Shown here: one piece after another, positions 1 to 64,000 of the stretch
Numbering within the stretch: the first letter of the stretch is position 1
Layout: every line of letters starts with the position of its first letter
From: Macrostomum lignano
Taxonomy: Eukaryota
Assembly: GCA_002269645.1 (NCBI GenBank)
Contig: NIVC01002417.1
Span: 112,905-176,904 of the forward strand
Direction: 5' to 3'
DNA: 64,000 nt
Notes under the pieces: generated by a model
The model's database searches: none
Told to the model about the DNA's origin: nothing
Seen by the model: the letters and a program-made list of their open reading frames with translations, nothing else
Translations under genes and position numbers: made by a program

Positions 1-205
1 TTGATGTTAGCCGCCAATAACTAATTACCTCTCGGATTCTTTTATGTTAGCCGCCAACACTTAAATACAATACCTCAAAGATTATTTGATGTTAGCCGAC
101 AATAACTAATTACCTCAGATTCTTTGATGTTAGCCGCCATACCTAATTACTTCTGGGATCTTTTAATGTAGCTGCCAACACCCTTTGATGTAGCCGCCAA
201 CACTT
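1..205. repeat. Degenerate ~40-bp tandem repeat (core TTGATGTTAGCCGCCAA) in the upstream RhoGAP intron
   Basis: About 6 imperfect copies of ttgatgttagccgccaa... visible directly. Confidence 0.75.
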
Positions 206-256
206 TTTGGTCTAGCCGTTAAGTCCAACCGGCCTTATCTCTTCCCTCGCCCCCAG

Positions 257-3200
257 TGCGCACCAGTGCGGACTGCCTAAGCGCCCAGGACCACCCAGTG
301 GAAAGCGAGTACGAATGCCTCGTTCCCTCCGCCTCGGCTTCTCCGGCCGCCTCATCAACCTCAGCATCGGCGTCGAATACGTCGAACTCGACAGACGAAT
401 CGACTGGATCGTCCGGCTTATTGTTGTCGAATTCAAATTCTACGCCTGCTACGGCATCGACAGTGGATCATCGACCAGCTGGCGTTGCTGTCAAGTCTCG
501 GGCTGCCGGTGGCGAGTTTCGAATAGTTCTAGCATTCGCGCCAGCTCAGGCTTTACTAGTAGCAGCCTCGGAGGGTGCCGCCAATGCTAGCGCCACAATT
601 GCCGAACTGAAATCTGCCGGCCTGCGTTTGGCCAGCCGGTTGAATGCCCGATTCTTGCTTGTTGACGAACCCGACGGCGGGGCCGTGTTCTCGTCTGCGG
701 GCTCAGCGATGGCGGAGCTGGCTAAGCAGTCGCTTGAGCACCTGCTGCCTGCTAGCTTTTATAGGCGGACACCGGATATGCTCTATATGCATAGGTGAGG
801 CTCTGAGTTTTGTCCTGCGTGTCTTTTGCTTGTGTGTCTGTGCTGTCCGTGTCTGTGCTGTCTGTGTCTGTCAGCTGTTTGTGTCTGTGCTGTCTGTGTC
901 TGTGCTGTCTGTGCCTGTGCTGTCTGTGTCTGTGCTGTCTGTGTCTGTCCTGTCTGTGTCTGTGCTGTCTGTGTCTGTGCTGTCTGTGTCTGTCCTATCT
1001 GTGTCTGTGCTGTTTGTGTCTGTGCTGTCTGTGTCTGTCAGCTGTTTGTGTCTGTCCTGTCTGTGTCTGTGCTGTCTGTGTCTGTGCTGTCTGTGTCTGT
1101 GCTGTCTGTGCCTGTGCTGTCTGTGTCTGTCCTGTCTGTGTCTGTGCTGTCTGTGTCTGTGCTGTCTGTGCCTGTGCTGTCTGTGCCTGTGCTGTCTGTG
1201 TCTGTCCTGTCTGTGTCTGTGCTGTCTGTGTCTGTGCTGTCTGTGTCTGTGCTGTCTGTGCCTGTGCTGTCTGTGTCTGTCCTGTCTGTGTCTGTGCTGT
1301 CTGTGTCTGTCAGCTGTTTGTGTCTGTCCTGTCTGTGTCTGTGCTGTCTGTGTCTGTGCTGTCTGTGCCTGTGCTGTCTGTGCCTGTGCTGTCTGTGTCT
1401 GTCCTGTCTGTGTCTGTGCTGTCTGTGTCTGTGCTGTCTGTGTCTGTCCTATCTGTGTCTGTGCTGTCTGTGTCTGTCAGCTGTTTGTGTCTGTGCTGTC
1501 TGTGTCTGTCAGCTGTTTGTGTCTGTCCTGTCTGTGTCTGTGCTGTCTGTGCCTGTGCTGTCTGTGTCTGTGCTGTCTATGTCTGTGCTGTCTGTGTCTG
1601 TGCTGTCTGTGTCTGTCAGCTGTTTGTGTCTGTCCTGTCTGTGTCTGTGCCTGTGCTGTCTGTGTCTGTGCTGTCTATGTCTGTGCTGTCTGTGTCTGTG
1701 CTGTCTGTGTCTGTGCTGTCTGTGTCTGTCAGCTGTTTGTGTCTGTCCTGTCTGTGTCTGTCAGCTGTTTGTGTCTGTCCTGTCTGTGCTGTCTGTGTCT
1801 GTGCTGTCTGTGTCTGTGCTGTCTGTGTCTGTGCTGTCTGTCTGTTCTGTCTGTGCTGTCTGTGTCTGTCCTGTCTGGTCTGTGTCTGTCCTGTCTGTCC
1901 TGTCCTGTCTGTGTCTGTCCTGTCTGTGTCTTTCCTGTTTGTGTCTGTCCTGTCTGTGTCTGTCCTGTCTGTGTCTTTCCTGTCTGTGTCTGTCCTGTCT
2001 ATCTGTGTCTGTCCTGTCTGTGTCTGTCCTGTCTGTGTCTGTCCTGTCTGTCCTGTGCTGTCTGTGTCTGTCCTGTCTGTGTCTGTGCTTTCTGTGTCTG
2101 TGCTGTCTGTGTCTGTCCTGTCTGTGTCTGTCCTGTTTGTGTCTGTCCTGTCTGTCTGTGCTGTCTGTGTCTGTCCTGTCTGTGTCTGTCCTGTCTGTGT
2201 CTGTCCTGTCTGTGTCTGTCCTGTCTGTCCTGTCTGTGTCTGTCCTGTCTGTCCTGTCCTGTCTGTGTCTGTCCTGTCTGGTCTGTGTCTGTCCTGTCTG
2301 TCCTGTCCTGTCTGTGTCTGTCCTGTCTGTCCTGTCCTGTCTGTGTCTGTCCTGTCTGGTCTGTGTCTGTCCTGTCTGTCCTGTCCTGTCTGTGTCTGTC
2401 CTGTTTGTGTCTGTCCTGTCTGTGTCTGTCCTGTCTGTGTCTTTCCTGTTTGTGTCTGTCCTGTCTGTGTCTGTCCTGTCTATCTGTGTCTGTCCTGTCT
2501 GTCCTGTTTCTGTCTGTGTCCGTCCTGTCTGTGTCTGTCCTGTCCCTCTTGTTTGTTGTTTGTCTTGTCCTGTGCAATCTGTCCATTGTGTACTGAGCAC
2601 CTGTTCCGTCTAAGCGCATTAGTCCGCCCTAATACTCGTCCTGCATTGACGGCTGTCATGTCTGTCAATCTGGCTACAAAATGTCAATTATAAATCTGTG
2701 TAATAATATTGTTTAACATTTTTCTCAGAGACAACTGCGAGCTCAGCCTAATCTGCGTGCTCACCTGCGGCGATAATCTGCCTAGAGACCGCCTTAGCCA
2801 ATTAGTGGCCGCCCTGTCAGCCGGTCGGTCGAGCGCCTGCGCCTACCGCGGCCGCAGCCTGATAGTTGAGCTGTGCTCACACCGCCTGTTAATCCGGTTG
2901 GCATCGTTTCACACCGCCTGGCAACTGTGCGACTCGCACGCATTTCACGGCGCACTGGTTGCTTACGCCACCGATCGGGCCGCTTCTGTGGCCTGCGCCA
3001 AGACTCTGGTGGGTAATATTGCTCACCGAATGCCCGTGACCTTGGTTGCTATGCAACAGCCGGCGAAAGAGTCCGCTGTTTCAATAGAAGAAGAAGAAGA
3101 CTCCCAGCAGCAGGCGTTTAGCGCCGGTATCCGAACAGTTCACTTAGACTCGGCCCTAGCAACTAACAATTCCTGGTTCGCCGAGTTTGCTAACGAATGC

Positions 3201-4670
3201 CTGGCAGCTAAGGAATTAACCGAGCGCAAATTTCAAAGTCGATTTCCTTTGTTCGCCGTGGCCCATCCCAGCTCGGATAGGGATCGGGACTCGTTCGTGT
3301 CGCCGCCATCCGCCGGCACCAGTTATTACGACTGTCAAGATGATGGAGAGGATGCTGATACAGATAATTCGGTCTATTCTAGCGCCGGGTCTATAAGGGA
3401 TGAAGTTACTACTGCTGCTACTACTACTGCCAGTAATAACTGCAGTAGCACCCCAATTTATTCTTGTCCAGCGCCTACTACTACTACAAGACAACAGGCT
3501 GCTTTGTCGTCGTTTCGACCGCCATTGGCTTCGCAGGAAATCTGCGAGGTCTACGCAGATCCTCCGGATGCTGAGCAGTTTCTGCATCATCATCAGCAGC
3601 AGCAGCCACTGACCAGCTCACCATCCGCTAGTTGCTATAGCGATGATTCCACTTACGCTTACACTTGCAACGCGTTGCCGCCGGGCATTTATCGCTTAGT
3701 GAATAGTCGATCAGACTACTGTCAGTACTACAATCAGCAGGATTCTGCTAGACAGCCGCCTCCTCCGCCGCCTCCAGCATCGATGAAGTCTTTGTTTACA
3801 TTTAACCCGTCAGCTTCAATACACAGCAGTTTAGCTAAGCTAGCCAAGCTTGGCGCTAGCGGCGGCAATTGCAATAATAATAATAGTAGTAATAGTAATA
3901 ATAATAACAGTAGTACCAACGGTCAGCAGCTGCACAAGACTTACTTAGCTGTGCCGGCGCCGCCTTTGACACTTGCCGATCTGCCAGTGTGCACCGATCA
4001 GCGCCTTGTGCCGCCCCGGGACAGTCCAGTGCCTCAGCTAGTGGTCACCTGTATAGATTTTGTCGAACGCGAAGGCGGATTGAAAGTTGATGGAGTTTAT
4101 CGATTGTGCGGCAACTCTGCCGAGACTTCGGCTGTGATGGACCTGTTGCTAAGGGAACCGGACTGTAAGCTGGCCGCTCTCAAGCCTAAGCCGTCTGTCT
4201 GCACAGTGACCAGCGCGTTAAAACAACTACTGATGAAGCTGGAGCCTTCGCTAATTCCCGGCCAATTGCTCAGCGGCCTACTCAAAGTCAGTAGCACGCC
4301 TAGGCACTATCCAAACTTTCAACCGAACGTGACTTATTATTTTGTTAATAATCTCAGCCAGCCGGCTCTGACCTGTCTGAGGTACATTGTAAACCATCTG
4401 CATCGGGTTAGTTGCTATGCGGCCGAGAATCGAATGAATTCCACTAACTTGGCAGTTTGCTGGATTCAGACCCTCATGCCGCCTAGCGATCCCAGAATCG
4501 GACTGGCCTGTCAGGACCAGCTGCAGAGTCTCATTGAGACGCTAATCCGATATCCCAATCTGTTGAATCCTATTGCGTCATCGGCTGCTCCGACTAGCGG
4601 CAGCTCAGAATCGATGATGCAGGACAGTTCGACGCTGGTTCCGCCTCCGCTGCCGTCGCGTAGAGTTTAA
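257..4670 (+). CDS. ARHGAP35: p190-type RhoGAP (ARHGAP35/ARHGAP5 family), 3' part: end of pseudoGTPase pG1, pG2, Tyr/Pro-rich linker, C-terminal RhoGAP; 5' exons lie outside the window
   Basis: Exons 257-794 (acceptor ccccag; donor AG|gtgagg) and 2729-4670 (tttctcag|A) join in phase 2 to give HR-DNCELS. LSLICVLTCGD...SLIVEL...LASFHTAW...AFHGALVAY...RMPVTLVAM matches the p190 pG2 pattern as I recall it (LRIVMCLMCGD...LSYHSSF...VHGYIVFY...IPIQLVAL). AGLRLASRLNARFL resembles the end of pG1. RhoGAP: VPQLVVTCIDFVE, GVYRLCGN (arginine finger present), NRMNSTNLAVCW. The symbol denotes the family (co-ortholog of ARHGAP35/5). Confidence 0.85.
826..2570. repeat. TGTC/TCTGTG low-complexity satellite filling RhoGAP intron 795-2728
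   Basis: (gtctgtgtctgtgct/cct)n; produces the spurious C/V/L/S-rich ORFs in all frames. Confidence 0.95.
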
Positions 4671-4787
4671 TTATCAATCATTATGATGAATTTCTAATAA
4701 CAAAATCGATGGCAATGATGCCATTCTGTGTGCGCCTCTGATATTTAAGTCATCATTCGCTACTTTTCCCTTGTATATTAATGTACT

Positions 4788-6456
4788 GGGGATTGCTAAT
4801 CTAGCCTATATCGATAATTGATGGGGTGGATTGCTAATCTAGCCTATATCGATAATTGATGGAGTGGATTGCTAATCTAGCCTATATCGATAATTGATGG
4901 GGTGGATTGCTAATCTAGCCTATATCGATAATTGATGGGGTGGATTGCTAATCTAGCCTATATCGATAATTGATAGAGTGGATTGCTAATCTAGCCTATA
5001 TCGATAATTGATGGAGTGGATTGCTAATCTAGCCTATGTCGATAATTGATAGAGTGGATTGCTAATCTAGCCTATATCGATAATTGATAGAGTGGATTGC
5101 TAATCTAGCCTATATCGATAATTGATAGAGTGGATTGCTAATCTAGCCTATATCGATAATTGATGGAGTGGATTGCTAATCTAGCCTATGTCGATAATTG
5201 ATAGAGTGGATTGCTAATCTAGCCTATATCGATAATTAGATAGAAGTGGATTGCTAATCTAGCCTATATCGATAATTGATAGAGTGGATTGCTAATCTAG
5301 CCTATATCGATAATTGATAGAGTGGATTGCTAATCTAGCCTATATCGATAATTGATAGAGTGGATTGCTAATCTAGCCTATATCGATAATTGATGGAGTG
5401 GATTGCTAATCTAGCCTATGTCGATAATTGATAGAGTGGATTGCTAATCTAGCCTATATCGATAATTGATAGAGTGGATTGCTAATCTAGCCTATATCGA
5501 TAATTGATAGAGTGGATTGCTAATCTAGCCTATATCGATAATTGATGGAGTGGATTGCTAATCTAGCCTATATCGATAATTGATGGAGTGGATTGCTAAT
5601 CTAGCCTATGTCGATAATTGATAGAGTGGATTGCTAATCTAGCCTATATCGATAATTAGATAGAAGTGGATTGCTAATCTAGCCTATATCGATAATTGAT
5701 AGAGTGGATTGCTAATCTAGCCTATATCGATAATTGATAGAGTGGATTGCTAATCTAGCCTATATCGATAATTGATAGAGTGGATTGCTAATTTAGCCTA
5801 TATCGATAATTGATGGAGTGGATTGCTAATCTAGCCTACATCGATAATTAGATAAAGTGGATTGCTAATCTAGCCTACATTGATAATTAGATAAAGTGGA
5901 TTGCTAATCTAGCCTATATCGATAATTGATGGAGTGGATTGCAAATCTAGCCTATATCGATAATTAGATAGAAGTGGATTGCTAATCTAGCCTATATCGA
6001 TAATTGATGGAGTGGATTGCAAATCTAGCCTATATCGATAATTAGATAGAAGTGGATTGCTAATCTAGCCTATATCGATAATTGATAGAGTGGATTGCTA
6101 ATCTAGCCTATATCGATAATTAGATAGAAGTGGATTGCTAATCTAGCCTATATCGATAATTGATGGAGTGGATTGCAAATCTAGCCTATATCGATAATTG
6201 ATAGAGTGGATTGCTAATCTAGCCTATATCGATAATTGATAGAGTGGATTGCTAATCTAGCCTATATCGATAATTGATAGAGTGGATTGCTAATCTAGCC
6301 TATATCGATAATTGATGAAGTGGATTGCTAATCTAGCCTATATCGATAATTAGATAGAAGTGGATTGCTAATCTAGCCTACATCGATAATTAGATAAAGT
6401 GGATTGCAAATCTAGCCTATATCGATAATTAGATAGAAGTGGATTGCTAATCTAGC
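4788..6456. repeat. 38-bp tandem array (~43 copies) GATTGCTAATCTAGCCTATATCGATAATTGATRGAGTG
   Basis: Head-to-tail copies with 38-40 bp variants and no unique spacers; starts ~120 bp after the RhoGAP stop. Confidence 0.95.
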
Positions 6457-7202
6457 TCAGCGTATTTTTATATAACGCCTAAGCGTTGCCTCATCTACTT
6501 TCCTTGTTATAAATTGGTTCGTTAAGATAGTGCTTTTTTGTACTATATTTACATTCTGTTAGCATCTCCACTATAGTCTATCCGTGTTTGGCCTGTTAAT
6601 CTGTTTATCATTTTTGTCATTATTGTTTGCAGTTTGTTAAGGGCGGTTCGAGCTTTATCTATTAAATTTGCCAATAAATTTTATTTTATCCATTTATAGC
6701 GCTCCTCATTTAAACTTACTGCATAAGCAGTTATAACTGCAGTTATTAGAAATTGATTTCAGCAATGATTGTCAATAATTTCAAGCACTCCGCTCATGTT
6801 TGCCAACATTTTTTGCTGCGTGGTTTTCTCTGTTTTTTTGTCTCTCTCTCTCCTTTTTTCTAATTCCGGGGTTCTTTGTGTGCGCCATCGTTTCCCCTCG
6901 CTTGCCATTGTGCTCCTTCACCGCACCTTTATTCGGTTATTTTTGACAAGTTTATTTGGTTATTTATTATATTTTTGTTTAAATTTAGCTAGAATAAAAA
7001 ATTAATTAATTAATTAAAATGTCACACATGCTTTGCTCGCCTACTCGCAGTAGGTGAATGCGGACTTTATTTCTATTTTATTTTCGGCAATATTAAGAAG
7101 CATATCAATTTATACAGTCTTTTATTATATTAAATATCGGGTTTCTTTCTCTGCTCAATGCGGTGTCCAATTTATTGATATATCAGTTTCCTATGCTTGA
7201 AT

Positions 7203-7203
7203 A

Positions 7204-7238
<35 letters not shown>
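7203..7238. repeat. (TA)n microsatellite
   Basis: Pure TA run. Confidence 0.95.
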
Positions 7239-7241
<3 letters not shown>

Positions 7242-7675
7242 GTCATAATAATGCTCCTATTTTGTATAGATATACAAATCAATAGAGAGAATTCCCGTGT
7301 ACACAGCGCTTCCTTGTCAATTGTGTTCTCTGCCATTAATTTTATTATTTTTTTCTTGTAGAAAACGCCATTTTTGTGTCAAGATTTTGTCAACTGCCAA
7401 TAATACGAGTATTTAATGCTTTAATATTTATTTCCAATTAAAATTGTATTTTAATAGCAGTCAGTAATTGCAGCTAAATAAATGGTGGTTGGTATACCTG
7501 GATGCGTTTTTTGCCTGGGTCTTGGCTGGGCTCTAGCCATATCCTGGTCTACAATTCCATTTTTGTGTCAGATGTTGCACAAATTTCCCAATAGATTTGT
7601 TGCTTCTAATGTGTTTTTCGGTTTTATTTTATGTATATTGCGGGCTTTGATTTTAATGACAAGTTGGATGAGTTC

Positions 7676-7922
7676 GGGGTGTCAGAGGGCGCCACAACTG
7701 GGTGTCAGAAGAGGGCGCCAGAACTGGGGTGTCAGAGGGCGCCACTACTGGTTGTCAGAGGGTGCCACAACTGGGGTGTCAGAGGGCGCCACAACTGGGG
7801 TGTCAGAGGGTGCCACTACTGGTTGTCAGAGGGTGCCACAACTGGTGTAAGAAGAGGGCGCCACAACTGGGTGTCAGAAGAGGGCGCCAGAACTGGGGTG
7901 TCAGAGGGCGCCACACAACTGT
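7676..7922. repeat. ~23-26 bp minisatellite (GTCAGAGGGCGCCACAACTGGG(G)T)
   Basis: About 10 copies seen directly. Confidence 0.9.
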
Positions 7923-8334
7923 GTGAGAGTTGTGCTATGCACTAACACTCGAGGCAATGGCAATATTTGCAAGCTTATATTTACCATACAGGTACCATTG
8001 TACAAAAAGCAGAATCTTCATGGCATACATGTATAAGCCTTGTATTGAGAGTGAGTTGGCAAATACAATATTAAAAGCATACTTTTATAGATGCACCCAA
8101 CTCTACATGTATGCCTCTACAGGATGATGTAGCCTTATGGACTCTTGGCCTTCAATAAATAGACTTACAAAGGAGTTGTTTGCTTTCAGTCCCGGTAGCT
8201 TCTTCTCGAAACAATTTCAGCAAACAGACTTGTGTTTCCTTCTCCTATATTTGAATTGAAACACGGAAATTGAAAACGGCCCAGTAGTTGTACAACTGGT
8301 AGATACTGTAGTCTGACAGACTCTGACAGTCGGA

Positions 8335-11332
8335 ATGTTCAACGTAAAGACCAGCGCTCACGGTGTTGCGAGGATCTTTGGCAACTCGTCTAGTTCGAGT
8401 CGTCGGAGTCTACCAGTGAGACTGGCTTGGTCTGCTGCATGGCTCCTACTCACTGCCCTGCTGTTGCGAGGTGTGGCCACCTACTTGGCCAAGCTCGCAT
8501 CTAGTCGTCAGCCAAACGCCGGACTCAAACGCGTCTTTGTTGCTGACGGGGCCGCCTTCGAGTTTCCAGATTTGTACTTTTGCAACGAACTACAGATTGG
8601 CGGCGGGAATAGCGTGCTGCTCAACTACAGCGAAGCTGCTTCTGTTAACTCGGCCCTGGATTTGGCTAACAACACCTTTGAGAAGGCGTTCGGCCAGCTA
8701 AATGATAGCGGGTATTGCATGCTTTATGTTTTAACTAGAATTTTATGCTTTGGGCTGGAGCGCTGTAAGTGTTGCCTGATTGAGTTGAGCACACTGTAGG
8801 AGAGTCAGATTGAGTTGAGCACACTGTAGGAGAGTCAGATTGAGTTTAGCACACTGTAGGAGAGTCAGATTGAGTTGAGCACACTGTAGGAGAGTCAGAT
8901 TGAGTTGAGCACACTGTAGGAGAGTCAGATTGAGTTGAGCACACTGTAGCTGAGAGTCAGATTGAGTTGAGCACACTGTAAGAGAGTCAGATTGAGTTGA
9001 GCACACTGTAAGAGAGTCAGATTGAGTTGAGCACACTGTAGCTGAGAGTCAGATTGAGTTGAGCACACTGTAAGAGAGTCAGATTGAGTTGAGCACACTG
9101 TAAGAGAGTCAGATTGAGTTGAGCACACTGTAAGAGAGTCAGATTGAGTTGAGCACACTGTAAGAGAGTCAGATTGAGTTGAGCACACTGTAGGAGAGTC
9201 AGATTGAGTTGAGCACACTGTAGCTGAGAGTCAGATTGAGTTGAGCACACTGTAAGAGAGTCAGATTGAGTTGAGCACACTGTAAGAGAGTCAGATTGAG
9301 TTGAGCACACTGTAAGAGAGTCAGATTGAGTTGAGCACACTGTAAGAGAGTCAGATTGAGTTGAGCACACTGTAGGAGAGTCAGATTGAGTTGAGCACAC
9401 TGTAGGAGAGTCAGATTGAGTTGAACACACTGTAGGAGAGTCAGATTGAGTTGAGCACACTGTAAGAGAGTCAGATTGAGTTGAGCACACTGTAGGAGAG
9501 TCAGATTGAGTTGAGCACACTGTAGGAGAGTCAGATTAAGTTGAACACACTGTAGGAGAGTCAGATTGAGTTGAGCACACTGTAAGAGAGTCAGATTGAG
9601 TTGAGCACACTGTAGGAGAGTCAGATTGAGTTGAGCACACTGTAAGAGAGTCAGATTGAGTTGAGCACACTGTAGGAGAGTCAGATTGAGTTGAGCACAC
9701 TGTAGGAGAGTCAGATTGAATTGAGCACACTGTAGGGAGAGTCAGATTGAGTTGAGCACACTGTAGGAGAGTCACATCGATTTGAGCACCCTGTAGTAGA
9801 GTCAGATTGAGTTGAGCACTCAAAAGGCTATTGAACCCGAGCCCGCACTTTCTCTCTGAGACATTCCAGCTCGCTTTCCGAGTCTGAAAGACTCCTCCTG
9901 CTGAGGCTGCGACCTGTTTCCCTGCTCCGCTCTGTGCCGTACCGCCTTTTGTCCGACGTCGTTGGACAGAAGCTGAAGCAGACTTTTCTAGGCAACTTCG
10001 GAGTCTACAGCGTCGGCGAAAGACCTCCAAACGATCGTCCCGTTGCCGTGTCGGAGTTTTACCATCCGGAGCACCTGAAATGCTTCCGTGTAGAGCTCAC
10101 CAACTCGGAGCGACTGGCTATGCGCAGAGATAATAATCGACTGACCTTTCACTTGACTCTGGACGCGTATTATGCTACCATGCGACATGTGGCCAGTCCT
10201 TATCGGCTGCCAGACATCCCTGTACCCACTGGCAGACGTGGACAGTCGATGAATATCCGACCTCTGGACTGGAACCTCAACGATCCGCTGCAAATCGACT
10301 CTGGTAGCGGCATGGTTCTCTACTTGGTTCCGCCGGGGCACTATCCGTCTCCCCTGGCAACCAGCGGCTGCAAACGACTCCTCCTGGGTCCGGGACGCGC
10401 CTACGACATTGCCGTGGGCATGACAGTCACCGAGCTGCTTCCGGCTTCAGATTTCACTGACAGGTAATTTTTACGCTCGTAGGCGTGTTGATGGCCTTTT
10501 TCCAAAGCTTTAAAAAATTAAAATCGTCGAAGCTACACAGTGCGCTTATAAGCTCGGAGTTTTATTGGCCAACCAACCCTTCACTCACAGGTGCGTGTCC
10601 CGGCACGAACCAGTCGCCTTCTATAATCCGTACAACGGAGGCCGCCAATGGTTCAACTACAGCGGCTCTGTGCCCCACTATTCGCAAATTGCGGCAAATA
10701 ATCTAGCCAAGTTCAACTGTTCGCCGATGCCTCAGGCTTTGCCATGGAAATACCGCGGCCTGCCCGTGTGCCTGAACCTTAGCAGCGCCATAGAAATCAA
10801 CGAGACCCGAGCGGAAATACTCTGGCGAGGACTTCAAGCAATGAATTCTAGCGAACAGAACGACTGGAAGCAAAGTCTGCAACCGGACGACCGCAAGTTG
10901 CCGCCGTGTCGTCAAAGTCGCTACTGGACGGTGGACTCCTACGGCCGGTGGCCGAACTCGGCCAGCCTGTTTCGCTACGCTACTCAACTGGTGGCCTCCG
11001 AGTTGGCATTGGCTCCAGAAAATTATCGATCCTTATTGGCCGGTCTGAGAATCGTGTCCAATTTCAAAGACGTGTCCGAGTACGCGCACGCCGAAGCTAT
11101 CGAGGAGTACACCAGGCGGGGCGGTCTGAAAGTGACACTGCGAGCGGCTTCCAGTTTCAACGATTTAAATGTCTTGGCTAGGGACTACAGGTTGCAGCAG
11201 TTCGTGGCGGACACTGGCGGGGCAATGGGACTTTATCTGGGCTGCTCGACGTTGACTCTGTGCGAGCTGCTTGAGTTGCTGCATGGAGTTGTGCTCAGCC
11301 TGGCTGCTAAGCTGCGGAAAGGAAGGGGTTGA
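8335..11332 (+). CDS. DEG/ENaC (amiloride-sensitive Na+ channel / ASIC family) subunit, ~570 aa, 3 exons
   Basis: Exons 8335-8711, ~9870-10463 (alternative acceptor 9861) and 10591-11332, all phase-2 junctions. Pre-TM1 TSAHG motif, hydrophobic TM1, FPDLYFCN (FPAVTxCN motif), PPCRQSRY, and TM2 FVADTGGAMGLYLGCSTLTLCELLE with the GxS selectivity filter. Confidence 0.9.
8779..9816. repeat. 30-bp tandem array (~35 copies) GATTGAGTTGAGCACACTGTAGGAGAGTCA in ENaC intron 1
   Basis: Near-identical head-to-tail copies. Confidence 0.95.
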
Positions 11333-11336
11333 CGAT

Positions 11337-11462
11337 GGGGATCAGGGATCGGGATCAGGGATCGGGATCAGGGATCAGGGATCGGGATCAGGGATCGGGA
11401 TCAGGGATCGGGATCAGGGATCGGGATCAGGGATCGGGATCAGGGATCGGGATCAGGGATCG
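11337..11462. repeat. (GGGATC/AGGGATC)n array just after the ENaC stop
   Basis: Seen directly. Confidence 0.9.
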
Positions 11463-12006
11463 GTGACCCTAATCACATGACCTAGGATTTATTGCAGTGG
11501 AAGTTTAAATGTATTTATATGCACTCTCATAGCACTCACTACCTGGCACTGCACCGTGTTACCGCAATTTTAATATCTAGCTCTCAGCCTGTCATGAAAT
11601 TTTGCGTTTGTGAAACCTACCCAGTACAAATATGCTGTAAGAACTTGAGACAGTTAAATTTTGAAATTCTGGAAAACAGAATTAGGGATTACATCAATTT
11701 CACGGTCGGTTGCTTTGTCTTGATGTCAATTAACTTTAAGATAAACAAGCTATTACTTGATAAAGATATTCGAGTTTACACGGCAGGCAATGGGTGCAGA
11801 CGTGAGTATGCTACCGGTAAATGGAGCACATTACAGGAAACAACCAGAAAGATAAACAATAATTGGTACACAGAGTCAGCTACTCGTCTATAATTGCTGT
11901 ATCATATATTCTGGCGGCCTGCTTGACCTCAAAAGAAATCTATATAGAATAATAGTCTATGGTCTAAACCAACTATTTATTATCCAGTGTCTATTGATAG
12001 GAGGAG

Positions 12007-12170
12007 GCGTCATTGCTGAGTAAGAGGGGTCATTGCTGAGAAAGAGGGGTCATTGCTGAACAAGAGGGGTCATTGCTGAGTAAAAGGGTCATTGCTGAGC
12101 AAGAGGGGTCATTGCTGAGTAAGAGGGTCATTGCTGAGCAAGAGGGGTCATTGCTGAGCAAGAGGTGTCA
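12007..12170. repeat. 20-bp minisatellite GGGGTCATTGCTGAGCAAGA
   Basis: About 8 copies. Confidence 0.9.
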
Positions 12171-12706
12171 TCGATGTGCGAGAGTTGTTATCGATATCAC
12201 TCCTTGCGAGGGGACACGGATATCGGTTTTTTAATCTATTGGCTATGACAAACAAATGGCTCCACAAACCTCTTCATTTATCACCCTGTCATTTAAACAA
12301 CATTCGGTAGGTTTTACAGTGCCCTACCTATTAAATTGCAATGCTTTCATCTCGCAGCTACTTATAAATTTGGTCAGAACCCAATTAAGGCCAACACGAC
12401 TAAAGGCTGTAACTACTACGCATAATGTAAATATTTGTCTCATTCTGCAAGTCTCTCTTTCACTCAGCAGCTGCGCACAAAATTTTTCTATAGCTATTAA
12501 AAGAAGATAAGCCGCGACTAGTTTAGAGGTTGATAAAGTTATATAAACTTCTAATAACGATATTTAGCGAAATGGCAAACAGTTAAACATATTTGAGTTC
12601 TTCTCCATCCAGAAGTTGAAATGGTGAGCTGTTTGTTAGATTGAATAGATTACTAAATAAATTTGTCATTCAGAATTGTTTTGTTGTTCTTGTTTTCCTA
12701 ATTTGC

Positions 12707-13197
12707 CATTTTGGCGCCCCCTTGCCAGTAGCTTTGGCGCCACTTCTTGCCAGTAGCTTTGGCGCCCCCTTGCCAGTAGCTTTGGCGCCACCTTGCCAGT
12801 AGCTTTGGCGCCCCCCCCCCCTTGCCAGTAGCTTTGGCGCCACCTTGCCAGTAGCTTTGGCGCCCCCTCCTTGCCAGTAGCTTTGGCGCCTCCTTGCCAG
12901 TAGCTTTGGCGCCCCCTTGCCAGTAGCTTTGGCGCCCCCTTGCCAGTAGCTTTGGCGCCCCCTTGCCAGTAGCTTTGGCGCCCCTTCTTGCCAGTAGCTT
13001 TGGCGCCCCCATGCCAATAGCCTTGGCGCCCCAATGCCAGTAGCTCTGGCGCCCCCCCCCCTTGCCAGTAGCTTTGGCGCCACCTTGCCAGTAGCTTTGG
13101 CGCCCTCTTGCCAGTAGCTTTGGCGCCCCCATGCCAATAGCCTTGGCGCCCCCATGCCAGTAGCTCTGGCGCCCCCTTGCCAGTAGCTTTGGCGCTG
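12707..13197. repeat. ~22-bp minisatellite TTGGCGCCCCCTTGCCAGTAGCT
   Basis: About 21 copies; source of the QSYWQGGAK ORFs. Confidence 0.9.
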
Positions 13198-13228
13198 TCT
13201 TGCTAATTCAAATCGCAAATTTTTACAG

Positions 13229-14560
13229 ACATCCGGGACCCATTCAGCTGGCGCTAAGAAATTCCGACTGGCTCTGGTCGGTTCGGTCGGAGTTGGAAAG
13301 ACGTCCATTGTGGAACAGCTGATCTCAGCCGGCCTCGCGAAGCAGGTTTGCGATGACAAGAACCGATTTCAAATTCTGATGTCAGTGACATTTGACGGAA
13401 TAAAAGTATCGCTATCCATTCTTGATACGCCTGGAGCGGTGAGTCTGAGTCAATTCCAAATTTGTCTGCCGATTTTTGAGCAAGAGTTGGCCAGTGGGAA
13501 GGAGACCTGGACAAGATAGGTCATACTTTCACAAGATGGGTCATGCTTTCACAAGATGGGTCATGCTTTCACAAGATGGGTTATGCTTTCACAAGATGGG
13601 TGATGCTTTCACAAGATGGGTCATGCTTTCACAAGATGGGTCATGCTTTCACAAGATGGGTCATGCTTTCACAAGATGGGTCATGCTTTCACAAGATAGG
13701 TCATGCTTTCACAAGATGGGTCATGCTTTCACAAGATGGGTCATGCTTTCACAAGATGGGTCATGCTTTCACAAGATGGGTCAAGCTTTCACAAGATGGG
13801 TCATGCTTTCACAAGATGAGTCATTCTTTCACAAGATGGGTCATGCTTTCACAAGATGTGTCATACTTTCACAAGATGGGTCATACTTTCACAAGATGGG
13901 TCATGCTTTCACAAGATGGATCATGCTTTCACAAGATGGGTCACACCTGGACAAGTTGGGTCACACCTGGACAAGTTCGGTCACAACTGGACAAGATGAG
14001 TCATACCTGGACATGAGAGATCATTGCTGAGTGAGGAGTATCATAAGTCAAATCAAGCAGTTGCAGCAATTATAACAAATAAAAGCCTTTAAACAATCGC
14101 TTCGCAGCACGGACACGACCCGCACACAATATTCGACATGAGGCGTTTCAAGCCGGACGCCATTGTGCTTGTGTTCTCACTTGTCAGTCGTCGAACATTC
14201 AATGCCCTGCCGCACAGACTGCAGCTGATAAAGAATTTCACCAGCGTCAACTCAGACTGGCTTCTTCTGCTTGGCAACAAAACTGACCTGCTGCATCAAA
14301 AACAGCCGGGGCCCATCGTGTCCAATAAAGAAATTGACAGATTTCTGTCGGAGCATCCAAAAGCACGCTATCATGCCATATCTGCTCTGGGAGAGGATGC
14401 TACAAAATTAAAAAGCATTTTCAAACAGTTTGTTCAAACGATTACTACTACTGAAGAGTCTGTAGCTGGACCCAGCGGCGAGGCTCTGCTGCTTACTAAG
14501 CCGTTAGTGTTGACTTTTTGTAGCGTTGACAAGGGGAGGCGTTGCCGCCCATTCCGCTAA
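13229..14560 (+). CDS. Atypical Ras-superfamily small GTPase
   Basis: Exons 13229-13438 (tttacag|; KKFRLALVGSVGVGKTS P-loop; ILDTPGA|gtgagt) and 14108-14560 (ttcgcag|; DAIVLVFSLVSRRTF, LLLGNKTD G4, ISAL G5), phase 0/0. A start-codon exon ending ATG 12621-12623|gtgagc is phase-compatible (inference). Confidence 0.75.
13510..14012. repeat. 20-bp minisatellite ACAAGATGGGTCATGCTTTC in the Ras-like gene intron
   Basis: About 23 copies. Confidence 0.95.
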
Positions 14561-14865
14561 CCCCTGGCGACCACAAGCGCGCAGAGAGATCCCGTGTATC
14601 CGGTGTCCGCAGAGTTAAGAAGGTAGATGATCGCTCGCCCGGTAGCCCTTAGGTAGCGGACGAACTGGTAGGGGTTTTTGGGTCTAAAAAAGGTCGGAGG
14701 GGTCCGGGTTCGGACCGACATAGATGAGCCTGTCCTGAGTAAAGGCGGGGCATTAGTCCACCTCTCCCTGTGCTTAGAAGCCACCCACTGGTTGATCCGA
14801 GTGGCAGGGGACCAGTGAAAGACCCGGTAGAGCCAGCTTGGCCAGGCCATAGATCTTTGGGCCAA
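14525..14865 (-). mobile_element. Probable internally deleted 3' fragment of an RNase H-bearing LINE
   Basis: Minus-strand ORF INQWVASKHRERW...FFRPKNPYQFVRYLRATGR resembles post-RNase H and C-terminal LINE ORF2 segments. Its putative 3' UTR end loosely resembles that of the LINE at 63.35 kb (ttgacaaggggaggcg vs ctgacggggggtgcaggcg). Confidence 0.45.
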
Positions 14866-15022
14866 TGAAATTAGGCATAGCTAGGTTTTAAAGCTAGTTG
14901 ACAAAACGAGGGTTTTGCCATAGACAATTTCATATGTAAAGAGCTTATAGCTTCAGTTTTACATCTTAAAATCATTTTCTGTCTGTGTAGTCACTGTAGT
15001 GAATACTTTCCTGTAGCACCCA

Positions 15023-17090
15023 ATGGCTGATTTCGTTGCGCAAGGCATGGGGGTCCTTGGACATCAAGGTGTCAATGCCAGGTCAGCACTTCAGCATGGA
15101 GGAGAAAGTAAACAGGGCCTTATAGTCTGCTGTGGCTGATTCAATAGAATGTCATACAATTATAAAATAAAATAACTCCACCCACAGCAAAGAGTACCAC
15201 TCCTGTCAGGTCAACCTGCCCAACAGTGTCGGCATGACTCCGCTGATGCTGACAGTTGCTGAAGGACGAGTTGACGCAATCGACGTGCTGCACAGGATGG
15301 GCGCAGATTTGGATATTGAGGTGTGGCTTGAAAAATCGGTTTTTAACTGGCCTATATTGTTTCGCTATCGCACTGAATCAATTGGCTTTTTGGCCAAAGA
15401 CATTTTTTATCTCTTTATCCGCGACCATTGATGATGGCGTTTATCGATGATATTGAAAAAAATAATAAATATTTTGATTTTCCACTCGATTTTCCTAGAA
15501 ATGACCTGAGCAGGGGTTGGAAAACTTTTCACCTCCAGGGCCAGGTAGAGAACCTAGCGCATGATTGTGGGCCAGAGGAGGGGAGAGAGAAGAGTGAGAT
15601 AGACAAGAGAAATAAAAGAAAGGAGTGGCAAGGGAATAAAGGAAGAGAGATGACGAGATGGGTGATGATGATAATGATGAGTGGAGAGGAGAAGAGAGAA
15701 GAGGAGAAGAGAGAAGAGGAGAGGAGAGGAGAGGAGAGGAGAGGAGAGGAGAGGATAGGAGAAGAGAGGAGAGGAGAGGAGAAGAGAGGAGAGGAGAGGA
15801 GAGGAGAGGATAGGAGAGGAGAGGAGAGGAGAGGAGAGGAGAGGATAGGAGAAGAGAGGAGAGAAGAGGAGAAGAGAGGAGAGGAGAGGAGAGGAGAGGA
15901 GAGGAGAGGAGAGGAGAGGAGAGGAGAGGAGAGGAGAGGAGAGGAGAGGATAGGAGAAGAGAGGAGAGGAGAGGAGAAGAGAGGAGAGGAGAGGAGAGGA
16001 GAGGAGAGGAGAGGAGAGGAGAGGAGAGGAGAGGAGAGGAGAGGAGAGGATAGGAGAAGAGAGGAGAGGAGAGGAGAAGAGAGGAGAGGAGAGGAGAGGA
16101 GAGGAGAGGAGAGGAGAGGAGAGGAGAGGAGAGGAGAGGAGAGGAGAGGAGAGGATAGGAGAAGAGAGGAGAGGAGAGAGGAGAAGAGAGGAGAGGAGAG
16201 GAGAGGATAGGAGAGGAGAGGAGAGGAGAGGAGAGGAGAGGAGAGGAGAAGAGAGGAGAGGAGAGGAGAGGAGAGGAGAGGAGGGGAGAGGAGAGGAGAG
16301 GAGAGGAGAGGAGAGGAGAGGAGAGGAGAGGAGAGGAGAGGAGAGGAGAGGAGAGGAGAGGATAGGAGAGGAGAGGAGAGGAGAGGAGAGGAGAGGAGAG
16401 GATAGGAGAAGAGAGGAGAGAAGAAGAGAAAGGTGAGAGAAGAAAGCTAAGTAGAGACACAAACTTTGAGGGGGCCGGATTGCTATTGTGAAGTTTTAAG
16501 AACCCTAGGTAAGACCAGATAGAGAGGATTTGCGGGCCGGAGTTGGCCGACCACAGAGCTACAGGAATGTATACGTCTTAAGCATTTCTAACAAAACGGA
16601 GCACAATGTCTTACTTCGGTTGTGTTTTCTTTGTTTAGCCAGACATATCGCTGCCCCTTGAATGTTGTCTTCTTGACCTTGAATCACGGCATTAACTTGA
16701 GTCTATACATTTCTTGTGAACTTCTGTCGCGGGTTCAGTACAGACTTTACCGCCCTTAAAAACCTATCGTCCAAACCGTGTCAGGACAAGCTGAGCTTCA
16801 CCGCTCTGACCCACGCATCCGTGCGCAACAACTCGCCGGCTGTGACAAAACTGCTCAAGCTTCAAGCTAGACCGGATCCGCAGGACTTTTGCGGCAACAC
16901 GCCGCTAATCTGGGCGGCCAGGTGCGGCAACGCGGATGTGATCAGGGAGCTGCGCGACAGCCTGACAGATTTGCGCCAGTGGTTGCACAAAGGCGAATAC
17001 GAAATGGATGCCAGGGAATGGGCTGAATATTTTGGTCACAATGAGTGCAAGAGCATCATTGATGAGAGGTACGAGTACACTAGCTCATAG
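15023..17090 (+). CDS. Ankyrin-repeat unit (3-4 repeats): stand-alone gene or prodomain of the downstream caspase
   Basis: Exons 15023-15081, 15188-15320 and 16785-17090 (or to donor at 17068), phases consistent. Motifs GMTPLMLTVAEGRVDAIDVLHRMGAD, SFTALTHASVRNN, GNTPLIWAARCGNADVIREL. AATAAA at 17103 follows the stop at 17088-17090. Confidence 0.8.
15682..16430. repeat. (GGAGA)n purine pentamer array in the ankyrin intron
   Basis: Seen directly; source of the GEERR / SSPLL ORFs. Confidence 0.95.
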
Positions 17091-17185
17091 AGCTTTTCGC
17101 TTAATAAAGTTAGGATTCTATGTGAATTTTGTATCCTACATACATGTCCTGTGCCTAAAATTCATAAAACTGGCACAGCAGTGAC

Positions 17186-17345
17186 TAGACAACCCACGAT
17201 AGATCCTAAACAATGTCTAGACAACCCACGATAGATCCTAAACAATGTCTAGACAACCCACGATAGATCCTAAACAATGTCTAAACAACCCGCGATAGAT
17301 CCCAAACAAAGATATCAACCCAGGATAGATCCTAAACAATGTCTA
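17186..17345. repeat. 32-bp tandem repeat GACAACCCACGATAGATCCTAAACAATGTCTA
   Basis: About 5 copies between the ankyrin and caspase exons. Confidence 0.85.
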
Positions 17346-17502
17346 GACACAACCCACTAATCGATGCAGTGCCCAAACAATCCACTTCTTTCTAAAGGAA
17401 GTCTCAACCCAGTTTAGATAAGACTCTCTGCCAGATCACCGTCTGTTAAATTAAAAATCTATCCTATCTTATACCGATCACAACTCAAACCTTTCATGTC
17501 AG

Positions 17503-20500
17503 AGTCAAACAGTTGATGCAGTTGGATGCCGCAGCATCATCTGACCCTGTCCAACCCCAAATTGAAACGGCTGGTGCTGATGCTGAGTTGGCATCTGATT
17601 ACATGCATCCGGCGATAGACGCACGAAGGCCTTGGTACACAATGCAATCGCACAGGTGAGATGATAGCCATCTGAGTTCTCATCATTGGTTTTATTACTT
17701 GAGCAAGCAATTCTCCTAGGTGTTATTCTCTGCGATTCTCCTCAGACGTGGCTACGCCATGATAATTAACATAATTGACTTCGAAGACGAACTAAATCTG
17801 ACAAAACGACACGGCGCTGAACTCGATTTTCATGAAGAGTTAAAAAGTCTCCTTCACGCGTTTGTTAAAATAGGCTTTGAGACGAAATATTTCGAGAATA
17901 AGTAAGTTGATTCAGTGTTACAATTTCTACATACTGCTCGAATTCTCGCAATAATAGACATCTATTAACTGCTTTCTTCCTCTGGACCACGACATATTAA
18001 GGAAAAGAAATTAGCATTTAAAAGAAGAGAGAAGGTTATCTATCTATGTTTACTATTGCTCGCCTAGCATACCCGTTAATTGTGACTTCGAAATTCCCCC
18101 CACGTATAAGCTTCAGTCTATGGTCTCCATTGCCAAGACCTCAGTCGCAACACAGTATATGGTCTCCATTGCCAAGACCTCAGTCACAACACAGTCTATG
18201 GTCTCCATTGCTAAGACCTTAGTCGCAACACAGTCTATGGTCTCCATTGCCAAGACCTCAGTCACAACACAGTCTATGGTCTCCATTGCCAAGACCTCAG
18301 TCGCAACACAGTCTATGGTCTACATTGCCAAGACCTCAGTCACAACACAGTCTATGGTCTCCATTGCTAAGACCTCAGTCGCAACACAGTCTATGGTCTC
18401 CATTGCCAAGACCTCAGTCACAACACAGTCTATGGTCTCCATTGCCAAGACCTCAGTCGCAACACAGTCTATGGTCTACATTGCCAAGACCTCAGTCACA
18501 ACACAGACTATGGTCTCCATTGCCAAGACCTCAGTCACAACACAGTCTATGGTCTCCATTGCCAAGACTTCAGTCACAACACAGTCTATGATCTCCATTG
18601 CCAAGACCTCAGTCACAACACAGTCTATGGTCTACATTGCCAAGACCTCAGTCACAACACAGTCTATGGTCTCCATTGCCAAGACCTCAGTCACAACACA
18701 GTCTATGGTCTCCATTGCCAAGACCTCAGTCACAACACAGTCTATGGTCTCCATTGCCAAGACCTCAGTCACAACACAGTCTATGGCCAACTTTGTTGTT
18801 TAGGCCACAGATTCTATATTACCTCGTAGATGTGTCAAGCCAAGAACATGGATGAAGGAATCATTCCATGTTATTCCTTCATCCATGCTCCAGCATTCTG
18901 GAATATACGAATATAGAATCTGTGGACTATCTGATAGGTCTTATACGAGATACGAGTAATACCTATCAAATGGAGCCCTATCGCTAACCTGGAACTTGAA
19001 ATTATTTACAGATGTGCCGAATTCTTCAACAATCTGATGTCGAACACTGACTGGCCATTAAATGACTTCAATGAGCACGACGCCTTCCTGTTGTGCATAT
19101 GCAGCCACGGCGGCGAAGGATTCGTGTACGCCACCGATGGAAAAGTGAAGTTGGAAGACGTTTTCAGTCAGGTACATGTATATTTGTACTAATATTAATA
19201 ATTGATTACACCTGCCCCAATTGGGCCAGATACGCTCGTATTGTGCAACCGACAGCTCAGCTGCAGCTATTGTGCGCGGCGCATCTGAAGGCTGCGTACG
19301 GCTGTTCAGTCCAAGGACTGGGAGGGGGTCACCACACACCCTCAATTCTGGTACCATTTTACAGCTGTTTGAACTGACAAAATGCATGAGTTAAGTGTCT
19401 TTCTCAAGAGCACAAATTGTTTTGAGTGGATCGAGAATCGAACCCCCGACTTTTCTGTCGTGAGTCCGACGGTCTAACCCCTAGGCTACAACCCCTCAGT
19501 CAGGTATAAGTATAAAATTACTTTTGATATTATAGCTATTTGTAGTCTGTACTTTAAAGCTACGGGAGTGTTTAGCAATTAACTTTAAACTTAATAAGCT
19601 CGGAAGTTCCATATCGTCGAAAAAAATTTCTGATCAATCTGCTTAGCTTTTAAAAGCGATCCATGGCTACCCTTAAGTAGTCACCTGTCTTACAAGCAAA
19701 TAAACTAAAAAAATCACAAGCTCTCATTTCTATCTCTTGAACCTCAGTGACGTAAAATTTTCGGTAAGGTCATCATCGTATTTTAAGATGGTTCCTTAAT
19801 ATTTGAGAAGCTTCCTAAGTTGTCTGGTGAGCGCAAATATGTAATTAATTCAAATTTGGTGAAACTTTCGTTATTCTCGGCAGCTTCTTGCGTTTCTTCG
19901 TAAATCTAAGACCAAGGACTACTAAAAGTATAGAAGGTTGCAACACTCGAAATCTATGAAAAATGTTTTGAAGGCCACTTTTCCAAACTATGTCTTTTTT
20001 CGTTGGGACCTTCGAAATTTGTTCTCCTTTTTAAATAACACTATTCTTAAGGCAAACCCTTTTTTCAACAAGGTATGCCTTACTATCTAAAATTATTGTA
20101 GTTACGTGCGATTAGCCGTGTAGAATCTGTAAACAAATAAACAAAATGTTTGTTTCAAAGCGGCAGTATCCAGCAAAATATTTATCTAAAGTGGACTTCA
20201 AAACTTTTTTCCATGAAATGTGAGTGTCGCGTCCTGTATTTATGTTGCTCTCTGGTTGTCCTTGGCTAAGACAGGCCCAACCTTGTCGTAAAGTCTCGAA
20301 AATTAGGCCTATGTACAGCTGCAGTTGCTGTGCGGGTTGGAGCTTATGCGACGATACTTTTCGATAGCTTTATAGAATGGACCCTCTATCTCCAAAGCTT
20401 AAAGATCATACGTGGTCGAAAAAAAATTCTTTTGTGGAATTGTTTCAAAGCAGAATATGCGGATTATTTGTCCTTGTTACATTTGGTTCCCCAAGCCTAA

Positions 20501-23328
20501 TTAAGCAACACAAATTTATTTTGCAGGTGCGGCGAACTAACGGACTCAAAAATAAACCGGTGCTGTACCAACGTAAAGTTAGCCGCATGCCCAGCCTCAC
20601 ATTTTTTAAAACAGCTTGGTCCACCCGTGGAAATGACTTAAATCAAAAGTTTTTCGCTAGACTAGCTTGGTCCAGAGGGTTTCAGACCTTCCCAAAGTAA
20701 AGCCTTGGTTCTAGACACAAAATAAAATTCGTCAAAGCCGGAAAAATGCGGCTGGACCATGGGCTGGAATCCCGAGAGTGTAGGATACGCTGAAAGTCTG
20801 GTCCACTTGCGGAATCTCGATTTCCTATCTATTTTGCATATTTTGGTACACGTTTGAGGCAAATCGGTTGGATAACAAAAATTCTACAGGCCTCCAAAGT
20901 TCGGAATTCTAACAAATTGGAACATTTCCCTTTCTGTGGCTTACGGAGGGTTACAAAATCTTGGTCCACAAAAGGAATATGAAACTACTACATCTGTTCT
21001 TTGATTTGACATAAGAAATGACCGTCTACACTCCTGTATTGCTGAGATATAGCCGCATGAACAATGTACCGTCAGTTGAGCACATTGTAAAAAATAATCG
21101 TAAACGCATTAAACGCATTAAAACGCATTTTCGTGCGCGAAAAAAGAAAAAAAATTTAATAAAGCATGCGCCATTTTGATTGCTTAAATTAATTTCGAAT
21201 GCCATTGGCATTTCAAATACCAATATATCAAAAACGGTTTGTCTTTACTGTTATTTTTCATATTTAGTCCAAATTTATAAAATAGATATAGCTATACCAA
21301 ATGGAAGAAAAATACAATACCAAAATACCAAGCTTTGTAGTAAGCATTAGACAGTAAGTTTAGTTTAAAAGCTATAGTGTAGCCAGTGGAAAAAAGCACA
21401 AGCCCATTGTGCCTGTGTTTATAGGACTCTAAGTAGGCTAGTTTATTAAATATTTCTGACAGGGCTCTAGAGACATTTGTTTACTGTGGCAGTGTGAAAA
21501 TATTTATAAAGCAAGATATAGAAAGAAATACAAAATGTCTAATGGAACCAATAGACATTACAAACTAATTGTTTTATTATGGCTTTATTACTTTGAGTTT
21601 GAGTAGCCTATATTCATAAGAAATTATTATTGGGATTTTTATACCCTCCTACACTTACTTTCTTAAAAGACAATATTTGGAATAAAATCTAATTAATTTA
21701 TTATATAGAAATTAATTTAAGCAATCAAAATGGCGCATGCTTTATTAATTTTTTTTTCTTTTTTCGCGCACGAAAATGCGTTTTAATGCGTTTAATGCGT
21801 TTACGATTATTTTTTACAATGTGCTCAACTGACGGTACATTGTTCATGCGGCTATATCTCAGCAATACAGGAGTGTAGACGGTCATTTCTTATGTCAAAT
21901 CAAAGAACAGATGTAGTAGTTTCATATTCCTTTTGTGGACCAAGATTTTGTAACCCTCCGTAAGCCACAGAAAGGGAAATGTTCCAATTTGTTAGAATTC
22001 CGAACTTTGGAGGCCTGTAGAATTTTTGTTATCCAACCGATTTGCCTCAAACGTGTACCAAAATATGCAAAATAGATAGGAAATCGAGATTCCGCAAGTG
22101 GACCAGACTTTCAGCGTATCCTACACTCTCGGGATTCCAGCCCATGGTCCAGCCGCATTTTTCCGGCTTTGACGAATTTTATTTTGTGTCTAGAACCAAG
22201 GCTTTACTTTGGGAAGGTCTGAAACCCTCTGGACCAAGCTAGTCTAGCGAAAAACTTTTGATTTAAGTCATTTCCACGGGTGGACCAAGCTGTTTTAAAA
22301 AATGTGAGGCTGGGCATGCGGCTAACTTTACGTTGGTGAAGCTGTTCGTGGTACAGTCGTGCCGCAACCTGGATACGGATGCAGATCAAGTTCAAGAGAG
22401 CAGGCCAGATGCAGTCCACTACAGAAATCAGCAGGACTGCTTCTACGCCTACAGCGTTGTCGAGGGCTATTTGTCGCATCGACATCCGGAGCGCGGCTGC
22501 CTGTTCGCTCAGGTGCAGGGGCGTCGCCATGAATTTTGGTGGGAGGGGGGGGGCGACAAAGCAAAGAGTTTTACATGTACATGCACATGACTAAATTCCT
22601 ACAAGTACGAGAGTACATTATTTTGAGAGTCGGTTTTGTCAGCACTCATTTTGACGTCGCAGGCACTCATTTTGACGTCGCAGGCACTCATTTTAGCGCC
22701 GCAGGCACTCATTTTAGCGCCGCAGGCACTCATTTTAGCGCCGCAGGCACTCATTTTGGCGCCGCAGGCACTCATTTTAGCGCCACAGGCACTCATTTTA
22801 GCGCCGCAGGCACTCATCTTAGCGCCGCAGGCACTCATTTTAGCGCCACAGGCACTCATTTTAGCGCCACAGGCACTCATTTTAGCGCCGCAGGTGCTAT
22901 ATTTAAGCTCCCTGAAACAAAATTATTGCTTTCCACAACGGGTCACAAGGTGGGGTGGGGAGGACAAAGCTTGGTATGTACTTCCCATAGCTTTCACTGG
23001 GTGGGACATGTCCCCCTTGTCCCCCCTCCCGGTGGCGAAGCTGTGTACAGCTGTGAAACACAAAATATTGAATCAATCAGCTCTACTGTTGAAAAATTTC
23101 TGATGATAAAAGAATGATTTTCTTAATTTGAATTTCGAGGCCCTCCGCGACGTTCTTCTCGACGAAGATATCGACCTTCGTGAGGATGAATTCACCAGCT
23201 TATTTCCGGCAGTAATTCACCGGGTAGCCATTGAGACAAACGACAAACAGATTGCCTGCACAAAGAGTACATTGAGGAAGCTGTTGTACTTTCCACCGCT
23301 GCCAAGCTGCCCCAGTTGGGTATCTTGA
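17503..23328 (+). CDS. Caspase (peptidase C14A), interrupted by a transposon in the catalytic-Cys exon
   Basis: Exons 17503-17655 (WYTMQSHR), 17746-17901 (RGYAMIIN...KRHGAELD...GFE), 19012-19171 (DAFLLCICSHGGEG, catalytic His), 20527-20558+22338-22512 (NKP-KLFVVQSCRN, catalytic Cys; DCFYAYSVVEGYLSHR..RGCLFAQ) and 23140-23328 (KQIACTKSTLRKLLYF). All junctions are GT-AG and phase-compatible. Confidence 0.9.
18113..18787. repeat. 39-bp tandem array (~17 copies) AGTCTATGGTCTCCATTGCCAAGACCTCAGTCACAACAC in a caspase intron
   Basis: Seen directly. Confidence 0.95.
19195..19497 (-). mobile_element. tRNA-derived SINE (~300 bp)
   Basis: Minus strand: A box TAGCCTAGGGGTTAG, B box GGTTCGATTC, then TGTGCTCTTGAGAAAGACACTTAACTC (resembles conserved central SINE domains), then a tail ending in an AT-rich run. 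The anticodon arm does not pair properly. Confidence 0.7.
20567..22337. mobile_element. Non-autonomous foldback-type DNA transposon, 1771 bp, 630-bp TIRs, imperfect 8-bp TSD
   Basis: Arms 20567-21196 and 21708-22337 are near-identical inverted copies (the identical 66-aa ORFs at 20662- and 22042+ confirm this). Termini ACCAACGTAAAG...CTTTACGTTGGT. Flanks GGTGCTGT (20559-66) and GAAGCTGT (22338-45). Excision leaving one TSD restores K-P-K-L-F. Confidence 0.9.
22516..23045. mobile_element. Possible old hAT-like MITE carrying a 21-bp array
   Basis: Degenerate ends CAGGGGCGTCGCCA...TGGCGAAGCTGTG with internal G-run and C-run; putative TSD only 5/8 (CTCAGGTG/TACAGCTG). Confidence 0.3.
22631..22893. 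repeat. 21-bp tandem array GCAGGCACTCATTTTAGCGCC (~12 copies)
   Basis: Seen directly; source of the MSACGAK ORF. Confidence 0.95.
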
Positions 23329-24299
23329 TGAAAAAATTCCTGCATTGATTGAATTCGCGCGTATACGAGTAGCACAGATTCTGGTCTGTGAAACTTTTTA
23401 AAGTCTTGCGAATCGAATAGACAAAATGATGTCAATTTCGCTTTCAATGTAGAGGCAATACGGACTTCGTTATTAAAATCATAAATTCTTCTGTATTATA
23501 GGCGTTTAATAGATTATTTCACCATAGATTTGGCATTATTTGTTTTACTTTGCCATTGCTTATTAGCGTTTACCAGGCGTTTGATTTTCTTAGCTAACCG
23601 CAAATATGAATCCGAAAGCATGGTCTTGATTGTATAAATTTAACATAATATTTACGTATATACGTATTGCCTACGGCCCTCTACACGAAAATAAAATTAT
23701 ACGAAAATTAATATGGTGAAATAATCGTGGCATGCGGCACATGTATGAACTATTGGATATTGTTAATTATTTTATGTTAGTTAATTTTTATTTATTTTCA
23801 AATTTAAAAAAATTGTCAGATAGAATCCACTTATTTATTTTGTTAAAGCATAATGCACTCGATCGTACATCTCAGTTATAGTGAACCAAATTAAGTTAAG
23901 TTTAGTGGACCAGAACTAACTTACATACAAGTTACTACAAGTATAATTTAAAGCAAATAATGAGATGGGTGTGGATTCTCTATAGCTTATTGTCTATTGT
24001 CTATTGTCTACTTTGTATATAGCTATATGGATTAAAGTACTCAGACGTGTGTGTTTTAGATTAAAGCATGTACTTTAAATTAGTTTGATCAGATTACTTT
24101 CCGATGATTGTATAACGATTGTATAGATTGTAGCAGGATTGTATAGATAGGAATAAGGGGAACTTCGTCGCAATGTACATTCTTCAAACGTAGATTACCT
24201 GCTGGGCTGGCTTGCTATTGCTAGCTCAATATTATTCGGGGTAGGGGTTGGTTTTTTGTAGGGTCGAGGGGCCCGCGTATGCTGAATGTACAAGAATTG

Positions 24300-24610
24300 A
24301 TTTGTTGAATTGGGGTGGTGGGTGGCGTGGGGCGGCGGGCGTGGGGGGTGGGTTGAAAAGACCGCGACAAACCCTTTTTATACTCTCAGAACAATTTAAT
24401 TGTTTTTAGCTCTAGCAGAAAATCGAAGGAAGCCAGCCGCTCAGCTCAGTGTAGTAGTTAAATTCTCACCCTTTTCGTCGTGACGTGAGCGGCGCGGCGC
24501 GTACATGCAGTATTCTTACGCACGCTATAAACTTGTGTTTGTAGCAAGAAGTTAGAGTAAGCAAGAATTCGCTACAAAAAGCGAGCTGACCCTGACGTAC
24601 TAAGATTTTC
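24300..24610 (+). promoter_or_regulatory. Putative promoter of the Rab-like gene
   Basis: Local CpG-rich patch with a GC box and G-runs (24312-24352) and TGACGT motifs (~24481, ~24593), upstream of a coding exon. Inference only. Confidence 0.35.
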
Positions 24611-24762
24611 AAGGAAAGTTACCTGCAGCTGCAGGCAGGCAGATCAGAGCAGGAGACACATCCGCAACAGCTGCCGAATCCGCGTTGGCATCACAGTCTT
24701 CGACTTTAACAGCTGTCGACGCCAATAAGCAAACCGACAAACCTTCTAAGCGACGGGACAAA

Positions 24763-25017
24763 ATGGAAAACGAAGCTGAGAATGTTGAACTGCAGCTAAT
24801 AAACCAACGACTTGGCTGTAAAGCTGATTTAAAGTTAAAACTACTTGTTGTCGGCTCAAGTCTTGTTGGCAAGACTAGCTTAGTCAGTAGGTTCGATAAT
24901 CCAAAATCGAATATTGACCATCTAAAACGCACGCTGCCCGGCTCCTTTCATCACTTCATTATGCCAGTTGGTGACGGTCGAAATGCTCAAATCAGAATCT
25001 GGGACATGTGCGGGATG
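24763..25017 (+). CDS. First coding exon of a Rab-like small GTPase; downstream exons not securely found
   Basis: LKLKLLVVGSSLVGKTSLVSRF (G1), KRTL (G2 Thr), QIRIWDMCGM|gtaagg (G3 followed by a canonical donor). The frame is open back to 24613. Confidence 0.7.
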
Positions 25018-25099
25018 GTAAGGATCGTTTCACCTATCCAAGTACATCACATGTAGTTTGATGTATATCCGTGATTCTTAGTTTTGAAATTTCGCCTAG

Positions 25100-25272
25100 T
25101 CTTGTCTCTTGTCTAGTAGTCTCATCTAGATCTAGTCTAGTCTCACTCTCGTCTAGTGTAGTCTTATCTAGTTAAGTCTCACCTGCGTATCGGCGTATTG
25201 TCTATTAGTCTCATCTAATCAAGTTTTACTCTCGTCTAGTCTCATCTATAATCTAGCTTAACTCTCGTCTAG
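25100..25272. repeat. Degenerate GTCTAGTCTCA tandem repeat
   Basis: Seen directly. Confidence 0.7.
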
Positions 25273-28200
25273 TTCCACCAGTGAACGAGCCGAGCCCGGC
25301 GCCGCCGAAGGCGGCGTCGGGCGAGAGCGAGAGAACCCGAGGCCCCGCTAGGGGCCGAGGGCGAGTAAATAATTTCTAGAAAGTATTTACGAGTAAATAA
25401 GTTAGACTCCCATGCATTTTTAAATTTCACGTCTTTCGCTAAAAAATGCTCCTGTTTTGCAACCATTGCATCGATTAAGTTGAGTGAGGTGTCGATCGAT
25501 AGAAAACTTTTCAATCTATCGAATGAATATACTTTTAAGTGCAGATATTTTATTACTAAGCTGTAAATTAAGTGGAAATACGATTTTTTCAAAAGTGCTT
25601 CTGGGAGATCTCAAAATTCTGGTACACCTTACGAGATACGGCTTCGACATCTGAGGATCAAAGTTGTAAAATTAAATTTCCTACAAAATGGTATATGGCG
25701 CTTTGATTTATTTCGGCATCTTTATGCAGTTTTGGTGGGTTTTTTGGGTAAAAAATGACCCTCATTTTATTCTTTCGCCACTTTTTCCTACAAAGCTTTT
25801 TGAGTTTGGGCTTCAAAGCAGTCCAGTTAGATGCGCAATGCAAAAATCTACAAGTGTCTAAAGTTTTGTTTTCCTACGATTCTCCAGTGCTGAGAAAATC
25901 GAGAAAAATCGATTTTTCAAAAAATCACATGACTTTCGCATTATTGCTCATTATAATTTTGAGAACATGGTGCGAATAAGCCGATTTCGAATTTCTATAG
26001 CATAGTTGCTGTACTACCCTAGATGAAATCGTCATGCCATTTCTTAGCAGATCTGTCTGGAGCTTCTCGCTACGTTCTTGCAAGAACGTAACAGATCTGC
26101 ACTATTTAAATATATAGGCAGAACTTACAAGATCTGCAGGAAGATCTTGCACGGTCTGCACGAGCAGATCTTAGGAGATCTGGGCAGATCTTGTAAGATG
26201 TATTAAGCTTTACCAATTGAATGCATTGTCCGTCTTATCAAATCTTCCCAGATCTGTTTAGTAATCCATTTATAAAACCCCAATGCACTAATCTAATATT
26301 GTTGTTGTGTTTTTAAATAGTCGGAGTAATAACTTTTGTAAAAGTTCTATGGTCTAATTAACTTTAACTTTCATATAATGAAATGCAAAAGACTACAAAA
26401 AATACTGATCTATAGGCCTATTCTATGTATGCAACTGAATTTCTGAATTATTAATGGATTAATGAATTATTAATGGGCAACATCACTAGGTCTAGACATG
26501 CATTCTGTTTCTATTAAAGCATAGAACAAAGTCATAGGCCTAGGCCTATTCATACTTATAGGCCTGGGAGTAGGAGACAAGCCTAGATATATATATATAT
26601 ATAGATATAGATATATAGCATACATTATAGTCAGTCTGTCAATTATGTCAATTTTTTTTTAATTGATGACGCGATCTGCTCTTCATTTAAAGCCATAGCT
26701 ATACTCAATCAACAGTTATTATGGCTAAAAAATAGTGATACTACACTATGAAACAATTTAAGGAATTAAAAATTACATATTCGGCTAAGTCAAAAGAAAG
26801 AACTGAGATGGATGGATAAATTGCAAGAGCGAGAATTCAAACTATAAGGGTCCACTATGTTCAGAACTGCGGAAAGAATATTTAAACAAATTCATTTACT
26901 GTTGGCTGCCAAAAGAACAACTAAAATAAATACAAATCATTAAAAAACGTAATTACTATTATGTTAAATATTTTGTGGAAAAAAAACAATTCAGACACTT
27001 TTCAAAACTGGTCTGTACAGATCTGCAAGAACTGATCTGACAAGATCCAGCAGAGAAATGTGAAAATATATGAAAGTCTTTTTTCTGATATACAGTTGGA
27101 AATTTTGTTTTCTCTTTACCTAATAAGTATTTTCTAAAAAATCACGAATGTTTTTTACTTACCAAACAATAAAAAATGGCTTGCAAAGATTTGTAAGATC
27201 TTGTAAGACAAAAGCAGATACAGATCTGCTAAGAGATTTAAGTAAGAACAGATCTGTTAAGAATGTGTTAACCAAAATTCACAGATCTTTTAAGAAATTT
27301 AAGCAAGAACAGATCTGCCAAGAATGAGTGAACAGAACTTCATCTAGGGTATATTGGTTTAAATTGCCGCCGTCTGATTTCGCTGCTTTCGGGTTGAAAA
27401 AGCGATCAGAAATCGATAATTTGTGATTTTTGGCTGATTGGGTGCCAGAAAAATGGGTGATTAAATTTTAAAAGAATGGTAGATCAAATGCGGATACTGC
27501 AACGAGTTGTACTAATGTCTGGCTAAAATTGACCAAGATTTTGAGTGTCTGCAACAAGTGCTCATGTGTCAAAAGTGATTGGAAATCGATCAGAGTAGTG
27601 ATTTTTTAATATTTTGCTTTAAATCAGGCAAAAAAACGCAATAGGATGGAATTATTTTTATGACGGCTGATTTCCCACAAAACGAGGCATATTTGTGTGC
27701 AATTTCTAGAGATTCGGTTCATTGGGTAAAAAATTATCAATAAAAAACTGAAAACTTGACTTTTTACTTTTACGTTAGTTCCGGGGCTATTTAAACTGGA
27801 AATGGTAGGAATTTTGCACTGAAACAAATGCACAGTGTTCCATATAGTTAATTTAACAAATTTCTTGAATTTCATAACCATTCGATGTTTTTTTCATGTA
27901 AAAAATGCCTTTTTTGCATCGAAATTCATCAGATTAAGCTGCATACCGCTTTGCATAATTTGCATTTGCATGCGATTGCTTGCATGGCTTTGGCGTTGGG
28001 CTGAGTTAGTCTGGTTAGAAAGGAAAGGAAGGAAGGAATAATCGTACATACAATGTACACTCCCGTCCCTTTTAACTGGGGTTGTGGCGTGTGGGCTTCG
28101 ACCGGAGAGGCGTCAATAGAGCTTCATTTGCTTCGCGCACAGACCAAGGAAAATTAGATCGATAAACGGGCGTCACGTGATTAGAATTTAGAGTTAAATT

Positions 28201-28957
28201 TAGCTCTTTAACTGCACATTTGAATTGCAAGCCCAGTACAAAGTTTGGCGGGTGGCAAGCTCCAAGTCACTACGTGTACAATCCTCCCCCAGACTATAAG
28301 CCAAGGTAAAGACTAAAAGGCTTATGTCCCTTATGAAGTAGCTATGTACAGTGTTTTGGAATGACTTTTATTTATAGCTTTCTTTGCAACCACGTTGAAG
28401 AAGAGGCTTAGGCTTTAGGGTATCTTTAGTGTACTATCTGTTTGAGAGTACGAGTATTGTCCCACAAAACTGGCCTGGCTTTCCAAGCACTTAAGCTGAT
28501 GCCTGATGCTAAGAGGATCTGCGCAGAAACAACCAGCTTAATAGGGTTGTATAACCCTGCTAGCCGCTACGCGCTGGAGAGTGGAGAGTTAAGACAATTT
28601 TTTAGATCGAGGGCCTATTATAGAAGAATCCAGCTCATCGCTGCGGGCCAGCCGGTCAGATGAGACTGAGAGAGGAAATGAAAGAGAATAGAGAGAGAGA
28701 AGAGAAAAGAGAAGATAAAAGATAAGACGAGAGAAGCGAGAGGAGAAGGATGACTGGAGAGATATGATATGAGAGAAACACAACAGGCAGAGACAAAGAA
28801 ATCGGAGAAGTAGAGACTAGAGACTTACATTTTTTGAGTTTCTCAAAGTTCTTTTTCATCAGTACAAAACTAGGTTTGTCAAGTAGTATGAAGACCCACG
28901 TCTATAATGAACCCCGTTCACTGGTGGCAAAAAGACGTGTGCGTCTTCATACTACTT
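25273..28957 (+). mobile_element. Helentron/DINE-like non-autonomous rolling-circle element (tentative)
   Basis: 13-bp inverted repeats CCACCAGTGAACG (25275-87) and CGTTCACTGGTGG (28915-27); GC hairpin 25295-25321; 3' stem-loop AAGACG-TGTG-CGTCTT (28932-47) ending near TT; GA-rich tract 28660-28830; no TSD. Confidence 0.45.
26017..27349. mobile_element. Non-autonomous DNA transposon with CCC...GGG ends and TA TSD (EnSpm/CACTA-like MITE)
   Basis: TA|CCCTAGATGAA...TTCATCTAGGG|TA, with many subterminal CAGATCT palindromic motifs at both ends. Confidence 0.8.
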
Positions 28958-29034
28958 GTATATACATAGTTTATTAACATTGCAAAAAAGTACATTAAGG
29001 CTACATCCATGCAGTTAACTAATTGGAATTAGAC

Positions 29035-29622
29035 TCACTCGGAGTCACTGGAGATAAAATAAGCAACATGATTGTTTTTCTTTTTTGGCGGTTCGCTGGT
29101 TGCCATGGTTGCTGCGCCTGTTCGGCTGCGACTGTCTTTTCCCAGCTTCAAAGTGGCAATCACTCCTAGTTCGACTTCCCTGTAGTAGTAGTAGTCACTG
29201 GACCGCTTATGAACAGGATAAAGAACTTGAATCGAACCTGCAGGCAGTATGATTGATATGTATTCTCAGTTCATATAAAACCAAACACATGCTAATTGAT
29301 GAAGCATGAAATTTAACGTAGAATAAAAAGTGGTCACTATTCTTTACAATAGTGATAAGGCCTAATCTATACCTAGCTAACTTACGCTTTCAGTAAAACA
29401 CAATACAATCAAATAAAAAACTTACAGCGTATGATAGGCAGAAATACGGCACCAAAGGCGAGTGCTTTGTCTTTTAATTCTGAGCCCGACAAAGTGCTGA
29501 GGCCTTTGCCATTATAGTTAACTTTAGTGAGCATTTCAGCCGAGAGCACTTTTCTGACCATGCGACGGATGGTGCTGCTAAAATTGTCACTTTTGCATGT
29601 CAGAAGCCTGTTGAGTGTTGTC
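29035..29622 (-). pseudogene. DUF4806-like transposon accessory gene, last two exons; upstream parts decayed
   Basis: Minus exons 29622-29426 (STIRRMVRKVLSAEMLTKVNYNGKG...KDKALAF) and 29237-29035 (REVELGVIATLKLGKDSRSR) join in phase through a GT-AG intron. The pattern resembles DUF4806 from memory. Adjacent 29650-29760 reads ISHSPMTYLLALLKAKGLSVP, like an EnSpm-type transposase N-terminus; stop-ridden segments lie at 32.2-33.4 kb. Confidence 0.45.
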
Positions 29623-32600
29623 CTGAAATTTATTAATAGTAAAATTGTTAATGCATGAACAGAATGAGGTACTGACAACCCTTTTGCTTTAAAAGGGCAA
29701 GAAGGTAGGTCATAGGTGAGTGGGAAATAATAAAATGAATAAAAATTGTAACAATTCCATCTCTAAGCTTAGGCCGAATTCAGTCTTTGAGCAGTCATAT
29801 TCAGCTTCAGAATCAATACTAGTAGCAGTTGCATTAGTGCCAATGCCTGGGATTGCATTTAGGTCTTATTCTTGCTCAACTTCAAGCTTGTCACTATCAG
29901 TATCATTAAGACAATCCTCAAAAGAAGGACCATTTAGTTCAATATAATCCAACTCAATATCAGAGCTCAGTTCACTTTTCATTGATGATGGCATTAATGG
30001 ATAAGAAAACTAACTCTCATGCTCTGCAACTTCACCAGTTGACATAGGCATAGGCTCATCAAAGTCAAAGTCATACAAGTTTTTTGCAACCACCCAATTA
30101 AAATTTCTTTTGGACATCTTGAATCTAGAACTAAAATATAGATTATAGATATCTTTTAGAGAATTAGTAGAAGCTGCAAGGAAAAAAGAAAGGAAAATGC
30201 AATTGTATTTTTAAAAATTAAACTTGAGATTTTCAAGAGATAGGCCCTAAAACATACAGTCATCAAAATGAGCTATATCAATCACTAGTCTAGCTAGTAG
30301 TAGTAATAATAGGCTATATTAGGCCTTAATAATATGAAAATTTTGAGCTTTAAAATGAAAAACAATAAGGCTACTAATTTAAGTAATTTTACCCATGTAG
30401 GGCATATATAGTCGTCACTGCAGAGTAGGCCCTAAAGCTAAAGTCTAAGAGTAAGCCTGAGTAAGTCTGAGCCTGAGGCCAAAGACCTAATAATAAGGCC
30501 AAAATAAAATAACATAGGCCTAAACAAAACAAAATGGCCAAAGCCAAACAAAACATCCGCAGATTACGATTGTATATGTGAATAAAAATTAGCTGAATAA
30601 GAATCATTACAACTAATTTTCAGCTAAGATTAACTTTTTTCAATGAGTGCGCGACTCGCTGAGTAAAGAAAAAATAGCAATAGGGTCGTTCGCAAATTCT
30701 AGAAGGAGCAAAAATTTTAACAATTTTCCGAACATTTACTATTGTTACTGCCATATTCAAAATAATAGGACACTTTTATCTGTGAATAAAGACAATTTTT
30801 GGGTTGAACTTTATCATGCAAAAGTGTTTTTAATCATCTGGCGGTATTAAGCGATAATTAGCGATGAAAAAATTCAAATTCAATCATTTCACCGATGTTA
30901 ATTTTTGATACTACAAGATGTCAGTAGCTAAAACAAGTTGTTGTTGTGTTGAAACCTTGCTATATTACATTTAAAATGAAAGCTTATATAAATTTAATTT
31001 AAGAATTTTTTAAAGCTCAATAAACTGCACTATAAATGATTTTATAGACGCTTAACTGGACGCCTAGCATTTCCGGTGGGATAGCCTCTTTGCGTCTCAC
31101 AAAATGTATTTTTCAGCTGACGTCTAGAATGTGCGCTTAAAATGATACATTTTGATGCAGATAATTAGAAAAACATGTCTTATTATCTTTTTGTAAAAAA
31201 TTGTTATGAAATAGAGCACTATTATTGATAAAAATAATTAAAAGCAACCATGCATCGCAATTAACTCCTACTTTGAAGCACAAAATAAATATCCTGTAAC
31301 CACACTAGCATTCTCCATGGAGCACCTTTTGAGCTGAAATTTTACACAGATATCCAGTAAAGTAAACTGAGCAAATGATTTTTTTTGTTTTTGAAAATAC
31401 TTCAATTTGGCTATGTATCAGTTAGTTCATTGGACATATTTATTATATTTTTATTAAAATCCTTGTAACCAAGCTACAGAGAAACATGTGCAAAACTGGA
31501 CCTTGAAATTTGACCTGAATGATCAGCAAATGTGTATCTCGAAATGATTTTTTTTGTTTTCATCAAGTCATTCTATGCTAATTTTTTCTGAAGGGAAAGA
31601 TACCATATATTTAGAGTCAATAGGGGAAGCATTTAAACTTATTCAATAGTCATTAAAATTGCAACTATATTATTATAATATAGTAATACTATTATACCTG
31701 TATTATATAGTAATATTAACTTCTAAGATGCCCTTATAAATTTAAGTAAAGACAACAGGCCTTAATTAATTAATCAGCATTTTGAAGAAACTGACCTTAT
31801 ACAGATGGGCCCCAAGCTAAGAAATGAATGTAGAGCTTATTTCGTGTAAGGTATAAAAATCACTTTATTATAATAATAAATACTCCTAATAAATTGGTTA
31901 AATTAGTTATTTACCTTGAATTAATTTAATTTAATAATTAAATATATAAATTTGTTTCACTTCTTACTGCATTTAAATAGAGTACCTCTCTACTATACTA
32001 TAGAAGTATAGTAAAAGTATGGTAAAAAAGTATAGTAAAAAATTTTCTTTAGTTTAATCCCAGCTTGCCTCAGTTTTTTAGTCTTAATACGAGCTAGATA
32101 GTAAGTGTTGATTAATTTGCTCCATCACCTTTTGCCACGGAAACAGCACATGTCGGACATGCAACACTCTTCCTGATCCCTGGATCCAAGATGACTGCTT
32201 CTGCTTCTTCAATGCTTGAAAACTGAGCTCATGGAGCTTTAGGTTATGCTGTCAGAGTGCTGCTGCCGGTGCTGTGTGTGTATGTGTGTGTCTTCTGTGG
32301 GTAGGTTCCCTGTCCCTCAGTTTAGCCACTGTTGTGGGCTAACTGGAGGAATTGCCGTTGTCGGTGCTGCAGGTGGCACTGCATGGTAGTATTGACGCTG
32401 TCAGTGACGCTGGCAAAGGCTTGGACGAAGCTAGGTGCCGTCATTGTCAGAAGGACATGCGTGTGCTGCTTAGACCAGTGCGCACATTCGACTGGACTCG
32501 TATCTGGTGCAGTCTGGTGTATTCACTGAGATTGTGTGGATCTGCCTCCTCGCATCACCTCAACCAGGCTCAATTTCTTTTGTAGAATTTTCGTGCGCTG

Positions 32601-35600
32601 CTTAACTGCATCTTGTGCCTGCTGAGTGATGCCAAGAATTGTGCCACACAATAATTTGGCCCATAAACTACTCGTATATTATACATATGTATGCACAGCA
32701 CACACACACGCAGTTCATTCACATTAAACGTACTAGTTAATGGAATTCTCATCTCATGAGCTCTAGTCTATGGACAAACCTGAAATTACTAGAATATCTA
32801 GACAGATCTAAACTTCTTTGAGCAGCGCGCTGCGCTGCGAGCAAATACATGTAGATTCCTTAGCGCAACTAATTAATAGTGTAGTACAGTCTACAGCCTG
32901 AAGTAGCCTGTGTAAGATGCGGAGGGATGATTTTTGCATAGGAAGCCACTACGGTAAGGTTGATGGAACTATGGGGAGGTGAGAGATTCAAAGCGAGGGA
33001 CGGAAGCCATGCATAGTTCGATCATAAGTTTGATTATTGCATGAGTCTGGGGATGCATTAACGAGAGGCAGACGAGAGCATAGAAATAAAGCGGGCTAAA
33101 TATATTAATACACAAAATTACATGTACTAGCTAGTAATTTCAGAATGGTCAGCGACTCCTCCGATTTGTATCCGCGACCGCGTGCCCACAAATCCCCCGG
33201 CAGACCCTGTCGCAGTTGGTGGTTGTGCACAGAATACAATGTTAATTTTCGAGCTTCTCTGCAAAAAATGCGTGATGCACTCAAGATGTGTGCTATAGTC
33301 TACTTCTTTGATTGATGGCTGGGTTTTGCCTTTTCGCTTGTGATCATCAAAAGCTTGGGCGTCATTGCTACTGGTGTTTCAGTGTGCGCATTATGTCTGG
33401 TTATCATATTATGTGCATGTGCAGTGTCTTTTACCTACATTTTTGTTTGTCTCTGTTTCCTGCATGCTCTTTCGCATTTTTACACCTCGCACATCCTCAT
33501 TTTTCTCAATTAACAAGTGAAATCTTTTCTTAAAGACTAATTGCTATTTTAGTTAAGCTAGTAGGTTTTTGGTATTTAAATAATTCAATTTTGTCTATTT
33601 TCCAAAAAGTTTCAAAAAATGAATTAATTAAAATAAATTTGAATTATTTTAGGTTAATTGGAGTAAAATGTCTAATAAGTAACTATGATTTTTTATTTTA
33701 AGTACATGTAGCTTTGGTATAAGTATTAATGTAATGAGTACTTAAAGTAAAATCAAGCAAGTTATAGTTTTCAGAAATTATGCTACAAATAATCAAATAT
33801 ATACTAGTATCTGAATTCCTTTATTAAGGAACATGCAGTCGATATTAAATCCACAATGTGCTTTTTGGTGTTCAAGGATAGTTCCCTGACTTTTTCTATT
33901 ATTAGTTAGATTTTATTATATTTAAAGTAAAAAATGAACAATTCTATTCAAGGTAAAAATGAACATTCTTTATTTGTCGAATCATCTTGCCTTTGAAAAG
34001 ATACATAGTGAAAACTTGATTTTTAATTCAACCTTTCAAGACTTATTTAGACTTCTCAATTCAGTGATTAGTTAAACTGATCGAAGTTCTTTCGAGTGCA
34101 TGCTATAATAATTTCGCACATTTTCGCACACGATAATTTTAAATGTCTGGGATTTGGAGCAGAGTAACAAAATGCTGTGCTCAAAAACATTTCCTTTGTC
34201 AATTTCTTGTTCTTTTATTTTTGCAAAAGAAATTTAACTGCATATTTAAAATAAAAATGGAAGAAAATTTTATTTTCTCTTTAATATTTTTGTCGTTTAT
34301 TTTCCGCAACAAAGAATAACAAATAGCCTTGATTTCTTCTCAATTTCAAGTTTTCTTGTGGTTTTAGTAGCAGCTTCTTACAGAAATTGTCAAAAGAATT
34401 TTTTTTGTACGATTATTGGTCGATGTATAAACTTTTTTGCAATAACAAAAAGCTGTGACCTAGCTTTGAGAACGACCCAAATAATGATTTTAAACTTTTA
34501 ATTTTGAAATGCTCAAGGCACGATAAAACTGACTATAACAAAACATCAATAAAATTTCTGAAAACTTTCAACTTTGCTGTATTTTATGAGGATTGGTGAC
34601 AAAATGTGTATTTATAGTTATTTTCTACATAATAAAAATAATCGAGTAACACTTATGATAGTTACATATACTTTTTACCTGTTCTACCTGGGTGATTCTC
34701 ATCGAGAGGTTTTGGAGGTTTTGAGGTTTTTCAGAGGTTTCATTTCGAACAAATATTTTTGCACAAAAATTTTAATACTGTACAAAAATTAAAATCTTAC
34801 TGAAATTTACTAATGAATACAAATTTTCTTTAGAATATAGCTCGGAGGTTTTGGATTCTTTTTAATTTTTCTTCTGATAGGCACGCGCGGAAATTATTTA
34901 ACTTAGGCAACTATTTTATGCTAAAAGAAAGTGTTTTTTTAAAAACACTGCACGCAACACAACACACTGGTAATGTCATCGTTGCCATTGGCATTTACAT
35001 TCAAGGTGCAAAAACAAAATAAAAAATATTCGACTTAAAGGCGCTGCTTGAAATATACTGAAAACATATAGACAGCTGTTTCATCCATTTCCTGTTTTTA
35101 CTTTTGAGTGCTGCATACCATTTTGCATTCGAATTATGTAATGACATTGACGACCTGCATGCATACTGCCTCAGAGAAGTAAATAGAATTATTCTTGTCA
35201 CTATGTTTTTGATAAATATATGATAGCCTAGAATTACAAGTATGTATTTTTATTACTTAAAGCAGAGCATTTAACTTTTAATCATAAAATTTATAAAATA
35301 ACACTAGTTGCACAACTGCTACTGCTGACAAAAGCTCTAACACCTTAGATTTAGTTCTTATACAAACAAAATGCTTGCAGTAAGACTTTGTACATGTATT
35401 GCACCACCTTTGTTTGATGCTAAAAATATAAGTTGAGCAATAAGCTAGATAGCCGATACCAATATTTTTACTAGAGTTAAAACTAAAAAGTCATTGGACA
35501 CATTTTTGACATTGTTTATTTAAAAATATCATAATTTCTTCAATATAAATGTATTATTGGCATCTTTAAAGATTGCAAAAACAAATGTATAGGAAAATCA

Positions 35601-38482
35601 TTATGTTTATTGACTTTTGAAATTGATTGTTTATGAAAAGTTATAGATAAAAGTAATCATAATCAATGCCTTTTATTTCAACATACTTGTTTCAGCTGCC
35701 AATACCATGCCTGAACTACCGCTTGCCTGGTCTCCTGCCTGCATTCTGAGCCTGTACAGGCCAACAATGCTTCATGTTTGTCTAATCTAATAACAGGCAT
35801 TTTGGCATTCCATGTCCTATACCCACTTATGTTGCGTCTCAGTGCAACCTAGCTCGCCACCCTTAGAGCTTTGGCAGGCTGGTTGCTTTTGTGGTGGCAA
35901 TTGGTTTGGTTGTCAGCATACAGAAGATGGCTGTGCTCTAGCTACTAACCAGATGACATCAACCAACAGCCTAGGGGCTAATCTACTGCGCACTGCCTTC
36001 GAGATGAGTGACTGAAGTTCTTCAACTGCTTGCTGGCTGACGCGCTACAGCCTTCGTTTTTGCGGACATCGTCTTTAATATGCGCATTAACTCCTAAAGT
36101 TAAGAACTTCACTTTCATCTGAGTAAATAACAAGAAAAGACTTATATTCTCTCATGTAAAGATCTGAAATGTGAACTTTTAAACTGTTCTGATTTGACTC
36201 TCAAAGAATATTTATAATATAGCGTATTTAGGTAATGTAACAGCAATGTATAGATAAATATACATACTGATAGAGAAAATACAAAACGTTCCTTCTTTGT
36301 TTTTGAAATGCATTCTTGCAATGTTCGATGTTTTAAAAATGTAAGGCCTAAAAAATAAGGCAAGACCAATTGGCAACTACCGTGAAGCTCGTTTGCTTGT
36401 ATCAAGTTGGCGTACGCTGGCTGACATTGGGTTATCTATCAGACTTGGAGTCTCGCCGCACTAAACCCTTGAAAAAACGTTAGCCAGCCTTTTGAGATGC
36501 AGCATAGCATTCCAGGTTCAATGACATGTCTATGAAGATGCATCCTACATCGTCAAGACCACCGAGGTGATCGAGACCTCAATATTGTAGGGTGAGGAAC
36601 ATGGGCGATGCTTCTCCAGTGCGCGGTTTCCGCTACGGCCAGCAAAGTGCAATTGGGCAGTCGCATTATGTCAGTTGTAGTGAGTTCCATTTGGATCAGT
36701 AGCACTCGGCTGCTGCTGCTGCTGGACAAAAATGCTTGGTGTGAGTTCCCTTGACACAATTCCCGCAGGGCAATCAGGTGGGCTGCAAATTCCTCTCCAA
36801 GATTCGCACCAGCATGCCTGACATTGGTTTTCATGGCCTCCAATTGAGACTATCGAACCAGTTGATGCTGGAAGCCCAAAAATGCAACAATGGGACTCGA
36901 GTGCTGCAATGATGAGCAACAACGCTGAAGTCGAGCTGCACCAAAATGTCCTGTAATGGGTAATAGTGAAATGAGGAATTTTATCTGTCTAATCATTGGA
37001 ATGAACTTCCCTGAAAGGTCATGCCATAACTTTTGCTGAAAATCCCGCCATTAGGAATTTAGGGACACTAGCCATGTAACATGTATGAATGTAATCTCTT
37101 GCCCCAACCATTGGCCTTTGCTTTCAGCTACCCTTGATCCTCATAACATGTATATTGGAAAGACAGCATTTAGAAAATTTACTCACTAGTTGCAGTCAAA
37201 TGTAGTGAAGACCTTGGGGTGTCAAGAAAGACACTTGGTGGATTAATTTAATCGACTTCTAGAAGCATATCATCTTGTGCAATGGTATTTTAGTAGGTCA
37301 TTGCTTAGCACGAATTCCCATAGTTTGATGGGCTCTGGAAAGATGGCATGATTGATAAAGGAATACAATGTTAGTCTTACATTTTAGTATATGGATGTAG
37401 TGTAAGTACTTAACATCATAAGAAAATCTAAAGATTTATAACCTTCTCCCCAACATGGTTGGCACCATGCATTTCATTGGCATGACAACTACTATGGATG
37501 ATAAGAGAGTATATTGGTTTAATATTAAAAAAAATCACTTATAAAGTAAATTAAAAACTGAATAAAAATGTGATAACTACGCATACATAAGTACAAGCTA
37601 CTATTTACTTTGAATATTTGCATAAAAAGACAAAAACTAAAGCAAGTTACTAATGTATAAGAGTAATAGAAATTGTACTCACCTATATCAACTTAAATTA
37701 TAACTGAATATAAATAGCTATTAATAAACTATATTTAAATTTAAAAAGTAAAAATTTCAGTTCATTAGAGCTTTCAAATTTATACGTAGAGGTAGAGCAA
37801 TCAAATAAAAAATTGCCATTTTTAAAGCCTGGTGAAGAGAATTATTCACTAGGATTAGAGACTTAGTCTTAGGTAATAAATATTTTTATCCTGTGCATAG
37901 TGTGTTAGGATTTAGGATGATGATCTAAAAATAGTAAAATAATATAAAATTTTAGTAAATTGGTCATTGGATATAAAATAAAAAAAGAAAATCAAATAAG
38001 TGAAATAAAAAAATATATTTTACATTAAATATGCCTAGTAAAATACTTAGGGCCTTTAGTTAGTTAGACTAACAATCTATATTAAATAGCGACTGATACT
38101 GATTTGATGAAAAAAATACTCACTTGGTCTTGTTAGTGTTAGTCATAATTTAAGTCTGGCTTAAAAATTGATAGCTTTCTTAAGACCAAGTAAAAAACAA
38201 TATGAAATTCGCATTGGTAAATAGTGTCTGTATTTAATTACATGGACAGGTCTAGTAGAAATTAGGATAGTTACGAATATGCATTGAAAGGGAACAACAC
38301 ACACTTGTGACGATTCGCAACTTTGCGCTTATGAAATGAAATGTGTCATGGAAGTCCCTACCACTTCGCACAAAAACAGTTAAATAATTTTTGCGCGTGC
38401 CTATCAGAAGCAAAATTAAAAAGAATCCGAAACCTCCAAGCTATATTCTAAAGAAAATTTGTATTCATTAGTAAATTACAGT

Positions 38483-40118
38483 CAGTGCTGGGCAAGTTAA
38501 TCAATTTTTTTAACTCGTTAAAAGTTAAAAAGTTAATTTAATTGCTCCAAAAAAATTAACTGTAACTAGTTAATTATTTAACTTTTGCCCAAAATTTAAC
38601 TTCTGAAAAGTTAAAAGTTAAAGTTAATAATTCCCTAACGGAAAAAGTGACATTTTCCCGGACATGTGTTCGGCGTGTTTTTTTAAATTTCAGGTCGGCG
38701 CGGCGCGGCTGTGGCCAGGTCGCGGCGCCCTGGGGAGCTTGTCGGGGAATACTCCCCTGGGAATTAGACCGGGACCCCGGGGAGAAAAAAAGCATTTTTA
38801 ACTAAATTTTTGCCATTTAAATAAGAAAATTATTCACAGAAAGCTGATTGAAACTCTGTCTATGCTTTTTTACCGCAAAACTGCTTATTTCAATGTATTA
38901 TTTCAAACACAACACACGTTTGAATGGGGGGGTTCATAAGACCGAAATTTCACAACGCCGAAACACCATACTTCACAAGACCGAAACTTCATAAGACCGA
39001 AATTTCACATCGTAGAAAACTTTACAATAAGGATTGTATTGCATGCAGAATTTTCGGCATTGTGAAATTTCGGTCTTATGAAATTAGCGACCCGTTTGAA
39101 TGTTTTTTTTCACTATGAGTCTTTCAATCAAGCAAATTGAACGTACGAGCGTAGAAACCCATCAGGAAAAAGAAGCCTTACTGACTATTGTGTTGGTCTG
39201 CGTTGACGGCTTGACACATTTGACGCAGGCACAGCGCCATATCCTGCGTCAGTCACTGACGCATAGGGGGGTATCATACAATAACAAAATACTCCGTATT
39301 AGACAGGACAAAATGGTGATTTATTTTGTATCTGCAAGAAATTAAAATTTCGATTATAAAAACAGTCTCATTCATTAATTATCCTCCCACGAGTGCAGCT
39401 GCTGAGTATGCATTTTCCGCCTCCGGAGTCTGGACCCTTTCTGATAAAGGTGCGCGCACGATTTGGTGATGCCATATTGTCAAATACAGTTTTAAACAAA
39501 CATTGCTTAAAGTTTTTACCCTTGCGCCTTGAACATGTAGTCCATCCAAAGCTTTAATCAAAGTTTAAAAAATGCCACTTAGTGACTTATAAAGATCTAA
39601 GTTATCCGCCGTTTTTTACTTATTTTTTCCCCGGGGTCCCCGGGGAATGACAATAAATTCCCCGGGTCCCTGATAAGAAAATTCCTCGGGGAATCGACAT
39701 CCCTATGTACAACGATAACTTATAGTAGTGCTTGGGTAGAATATCAATAGATAATAGTTGAAGATTCCAGAATCTTCCGAATATTCTATACATTATAACT
39801 TGTAACTGAAATATATACATGTAATAGTAGTTTGTGACGCGTTAAATAATGCTTAGAAAGGCGAAGTTATTTTATGTATGTATTAATTTTACTTTTTAAT
39901 GGCATACAAGCTGTTGAAACCCGCGGATTTTGAACCCGGGGAACTCCATTTCCCGGAATTATTAACTTTTGTCATTTAACTTTACCTTCAGAAAAAAATT
40001 AACGATTTTTGTTAACTAGTTAATACATAAAAAATTTAACGAAAATGTAACGATTTTTTAAAAAATTTAACTAGTTAATTAACTAGTTAAACAATTAACT
40101 AGTTAACGCCCAGCACTG
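38483..40118. mobile_element. Non-autonomous hAT element, 1636 bp
   Basis: TIR CAGTGCTGGGC...GCCCAGCACTG; perfect 8-bp TSD ATTACAGT (38475-82 / 40119-26); subterminal TTAACTAGTT and CCCCGGGG motifs. Confidence 0.9.
38927..39093. mobile_element. 167-bp MULE-type MITE nested in the hAT element
   Basis: Perfect 9-bp TSD GTTTGAATG (38918-26 / 39094-102); GGG...CCC ends; inverted TTCATAAGACCGAAATTTCACAA. Confidence 0.85.
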
Positions 40119-40925
40119 ATTACAGTAATATTTTAATTTTTGTACAGTATTAAAATTTTTGTGCAAAAATATTTGTTCGAAATGAAACCTCTGAAAAACC
40201 TCAAAACCTCCGAAACCTCTCGATGAGAATCACCCGTTCTACCTATTCAAGCTGTTTTAACTTGTTGCATTACAATAAAAACTACCGCATGATTTTATTA
40301 ACTTTTTTAAATAATGGAGAAAATATCATTAAGCCAGCCGGCAGACTATATTCTAACCAATTAGTAAGCCAAGTTTGTGTTGAATCTTCTTTTTGTTACT
40401 TTTAGTAGTAACAAGTCAACATAACTAGGATTTTAATGCTATCATTGGATGACTGTTGTTATTCTGCGCCAATTCAACGGATAGTTTCTCAACGCGATTC
40501 CTACGGTGGTTCAACGGTATTTATTTTCTCTTTAACAGGTCTATAACCCCCGGCAAAACATAAAAATATGTTGATATCCAATTAAGAAATAGTCCTAGGG
40601 TTAAATTGAATTTTTTTTTCTTCAACGACAAATCAACGGCCCAATGTTATTTCACTGTTGATCCAACGGATGCGGGAACACTGGGTAATGGAAAATTTCT
40701 TACTTAATTAGTTTATTACATTATTGGCATTAGCATTGGAATTAGCTTAGAGCATTAGACCCTATGACCACCTATCTTAGTCTGTAGACTATATGGTATA
40801 TATTTATTAAAAAAAGTTTTAAAACATTTTTCATGAACTATTTACTAGGGGCCTAAGTAATATTATGGCCAAAGACCTAGTTTTTTAATCTTATTGTTAT
40901 TAACATTGTCCCATAGTCAGCCATA

Positions 40926-41099
40926 GTCCGGAAAGTGGCCTTTATGCTGGAATTTTCCCCTGGCATATTTTTTGTCTCGCTGACAATCTTGGCATACACT
41001 TGGCATATAGAATTTTCAGGTTCAACATGGAAAATTCATTGGTGTAAAATTGAAAAAATGTGAATTTTCATTCTGGCATACGCCTGCCATGATCTGGAC
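40926..41099. mobile_element. Possible small TA-flanked MITE
   Basis: TA|GTCCGGAAAGTGGC...GCCATGATCTGGAC|TA, imperfect inverted ends. Confidence 0.3.
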
Positions 41100-41416
41100 T
41101 AGGGCCTATGGATAGTCAGGAGAGCAGAAGATTTTTACCAAACTTTATTGTATAAATTAAGCTTAAGTGATTTTAATTATGCATATGATAACTTTTACTA
41201 TAGGCCTAATTGTTAATTGTATTCAGTTGTTGAGAAGTTCTTGCAGTTTCTAGAAAATTTGATCCTAGAACTTTATAGAACATTCTAGAAGCTTACTGTG
41301 TAGGTATATATTAAGAATGGGTATATACAATCTTGATAGACTACTTTTCATGATTGTTGCTATCAAAGCCAGATCAATTACATGGATCTCTTTCAACCCT
41401 ATATTTGTGGTCTGTT

Positions 41417-43263
41417 ACTTTATGACTTTAAATTTAGTATGAAAAAAGCCAATTTGAGCTGCCACATTAACAGTTCATTTGGTGCTAGTATTATCTAAAT
41501 GCATTGCGCAATATTAGTTTGCTCACTTTTGCCAGGGAGATTTTAGCCTCAAAGATTTGCCCTGGTCAGGGCGTCCTTCTGAGTTGGATGATGACTACTT
41601 GTGCACACTCATTGAGGCTGACCCCCAACAAACCATGTGTGAGTTGGGGCAAGTCCTTGGGGTTGACCATTAAACAATTGCCACTCACTTGCATCAACTA
41701 GGCAAAGTGCACAAGTTGACTCAATGGGACCCCATGAATTGTCCAACTGGGACTGCAAAGGTGTGATCTTCTACAAGCTACTGCCACCCAACATATTGAT
41801 TATGGCCAACCTGTATTGCCAACAGCTGGACAGATTGGCCACTGCCATTGCATAGAAGCAACCAAATCATGGCCCAGTCCGATTCTTGCACAATAACGGC
41901 CACCCCCACACTGCCAAGATGACTTGCCAAAAGTTACTGGACCTTGGCTGGGAACTGGTGCCTCATCTTCCATATTCCCCTAACCTGGCACCTAGCAACT
42001 ACCATCTTTTCTTGGCCCTGACCAACGCCTTGATGAGCAAAACTCAAGGACTTCTAGACTAACAGGACGTAAAACTCAAAGATTGTGTAATTTTTTGGAG
42101 GCCACGATTTCCTAGAAAAAATACACTGCGAAGATAGGAAAAAATCAGTTTTTTGTCACAAAATCTGTGATTGTATTTGATCTGGGGCAGTGAAGACTAC
42201 CATTCTTTTAATTTAACATGCACAACATGTTACTCTATTATATTTTCATATAGCTGTGTAATGAAGTTTTCATTTTCATATTGTTTTCACTTTATTTCAT
42301 AAGCCCAAAGTTGCAAACTCACAAGTGGCATTAGGCCTAGCCAAATATCAAATTCAAGAAAAGAAAAGCTATTCAAATTTGTAATATAATAATTTTTTTA
42401 GCCTTTAAAATAAAAATTATTAAAAACTAATCAATGTTTTTTCTTATAGATACCTAGTAAAAATGGTTAGGGCCTATTTTTGTGATTAGCCTAAGTCTAT
42501 TCTTCTTAAATCTTAGTCCTAAATATAGGCTTGGCTTAAAAACTGATAATACAGCTTTCTCAAGCCTAGGTAACCAACCATATGAAAATATTTATTGGTA
42601 ATCTATATATAATAAAAAAATCTAAATATACTGATCTCTAAGTCATTGTCTAAATTTAATTACTTATTAGGCTAGATAGTGTAGTGATACTGATAGGTCT
42701 AGTTCTAGTAGGCCTAGGAATTAGTATAGTTACTAAACCTACAATAATAGCTTAAGACTAAGAGTACTTACATGCAATGTTTTTATACTTTATTTTAAAA
42801 AGAACAACACAAAAAGTTTGGCTAATGCCACTTGTGAGTTTGCAACTTTGGGCTTATGAAATAAAGTGAAAACAATATGAAAATGAAAACTTCACTACAC
42901 AGCTATATGAAAATATAATAGAGTAACATGTTGTGCATGTTAAATTAAAAGAATGGTAGTCTTCACTGCCCCAGATCAAATACAATCACAGATTTTGTGA
43001 CGAAGGACTGATTTTTTCCTATCTTCGCGGTGTGTTTTTTCCGGGGGATCGTGGCCTCCAAAGGATTGCACGATTTTTGAGTTTTGCGTCCTGTTAGTCT
43101 AGAAGTCCTTGGCAAAACTTTTGCTGATGAGGAAGCCCTATAAAACTGGCTCAATGAGTTTTTTGCCTCAAAATCTAAGAAATTCTACGCTGATGGCATT
43201 ATGTCTCTGCCTAAAAAATGGCAGAAGGTGATTGATTCAGATGGCAATTACTTCATTTCTTAA
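41417..43263 (+). mobile_element. Decayed mariner transposase (stops, internal deletion), split by an insertion
   Basis: LLYDFKF, AQY*FAHFCQGDFSLKD, GRPSELD, WDPHEL (WVPHEL motif), PYSPNLAPSNYHLF (YSPDLAP motif); resumes after the insertion as KTFADEEAL...FYADGIMSLPKKWQKVIDSDGNYF*. Confidence 0.85.
42045..43111. mobile_element. Non-autonomous DNA transposon, 1067 bp, ~290-bp TIRs, 8-bp TSD (P or hAT superfamily)
   Basis: CAAGGACTTCTAGACTAACAGGACG...CGTCCTGTTAGTCTAGAAGTCCTTG; perfect TSD GCAAAACT (42037-44 / 43112-19). Confidence 0.9.
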
Positions 43264-43526
43264 AGTCTTTCCATATATAGTATTTATGGAATATTTATGG
43301 AAATTTATGGATACCATATATATATATAATAGTATTTTGTGGAAATGAAACTGTCTCTTAGACTTTTAAAAGTGCACAATGGTCATCATATCCCATGTTT
43401 TCTATGTGAAACCCCCATCCAATCTGGTTTTAGATTGTGGATTTATATGCTGATTACTGCATAAAATTGCTACAGCAATAAGTTTTTATTATTGATTCCA
43501 GTCTAACTGCTAATTGACCCCCAGTC

Positions 43527-46500
43527 ATGCAGTCGGCCTCGCAACACGAGACTGAGCGAATAGAGCTCATTAATCAAATACGCGAATGGAACGAGAATCG
43601 TCTAGATTTATTCGAAATCTCCTTCCCTAATCAGAACTTGGAGTTTTTCGGCGCTATGCGCTTCTATTTTCAAGGCGACGATCAAAAATACCAGACTAAA
43701 TGCCTTCGAGTGTCCAGCACGGCAACCACTCGCGATTTGATTGGTCCTCTGGTTGAAAAATTTCATCCAGATCTGAAAATGCTCGGCTGCGATATCTATG
43801 GCCTCTACGAGGTTCACTCCAATGGAGAGGAGCGCCGGTTGTCTGAACAGGATCGCCCACTGCTAGTGCAGCTGAATTGGGGCAAAGATGATCGAGATGG
43901 CAAATTCATATTGAAAAATGAGACTAAAGTTAATCGGCAGAGAGAGGTGAGACTCTCCGAGTTCTGTTGAATTTGTTATTGCTGCTGCTAACCGGTTGAA
44001 CTGCTTGTTCCTGACACCCAGCTTGAGACTTCTCCTGACACTCAGCTTAGAACTTCTGACACTCAGCTTGTGACTCTGACACCCATCTTGAGACTTCTGA
44101 CACCCAGCTTGAGACTTCTCCTGACACCCAGCTTGGGACTCCTGACACCCAGCTTGAGACTTCTCCTGACACTCAGCTTAGAACTTCTGACACTCAGCTT
44201 GTGACTCTGACACCCATCTTGAGACTTCTGACACCCATCTTGAGACTTCTGACACCCAGCTTGAGACTTCTCCTGACACCCAGCTTGAGACTTCTGACAC
44301 CGCAGCTTGGGACTCCTGACACCCAGCTTGGGACTTCTCCTGACACCCATCTTAAGAATTTTGACACCCAGCTTGGGACTCCTGACACCCAGCTTGAGAC
44401 TTCTCCTGACACCCAGCTTGAGACTTCTTCTGACACCCAGCTTGGGACTCCTGACACCCAGCTTGAGACTTCTCCTGACACTCAGCTTAAGACTTCTTCT
44501 GACACCCAGCTTGGGACTCCTGACACCCAGCTTGAGACTTCTCCTGATACCCAGCTTGAGACTTCTCCTGAAACCCAGCTTGAGACTTCCTCTGACACCC
44601 AGCTTGAGACTTCTCCTGACACTCAGCTTAAGACTTCTCCTGACACTCAGCTTAAGACTTCTTCTGACACCCAGCTTGGGACTTCTCCTGATACCCAGCT
44701 TGAGACTTCTCCTGACACCCAGCTTGGGACTTCTCCTGATACCCAGCTTGAGACTTCTCCTGACACCCAGCTTGAGACTTCTCCTGACACCCAGCTTGAG
44801 ACTTCTTCTGACACCCAGCTTGAGACTTCTCCTGACACTCAGCTTAGAACTTCTGACACTCAGCTTGTGACTCTGACACCCAGCTTGGGACTTCTGACAT
44901 CCAGCTTGGGACTTCTGACACCCAGCTTGAGACTTCTCCTGACACTCAGCTTAGAACTTCTGACACTCAGCTTGTGACTCTGACACCCAGCTTGGGACTT
45001 CTGACATCCAGCTTGGGACTTCTGACACCCAGCTTAAGATTTCTCCTGACACAGCTTGAGACTTCTCCTGACACCCAACTTGACGTTTCACCTGACTCTC
45101 AACTTTGAACTTTGAACAATTTCAGTGGGTTTAAGCTGCGCCATTTGACTTTACAGGTCATTCTTGGGACAAATGAGACTTTAGGGTCATGATTTTGTGC
45201 CAGGTGAAGATTAATGTTAGGGTTTTTGAAGACACGTGACTCTCACAACGTGCCATATAGTTTTATATAAAACAACGCCTTGCATAAACATTGCACAGCA
45301 TTGCATAAGCCTGTCAAAATTTGTTTAACTCAATATATAACTCGGGTTGATTCCCCCCAAACAGATGAACAACAACGCCAGTTCAGTCGGCGGCGTTGGC
45401 ACTGCAGGCGAAAGTTTTAAACGCGACAAGAAGCGCCTGTCTAAACGCGAGAAAAAGAAGAAAGAGCAAATGGAAGCTGAGCAGAAAAAGGCAACAGCCG
45501 TGCCTGATTCCACTTTTACTAGGACAATTTCTAATCCGGAACTGGTGATGGCGCGTCGGAGGAAGCAAAAGCTTGAGAAGATTGAGCAGGTGATGGAAGC
45601 ACTTCGTATTTTTTATTGTGCTCTGATGAGTCTCAAAATCTCAGGCTTACAATCTTACTGTAAGCTTGATTGAGGTTATGAGATTTTGATACTGTAAGCC
45701 TGATTTTGAGGTTATAAGATTTTGATAGTGTAAGCCATAATGAGGCTATGAGATTTTGATACTCTAAGCCTGATTGAGGCTATGAGATTTTGATTCTGTA
45801 AGCCTCTGTGAGGCTATGAGATTTTGATACTGTAAGCCTGATTGAGGCTATGAGATTTTGATACTGAAGCCTGATTTTTAGGTTATAAGATTTTGATACT
45901 GTAAGCCATAATGAGGCTATGAGATTTTGATAATGTAAGCCTGATTTTGAGGTTATGAGATTTTGATACTGTAAGCCTGATTGAGGTTATGAGATTTTGA
46001 TACTGTAAGCCATAATGAGGCTATGAGATTTTGATACTGTAAGCCATAATGAGGTTATGAGATTTTGATACTGTAAGCCATAATGAGGCTATGAGATTTT
46101 TATACTGTAAGCCATAATGAGGTTATGAGATTTTGATACTGTAAGCCTGATTAAGGGATGCCCTAAACTGTGAGAGTTTCGCACCCCAAGCCGCAATCTT
46201 CGAGCCCCAAATTATCAGACATCGATGCCATTTATCCCATTGGTAATCTTCTCGCCCGCCACAGGCCAGCGCCGCCGGTTCAAAAAGTGCCACCCTGAAA
46301 GTGTACGGCGACGCACTGAAGCCGGACATACCCTACAAAGCGCTGCTCCTTACCACTGATGACACGTGCGTCGATATCGTGTCCGAGATGTTAGAAAAGT
46401 ACAACATGCTACCTGCCGCTAATCCGGCGGATTATTGCCTGATTAAGATTTGGCTGCCGCCAAGAGAAGATCGGCAGTCTTATAGGCCAGACCAGCTCGA

Positions 46501-49500
46501 GGAGCCGCTGCCACCAGACGAGCGACCCTTGGATATCATGTTTAATAGGCCGCCAGCTAAAGGAACTTTTATGTTTCAGGTTAGTGCGCTGGATGGGATA
46601 TGCATGACAAATTTATTTTATCATTAACTTTAAAAATTGCCCTCTACCTACTTTCCAAGAATCGCTTTGTATGTAATTTGTAAGAATTGCCCTTTTTTAG
46701 AATCGCCCTTTCCAAGAATCTCTCTTTTCGAGAATTGTCCTCTGTATTTACTTTCCAAGAATCGACCTTTCCAAGAATCGACCTTTCTAAAAATCGATCT
46801 TTCCAAAAAAAGAAATTTCTAGGAATCGCTCTTTCCAAGAATCGCTGTTTTCAAGAATCACCCTCTGTATCTAATTTCCAAGAATCAACCTTTCTAAGAA
46901 TCGCTCTTTCCAAGAATCGCCCTTTTAAAAAATCGTCCTGTCCAAGAATCGCTCTTTTCAGCAAGCGTCCTTCTGTATCTATTTTCCAAGAATCGCCTCC
47001 ATTCTACTTTCCAGCAATTAATTCCAACATTTTCCAGGTCCGCCCATTGCCGGCCGGCATGCGCCAGCAATACCAACAGCATCTGAAGCAATTTCAACAG
47101 CATCGCGAGCAACAGAAGCAGAGTCTGCAACAACCTCAGCAGCCTCAGCAGCAGCAGGCGCCATTGAACGGTCGCACATTGTCGGCATCTGTGTCGCATT
47201 CGTCTCTGGTACAGCCTCAGCAGCCTCAGCAGCCTCAACAGCAGCATCGACCGCAACCGCCGCCTCAGCAGCAGCAGCAGCAGCAGAACCTCGACCTACC
47301 CTACCTGGTCGAATTGAACGCCGATGGTAGCGACTGCCCATCCGGCCGTCTGGTCCGTCTGCCTATCGATAAGCCGCCCCCGATTCACCTGGGCAGCGGC
47401 GGGCCCAGCGTAGCGGCCACGATCGGCTCCAATGCTACTTTTGTCCAGCTGGCTCATCCTGAAGTGCAGCCGGTACACTGCCTCATCAGCCAGCGGCCCG
47501 GCCAGCCTCCTAGTCTGGGCTTATCGCCTTCCGGTCCATCTAGCGCCGTATGGATTAATAATCAACGCGTCAGTCCCGGCAGCTCGGCCGCCCTGCGTAG
47601 CGGAGTTAGCGTTAGATTTGGTCGCGATCTGCTGCTAAGATTCATCGACCCGCTGGCCGAGAGGAGGTATATGCAGCAGCAGCAACAGCAGCAGCCACCA
47701 CCGCATGTTGCTGCCGCAGGTGTGTTAAAATTCAAAATTGGTTTGGGATCAGGGGATTTAGACTTGGGATCAGGGGATTTAGACTTGGTATCTAGGGATT
47801 TAGATTTTGGATCTTGGGATTTAGACCTGGGATCTTGGGATTTAGATTTTGGATCTTGGGATTTAGACCTGGGATCTTGGGATTTAGATTTGGTTATCTG
47901 GGGATTTAGTTTCGGGATCTGGGGATTTAGATTTGGGATCTTGGAATTTAGATTTGGTTATATCTGGGGATTTAGTTTCGGGATCTGGGGATTTAGATTT
48001 GAAATCTGGGGATTTAGTTTCGGGATCTGGGGATTTAGATTTGAAATCTGGGGATTTAGATTTGGGATGTGGGGATATAGATTTGGGATTTTAGTTTTGT
48101 AATTTCGGATTTGGGATTTCAGATTCGGGATTTCAGATTCGGGATTTCAGATTCGGGATTTCAGTTTCCGAATATCAATCTGGGGATTAAACAATCGACC
48201 AAAACTTCAGCCGCTCCAACTGGCCCTCTCGACGACCTGCCGTGCGGCCTCATCGTCCAGCCTCAGCACGACTCTCGCCTCATTGAAGAGGCCGTTTTCC
48301 GCTGCTCTCCCCAGCTAGTCCGTTTCCGCCTGGCTCCCGCCTACGCGCTCTACCTGACCGAACGGGCCGTGTTTAGAGCAGTGAACGAATCGGCCGAACT
48401 GAATCCCGGCCGCCTTGACAACTGCCTGCTCCGCGTGGCCGACAGTCTGTCAGCAGCGGTGGCCGACAGTCAGACGGAGCCGCAGTCGTTGGTGTTCTGG
48501 TTGGCCAATGCTAGCGAGCATTTGCACTTTGTCAAGCGAGACATGAACTTGTCCGATCTGTCTCCGGGTACCGTTGAGCACGCCTGCGATATCATTGCAG
48601 CAGCTGTGCAGTCAGCTTTCAACATGCTGCTGGCTGACCTTCAGGACCGCCTGCAGGCCGACACGCCCGCGCTGCTGGCACCGGAGTCTCAGGAGGATAT
48701 GGCGCCATACGGCGGACCCGAGGATGAACCTGTCGAACTGCGGGTAAATATGGCTATCAAGATCCCAAATTTGAGTACTCCTCAAAGATCCCAATTTCGA
48801 GTCCTTAATCCCAAAGATCCCAATTTCGAGTCCTTAATCCCAAAGATCCCTATCTAAGAAATCCCAATTTCGAGTCCTTAATCCCAAAGATCCCTATCTA
48901 AGAAATCCCAATTTCGAGTCCTTAATCCCAAAGATCCCTATTTAAGCAATCCCAATTTCGAGTCTTTTATCCAAAGATCCCTATCTAAGAAATCCCAGGT
49001 CGAGTCTTTGATCCCAAAGATCCCTATCTAAGAAATCCCAGTTCGAGTCTTTGATCCCGAAGATCCCTATTCAAGAAATACCAGTTCGAGTCTTTGATCC
49101 CAAATATCCCTATTCAAGAAATACCAGTTCGAGTCTTTGATCCCAAATATCCCTATTCAAGAAATCCCAGTTTCGAGTCTTTTATCCCAAAGATCCCTAT
49201 CTAAGAAATCCCAAGTTCGAGTCCTTGATCCCAAATATCCCTATTCAAGAAATCCCAGTTTCGAGTCTTTTATCCCAAAGATCCCTATCTAAGAAATCCC
49301 AAGTTCGAGTCCTTGATCCCAAATATCCCTATCTAAGAAATCCCAAATTCGAGTCCTTGATCCCAAATATCCCAATTCAAGAAATCCCAGTTTCGAGTCT
49401 TTTATCCCAAATATCCCTATCTAAGAAATCCCAAGTTCGAGTTCTTGATCCCAAATATCCCTATTCAAGAAATCCCAGTTTCGAGTCTTTTATCCCAAAG

Positions 49501-52470
49501 ATCCCTATCTAAAAAATCCCAAGTTCGAGTTTTTGATCCCAAATATCACAACCCAAAAATCCTTTCGCCATTCCAGTCGACTCCGCCGAACAATCCGACC
49601 GCTTCGCTGCTGCAACTGCTTCGCTGCCTGTCAGGCGCTATGGTTGTTCTTCGTCGTTGCCGAGTTAACGCCGCCTTGACAATTCAGCTGTTCTCTCAGC
49701 TGTTTCACTACGTTAACGCCTGCGTTTTCAATCAGCTGGTGTCGCCTCAGGCAGCCGGGGAAGCCGCTTCCGGTTACCTGACGGCCAGTTGGGGCGACTT
49801 GCTGTTGCGCAGGTTGGAGCGAGTGAAAGCGTGGGCGGAGAGGCAGGGCTTGGAGCTGGCCGCCGAGTGCCATTTGGCCAGGTGAGACTTCTGTTTAATT
49901 GGGTTGAAGATTGTCTTAAAAATTGCTTTTGAAGCATTCCTGAGAATCATTTCTAAGAATCATTCCTGAAGCATTCCTGAGAATCATTCCTGAAGCATTC
50001 CTGAGAATCATTTCTAAGAATCATTCCCGCAGCATTCCTGAGAATCATTTCTAAGAATCATTCCTAAAGCATTCCTGAGAATCATTTCTAAGAATCATTC
50101 CTGAAGTATTCCTGAAGCATTCCTGAGAATCATTTCTTAAGAATCGTTCCTGAAGCATTACTGAGAACCATTCCTGAAGTATTCCTGAGAATCATTTCTT
50201 AAGAATCGTTCCTGAAGCATTACTGAGAATTATTCCTGAAGTATTCCTGAAGCATTCCTGAGAATCATTTCTAAGAATCGTTCCTGAAGAATTACTGAGA
50301 ATCATTCCTGGAGTATTCCTGAAGCATTCCTGAGGCTTTCCTGAAGCATTCCTGAGAATCATTTCTAAGAATCGTTCCTAAAGCATTCCTGAGAATCATT
50401 CCTGAGGCTTTCCTGAAGCATTCCTGAAAATCATTTCTAAGAATCGTACCTAAAGCATTGCTGAGAATCATTCCTGAAGTATTCCTGAAGCATTCCTGAG
50501 AATCATTTCTTAAGAATCATTCCTGAAGCATTACTCAGAATCATTCATGAAGTATTCCTGAAGCATTCCTGAGAATCATTTCTAAGAATCGTTCCTAAAG
50601 CATTACTGAGAATCATTCCTGAAGTATTCCTGAAGCATTCCTGAAACATTTTTAAGAATCTTTCCTGAAGCATTCCTAAGAATCATCCCTGAAGCATTCC
50701 TGAGAATCATTCCTGAAGAATTCCTGAGAATCATTCCTGAAGCATTCCTGAGAATCATTCCTGAATCATTCCTGAGAATCATACCTGAAGCATTCCTGAG
50801 AATCATACCTGAAGCATTCCTGAGAATCATTCCTAAAGCATTCCTGAGAATCATTCCTGAAGCATTCCTGAGAAGCATTCCTGAGAATCATTCCTGAAGC
50901 ATTCCTGAGAATCATTCCTGAAGCATTCCTGATAATCATTCCTGAAGCATTCCTGAGAATCATTCCTGAAGCATTCCTGAGAATCATTCCTGAAGCATTC
51001 CTGAGAATCATTCCTGAAGCATTCCTGAGAATCATTCCTGAAACCGGCGCCTGCACATTTTCTAAGAATAATGCAAAAATTTTAACTTACCCTTTGACGT
51101 AAACAGGCTATTTTTTATATAGCCGAGTTAATGCTGGCTTGCTAGATAGTATCTGACATCAAATTATTATGATTTATGCATATATTGACTGAATAACAAA
51201 GGAAATAATAATATATAATTAATAATTAATTAATCATATACAGAAGTGTCCAAGCGTGCCACCTTCTACTATGCGACAAATCAGATTTCAACGCTGTATC
51301 AGAGACTGCCGCTAATTGTTTGCGCTTAAACTCCATTCAAACTGGAGCACTACTGGCTGGCTTCAGGCCGCCGCTGCCGCGCACCTGGATTGACAGCTTA
51401 GTTGAAGCGGCCAGGCAGTCGGCCGATCCTCTACACGAAGAGGAAGGCCTGGCTATTGAACTGTTAGAAGAGCCGGATCTTAATCTGCCACTGCTCCTGC
51501 CCGACGATGGGTACACCTGCGATGCTCCACTGGGGATGCCGAACGGCTTGGAGGAATTCCTCACGCCGCTGGCCCGGCAGGGTCTCTGCCAGGTGGTGCC
51601 GCATCCAGCCCATCAGAGAGCTGACGGCTTGTGGACTGTCTATATGCAGATTGATGGCGAAATTACTGACGACTCTGCTGATGGAAAGAGACCGGTGCAG
51701 CAGCAACAGCAGCAGGTAATGAAGATGCTGAGCGTGTGGTCTTCAGATTGAATTCAGGGTTTTAGTGACTGTGGTCTTCAGATTGAATTCATAATTAGTG
51801 ACTGTGGTCCTCAGATTGAATTCATAATTAGTGACTGTGGTCCTCAGATTGAATTCATAATTAATGACTGTGGTCCTCAGATTGAATTCATAATTAGTGA
51901 CTGTGGTCCTCAGATTGAATTCATAATTAGTGACTGTGGTCCTCAGATTGAATTCAGGGTTTTAGTGAATGTGGTCCTCAGACATCCAATGCCTGCATGG
52001 TCCAATAATTCCATAATTACAGGTGGAAAGTCAACGTGATTCCAGCCGCCTCTCTCAGCATGAGCAGCAGCAACAGCAACAGGTCCTTAAGCCAGCTGTA
52101 CAGCAAATCCAGCTAGCTAAATACAATAACTCTCTGGGTTTGAGCATAGTCTCAGCCACGGCTCTAGCTGGTCCTGATCAGGGCGTTGTTGGCACCTACG
52201 TGAAGGCTGTGATACCTGGCGGCGCCGCGGACAGAGATGGCCGCATAGAGACTGGCGATCAGCTGCTGGCTGTTAACGGCCTGTCTCTGGTTGGACTGTC
52301 CCAGAGAGAGGCTGCTGGCGTGCTTCAGGTGTGTGCAGCAATCAGATTTTTTTAGTTAGTTAGTCAGTTAGTCGGTTAGTTAGTTAGTTAGTTTGTTTGT
52401 TTGTTTGTTAGTTAGTTAGTCAGTTAGTTTGTTTGTTTGTTAGTTAGCTAGTTAGTTTGTTTGTTTGTTT

Positions 52471-52516
<46 letters not shown>

Positions 52517-52552
52517 CAGTTAGTTAGTTTGTTTGTTTGTTTGTTAGTTAGC

Positions 52553-52592
<40 letters not shown>

Positions 52593-55031
52593 CAGTTAGT
52601 TAGTTAGTTTGTTTGTTTGTTAGTTAGCTAGTTAGTTAGTTAGTTAGTTTGTTTGTTTGTTTGTTTGTTTGTTAGTTAGTTAGTCAGTCAGTCGGTTAGT
52701 TAGTTTGTTAGTTAGTCAGTCAGTTAGTTAGTTAGTTTGTTTGTTTGTTAGTCAGTTAGTTAGTTTGTTTGTTTGTTTGTTTGTTAGTTAGCTAGTTAGT
52801 TAGTTTGTTAGTTAGTTTGTTTGTTTGTTAGTCAGTCAGTTAGTTAGTTAGTTTGTTTGTTTGTTAGTTAGTTAGTTAGTCAGTCAGTTAGTTAGTTAGT
52901 TTGTTTGTTAGTTAGTTAGCTAGTTAGTTAGCTAATTAGCTAGTTAGTTAGTTAAGTTAGTTGATTAGTGACCCTAGTTAATTAGTGACCCTCAGTTGAA
53001 TGTGTTAGGACGCTACCATGCCTCATACGCACTGCAAGTGTCAAGGTCAGCTTGTCAGAAGAAGTACGCTAAGAACTTTTTTCTGTTGACATTCTCAGCG
53101 CACCGGCCAGTCAGTCGGCCTGACGGTGGCCAAACGAGCCGACAGATTTCACGGCCTGGCTGAAATACTGAGGCAGCCCAGTCCGCCGAGGTCGCCTGCG
53201 CTTCCTGGGCATCCAAAACAGCAGCAGCCGCAGCAGCAGCAGATGACGCCGCCGTCTCCGCAGCAGCAGCAGCCACAACAACAACCAAGACCAGGTTCTC
53301 AGCATTTTCAGCAGCAACAAAGACCCATGCCGCAGCAGGAACAACAGAAACAAAGACCCATGCCACAGCAGGAACAACAGCAACAAAGACCCATGCCACA
53401 GCAGCAACAAAGACCTCTGCCACAACAACAGCAACAACAGCAGCAACAAAGACCTCTGCCACAGCAACAGCAACAACAGCAGCAACAAAGACCTCTGCCG
53501 CAACAGCAACAACAACAGCAACAGCAGCAGCAACAAGGACCTCAGCATCAGAGGCCGCTGTCTAGCATGCCGCCTCCGCCTCAGGCGCAGCAGCCGCAGC
53601 CACCGCAGCCACCGCAGCAGCAGCATTATCAGACAATGCAACGACCTGGCAAGCATTCTGCTAACCGCTACCAACAGCAGCAGCAGATGCCGGGTCCGCA
53701 GCGAGCCAAATCAACATCTAACATGCTTGACGATGTTAACAATAGTAACAGTAGCGCTAGAGCCGTATTAACCGGCGGCACGCGGCGAACTTCAACGTCG
53801 AATAACTACGCCGACGAGGCCGCAGCCAGAGCCGCCGTTGACAGTTTGCGTCGTCAGGATCATCAGCCTTATCAGCCTCAGCCTCATCAGCCTCAGCCTC
53901 ATCAGCCTCAGCCTCATCAGCGCCAGCCGCCCAGAGTGATCACTCCGATGGACGCGCCTAAAGTAGTTATAAAGCAGGGCCGCCGGGCAGCGCCAATGAT
54001 AACAACAGTCGCTCGTCTCTGTCTGGCAGTCAATCGTCTTTAACTCTGCGCTCGTCGCGTCAGCCACCGCAACAGCCTTTAACAGCAACAAGTACTACTG
54101 GGGTGTTTGTTGCCAAGCCGGCTCAGGCTGTGCTGGACTCGCCAGCCGCACCGTCTAGTCCTGACGCTACCAGCAGCGCTAGCGGCGCCACCTATATGAA
54201 CCTGCCGCCGCCGCCCAAGCCTATTGAAGACCGCGCCCTGTTCTTTGGCCAGCGACACCCGCCTCCGCCACCATCTGGGTTGCAGCAGCGGTGAGGGGTT
54301 ATTTGACTAGTCTGTTCAGATTTTTGTGCTTGCTCTGTGTTCTCATGGTGAGATTCTGATGAGATTCGGGTGAAATATGGATTATTCTCAGGGTGAGATT
54401 TAGATAAAATATGGATAATTCTCATGGTGAGATTTTGATGAGATTCGGGTGAAATATGGATGATTCTCAGGGTGAGATTTAGATAAAATATGGATAATTC
54501 TCATGGTAAGATTTTGGTGAGATTCGGGTGAAATATGGATGATTCTCATGGTGAGATTTTGGTGAGATTCGGGTGAGATTCTCAGGGTGAGATTTTGGTG
54601 TAATTCGGGTGAAATATAGATGATTCTCATGGTGAGATTTTGGTGAGATTCGGGTGAAATATGGATGATTCTCATGGTGAGATTTCGGTGAAATATGGAT
54701 GATTCTCATGGTGAGATTTTGGTGAGATTCGGGTGAGATTCTCAGGGTGAGATTTTGGTGTAATTCGGGTGAAATATGGATGATTCTCATGGTGAGATTT
54801 TGGTGAGATTCGGGTGAAATTCTCAGTGTGAGATTTTGGTGTAATTCGGGTGAAATATGGATGATTCTCAGGGTGAGACTTTGTTGAAATTCGAGTAAAA
54901 TATGGCTGATTCTCACAGTAAGATCCTACGCTCAATTCAGCTATGCTCCATCGGCGGCTGAGCTCAATAAGACTGCTCAACGAGTTCGCACGCCTAGTCC
55001 TCAGCCACCGCCGCCGCCTCAGCATCAGCAT

Positions 55032-55067
<36 letters not shown>

Positions 55068-58000
55068 CACTCGTCTGGACCGCTGAATCGTCTAGCTGAA
55101 ATGCGGGCCAGACTGCGCGAACTTGAAGACGAGCTTCAACGGATTGGCACTCTGGACAGAGACGACCGGCTCAAGCTGGACTATCTGCGCGTTGAGGTGC
55201 CCTTCCAGGAGCGAGTGCTGGCCGAGGAGCAGGGCTACGAAGAGGACAGATCGAGCGAGGATAGCGCTGCTGTGAGTTGCCCAGCCTGTTGAACTGTGCA
55301 GGCTTGTGCAGCGCCATTTGATTATTACCTGTAGAAGCCAAATAGGCTGATTTATCTCTCTGAGAAGTTCTGCAGTTCCTAGGTTGTTATTAAAACTGTC
55401 TATATCATCACTCTTGTCTTTTCTGCTCTCCCTACGCCTCTTCACACTCCTCTCTACACCTTTTCCCCCTCTCCTCTACACCCTCTCCTCTCCTCTCTAT
55501 ACTCTCCCCTCTCCTCTCTACTCTCCCTCTCCTCTCTACTCTCTCCTCTCCTCTCTACACTCTCCTCTCCTCTCTACACTCTCTCCTCCTCTCCTCTACA
55601 CTCTCCCCCTCTCCTCTCTACACTCTCCTCCTCTCTTCTCTACACTCTCTCCTCTTCTCCTCTCTACACTCTCCCCTCTCCTCTCTACACTCTCCCCCTC
55701 TCCTCTCTACACTCTCCTCCTCTCCTCTACACTCTCCTCTCCTCTCTACACTCTCTCCTCCTCTCCTCTACACTCTCCCCCTCTCTCTCTACACTCTCCT
55801 CCTCTCTTCTCTACACTCTCTCCTCTTCTCCTCTCTACACTCTCCCCCTCTCCTCTCTACACTCTCCCCCTCTCCTCTACACTCTCCCCCTCTCCTCTCT
55901 ACACTCTCCCCCTCTCCTCTCTACTCTCTCCTCTCCTCTCTACACTCTCCTCTCCTCTCTACACTCTCCTCCTCTCCTCTACACTCTCCCCCTCTCCTCT
56001 CTACACTCTCCCCCTCTCCTCTCTACTCTCTCCTCTCTTCTCTACACTCTCCTCTCCTCTCTACACTCTCCTCTCTTCTCTACACTCTCCTCTCCTCTCT
56101 ACACTCTCCTCTCCTCTCTACACTCTCCCCCTCTCCTCTCTACACTCTCCCCCTCTCCTCTCTACACTCTCCTCCTCTCCTCTACACTCTCCTCTCCTCT
56201 CTACACTCTCTCCTCCTCTCCTCTACACTCTCCCCCTCTCCTCTCTACACTCTCCTCCTCTCTTCTCTACACTCTCTCCTCTTCTCCTCTCTACACTCTC
56301 CCCCTCTCCTCTCTACACTCTCCCCTCTCCTCTCTACACTCTCCTCCTCTCCTCTACACTCTCCCCCTCTCCTCTCTACACTCTCCCCCTCTCCTCTCTA
56401 CTCTCTCCTCTCCTCTCTACACTCTCCTCTCCTCTCTACACTCTCCTCCTCTCCTCTACACTCTCCCCTCTCCTCTCTACACTCTCCCCTCTCCTCTCTA
56501 CTCTCTCCTCTCTTCTCTACACTCTCCTCTCCTCTCTACACTCTCCTCTCTTCTCTACACTCTCCTCTCCTCTCTACACTCTCCTCTCCTCTCTACACTC
56601 TCCTCCTCTCCTCTCTACACTCTCAGCCTCTCCCTCTACACTCTCAGCCTCTCCTCTCTACACTCTCAGCCTCTCCTCTCTACACTCTCAGCCTCTCCTC
56701 TCTACACTCTCTCTCTGCACCTTCCTCTTTCCATTCTACACCCTCCTCTGTACCTTCTTCCCCCTCTTTACCTTTCTCTATCCCTGTCCCTCCATCTCAA
56801 CTAGTCCTACATAAACACGGCCTTCATAATCTTACAATCTAAAATATTTTTTTCGATACATATCGCCATCGTTTTTCTTAACCTACCCAACAGATCCGAG
56901 CGATGCGCCTTCGTGAAGTTCGCGAAACAGTGGAAAGAAACGCCGCCCGTCGTGAAGCCCAAGAAGAGGCCGAACGGCGCCAGCGCGCTGCCGAGGCCGC
57001 CCAGCGCCAGCGCGAATCACTCGAACTGTACGAGCGCGAACGACAAGTAGAGAAGCAGCGCGAGGAGGCGCGCCAAGCCGAAAGAATGCGCCAACACGAG
57101 GAGTGGCTTCGCGATCAGCAGCGCCGCAGCGGCCTCGGCAGATACAGCGGCGCCGCCGATGACGATGACGATGAATCGACCTCGTCGTCTTCATCGTCCG
57201 AGGATGGGGAGGAAGACCAGGCCCAGGCCAGTCGCGAGCGGGAGCGTCAAAGAACTCTCGAGCGGAGCGTCGGCAGCAGGAGGAGGCGGAGCTTAAACGG
57301 AAATTGCAGCAGCAGCAACTGCAGCAGGTTGGGCTGAGGCACTGTCGGTTCAGGCTGTGAGATTGTAGGTTCAGGCTGTGAGATTGTAGGTTCAGGCTGT
57401 GAGATTGTCTGTTCAGGCTGTGAGATTGTAGGTTCAGGCTGTGAGATTGTAGGTTCCGGCTGTGAGACTGTAGATTCAGGCTGTGAGATTGTAGGTTCAG
57501 GCTGTGAGATTGTCTGTTCAGGCTGTGAGACTGTAGGTTCAGGCTGTGAGACTGTAGGTTCAGGCTGTGAGATTGTAGGTTCAGGCTGTGAGATTGTAGG
57601 TTCAGGCTGTGAGATTGTCGGTTCAGGCTGTGAGATTGTAGGTTCAGGCTGTGAGATTGTAGGTTCAGGCTGTGAGACTGTAGGTTCAGGCTGTGAGATT
57701 GTAGGTTCAGGCTGTGAGACTGTAGGTTCAGGCTGTGAGACTGTAGGTTCAGGCTGTTAGACTGTAGGTTCAGGCTGTGAGATTGTAGGTTCAGGCTGTG
57801 AGATTGTCGTTCAGCCCTTCAGACTGTAGGTTCAGCCCTTCAGACTGTAGGTTCAGCCTTCAGACTGTAGGTTCAGTCCTTCAGACTGTAGATTCAGCCC
57901 TTCAGACTGTAGGTTCAGCCCTTCAGACTGTAGATTCAGCCCTTCAGGCTAGAGTTTTCCAGGCTGTTGAGTTCAAGAGCATTCAAGTTGTGACATCAAG

Positions 58001-60409
58001 GTTCACAATTGTTCTCAAATGTAATTTCAGGAAGAATCTGAACGCCGTCGCAAGCAAGACGAATCGGAGCGTCTACTTAGACAAGTAGTAAGTTGACGAA
58101 TTCCCATTTTTAAACTAGATTTGAATACAGGCTGCAGAAACTTTATTTGTCTGTGAACTTTCTACAGGAGGAAGACCAAAGGCGAAAGCAGGCAGAACGA
58201 GAGGCTTCGGAACGCGAAAAAATGCAAAGAGTGAGCGCTCGCTAATTTGCATATAGTGACGAAAAAAGGAACTGAAATGTTTTATGCGCTTCTAGTTAGC
58301 AGTTTGTGTTTAATTAATTTGCTAATTCTAATAAAGTTGTTAAAATCCTTTATTGGTAAGGATTTCACTTTCTTAGTAGTAGTGAAACAGAGAAAGCTTT
58401 GTTTATTTAAGGTGTAAATTCCAGGCTAAACTTTTGTGACTAACTGTTTCTATTATACGAGTACTTACTTTACTATTTAAAGTAAGCTGGAAGCAAAAAG
58501 CTCTTGACCAAAACCGCTCTTGACCAAAACCGCTCTTGACCAAAACAACTCCTGACCAAAACCACTCCTGACCAAACCCACTCCTGACCAAAACTACTAA
58601 CCAAAGCCACTCCTGACCAAAACTACTGACCAAAACTACTCCTGACCAAAACCGCTCCTGATCAAAACTACTCCTGACCAAAACCGCTCCTGACCAAAAC
58701 TACTCCTGACCAAAACTACTCCTGACCAAAACCGCTCCTGACCAAAACTACTCCTGACCAAAACCACTCCTGACCAAACCACTCCTGACCAAAACTACTC
58801 CTGACCAAACCCACTCCTGACCAAAACTACTCCTGACCAAACCCACTCCTGACCAAAACCACTCCTGACCAAAACCACTCCTGACCAAAACTACTCCTGA
58901 CCAAACCACTCCTGACCAAAACTACTCCTGACCAAACCCACCCTGACCAAAACCACTCCTGACCAAACCCACTCCTGACCAAAACTACTCCTGACCAAAC
59001 CCACTCCTGACCAAACCCACTCCTGACCAAAACTGTCATTAAAAAACCGCTCAGGAAGCCGCCGCGGAGCGCCGCCGTCAGGAGGACGCCGAGTTGGCCG
59101 CGGCCGCCGCCGAAACGGAGCGTCGCCTTCTAGCCGAGGCCGAGGAGGAAGAGCGGCTTCGTCGCCAGATGGAAGAGGAATGGCGCCGCAAAGATGAAGA
59201 ACGAATGCGCCGATTTGCGAACTCGAAGCCCAGCAACAACAGTTGGAGCAGTCTCGAAAGCGCCAGTCCGAGGATCAGGAGGAGCTGGAAAGACAGGCCC
59301 GACTGCGTCAGATACTGCAGGTATTCCCGCCGTTTCAGAATTGGAAAAGTCATGACCTTAAATGTTATTTTTGTGAAATGTGTGCCACCCCAGCCCCAGG
59401 GGGGGGGGGGGGGTAGGGGGCATAGCCTAATGGTCTACCGTTAAAAAAGACCGTAACAAGCACGACAAATCGCGCATCCTGTGAGTTGTAGAATCGTAAA
59501 ATAGTCGCGAAAAAAGCCGTCCAAGAATCGTTGTGTCTGACTTATCAGTAGGCTAGTCAGCGCACTCACAAACAAACGATTCTAGCACGCCTCAGATACG
59601 ACTCTACGACCCCAGATTCGAATTGATTCTTGGGGGACTCTTTTGTCAACTTTTCGGCAACTTTTACCTTCACATCACTCAATGACTCAACAACTCAACG
59701 ACTTCTTGGCCTCTGATATGCAATATTGGAATCTCGGCTTGGCTCTTCTCGTGCTATTAACTTTAATTGTACATGCCTGACGAAATAAAGTAGGGTCGCT
59801 GTACACTCCTGTGTGAGTGTGTGCCTGCTCAGGGGGGTCGGCGAAATGGGCAGCAATGCCTCTCGCCGGTTGAGCGACAAGGTCGCTTAAAGTGCACCGT
59901 TAACCTTCTTGCAGGCTCGCGGCTCTACAGCTGGCGGAGTGACTGCCGCCCGCCACGCCGCCGTCCTCCACTATCCCTAAAAAGTCGGTCAGCTTCGATA
60001 AAAATCTGAATAATAGCGGCACCACAGCGTCGGAGCATAATCACGAAGACATTGTTCGAGTACAGCGGCATTAGTAAGCCGCCTCCGCCGCCGGTGAAGC
60101 CGAAAAGCCCACTAATTCGTCTTCTCGGCCGACTAGCGGCTATTTCGACTACTCGCACCTCAGCAGCAAGTCTGTGACAGTAATCGGCGCCCAGGAGGTC
60201 TATCGGATCCGCTGTTGCGCGGCGCCAATCGTCAACAACGTCGCGACGTTGACGGCGACGCCGGGGTAGAGCGGTTGAGTTTTCACGACAAAATGCGCCG
60301 ATTCGCTGGCGGCGACGAGTCCAATATTATCCAGTATAAGCGCAGCAAGGCTAGCAGCGCCCAGCGGATGTTCGACCGGCCCGATGACTACGACGAGGAG
60401 GGCAATTAA
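43527..60409 (+). CDS. AFDN: Afadin / AF-6 / canoe (RA1-RA2-FHA-DIL-PDZ-Pro/Gln-rich-coiled coil-C-terminal motifs); 3' half contains several apparent frameshifts
   Basis: Exons 43527-43946 (WNENRLDLFEIS, MRFYFQ, KCLRVSSTAT), 45365-45589, 46265-46579 (LKVYGDALKPDIPYK), 47038-47719 (LPYLVELNADGSD, FHA), 48211-48743, 49577-49881 (LRRCRVNAALTIQLFSQLFH), 51244-51715 (LLLPDDGYTCD), 52023-52328 (PDZ, LGLSIV), 53099-54290, ~54923/54941-55271, 56894-57330, 58031-58087, 58168-58230, 59055-59320 and 59915-60409 (KKSVSFD, VIGAQEVYR-DP, ERLSFHDKM). Confidence 0.95.
44011..45080. repeat. 21-24 bp array TGACACCCAGCTTGAGACTTC(TCC), afadin intron 1
   Basis: Seen directly. Confidence 0.95.
45670..46152. repeat. 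~34-bp array GAGGCTATGAGATTTTGATACTGTAAGCC..., afadin intron 2
   Basis: About 14 copies. Confidence 0.9.
46640..47000. repeat. Degenerate CTTTCCAAGAATCG array, afadin intron 3
   Basis: Seen directly. Confidence 0.8.
47740..48165. repeat. GGGATTTAGATTTGGGATCT-type array, afadin intron 4
   Basis: Seen directly. Confidence 0.85.
48757..49545. repeat. ~44-bp array ATCCCAAAGATCCCTATCTAAGAAATCCCA..TTCGAGTC, afadin intron 5
   Basis: Seen directly. Confidence 0.9.
49933..51042. repeat. 12/24-bp array TCCTGAGAATCATTCCTGAAGCAT, afadin intron 6
   Basis: Seen directly. Confidence 0.95.
51737..51982. repeat. 33-bp array TAGTGACTGTGGTCCTCAGATTGAATTCATAAT, afadin intron 7
   Basis: About 7 copies. Confidence 0.9.
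52354..52960. repeat. (TTAG/TTTG)n tetranucleotide microsatellite, afadin intron 8
   Basis: Seen directly. Confidence 0.95.
54340..54915. repeat. GAGATTCGGGTGAAATATGGATGATTCTCATGGT-type array, afadin intron 9
   Basis: Seen directly. Confidence 0.9.
55436..56710. repeat. Pyrimidine-rich CTCTCCTCTCTACACT array, afadin intron 10
   Basis: Seen directly. Confidence 0.95.
57348..57947. repeat. 21-bp array GGTTCAGGCTGTGAGATTGTA, afadin intron 11
   Basis: About 28 copies including a variant block. Confidence 0.95.
58505..59033. repeat. 16-bp array TCCTGACCAAAAC(T/C)AC, afadin intron 13
   Basis: Seen directly. Confidence 0.95.
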
Positions 60410-60544
60410 ACTTTAGGTTTATTATTAGTAATGGAAATTCATTTTTAATTCGATTCCGCATATTCATCAAGTTTAAAACAAAGCGCCCGAGAAATGTTAT
60501 AAGGGTTATCTGAAAGTTATAGATTTTATGGGAAGAATAATCGA

Positions 60545-61290
60545 TTTTTTTACCGGTAAAAGTTATCGTTTTTCATTTTATCGGTAAAACTATCGATTTT
60601 CATTTTATCGGTAAAATAATAATCGATTTTCATTTTATCGTTAAAATTATCGATTTTCATTTTATCGTTAAAATTATCGATTTTCATTTTATCGGTAAAA
60701 CTATCGATTTTGATTTTATAGGTAAAATTATCGATTTTCATTTTATCGTTAAAATTATCGATTTTCATTTTATCGGTAAAACTATCGATTTTGATTTTAT
60801 CGGTAAAATAATCGATTTTCATTTTATCGTTAAAATTATCGATTTTCATTTTATCGGTAAAACTATCGATTTTGATTTTATCGGTAAAATTATCGATTTT
60901 CATTTTATCGGTAAAACTATCGATTTTGATTTTATCGGTAAAATTATCGATTTTCATTTTATCGTTAAAATTATCGATTTTCATTTTATCGGTAAAACTA
61001 TCGATTTTGATTTTATCGGTAAAATTATCGATTTTCATTTTATCGGTAAAACTATCGATTTTCATTTTATCGGTAAAATAATCGATTTTCATTTTATCGT
61101 TAAAATTATCGATTTTCATTTTATCGGTAAAACTATCGATTTTGATTTTATAGGTAAAATAATCTATTTTCATTTTGCCAGTGACATTATCGATTTAGTT
61201 TTATCAAATGAAAATGATCGATTTTATCGATTCTTGGATCATTACAGTGCCATCGATTTTTATTTTGTCGGTAAAATTATCGATTTCATA
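60545..61290. repeat. 27-bp array TTTCATTTTATCGGTAAAATTATCGAT downstream of afadin
   Basis: Seen directly. Confidence 0.95.
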
Positions 61291-63349
61291 ATTGGTAGTT
61301 TCATATTTAGCGTGAATATAATGCAAAATAATAATTCTCAAAATAGCCGCTGATTTAACGATATATTTTATTAATTTATCTGCGAGAAAGTTTTGAACTC
61401 TAAAGTCCAGATTCCAGAAGCAACACACTTCCACATACGTAGTCGGACTTTTTCACTTAATCATATTTGATCACCTCGCTTGTTGCTGCTTTTCGCAGTT
61501 TGTTTTAAATAATTAATGAAACTTTTCGTTGAGGAAAAATCATCAACTGCACTTTTAAATATAGCCTAAGACTACTCATTCCGTGCGTTTCTAAGAATAG
61601 TTATGTAGTCTTTAGCCCCGTATCTGGCTATTTTTATTATTATTTTTAAAAGTTACTTCACTACTCTGCAGTAGTATGTTCATTGTGTCAAGTGTAATAT
61701 TATCTAATTTTTACAGTGTTTTTTTTCAATCCAACATTTTGATCATTAAGTGCTAATTAGTGAAATTTGTTAATAAAAAGGCTGTGTTTTACGACAAAAT
61801 CGTATCTATTCCACACGCGTTATCTCTATTGCCCGTCAATTAGTTCAGCCTTCACATAATATTCATAAATATTTTAATAGTTATGTTTGCAATCACTTTT
61901 ATATATTTTATTATTTTACTGACCGTCATTGCCACAAACTCTGTTTTTTCTGTCTCTGTGCTCAATTCGCCTGGAAATTGCACGGATAAACATGCACTCC
62001 GCATATACTACTTACGATTACCAATTTGTCAGCTTTGTGTAGAACTAATTTTCGGCTTTATTTAAAATGCTGTTTTCTGGTTTTGATTTTCGATAACACA
62101 ACTATGGCACAAACAACAAGATCGTCTGATTTTTGAGTCTTTGTCCTGCTGTTAAACTGTATTTTAAATTTAGTTTATTGAAAAATTGCTTATTTTGTAC
62201 ATGTGTTTATAGTTTTCTGTCCTTTGTGTGTTTTTCGCATAAAATAACCCAGTATTTTCTTTATAAATACCACATATTATTAAAATATATAGCAGTACTA
62301 TAAAGCTTGTTTCCAGTTGTGCACCTCCAAGCACTGCTGCCGCTAACGGGACCACGTATTGCATTGAACAATGTGACCTTACATGTAATCCCTTCACCCT
62401 GTACCTGATTCTCACGCTCTTAAAAAACTCTTTTATATGCATAGAAATTGCTTACTCTAACCAATAATGATCATTAATAAATAATACTAGAACCCGCATA
62501 TACTACTTGCGCTTCGCATAAAAACCACTAGCGTATTATTAAAAACGGTTGGCCTATTTAAGAGGCAAATCGTTCAATTACTGGTGATAATTTTTCTTAG
62601 TAGCTTATCTATTAGCGTATAATGGCTGCACAATTTAACCAGTGTAAAATTTTATTGCTTAATTATTTACGCGCACAATGATTAACTCGAAATTGTTCCA
62701 ATTAACTGTTTGTTCAATCGTTCGCTTTGCTGGGCGATTAAAATATAAAAATTTCTCTACTGCCTGGCCGTATTTATAGCGTCGCCATAATTTTTGTTTC
62801 TGATTTTGTCTTAGTAGCTTATCGTGTACAGAGCAGGCCATTGTGAACCTCGTTTAACGATTAATTGGTAAAGCATCGCTTTGCTTACTACTTTATTTAT
62901 TTTAAATTTAATTGCAACGGGAAGTAGTACGTATAGTAGTGAGTAGTAGTGAAAAGAAAATTTATTTAAAAGGCTGGTAATCTGATAGCAAATTCTAAAT
63001 TATAAGTCGTAATGTAACACATTACAAAATTATACTTAAAGTACAATAGAATCCGGGACTACTACTAATTATAGTGTCCTTTATATATAGCGAGTGGTCT
63101 TATAATTTGAGTAGAACTGGAAGTAAAACTAGGCCGATGAGCCCGTAAAGCATCTTAGTTTCGTAGTGGAAAACTAGTAGTACATGTACACACCCGGAGT
63201 CCACTTATGCTTGTGGTTTTATAATCTCTTTTACACTGGATATAATTAGCTAGGCGATTGTTTTTACCAGAGTTGTGATATGATATGAGTTGCCACTGAA
63301 CGCAATATCTATTCCTGTCATTCTAGCGCTGTATGTTAAATTTACCACG

Positions 63350-64000
<651 letters not shown>

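Follow-up and report, generated by a model that had tools for sequence, protein, structure and literature searches.

In Macrostomum lignano, a foldback transposon interrupts the exon that encodes the catalytic Cys of a caspase, and the locus raises the question of whether the spliceosome could remove the insert as a new intron or whether the insertion has simply inactivated the affected gene copy. Here we present the anatomy of the element and its host gene, which lie in a stretch of 64 kb of DNA (the window), together with an in silico evaluation of the proposed splicing. The reading that we prefer, with a probability of about 0.68, is that the insertion recently created a null allele, that the genome is redundant, and that a two-base change beside the element has no function.

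The host is one copy of an M. lignano ankyrin-caspase gene and has a caspase-3/7-like domain (Table 1). When joined across the empty site, the protein matches Pfam PF00656 (Peptidase_C14) over positions 1-233 of 233 (E 1.7e-29) as well as Ank, and among solved structures caspase-7 and caspase-3 are the best relatives. In the alignment with caspase-7, SHG falls on SHG, QSCRN on QACRG and KPKLFVVQSCR on KPKLFFIQACRG; Q-x-C and the spacing of KPK are common to 125 relatives. A near-identical uninterrupted copy is on record as A0A1I8G6D2. The empty site is given by two paralogue proteins, P0001 (91% identical) and P0002 (one difference in 131 residues), both of which read KPKLFVVQSCR without interruption. 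The interrupted copy is marked by Thr (DTD), the intact copy by Met. The UniProt model P0003 starts with the Leu at 22342 and from there matches the protein encoded in the window exactly to its end. Exons downstream of the insert show no decay, being identical to P0003 and one residue away from P0002. No contigs encoding P0001-P0003 or two junction-spanning open reading frames are on record. The genome of the sequenced line is redundant, with 180 Mb in non-repetitive blocks that are at least 95% identical (PMC5730564).

Table 1. Features of the interrupted caspase copy and diagnostic junction sequences. Positions are those of the window; a slash within a sequence marks a native or candidate exon boundary.
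Feature	Position	Strand	Sequence, evidence or remark
Ankyrin-repeat exon	16716..17068	+	Tentative donor GT 17069 joins in frame to 17746; ORF, Pfam Ank/Ank_2 on joined protein; closest relatives are ankyrin-caspase multidomain proteins
Caspase p20 exon 1	17746..17901	+	RGYAMIINIIDF...YFENK; donor AA/GTAAGT; tblastn, caspase-7 alignment continuous over junction
Caspase exon with catalytic His	19012..19171	+	SHG, CAC 19106-08; donor CAG/GTACAT; tblastn and caspase-7 alignment
Catalytic exon, part upstream of insert	20527..20558	+	VRRTNGLKNKP...; identical to P0002 N-terminus
Left TSD copy, derived	20559..20566	+	GGTGCTGT; AA>GT at 20560-61 gives candidate 5' splice site CCG/GTGCTG
Left arm (terminal inverted repeat, 630 nt)	20567..21196	.	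Terminus ACCAACGTAAAGTTAGCC; inverted-repeat analysis
First in-frame stop of unspliced frame	20698..20700	+	TAA
Loop, non-coding, AT-rich, 511 nt	21197..21707	.	28% G+C
Right arm, 630 nt	21708..22337	.	Contains CTAAC (22322-26), whose partner in the predicted RNA fold is 20578-82
Right TSD copy, ancestral	22338..22345	+	GAAGCTGT; AG 22340-41 is the candidate 3' splice site
Catalytic exon, part downstream of insert	22346..22512	+	FVVQSCRN...LFAQ; Cys codon TGC 22360-62; native donor CAG/GTGCAG at 22513
Last caspase (p10) exon	23140..23328	+	Acceptor TTTCGAG/G; stop codon ends 23328
Left genomic junction as assembled	within 20540..20590		CCGGTGCTGTACC
Left-junction genomic k-mers			AACCGGTGCTGTACCAAC (GT form) vs AACCGAAGCTGTACCAAC (form that would make the GT an error)
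Unspliced left junction k-mer			AAACCGGTGCTGTACCAACG
Candidate spliced junction			AAACCG/CTGTTCGTG; junction k-mer AATAAACCGCTGTTCGTGGTACAG
Two mini-exon-skip junction k-mers			TTCAGTCAGCTGTTCGTGG and TTCAGTCAGTCGTGCCGC

The original prediction described a foldback element with near-identical 630-nt arms in the caspase catalytic exon, and all features that it named were recovered at the coordinates it gave. The element is 1771 bp long (20567-22337) and its arms differ at a single position (21155 vs 21749), which lies at a homopolymer border (A8T3 vs A9T2). The motif TGGTCCA occurs in the left arm at 20617, 20668, 20799 and 20962 and in reversed orientation at 20753; 10 of its 13 occurrences in the whole window fall in the two arms. 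Tandem repeats detected by TRF are limited to one 9-bp unit with 3.1 copies per arm. The CTAAC of the right arm is the mirror image of a left-arm GTTAG (20578-82). Arms and loop have no coding capacity, a query of their concatenated six-frame ORFs against the protein database returned no relatives, and no transposase was found. Searches for further copies returned only the element itself (blastn against the window) or no match (two exact-pattern scans of metagenome contigs), and the window yielded no matches to Rfam families or tRNAs either. The same window contains a second foldback element with a perfect 8-bp target-site duplication (TSD), which indicates that such elements are mobile in this genome. 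A kinship of the two elements was considered and rejected, as they share no significant similarity.

The element entered the KPKLFVVQSCR sequence at the junction of a Pro and a Lys codon. The two TSD copies are identical at six of eight positions (chance probability for fixed positions about 4e-3 by binomial arithmetic), and the flanks together with the right copy reproduce exactly the KPKLFVV of P0001 and P0002. Because the paralogues and caspase-7 carry Lys there, the right copy is ancestral; the left copy, which had been said to differ at two adjacent bases, indeed does so and is the derived one. A 5-bp TSD (GCTGT) was discarded as it needs the same two-base difference and, in addition, a coincidental GAA at the right end of the element. 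Set against one difference in 630 nt in the arms, two differences in the TSD compare with an expected 0.013, and the probability of two independent changes is about 8e-5; two such adjacent changes are very unlikely to result from drift. The AA>GT double change, which creates a GT, is odd. Its simplest origin would be one tandem-base substitution or a gap-repair error at integration, probably without function.

As predicted, the unspliced frame stops ahead of the catalytic Cys codon. The stop, 46 codons past the insertion point, is the first of 30 in-frame stops along the insert, and a read-through product ending there would keep the His and lose the catalytic Cys and the whole of p10. The Pfam score of this product drops from 105 to 35 bits and covers profile positions 1-120 only. 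The element plus one TSD measures 1779 nt (3 x 593), and AATAAA signals occur in the insert at 20721, 21158 and 21681. The reading frame of the interrupted copy is not continuous, and in this it departs from a caspase gene. Taken together, the features point to a recent insertion of a non-autonomous cut-and-paste (class II) foldback transposon, with an 8-bp TSD, 630-nt inverted repeats carrying dispersed subterminal TGGTCCA motifs and a 511-nt non-coding loop, which probably left a null or near-null allele of the affected ankyrin-caspase copy. With three AATAAA signals and a perfect 630-bp hairpin, the transcript may be truncated, removed by nonsense-mediated decay, or diced. Tolerance of such a disrupted allele would follow from the partial duplication of the genome, in which one or more uninterrupted copies persist, one of them differing in one of 131 residues. 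The original prediction had called a null allele and the new intron equally possible; here the null allele is rated several-fold likelier.

The alternative is a transposon-driven intron gain completed by the point change, in which the spliceosome would use the GT at 20560-61 and the AG at 22340-41 and the hairpin would juxtapose or gate two weak sites. The components are present as claimed, namely a GT directly after the CCG codon, the CTAAC and the AG. Deletion of 20560-22341 (1782 nt), with canonical GT..AG boundaries, yields ...NKP-LFVVQSCRN... in frame with loss of one Lys, so that the frame arithmetic of the prediction is correct. It speaks against the null-allele reading and for an intron that the GT made by the improbable double change is precisely in frame with the AG, the sole one nearby, and that just 5 of 634 simulated insertion positions (0.8%) offer an in-frame pair as close and as good. 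The lack of decay in the downstream exons also speaks against a null allele. The species motifs are GT[G/A]AG at 65% and CAG at 60% of 187,627 junctions (PMC8629364), and both candidate sites miss them, in agreement with the weakness ascribed to them. However, native donors (GTACAT, GTGCAG) and the last acceptor (CGAG) of this gene are about as far from consensus, and the native donor of the same exon likewise begins with GTGC. In illustrative bit values, obtained with the published species motifs and approximate generic metazoan weights, the candidate donor scores 2.9 bits and its acceptor 1.1 bits, which is near the range of native donors (5.4-7.2) and acceptors (0.2-7.4). A multi-gene query for Macrostomum proteins of the neighbouring genes, intended for a local splice-site matrix, returned only an unrelated mammalian PDZ protein. 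Splice sites supplied by a TSD are documented for transposon-derived introns (PMC9860276), and the first residue of P0003 coincides with the start of the proposed exon. The upstream mini-exon is missing from P0003, however, which hence does not show splicing over the insert. Among the 104 GT of exon and insert the candidate donor takes rank 14, and among the 115 AG the acceptor takes rank 35; four GT[GA]AG consensus donors inside the element would compete, and many acceptors there are better. A donor-like GTAAAG that belongs to the element itself (20573) does not share the frame of the AG. The exon upstream of the candidate intron would measure only 33 nt. Of 125 relatives, 115 have the Lys that would be lost, and its deletion costs 9 bits of Pfam score. 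There would be little pressure for rescue, because an intact near-identical copy exists. The predicted RNA fold, calculated for naked RNA only, is a perfect 630-bp stem (MFE -1316 kcal/mol), which would leave no more than about 10 nt between the two candidate sites, but would also bury the branch region and the 3' splice site (predicted probability of being unpaired 0.00 for CTAAC, 0.00 for the tract, 0.04 and 0.00 for A and G of the AG) and pair donor positions -3 to -1 and +3 to +5. On balance the in silico evidence argues against a new intron, and a working intron of this kind appears improbable.

Leaky processing through several cryptic sites, or through skipping of the mini-exon, is unlikely as well, and would give a mostly non-functional mixture with at most a trace of enzyme. 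The insert is spanned by 64 in-frame, stop-free GT..AG combinations, and with the same illustrative weights the acceptor at 22356 (GTACAG, 4.8 bits) is better than the one at 22341. Donor 19172 would join to AG 22341 as ...FSQ/LFVVQSCR or to AG 22356 as ...FSQ/SCRN, both skips being in frame because intron B is of phase 0, and the start of P0003 at 22342 also speaks for such processing. These skips lose the conserved KPK and/or the beta-strand leading into the Cys, and the predicted hairpin would mask 22341 here too. A locus producing hairpin RNA is very unlikely: transcription from the caspase promoter would yield a 630-bp double-stranded RNA, diced to small RNAs against the transposon family in genome defence. 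Long double-stranded RNA triggers RNA interference in M. lignano and the predicted stem is perfect, but no other copies of the family were found in the window, the protein database or the metagenome scans. Such a locus is compatible with a null allele. It is most improbable that an error of assembly or polishing produced the two-base difference or the entire palindrome, even though near-identical paralogues and a perfect palindrome are difficult cases for polishing and the only arm mismatch sits at a homopolymer border. Mis-polishing from the mirror junction was rejected, since 20560-61 would then read C and A, whereas G and T are observed. A foldback read chimera was rejected in view of the asymmetric 511-nt loop and of a TSD that exactly restores the paralogue frame; the element also has defined termini, and the model P0003 is cut short at this very point.

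Read as a null allele, the locus is a clear and dated case of a young foldback transposon that probably inactivated one of the copies of a duplicated caspase gene, in an organism that serves as a model for regeneration. For annotation, the insertion would explain the UniProt fragment A0A1I8G3K3, and in Macrostomum the element may serve as a marker of active long-TIR (terminal inverted repeat) elements that make 8-bp duplications. Were the splice hypothesis true, this would be a rare animal transposon-to-intron conversion with an identifiable ancestral allele and a single enabling mutation, an intron birth caught in a polymorphic, near-perfect element with the pre-insertion allele in the same genome. 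The hypothesis is testable in a species with transgenesis.

By its near-identical TIRs, its TSD and the empty site the element is a class II TIR transposon, while the view that no superfamily can be assigned holds. Elements of the hAT superfamily have an 8-bp TSD, repeated subterminal motifs, and TIRs of 10-25 nt that usually start with YARNG. Our element shares the TSD length and the subterminal motifs and differs in its ACCAACG terminus and 630-nt TIRs. Drosophila FB (Foldback) elements have arms of tandem subrepeats and a 9-bp TSD, and Galileo (P superfamily) a 7-bp TSD; very long arms, which form most of the element, around a short non-coding middle are found in both and here, whereas the present element has an 8-bp TSD and no arrays beyond the 9-bp x 3 repeat. 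Exonic insertions of maize Ds, dSpm and Mu are spliced from the pre-mRNA, giving leaky alleles with observed products. They are likewise non-autonomous cut-and-paste elements in an exon with cryptic sites at their ends or flanks, the use of which could take out most of the insert; the spliced products considered here are hypothetical only.

Among transposon-derived introns, the MITE-derived non-canonical introns of the tunicate Fritillaria borealis and the non-conventional introns of euglenids resemble the locus in that pairing of the TIRs juxtaposes the ends and TSD-like repeats lie at the boundaries (PMC11282704). Their stems are of a few bp and are excised by altered or special machinery, of which there is no sign in Macrostomum, whereas the 630-bp stem described here would bury the branch region and the AG. 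Introners of Micromonas, Aureococcus, Symbiodinium and others (PMC9860276, PMC12130899; flatworms are mentioned in neither) are also non-autonomous DNA transposons with TIR and TSD in coding sequence and take a splice site from the TSD, and near-precise in-frame removal is possible on paper for the present element too. Introners are multi-copy, are demonstrably spliced and carry or recruit good sites by design; our element is visible in one copy, and in contrast to introners its only in-frame donor depends on a change that followed the insertion.

The catalytic exon of the caspase gene is interrupted by a 1771-bp insert (20567-22337) whose arms, 20567-21196 and 21708-22337, are reverse complements of 630 nt each around a loop of 511 nt with 28% G+C. 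Its termini read ACCAACG...CGTTGGT, and the arms, already noted as near-identical, differ at a single position (21155/21749, the border of A8T3 versus A9T2). The insertion point lies between a Pro and a Lys codon, seven codons ahead of the catalytic Cys (TGC, 22360-62), and the insert plus one 8-mer amounts to 1779 nt (3 x 593). As the original prediction had it, the two copies of the target-site duplication (TSD), GGTGCTGT on the left and GAAGCTGT on the right, differ at two adjacent bases. The right 8-mer, with AAG for Lys, has the ancestral sequence, because M. lignano entries show KPKLFVVQSCR uninterrupted. The left junction CTGT/ACCA (20562-20574) is the reverse complement of TGGTACAG (22349-22356, codons for Val-Val-Gln) in the exon just 3' of the insert; this 8-nt match, which crosses the boundary of TSD and terminal inverted repeat (TIR), is probably due to chance (roughly 2% by estimate).

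Joined over the empty site, the caspase exons match Peptidase_C14 over its full length (1-233/233, E 1.7e-29). The best solved relatives of the joined protein are caspase-7 and caspase-3, and its SHG and KPKLFVVQSCR align to SHG and KPKLFFIQACRG of caspase-7; the active-site pentapeptide is QSCRN, not QACRG. The closest relatives in a library of 1.8 billion proteins are ankyrin-caspase multidomain proteins of 350-2100 residues, some of which carry an N-terminal protein kinase domain. The sole database relatives of the joined exons are a cluster of three M. lignano UniProt entries. By these sequences, M. lignano has an uninterrupted, near-identical copy of the caspase; the window holds one copy only. 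Ras/Roc-like GTPase exons lie to either side (14138-14560 and 24685-25056), and one or the other may be part of the same gene.

Features of the window and related UniProt entries; splice-site scores in bits are approximate and illustrative, from generic metazoan weights and not M. lignano-specific
Feature	Position	Strand	Remarks
p190-like RhoGAP gene	2709-4670	+	
Amiloride-sensitive sodium channel (ASC) family member	8335-11332	+	
Ankyrin exon	16716-17068		upstream of caspase exons, in frame with caspase domain
Caspase exons, joined over empty site	17746-17901, 19012-19171, 20527-20558 + 22338-22512, 23140-23328		
Left TSD copy	20559-66		GGTGCTGT
Right TSD copy	22338-45		GAAGCTGT
Candidate donor	20560		2.9 bits; rank 14 among the 104 GT of exon and insert
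Candidate acceptor	22341		1.1 bits; 35th of 115 AG in exon + insert
Native donors of caspase gene			5.4-7.2 bits
Native acceptors of caspase gene			0.2-7.4 bits
Second foldback element	42045-43111		290-nt arms, 94% identical; 487-nt loop; terminus CAAGGACTTC
Multi-exon RA + PDZ (afadin-like) gene	43527-59444	+	
A0A1I8IF03			91% identical to window protein; KPKLFVVQSCR uninterrupted
A0A1I8G6D2			1 difference in 131 residues (DMD vs DTD in window protein); KPKLFVVQSCR uninterrupted
A0A1I8G3K3			exact suffix of window protein; begins at Leu encoded at 22342

Long minisatellite arrays occupy nearly every intron and intergenic stretch of the window and yield long spurious ORFs in all frames. Near the caspase exons they lie at 22642-22894, 18100-18800 and 17180-17340, and the one in the intron directly 3' of the catalytic exon has a 21-bp unit repeated 12 times; further examples are 800-2600, 9000-9900, 12650-14030, 15430-16460, 44200-44980, 54480-56800 and 60550-61170. 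In the intron ahead of the catalytic exon, a GGTTCGATTCTCGATCC-like stretch (19400-19500, minus strand) resembles a tRNA T-arm and acceptor remnant and may be part of a SINE; neither ARAGORN nor Rfam (E up to 1) made a call there.

TIRs, an 8-bp TSD and a paralogue in which the site is empty mark the insert as a non-autonomous cut-and-paste transposon with foldback architecture. The insert is non-coding, and no open segment of its arms or loop has a relative among 5.8 billion proteins. The 7-mer TGGTCCA occurs five times per arm (10 of its 13 occurrences in the 64-kb window), a pattern that looks like subterminal transposase-binding repeats; tandem subrepeat arrays were not found in the arms. 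The TSD length is compatible with hAT, P and MULE-like elements, but terminus and TIR length do not fit the usual definition of hAT. No further copies were found in the window (blastn) or in metagenome contigs (exact-pattern scans). The second foldback element, at 42 kb, has no sequence similarity to the insert and is bounded by a perfect 8-bp TSD, GCAAAACT (together 42037-43119). It interrupts a degenerate mariner remnant whose flanks, once joined, align unbroken to Mos1 transposase residues 134-224 (E 7e-25); foldback architecture is therefore mobile in the M. lignano genome.

If unspliced, the exon frame stops at the predicted TAA (20698-700), ahead of the Cys codon, and 30 stops lie across the insert. 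Translation runs through 46 foreign residues up to this stop; the product keeps the His and loses the Cys and the p10 part, and its match to the Pfam profile drops from 105.0 to 35.3 bits, with positions 1-120 alone covered. Sense-strand AATAAA occurs at 20721, 21158 and 21681, and the RNA of 20527-22400 is predicted to fold into a perfect stem of 630 bp (MFE -1316 kcal/mol). The transcript would probably be truncated, subject to nonsense-mediated decay or diced.

It had been proposed that the insert is spliced out as a new intron by removal of 20560-22341. The GT (20560-61), a branch-like CTAAC (22322-26) and the AG (22340-41) are indeed read in the sequence, and excision keeps the frame at the cost of one Lys (...NKP-LFVVQSCRN...). 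Both sites are weak, as was suspected: beside their low scores, donor GTGCT and acceptor AAG are off the species motifs GT[G/A]AG (65%) and CAG (60%) of 187,627 junctions (PMC8629364). Native donors GTACAT and GTGCAG and native acceptor CGAG of the gene are likewise off consensus, and weak sites alone therefore do not exclude an intron. Four GT[GA]AG donors (21340, 21354, 21960, 22304) and many better-scoring acceptors inside the element would compete. In the predicted fold CTAAC pairs with GTTAG (20578-82) and the acceptor AG with 20563-64; for the 80 outermost bp of the stem, a partition-function calculation gives unpaired probabilities of 0.00 for CTAAC and tract and of 0.04 (A) and 0.00 (G) for the AG. 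Of the donor, the GT alone is free (0.93), whereas its neighbours at -3 to -1 and +3 to +5 are paired. On this model, branch site and 3' splice site should be inaccessible in the helix unless opened by helicases. The upstream exon, of only 33 nt and with a weak donor, would be poorly defined. Of 125 representative relatives, 115 have the Lys that would be removed, at fixed spacing to the Cys, and its loss lowers the family-profile score by 9 bits.

We consider the locus to be an allele of a redundant ankyrin-caspase gene that has recently become null or near-null (probability about 0.68), AA>GT being most simply a tandem substitution or an integration-repair error. With an intact copy (A0A1I8G6D2) one residue away there is little need for rescue; in the sequenced line, non-repetitive blocks with an identity of 95% or more add up to 180 Mb (PMC5730564). 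The original prediction held null allele and intron equally possible, but a true new intron now appears improbable, although several points favour it. At the arms' divergence 0.013 TSD differences are expected (P ~8e-5 for two independent changes), and the older 42-kb element retains a perfect TSD. When element and perfect TSD were inserted in silico at 634 caspase coding positions, 68% of positions gave some in-frame stop-free GT..AG pair at most 25 nt from both ends, but a pair at most 10 nt away and scoring at least as observed arose at only 5 (0.8%). The first residue of A0A1I8G3K3 coincides with the start of the proposed exon, but this entry lacks the mini-exon, the piece of the catalytic exon upstream of the insert; the models of A0A1I8IF03 and A0A1I8G6D2 likewise begin at an acceptor, and this start shows only the gene-finder's choice of AG.

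Heterogeneous cryptic splicing or mini-exon skipping, for which exon and insert offer 64 in-frame stop-free GT..AG combinations, is unlikely, if the foremost of the alternatives. The native phase-0 donor at 19172, joined to a stronger AG at 22355-56, would give ...VFSQ/SCRN..., recreating QSCRN by coincidence with the loss of 17 residues, including the strand leading into it. A small-RNA role of the hairpin, which is compatible with the null-allele reading, is quite improbable, and an artefact is the least probable of all.

As found, the caspase insert is an ordinary yet unusually clean exon insertion. Maize transposons in exons are well documented to be spliced out of pre-mRNA. Introns derived from transposons, with splice sites supplied by the TSD, are likewise well documented (PMC9860276, PMC12130899, PMC11282704). 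Even the intron reading, if true, would therefore add a case of a known phenomenon, in a phylum for which these three papers report none.
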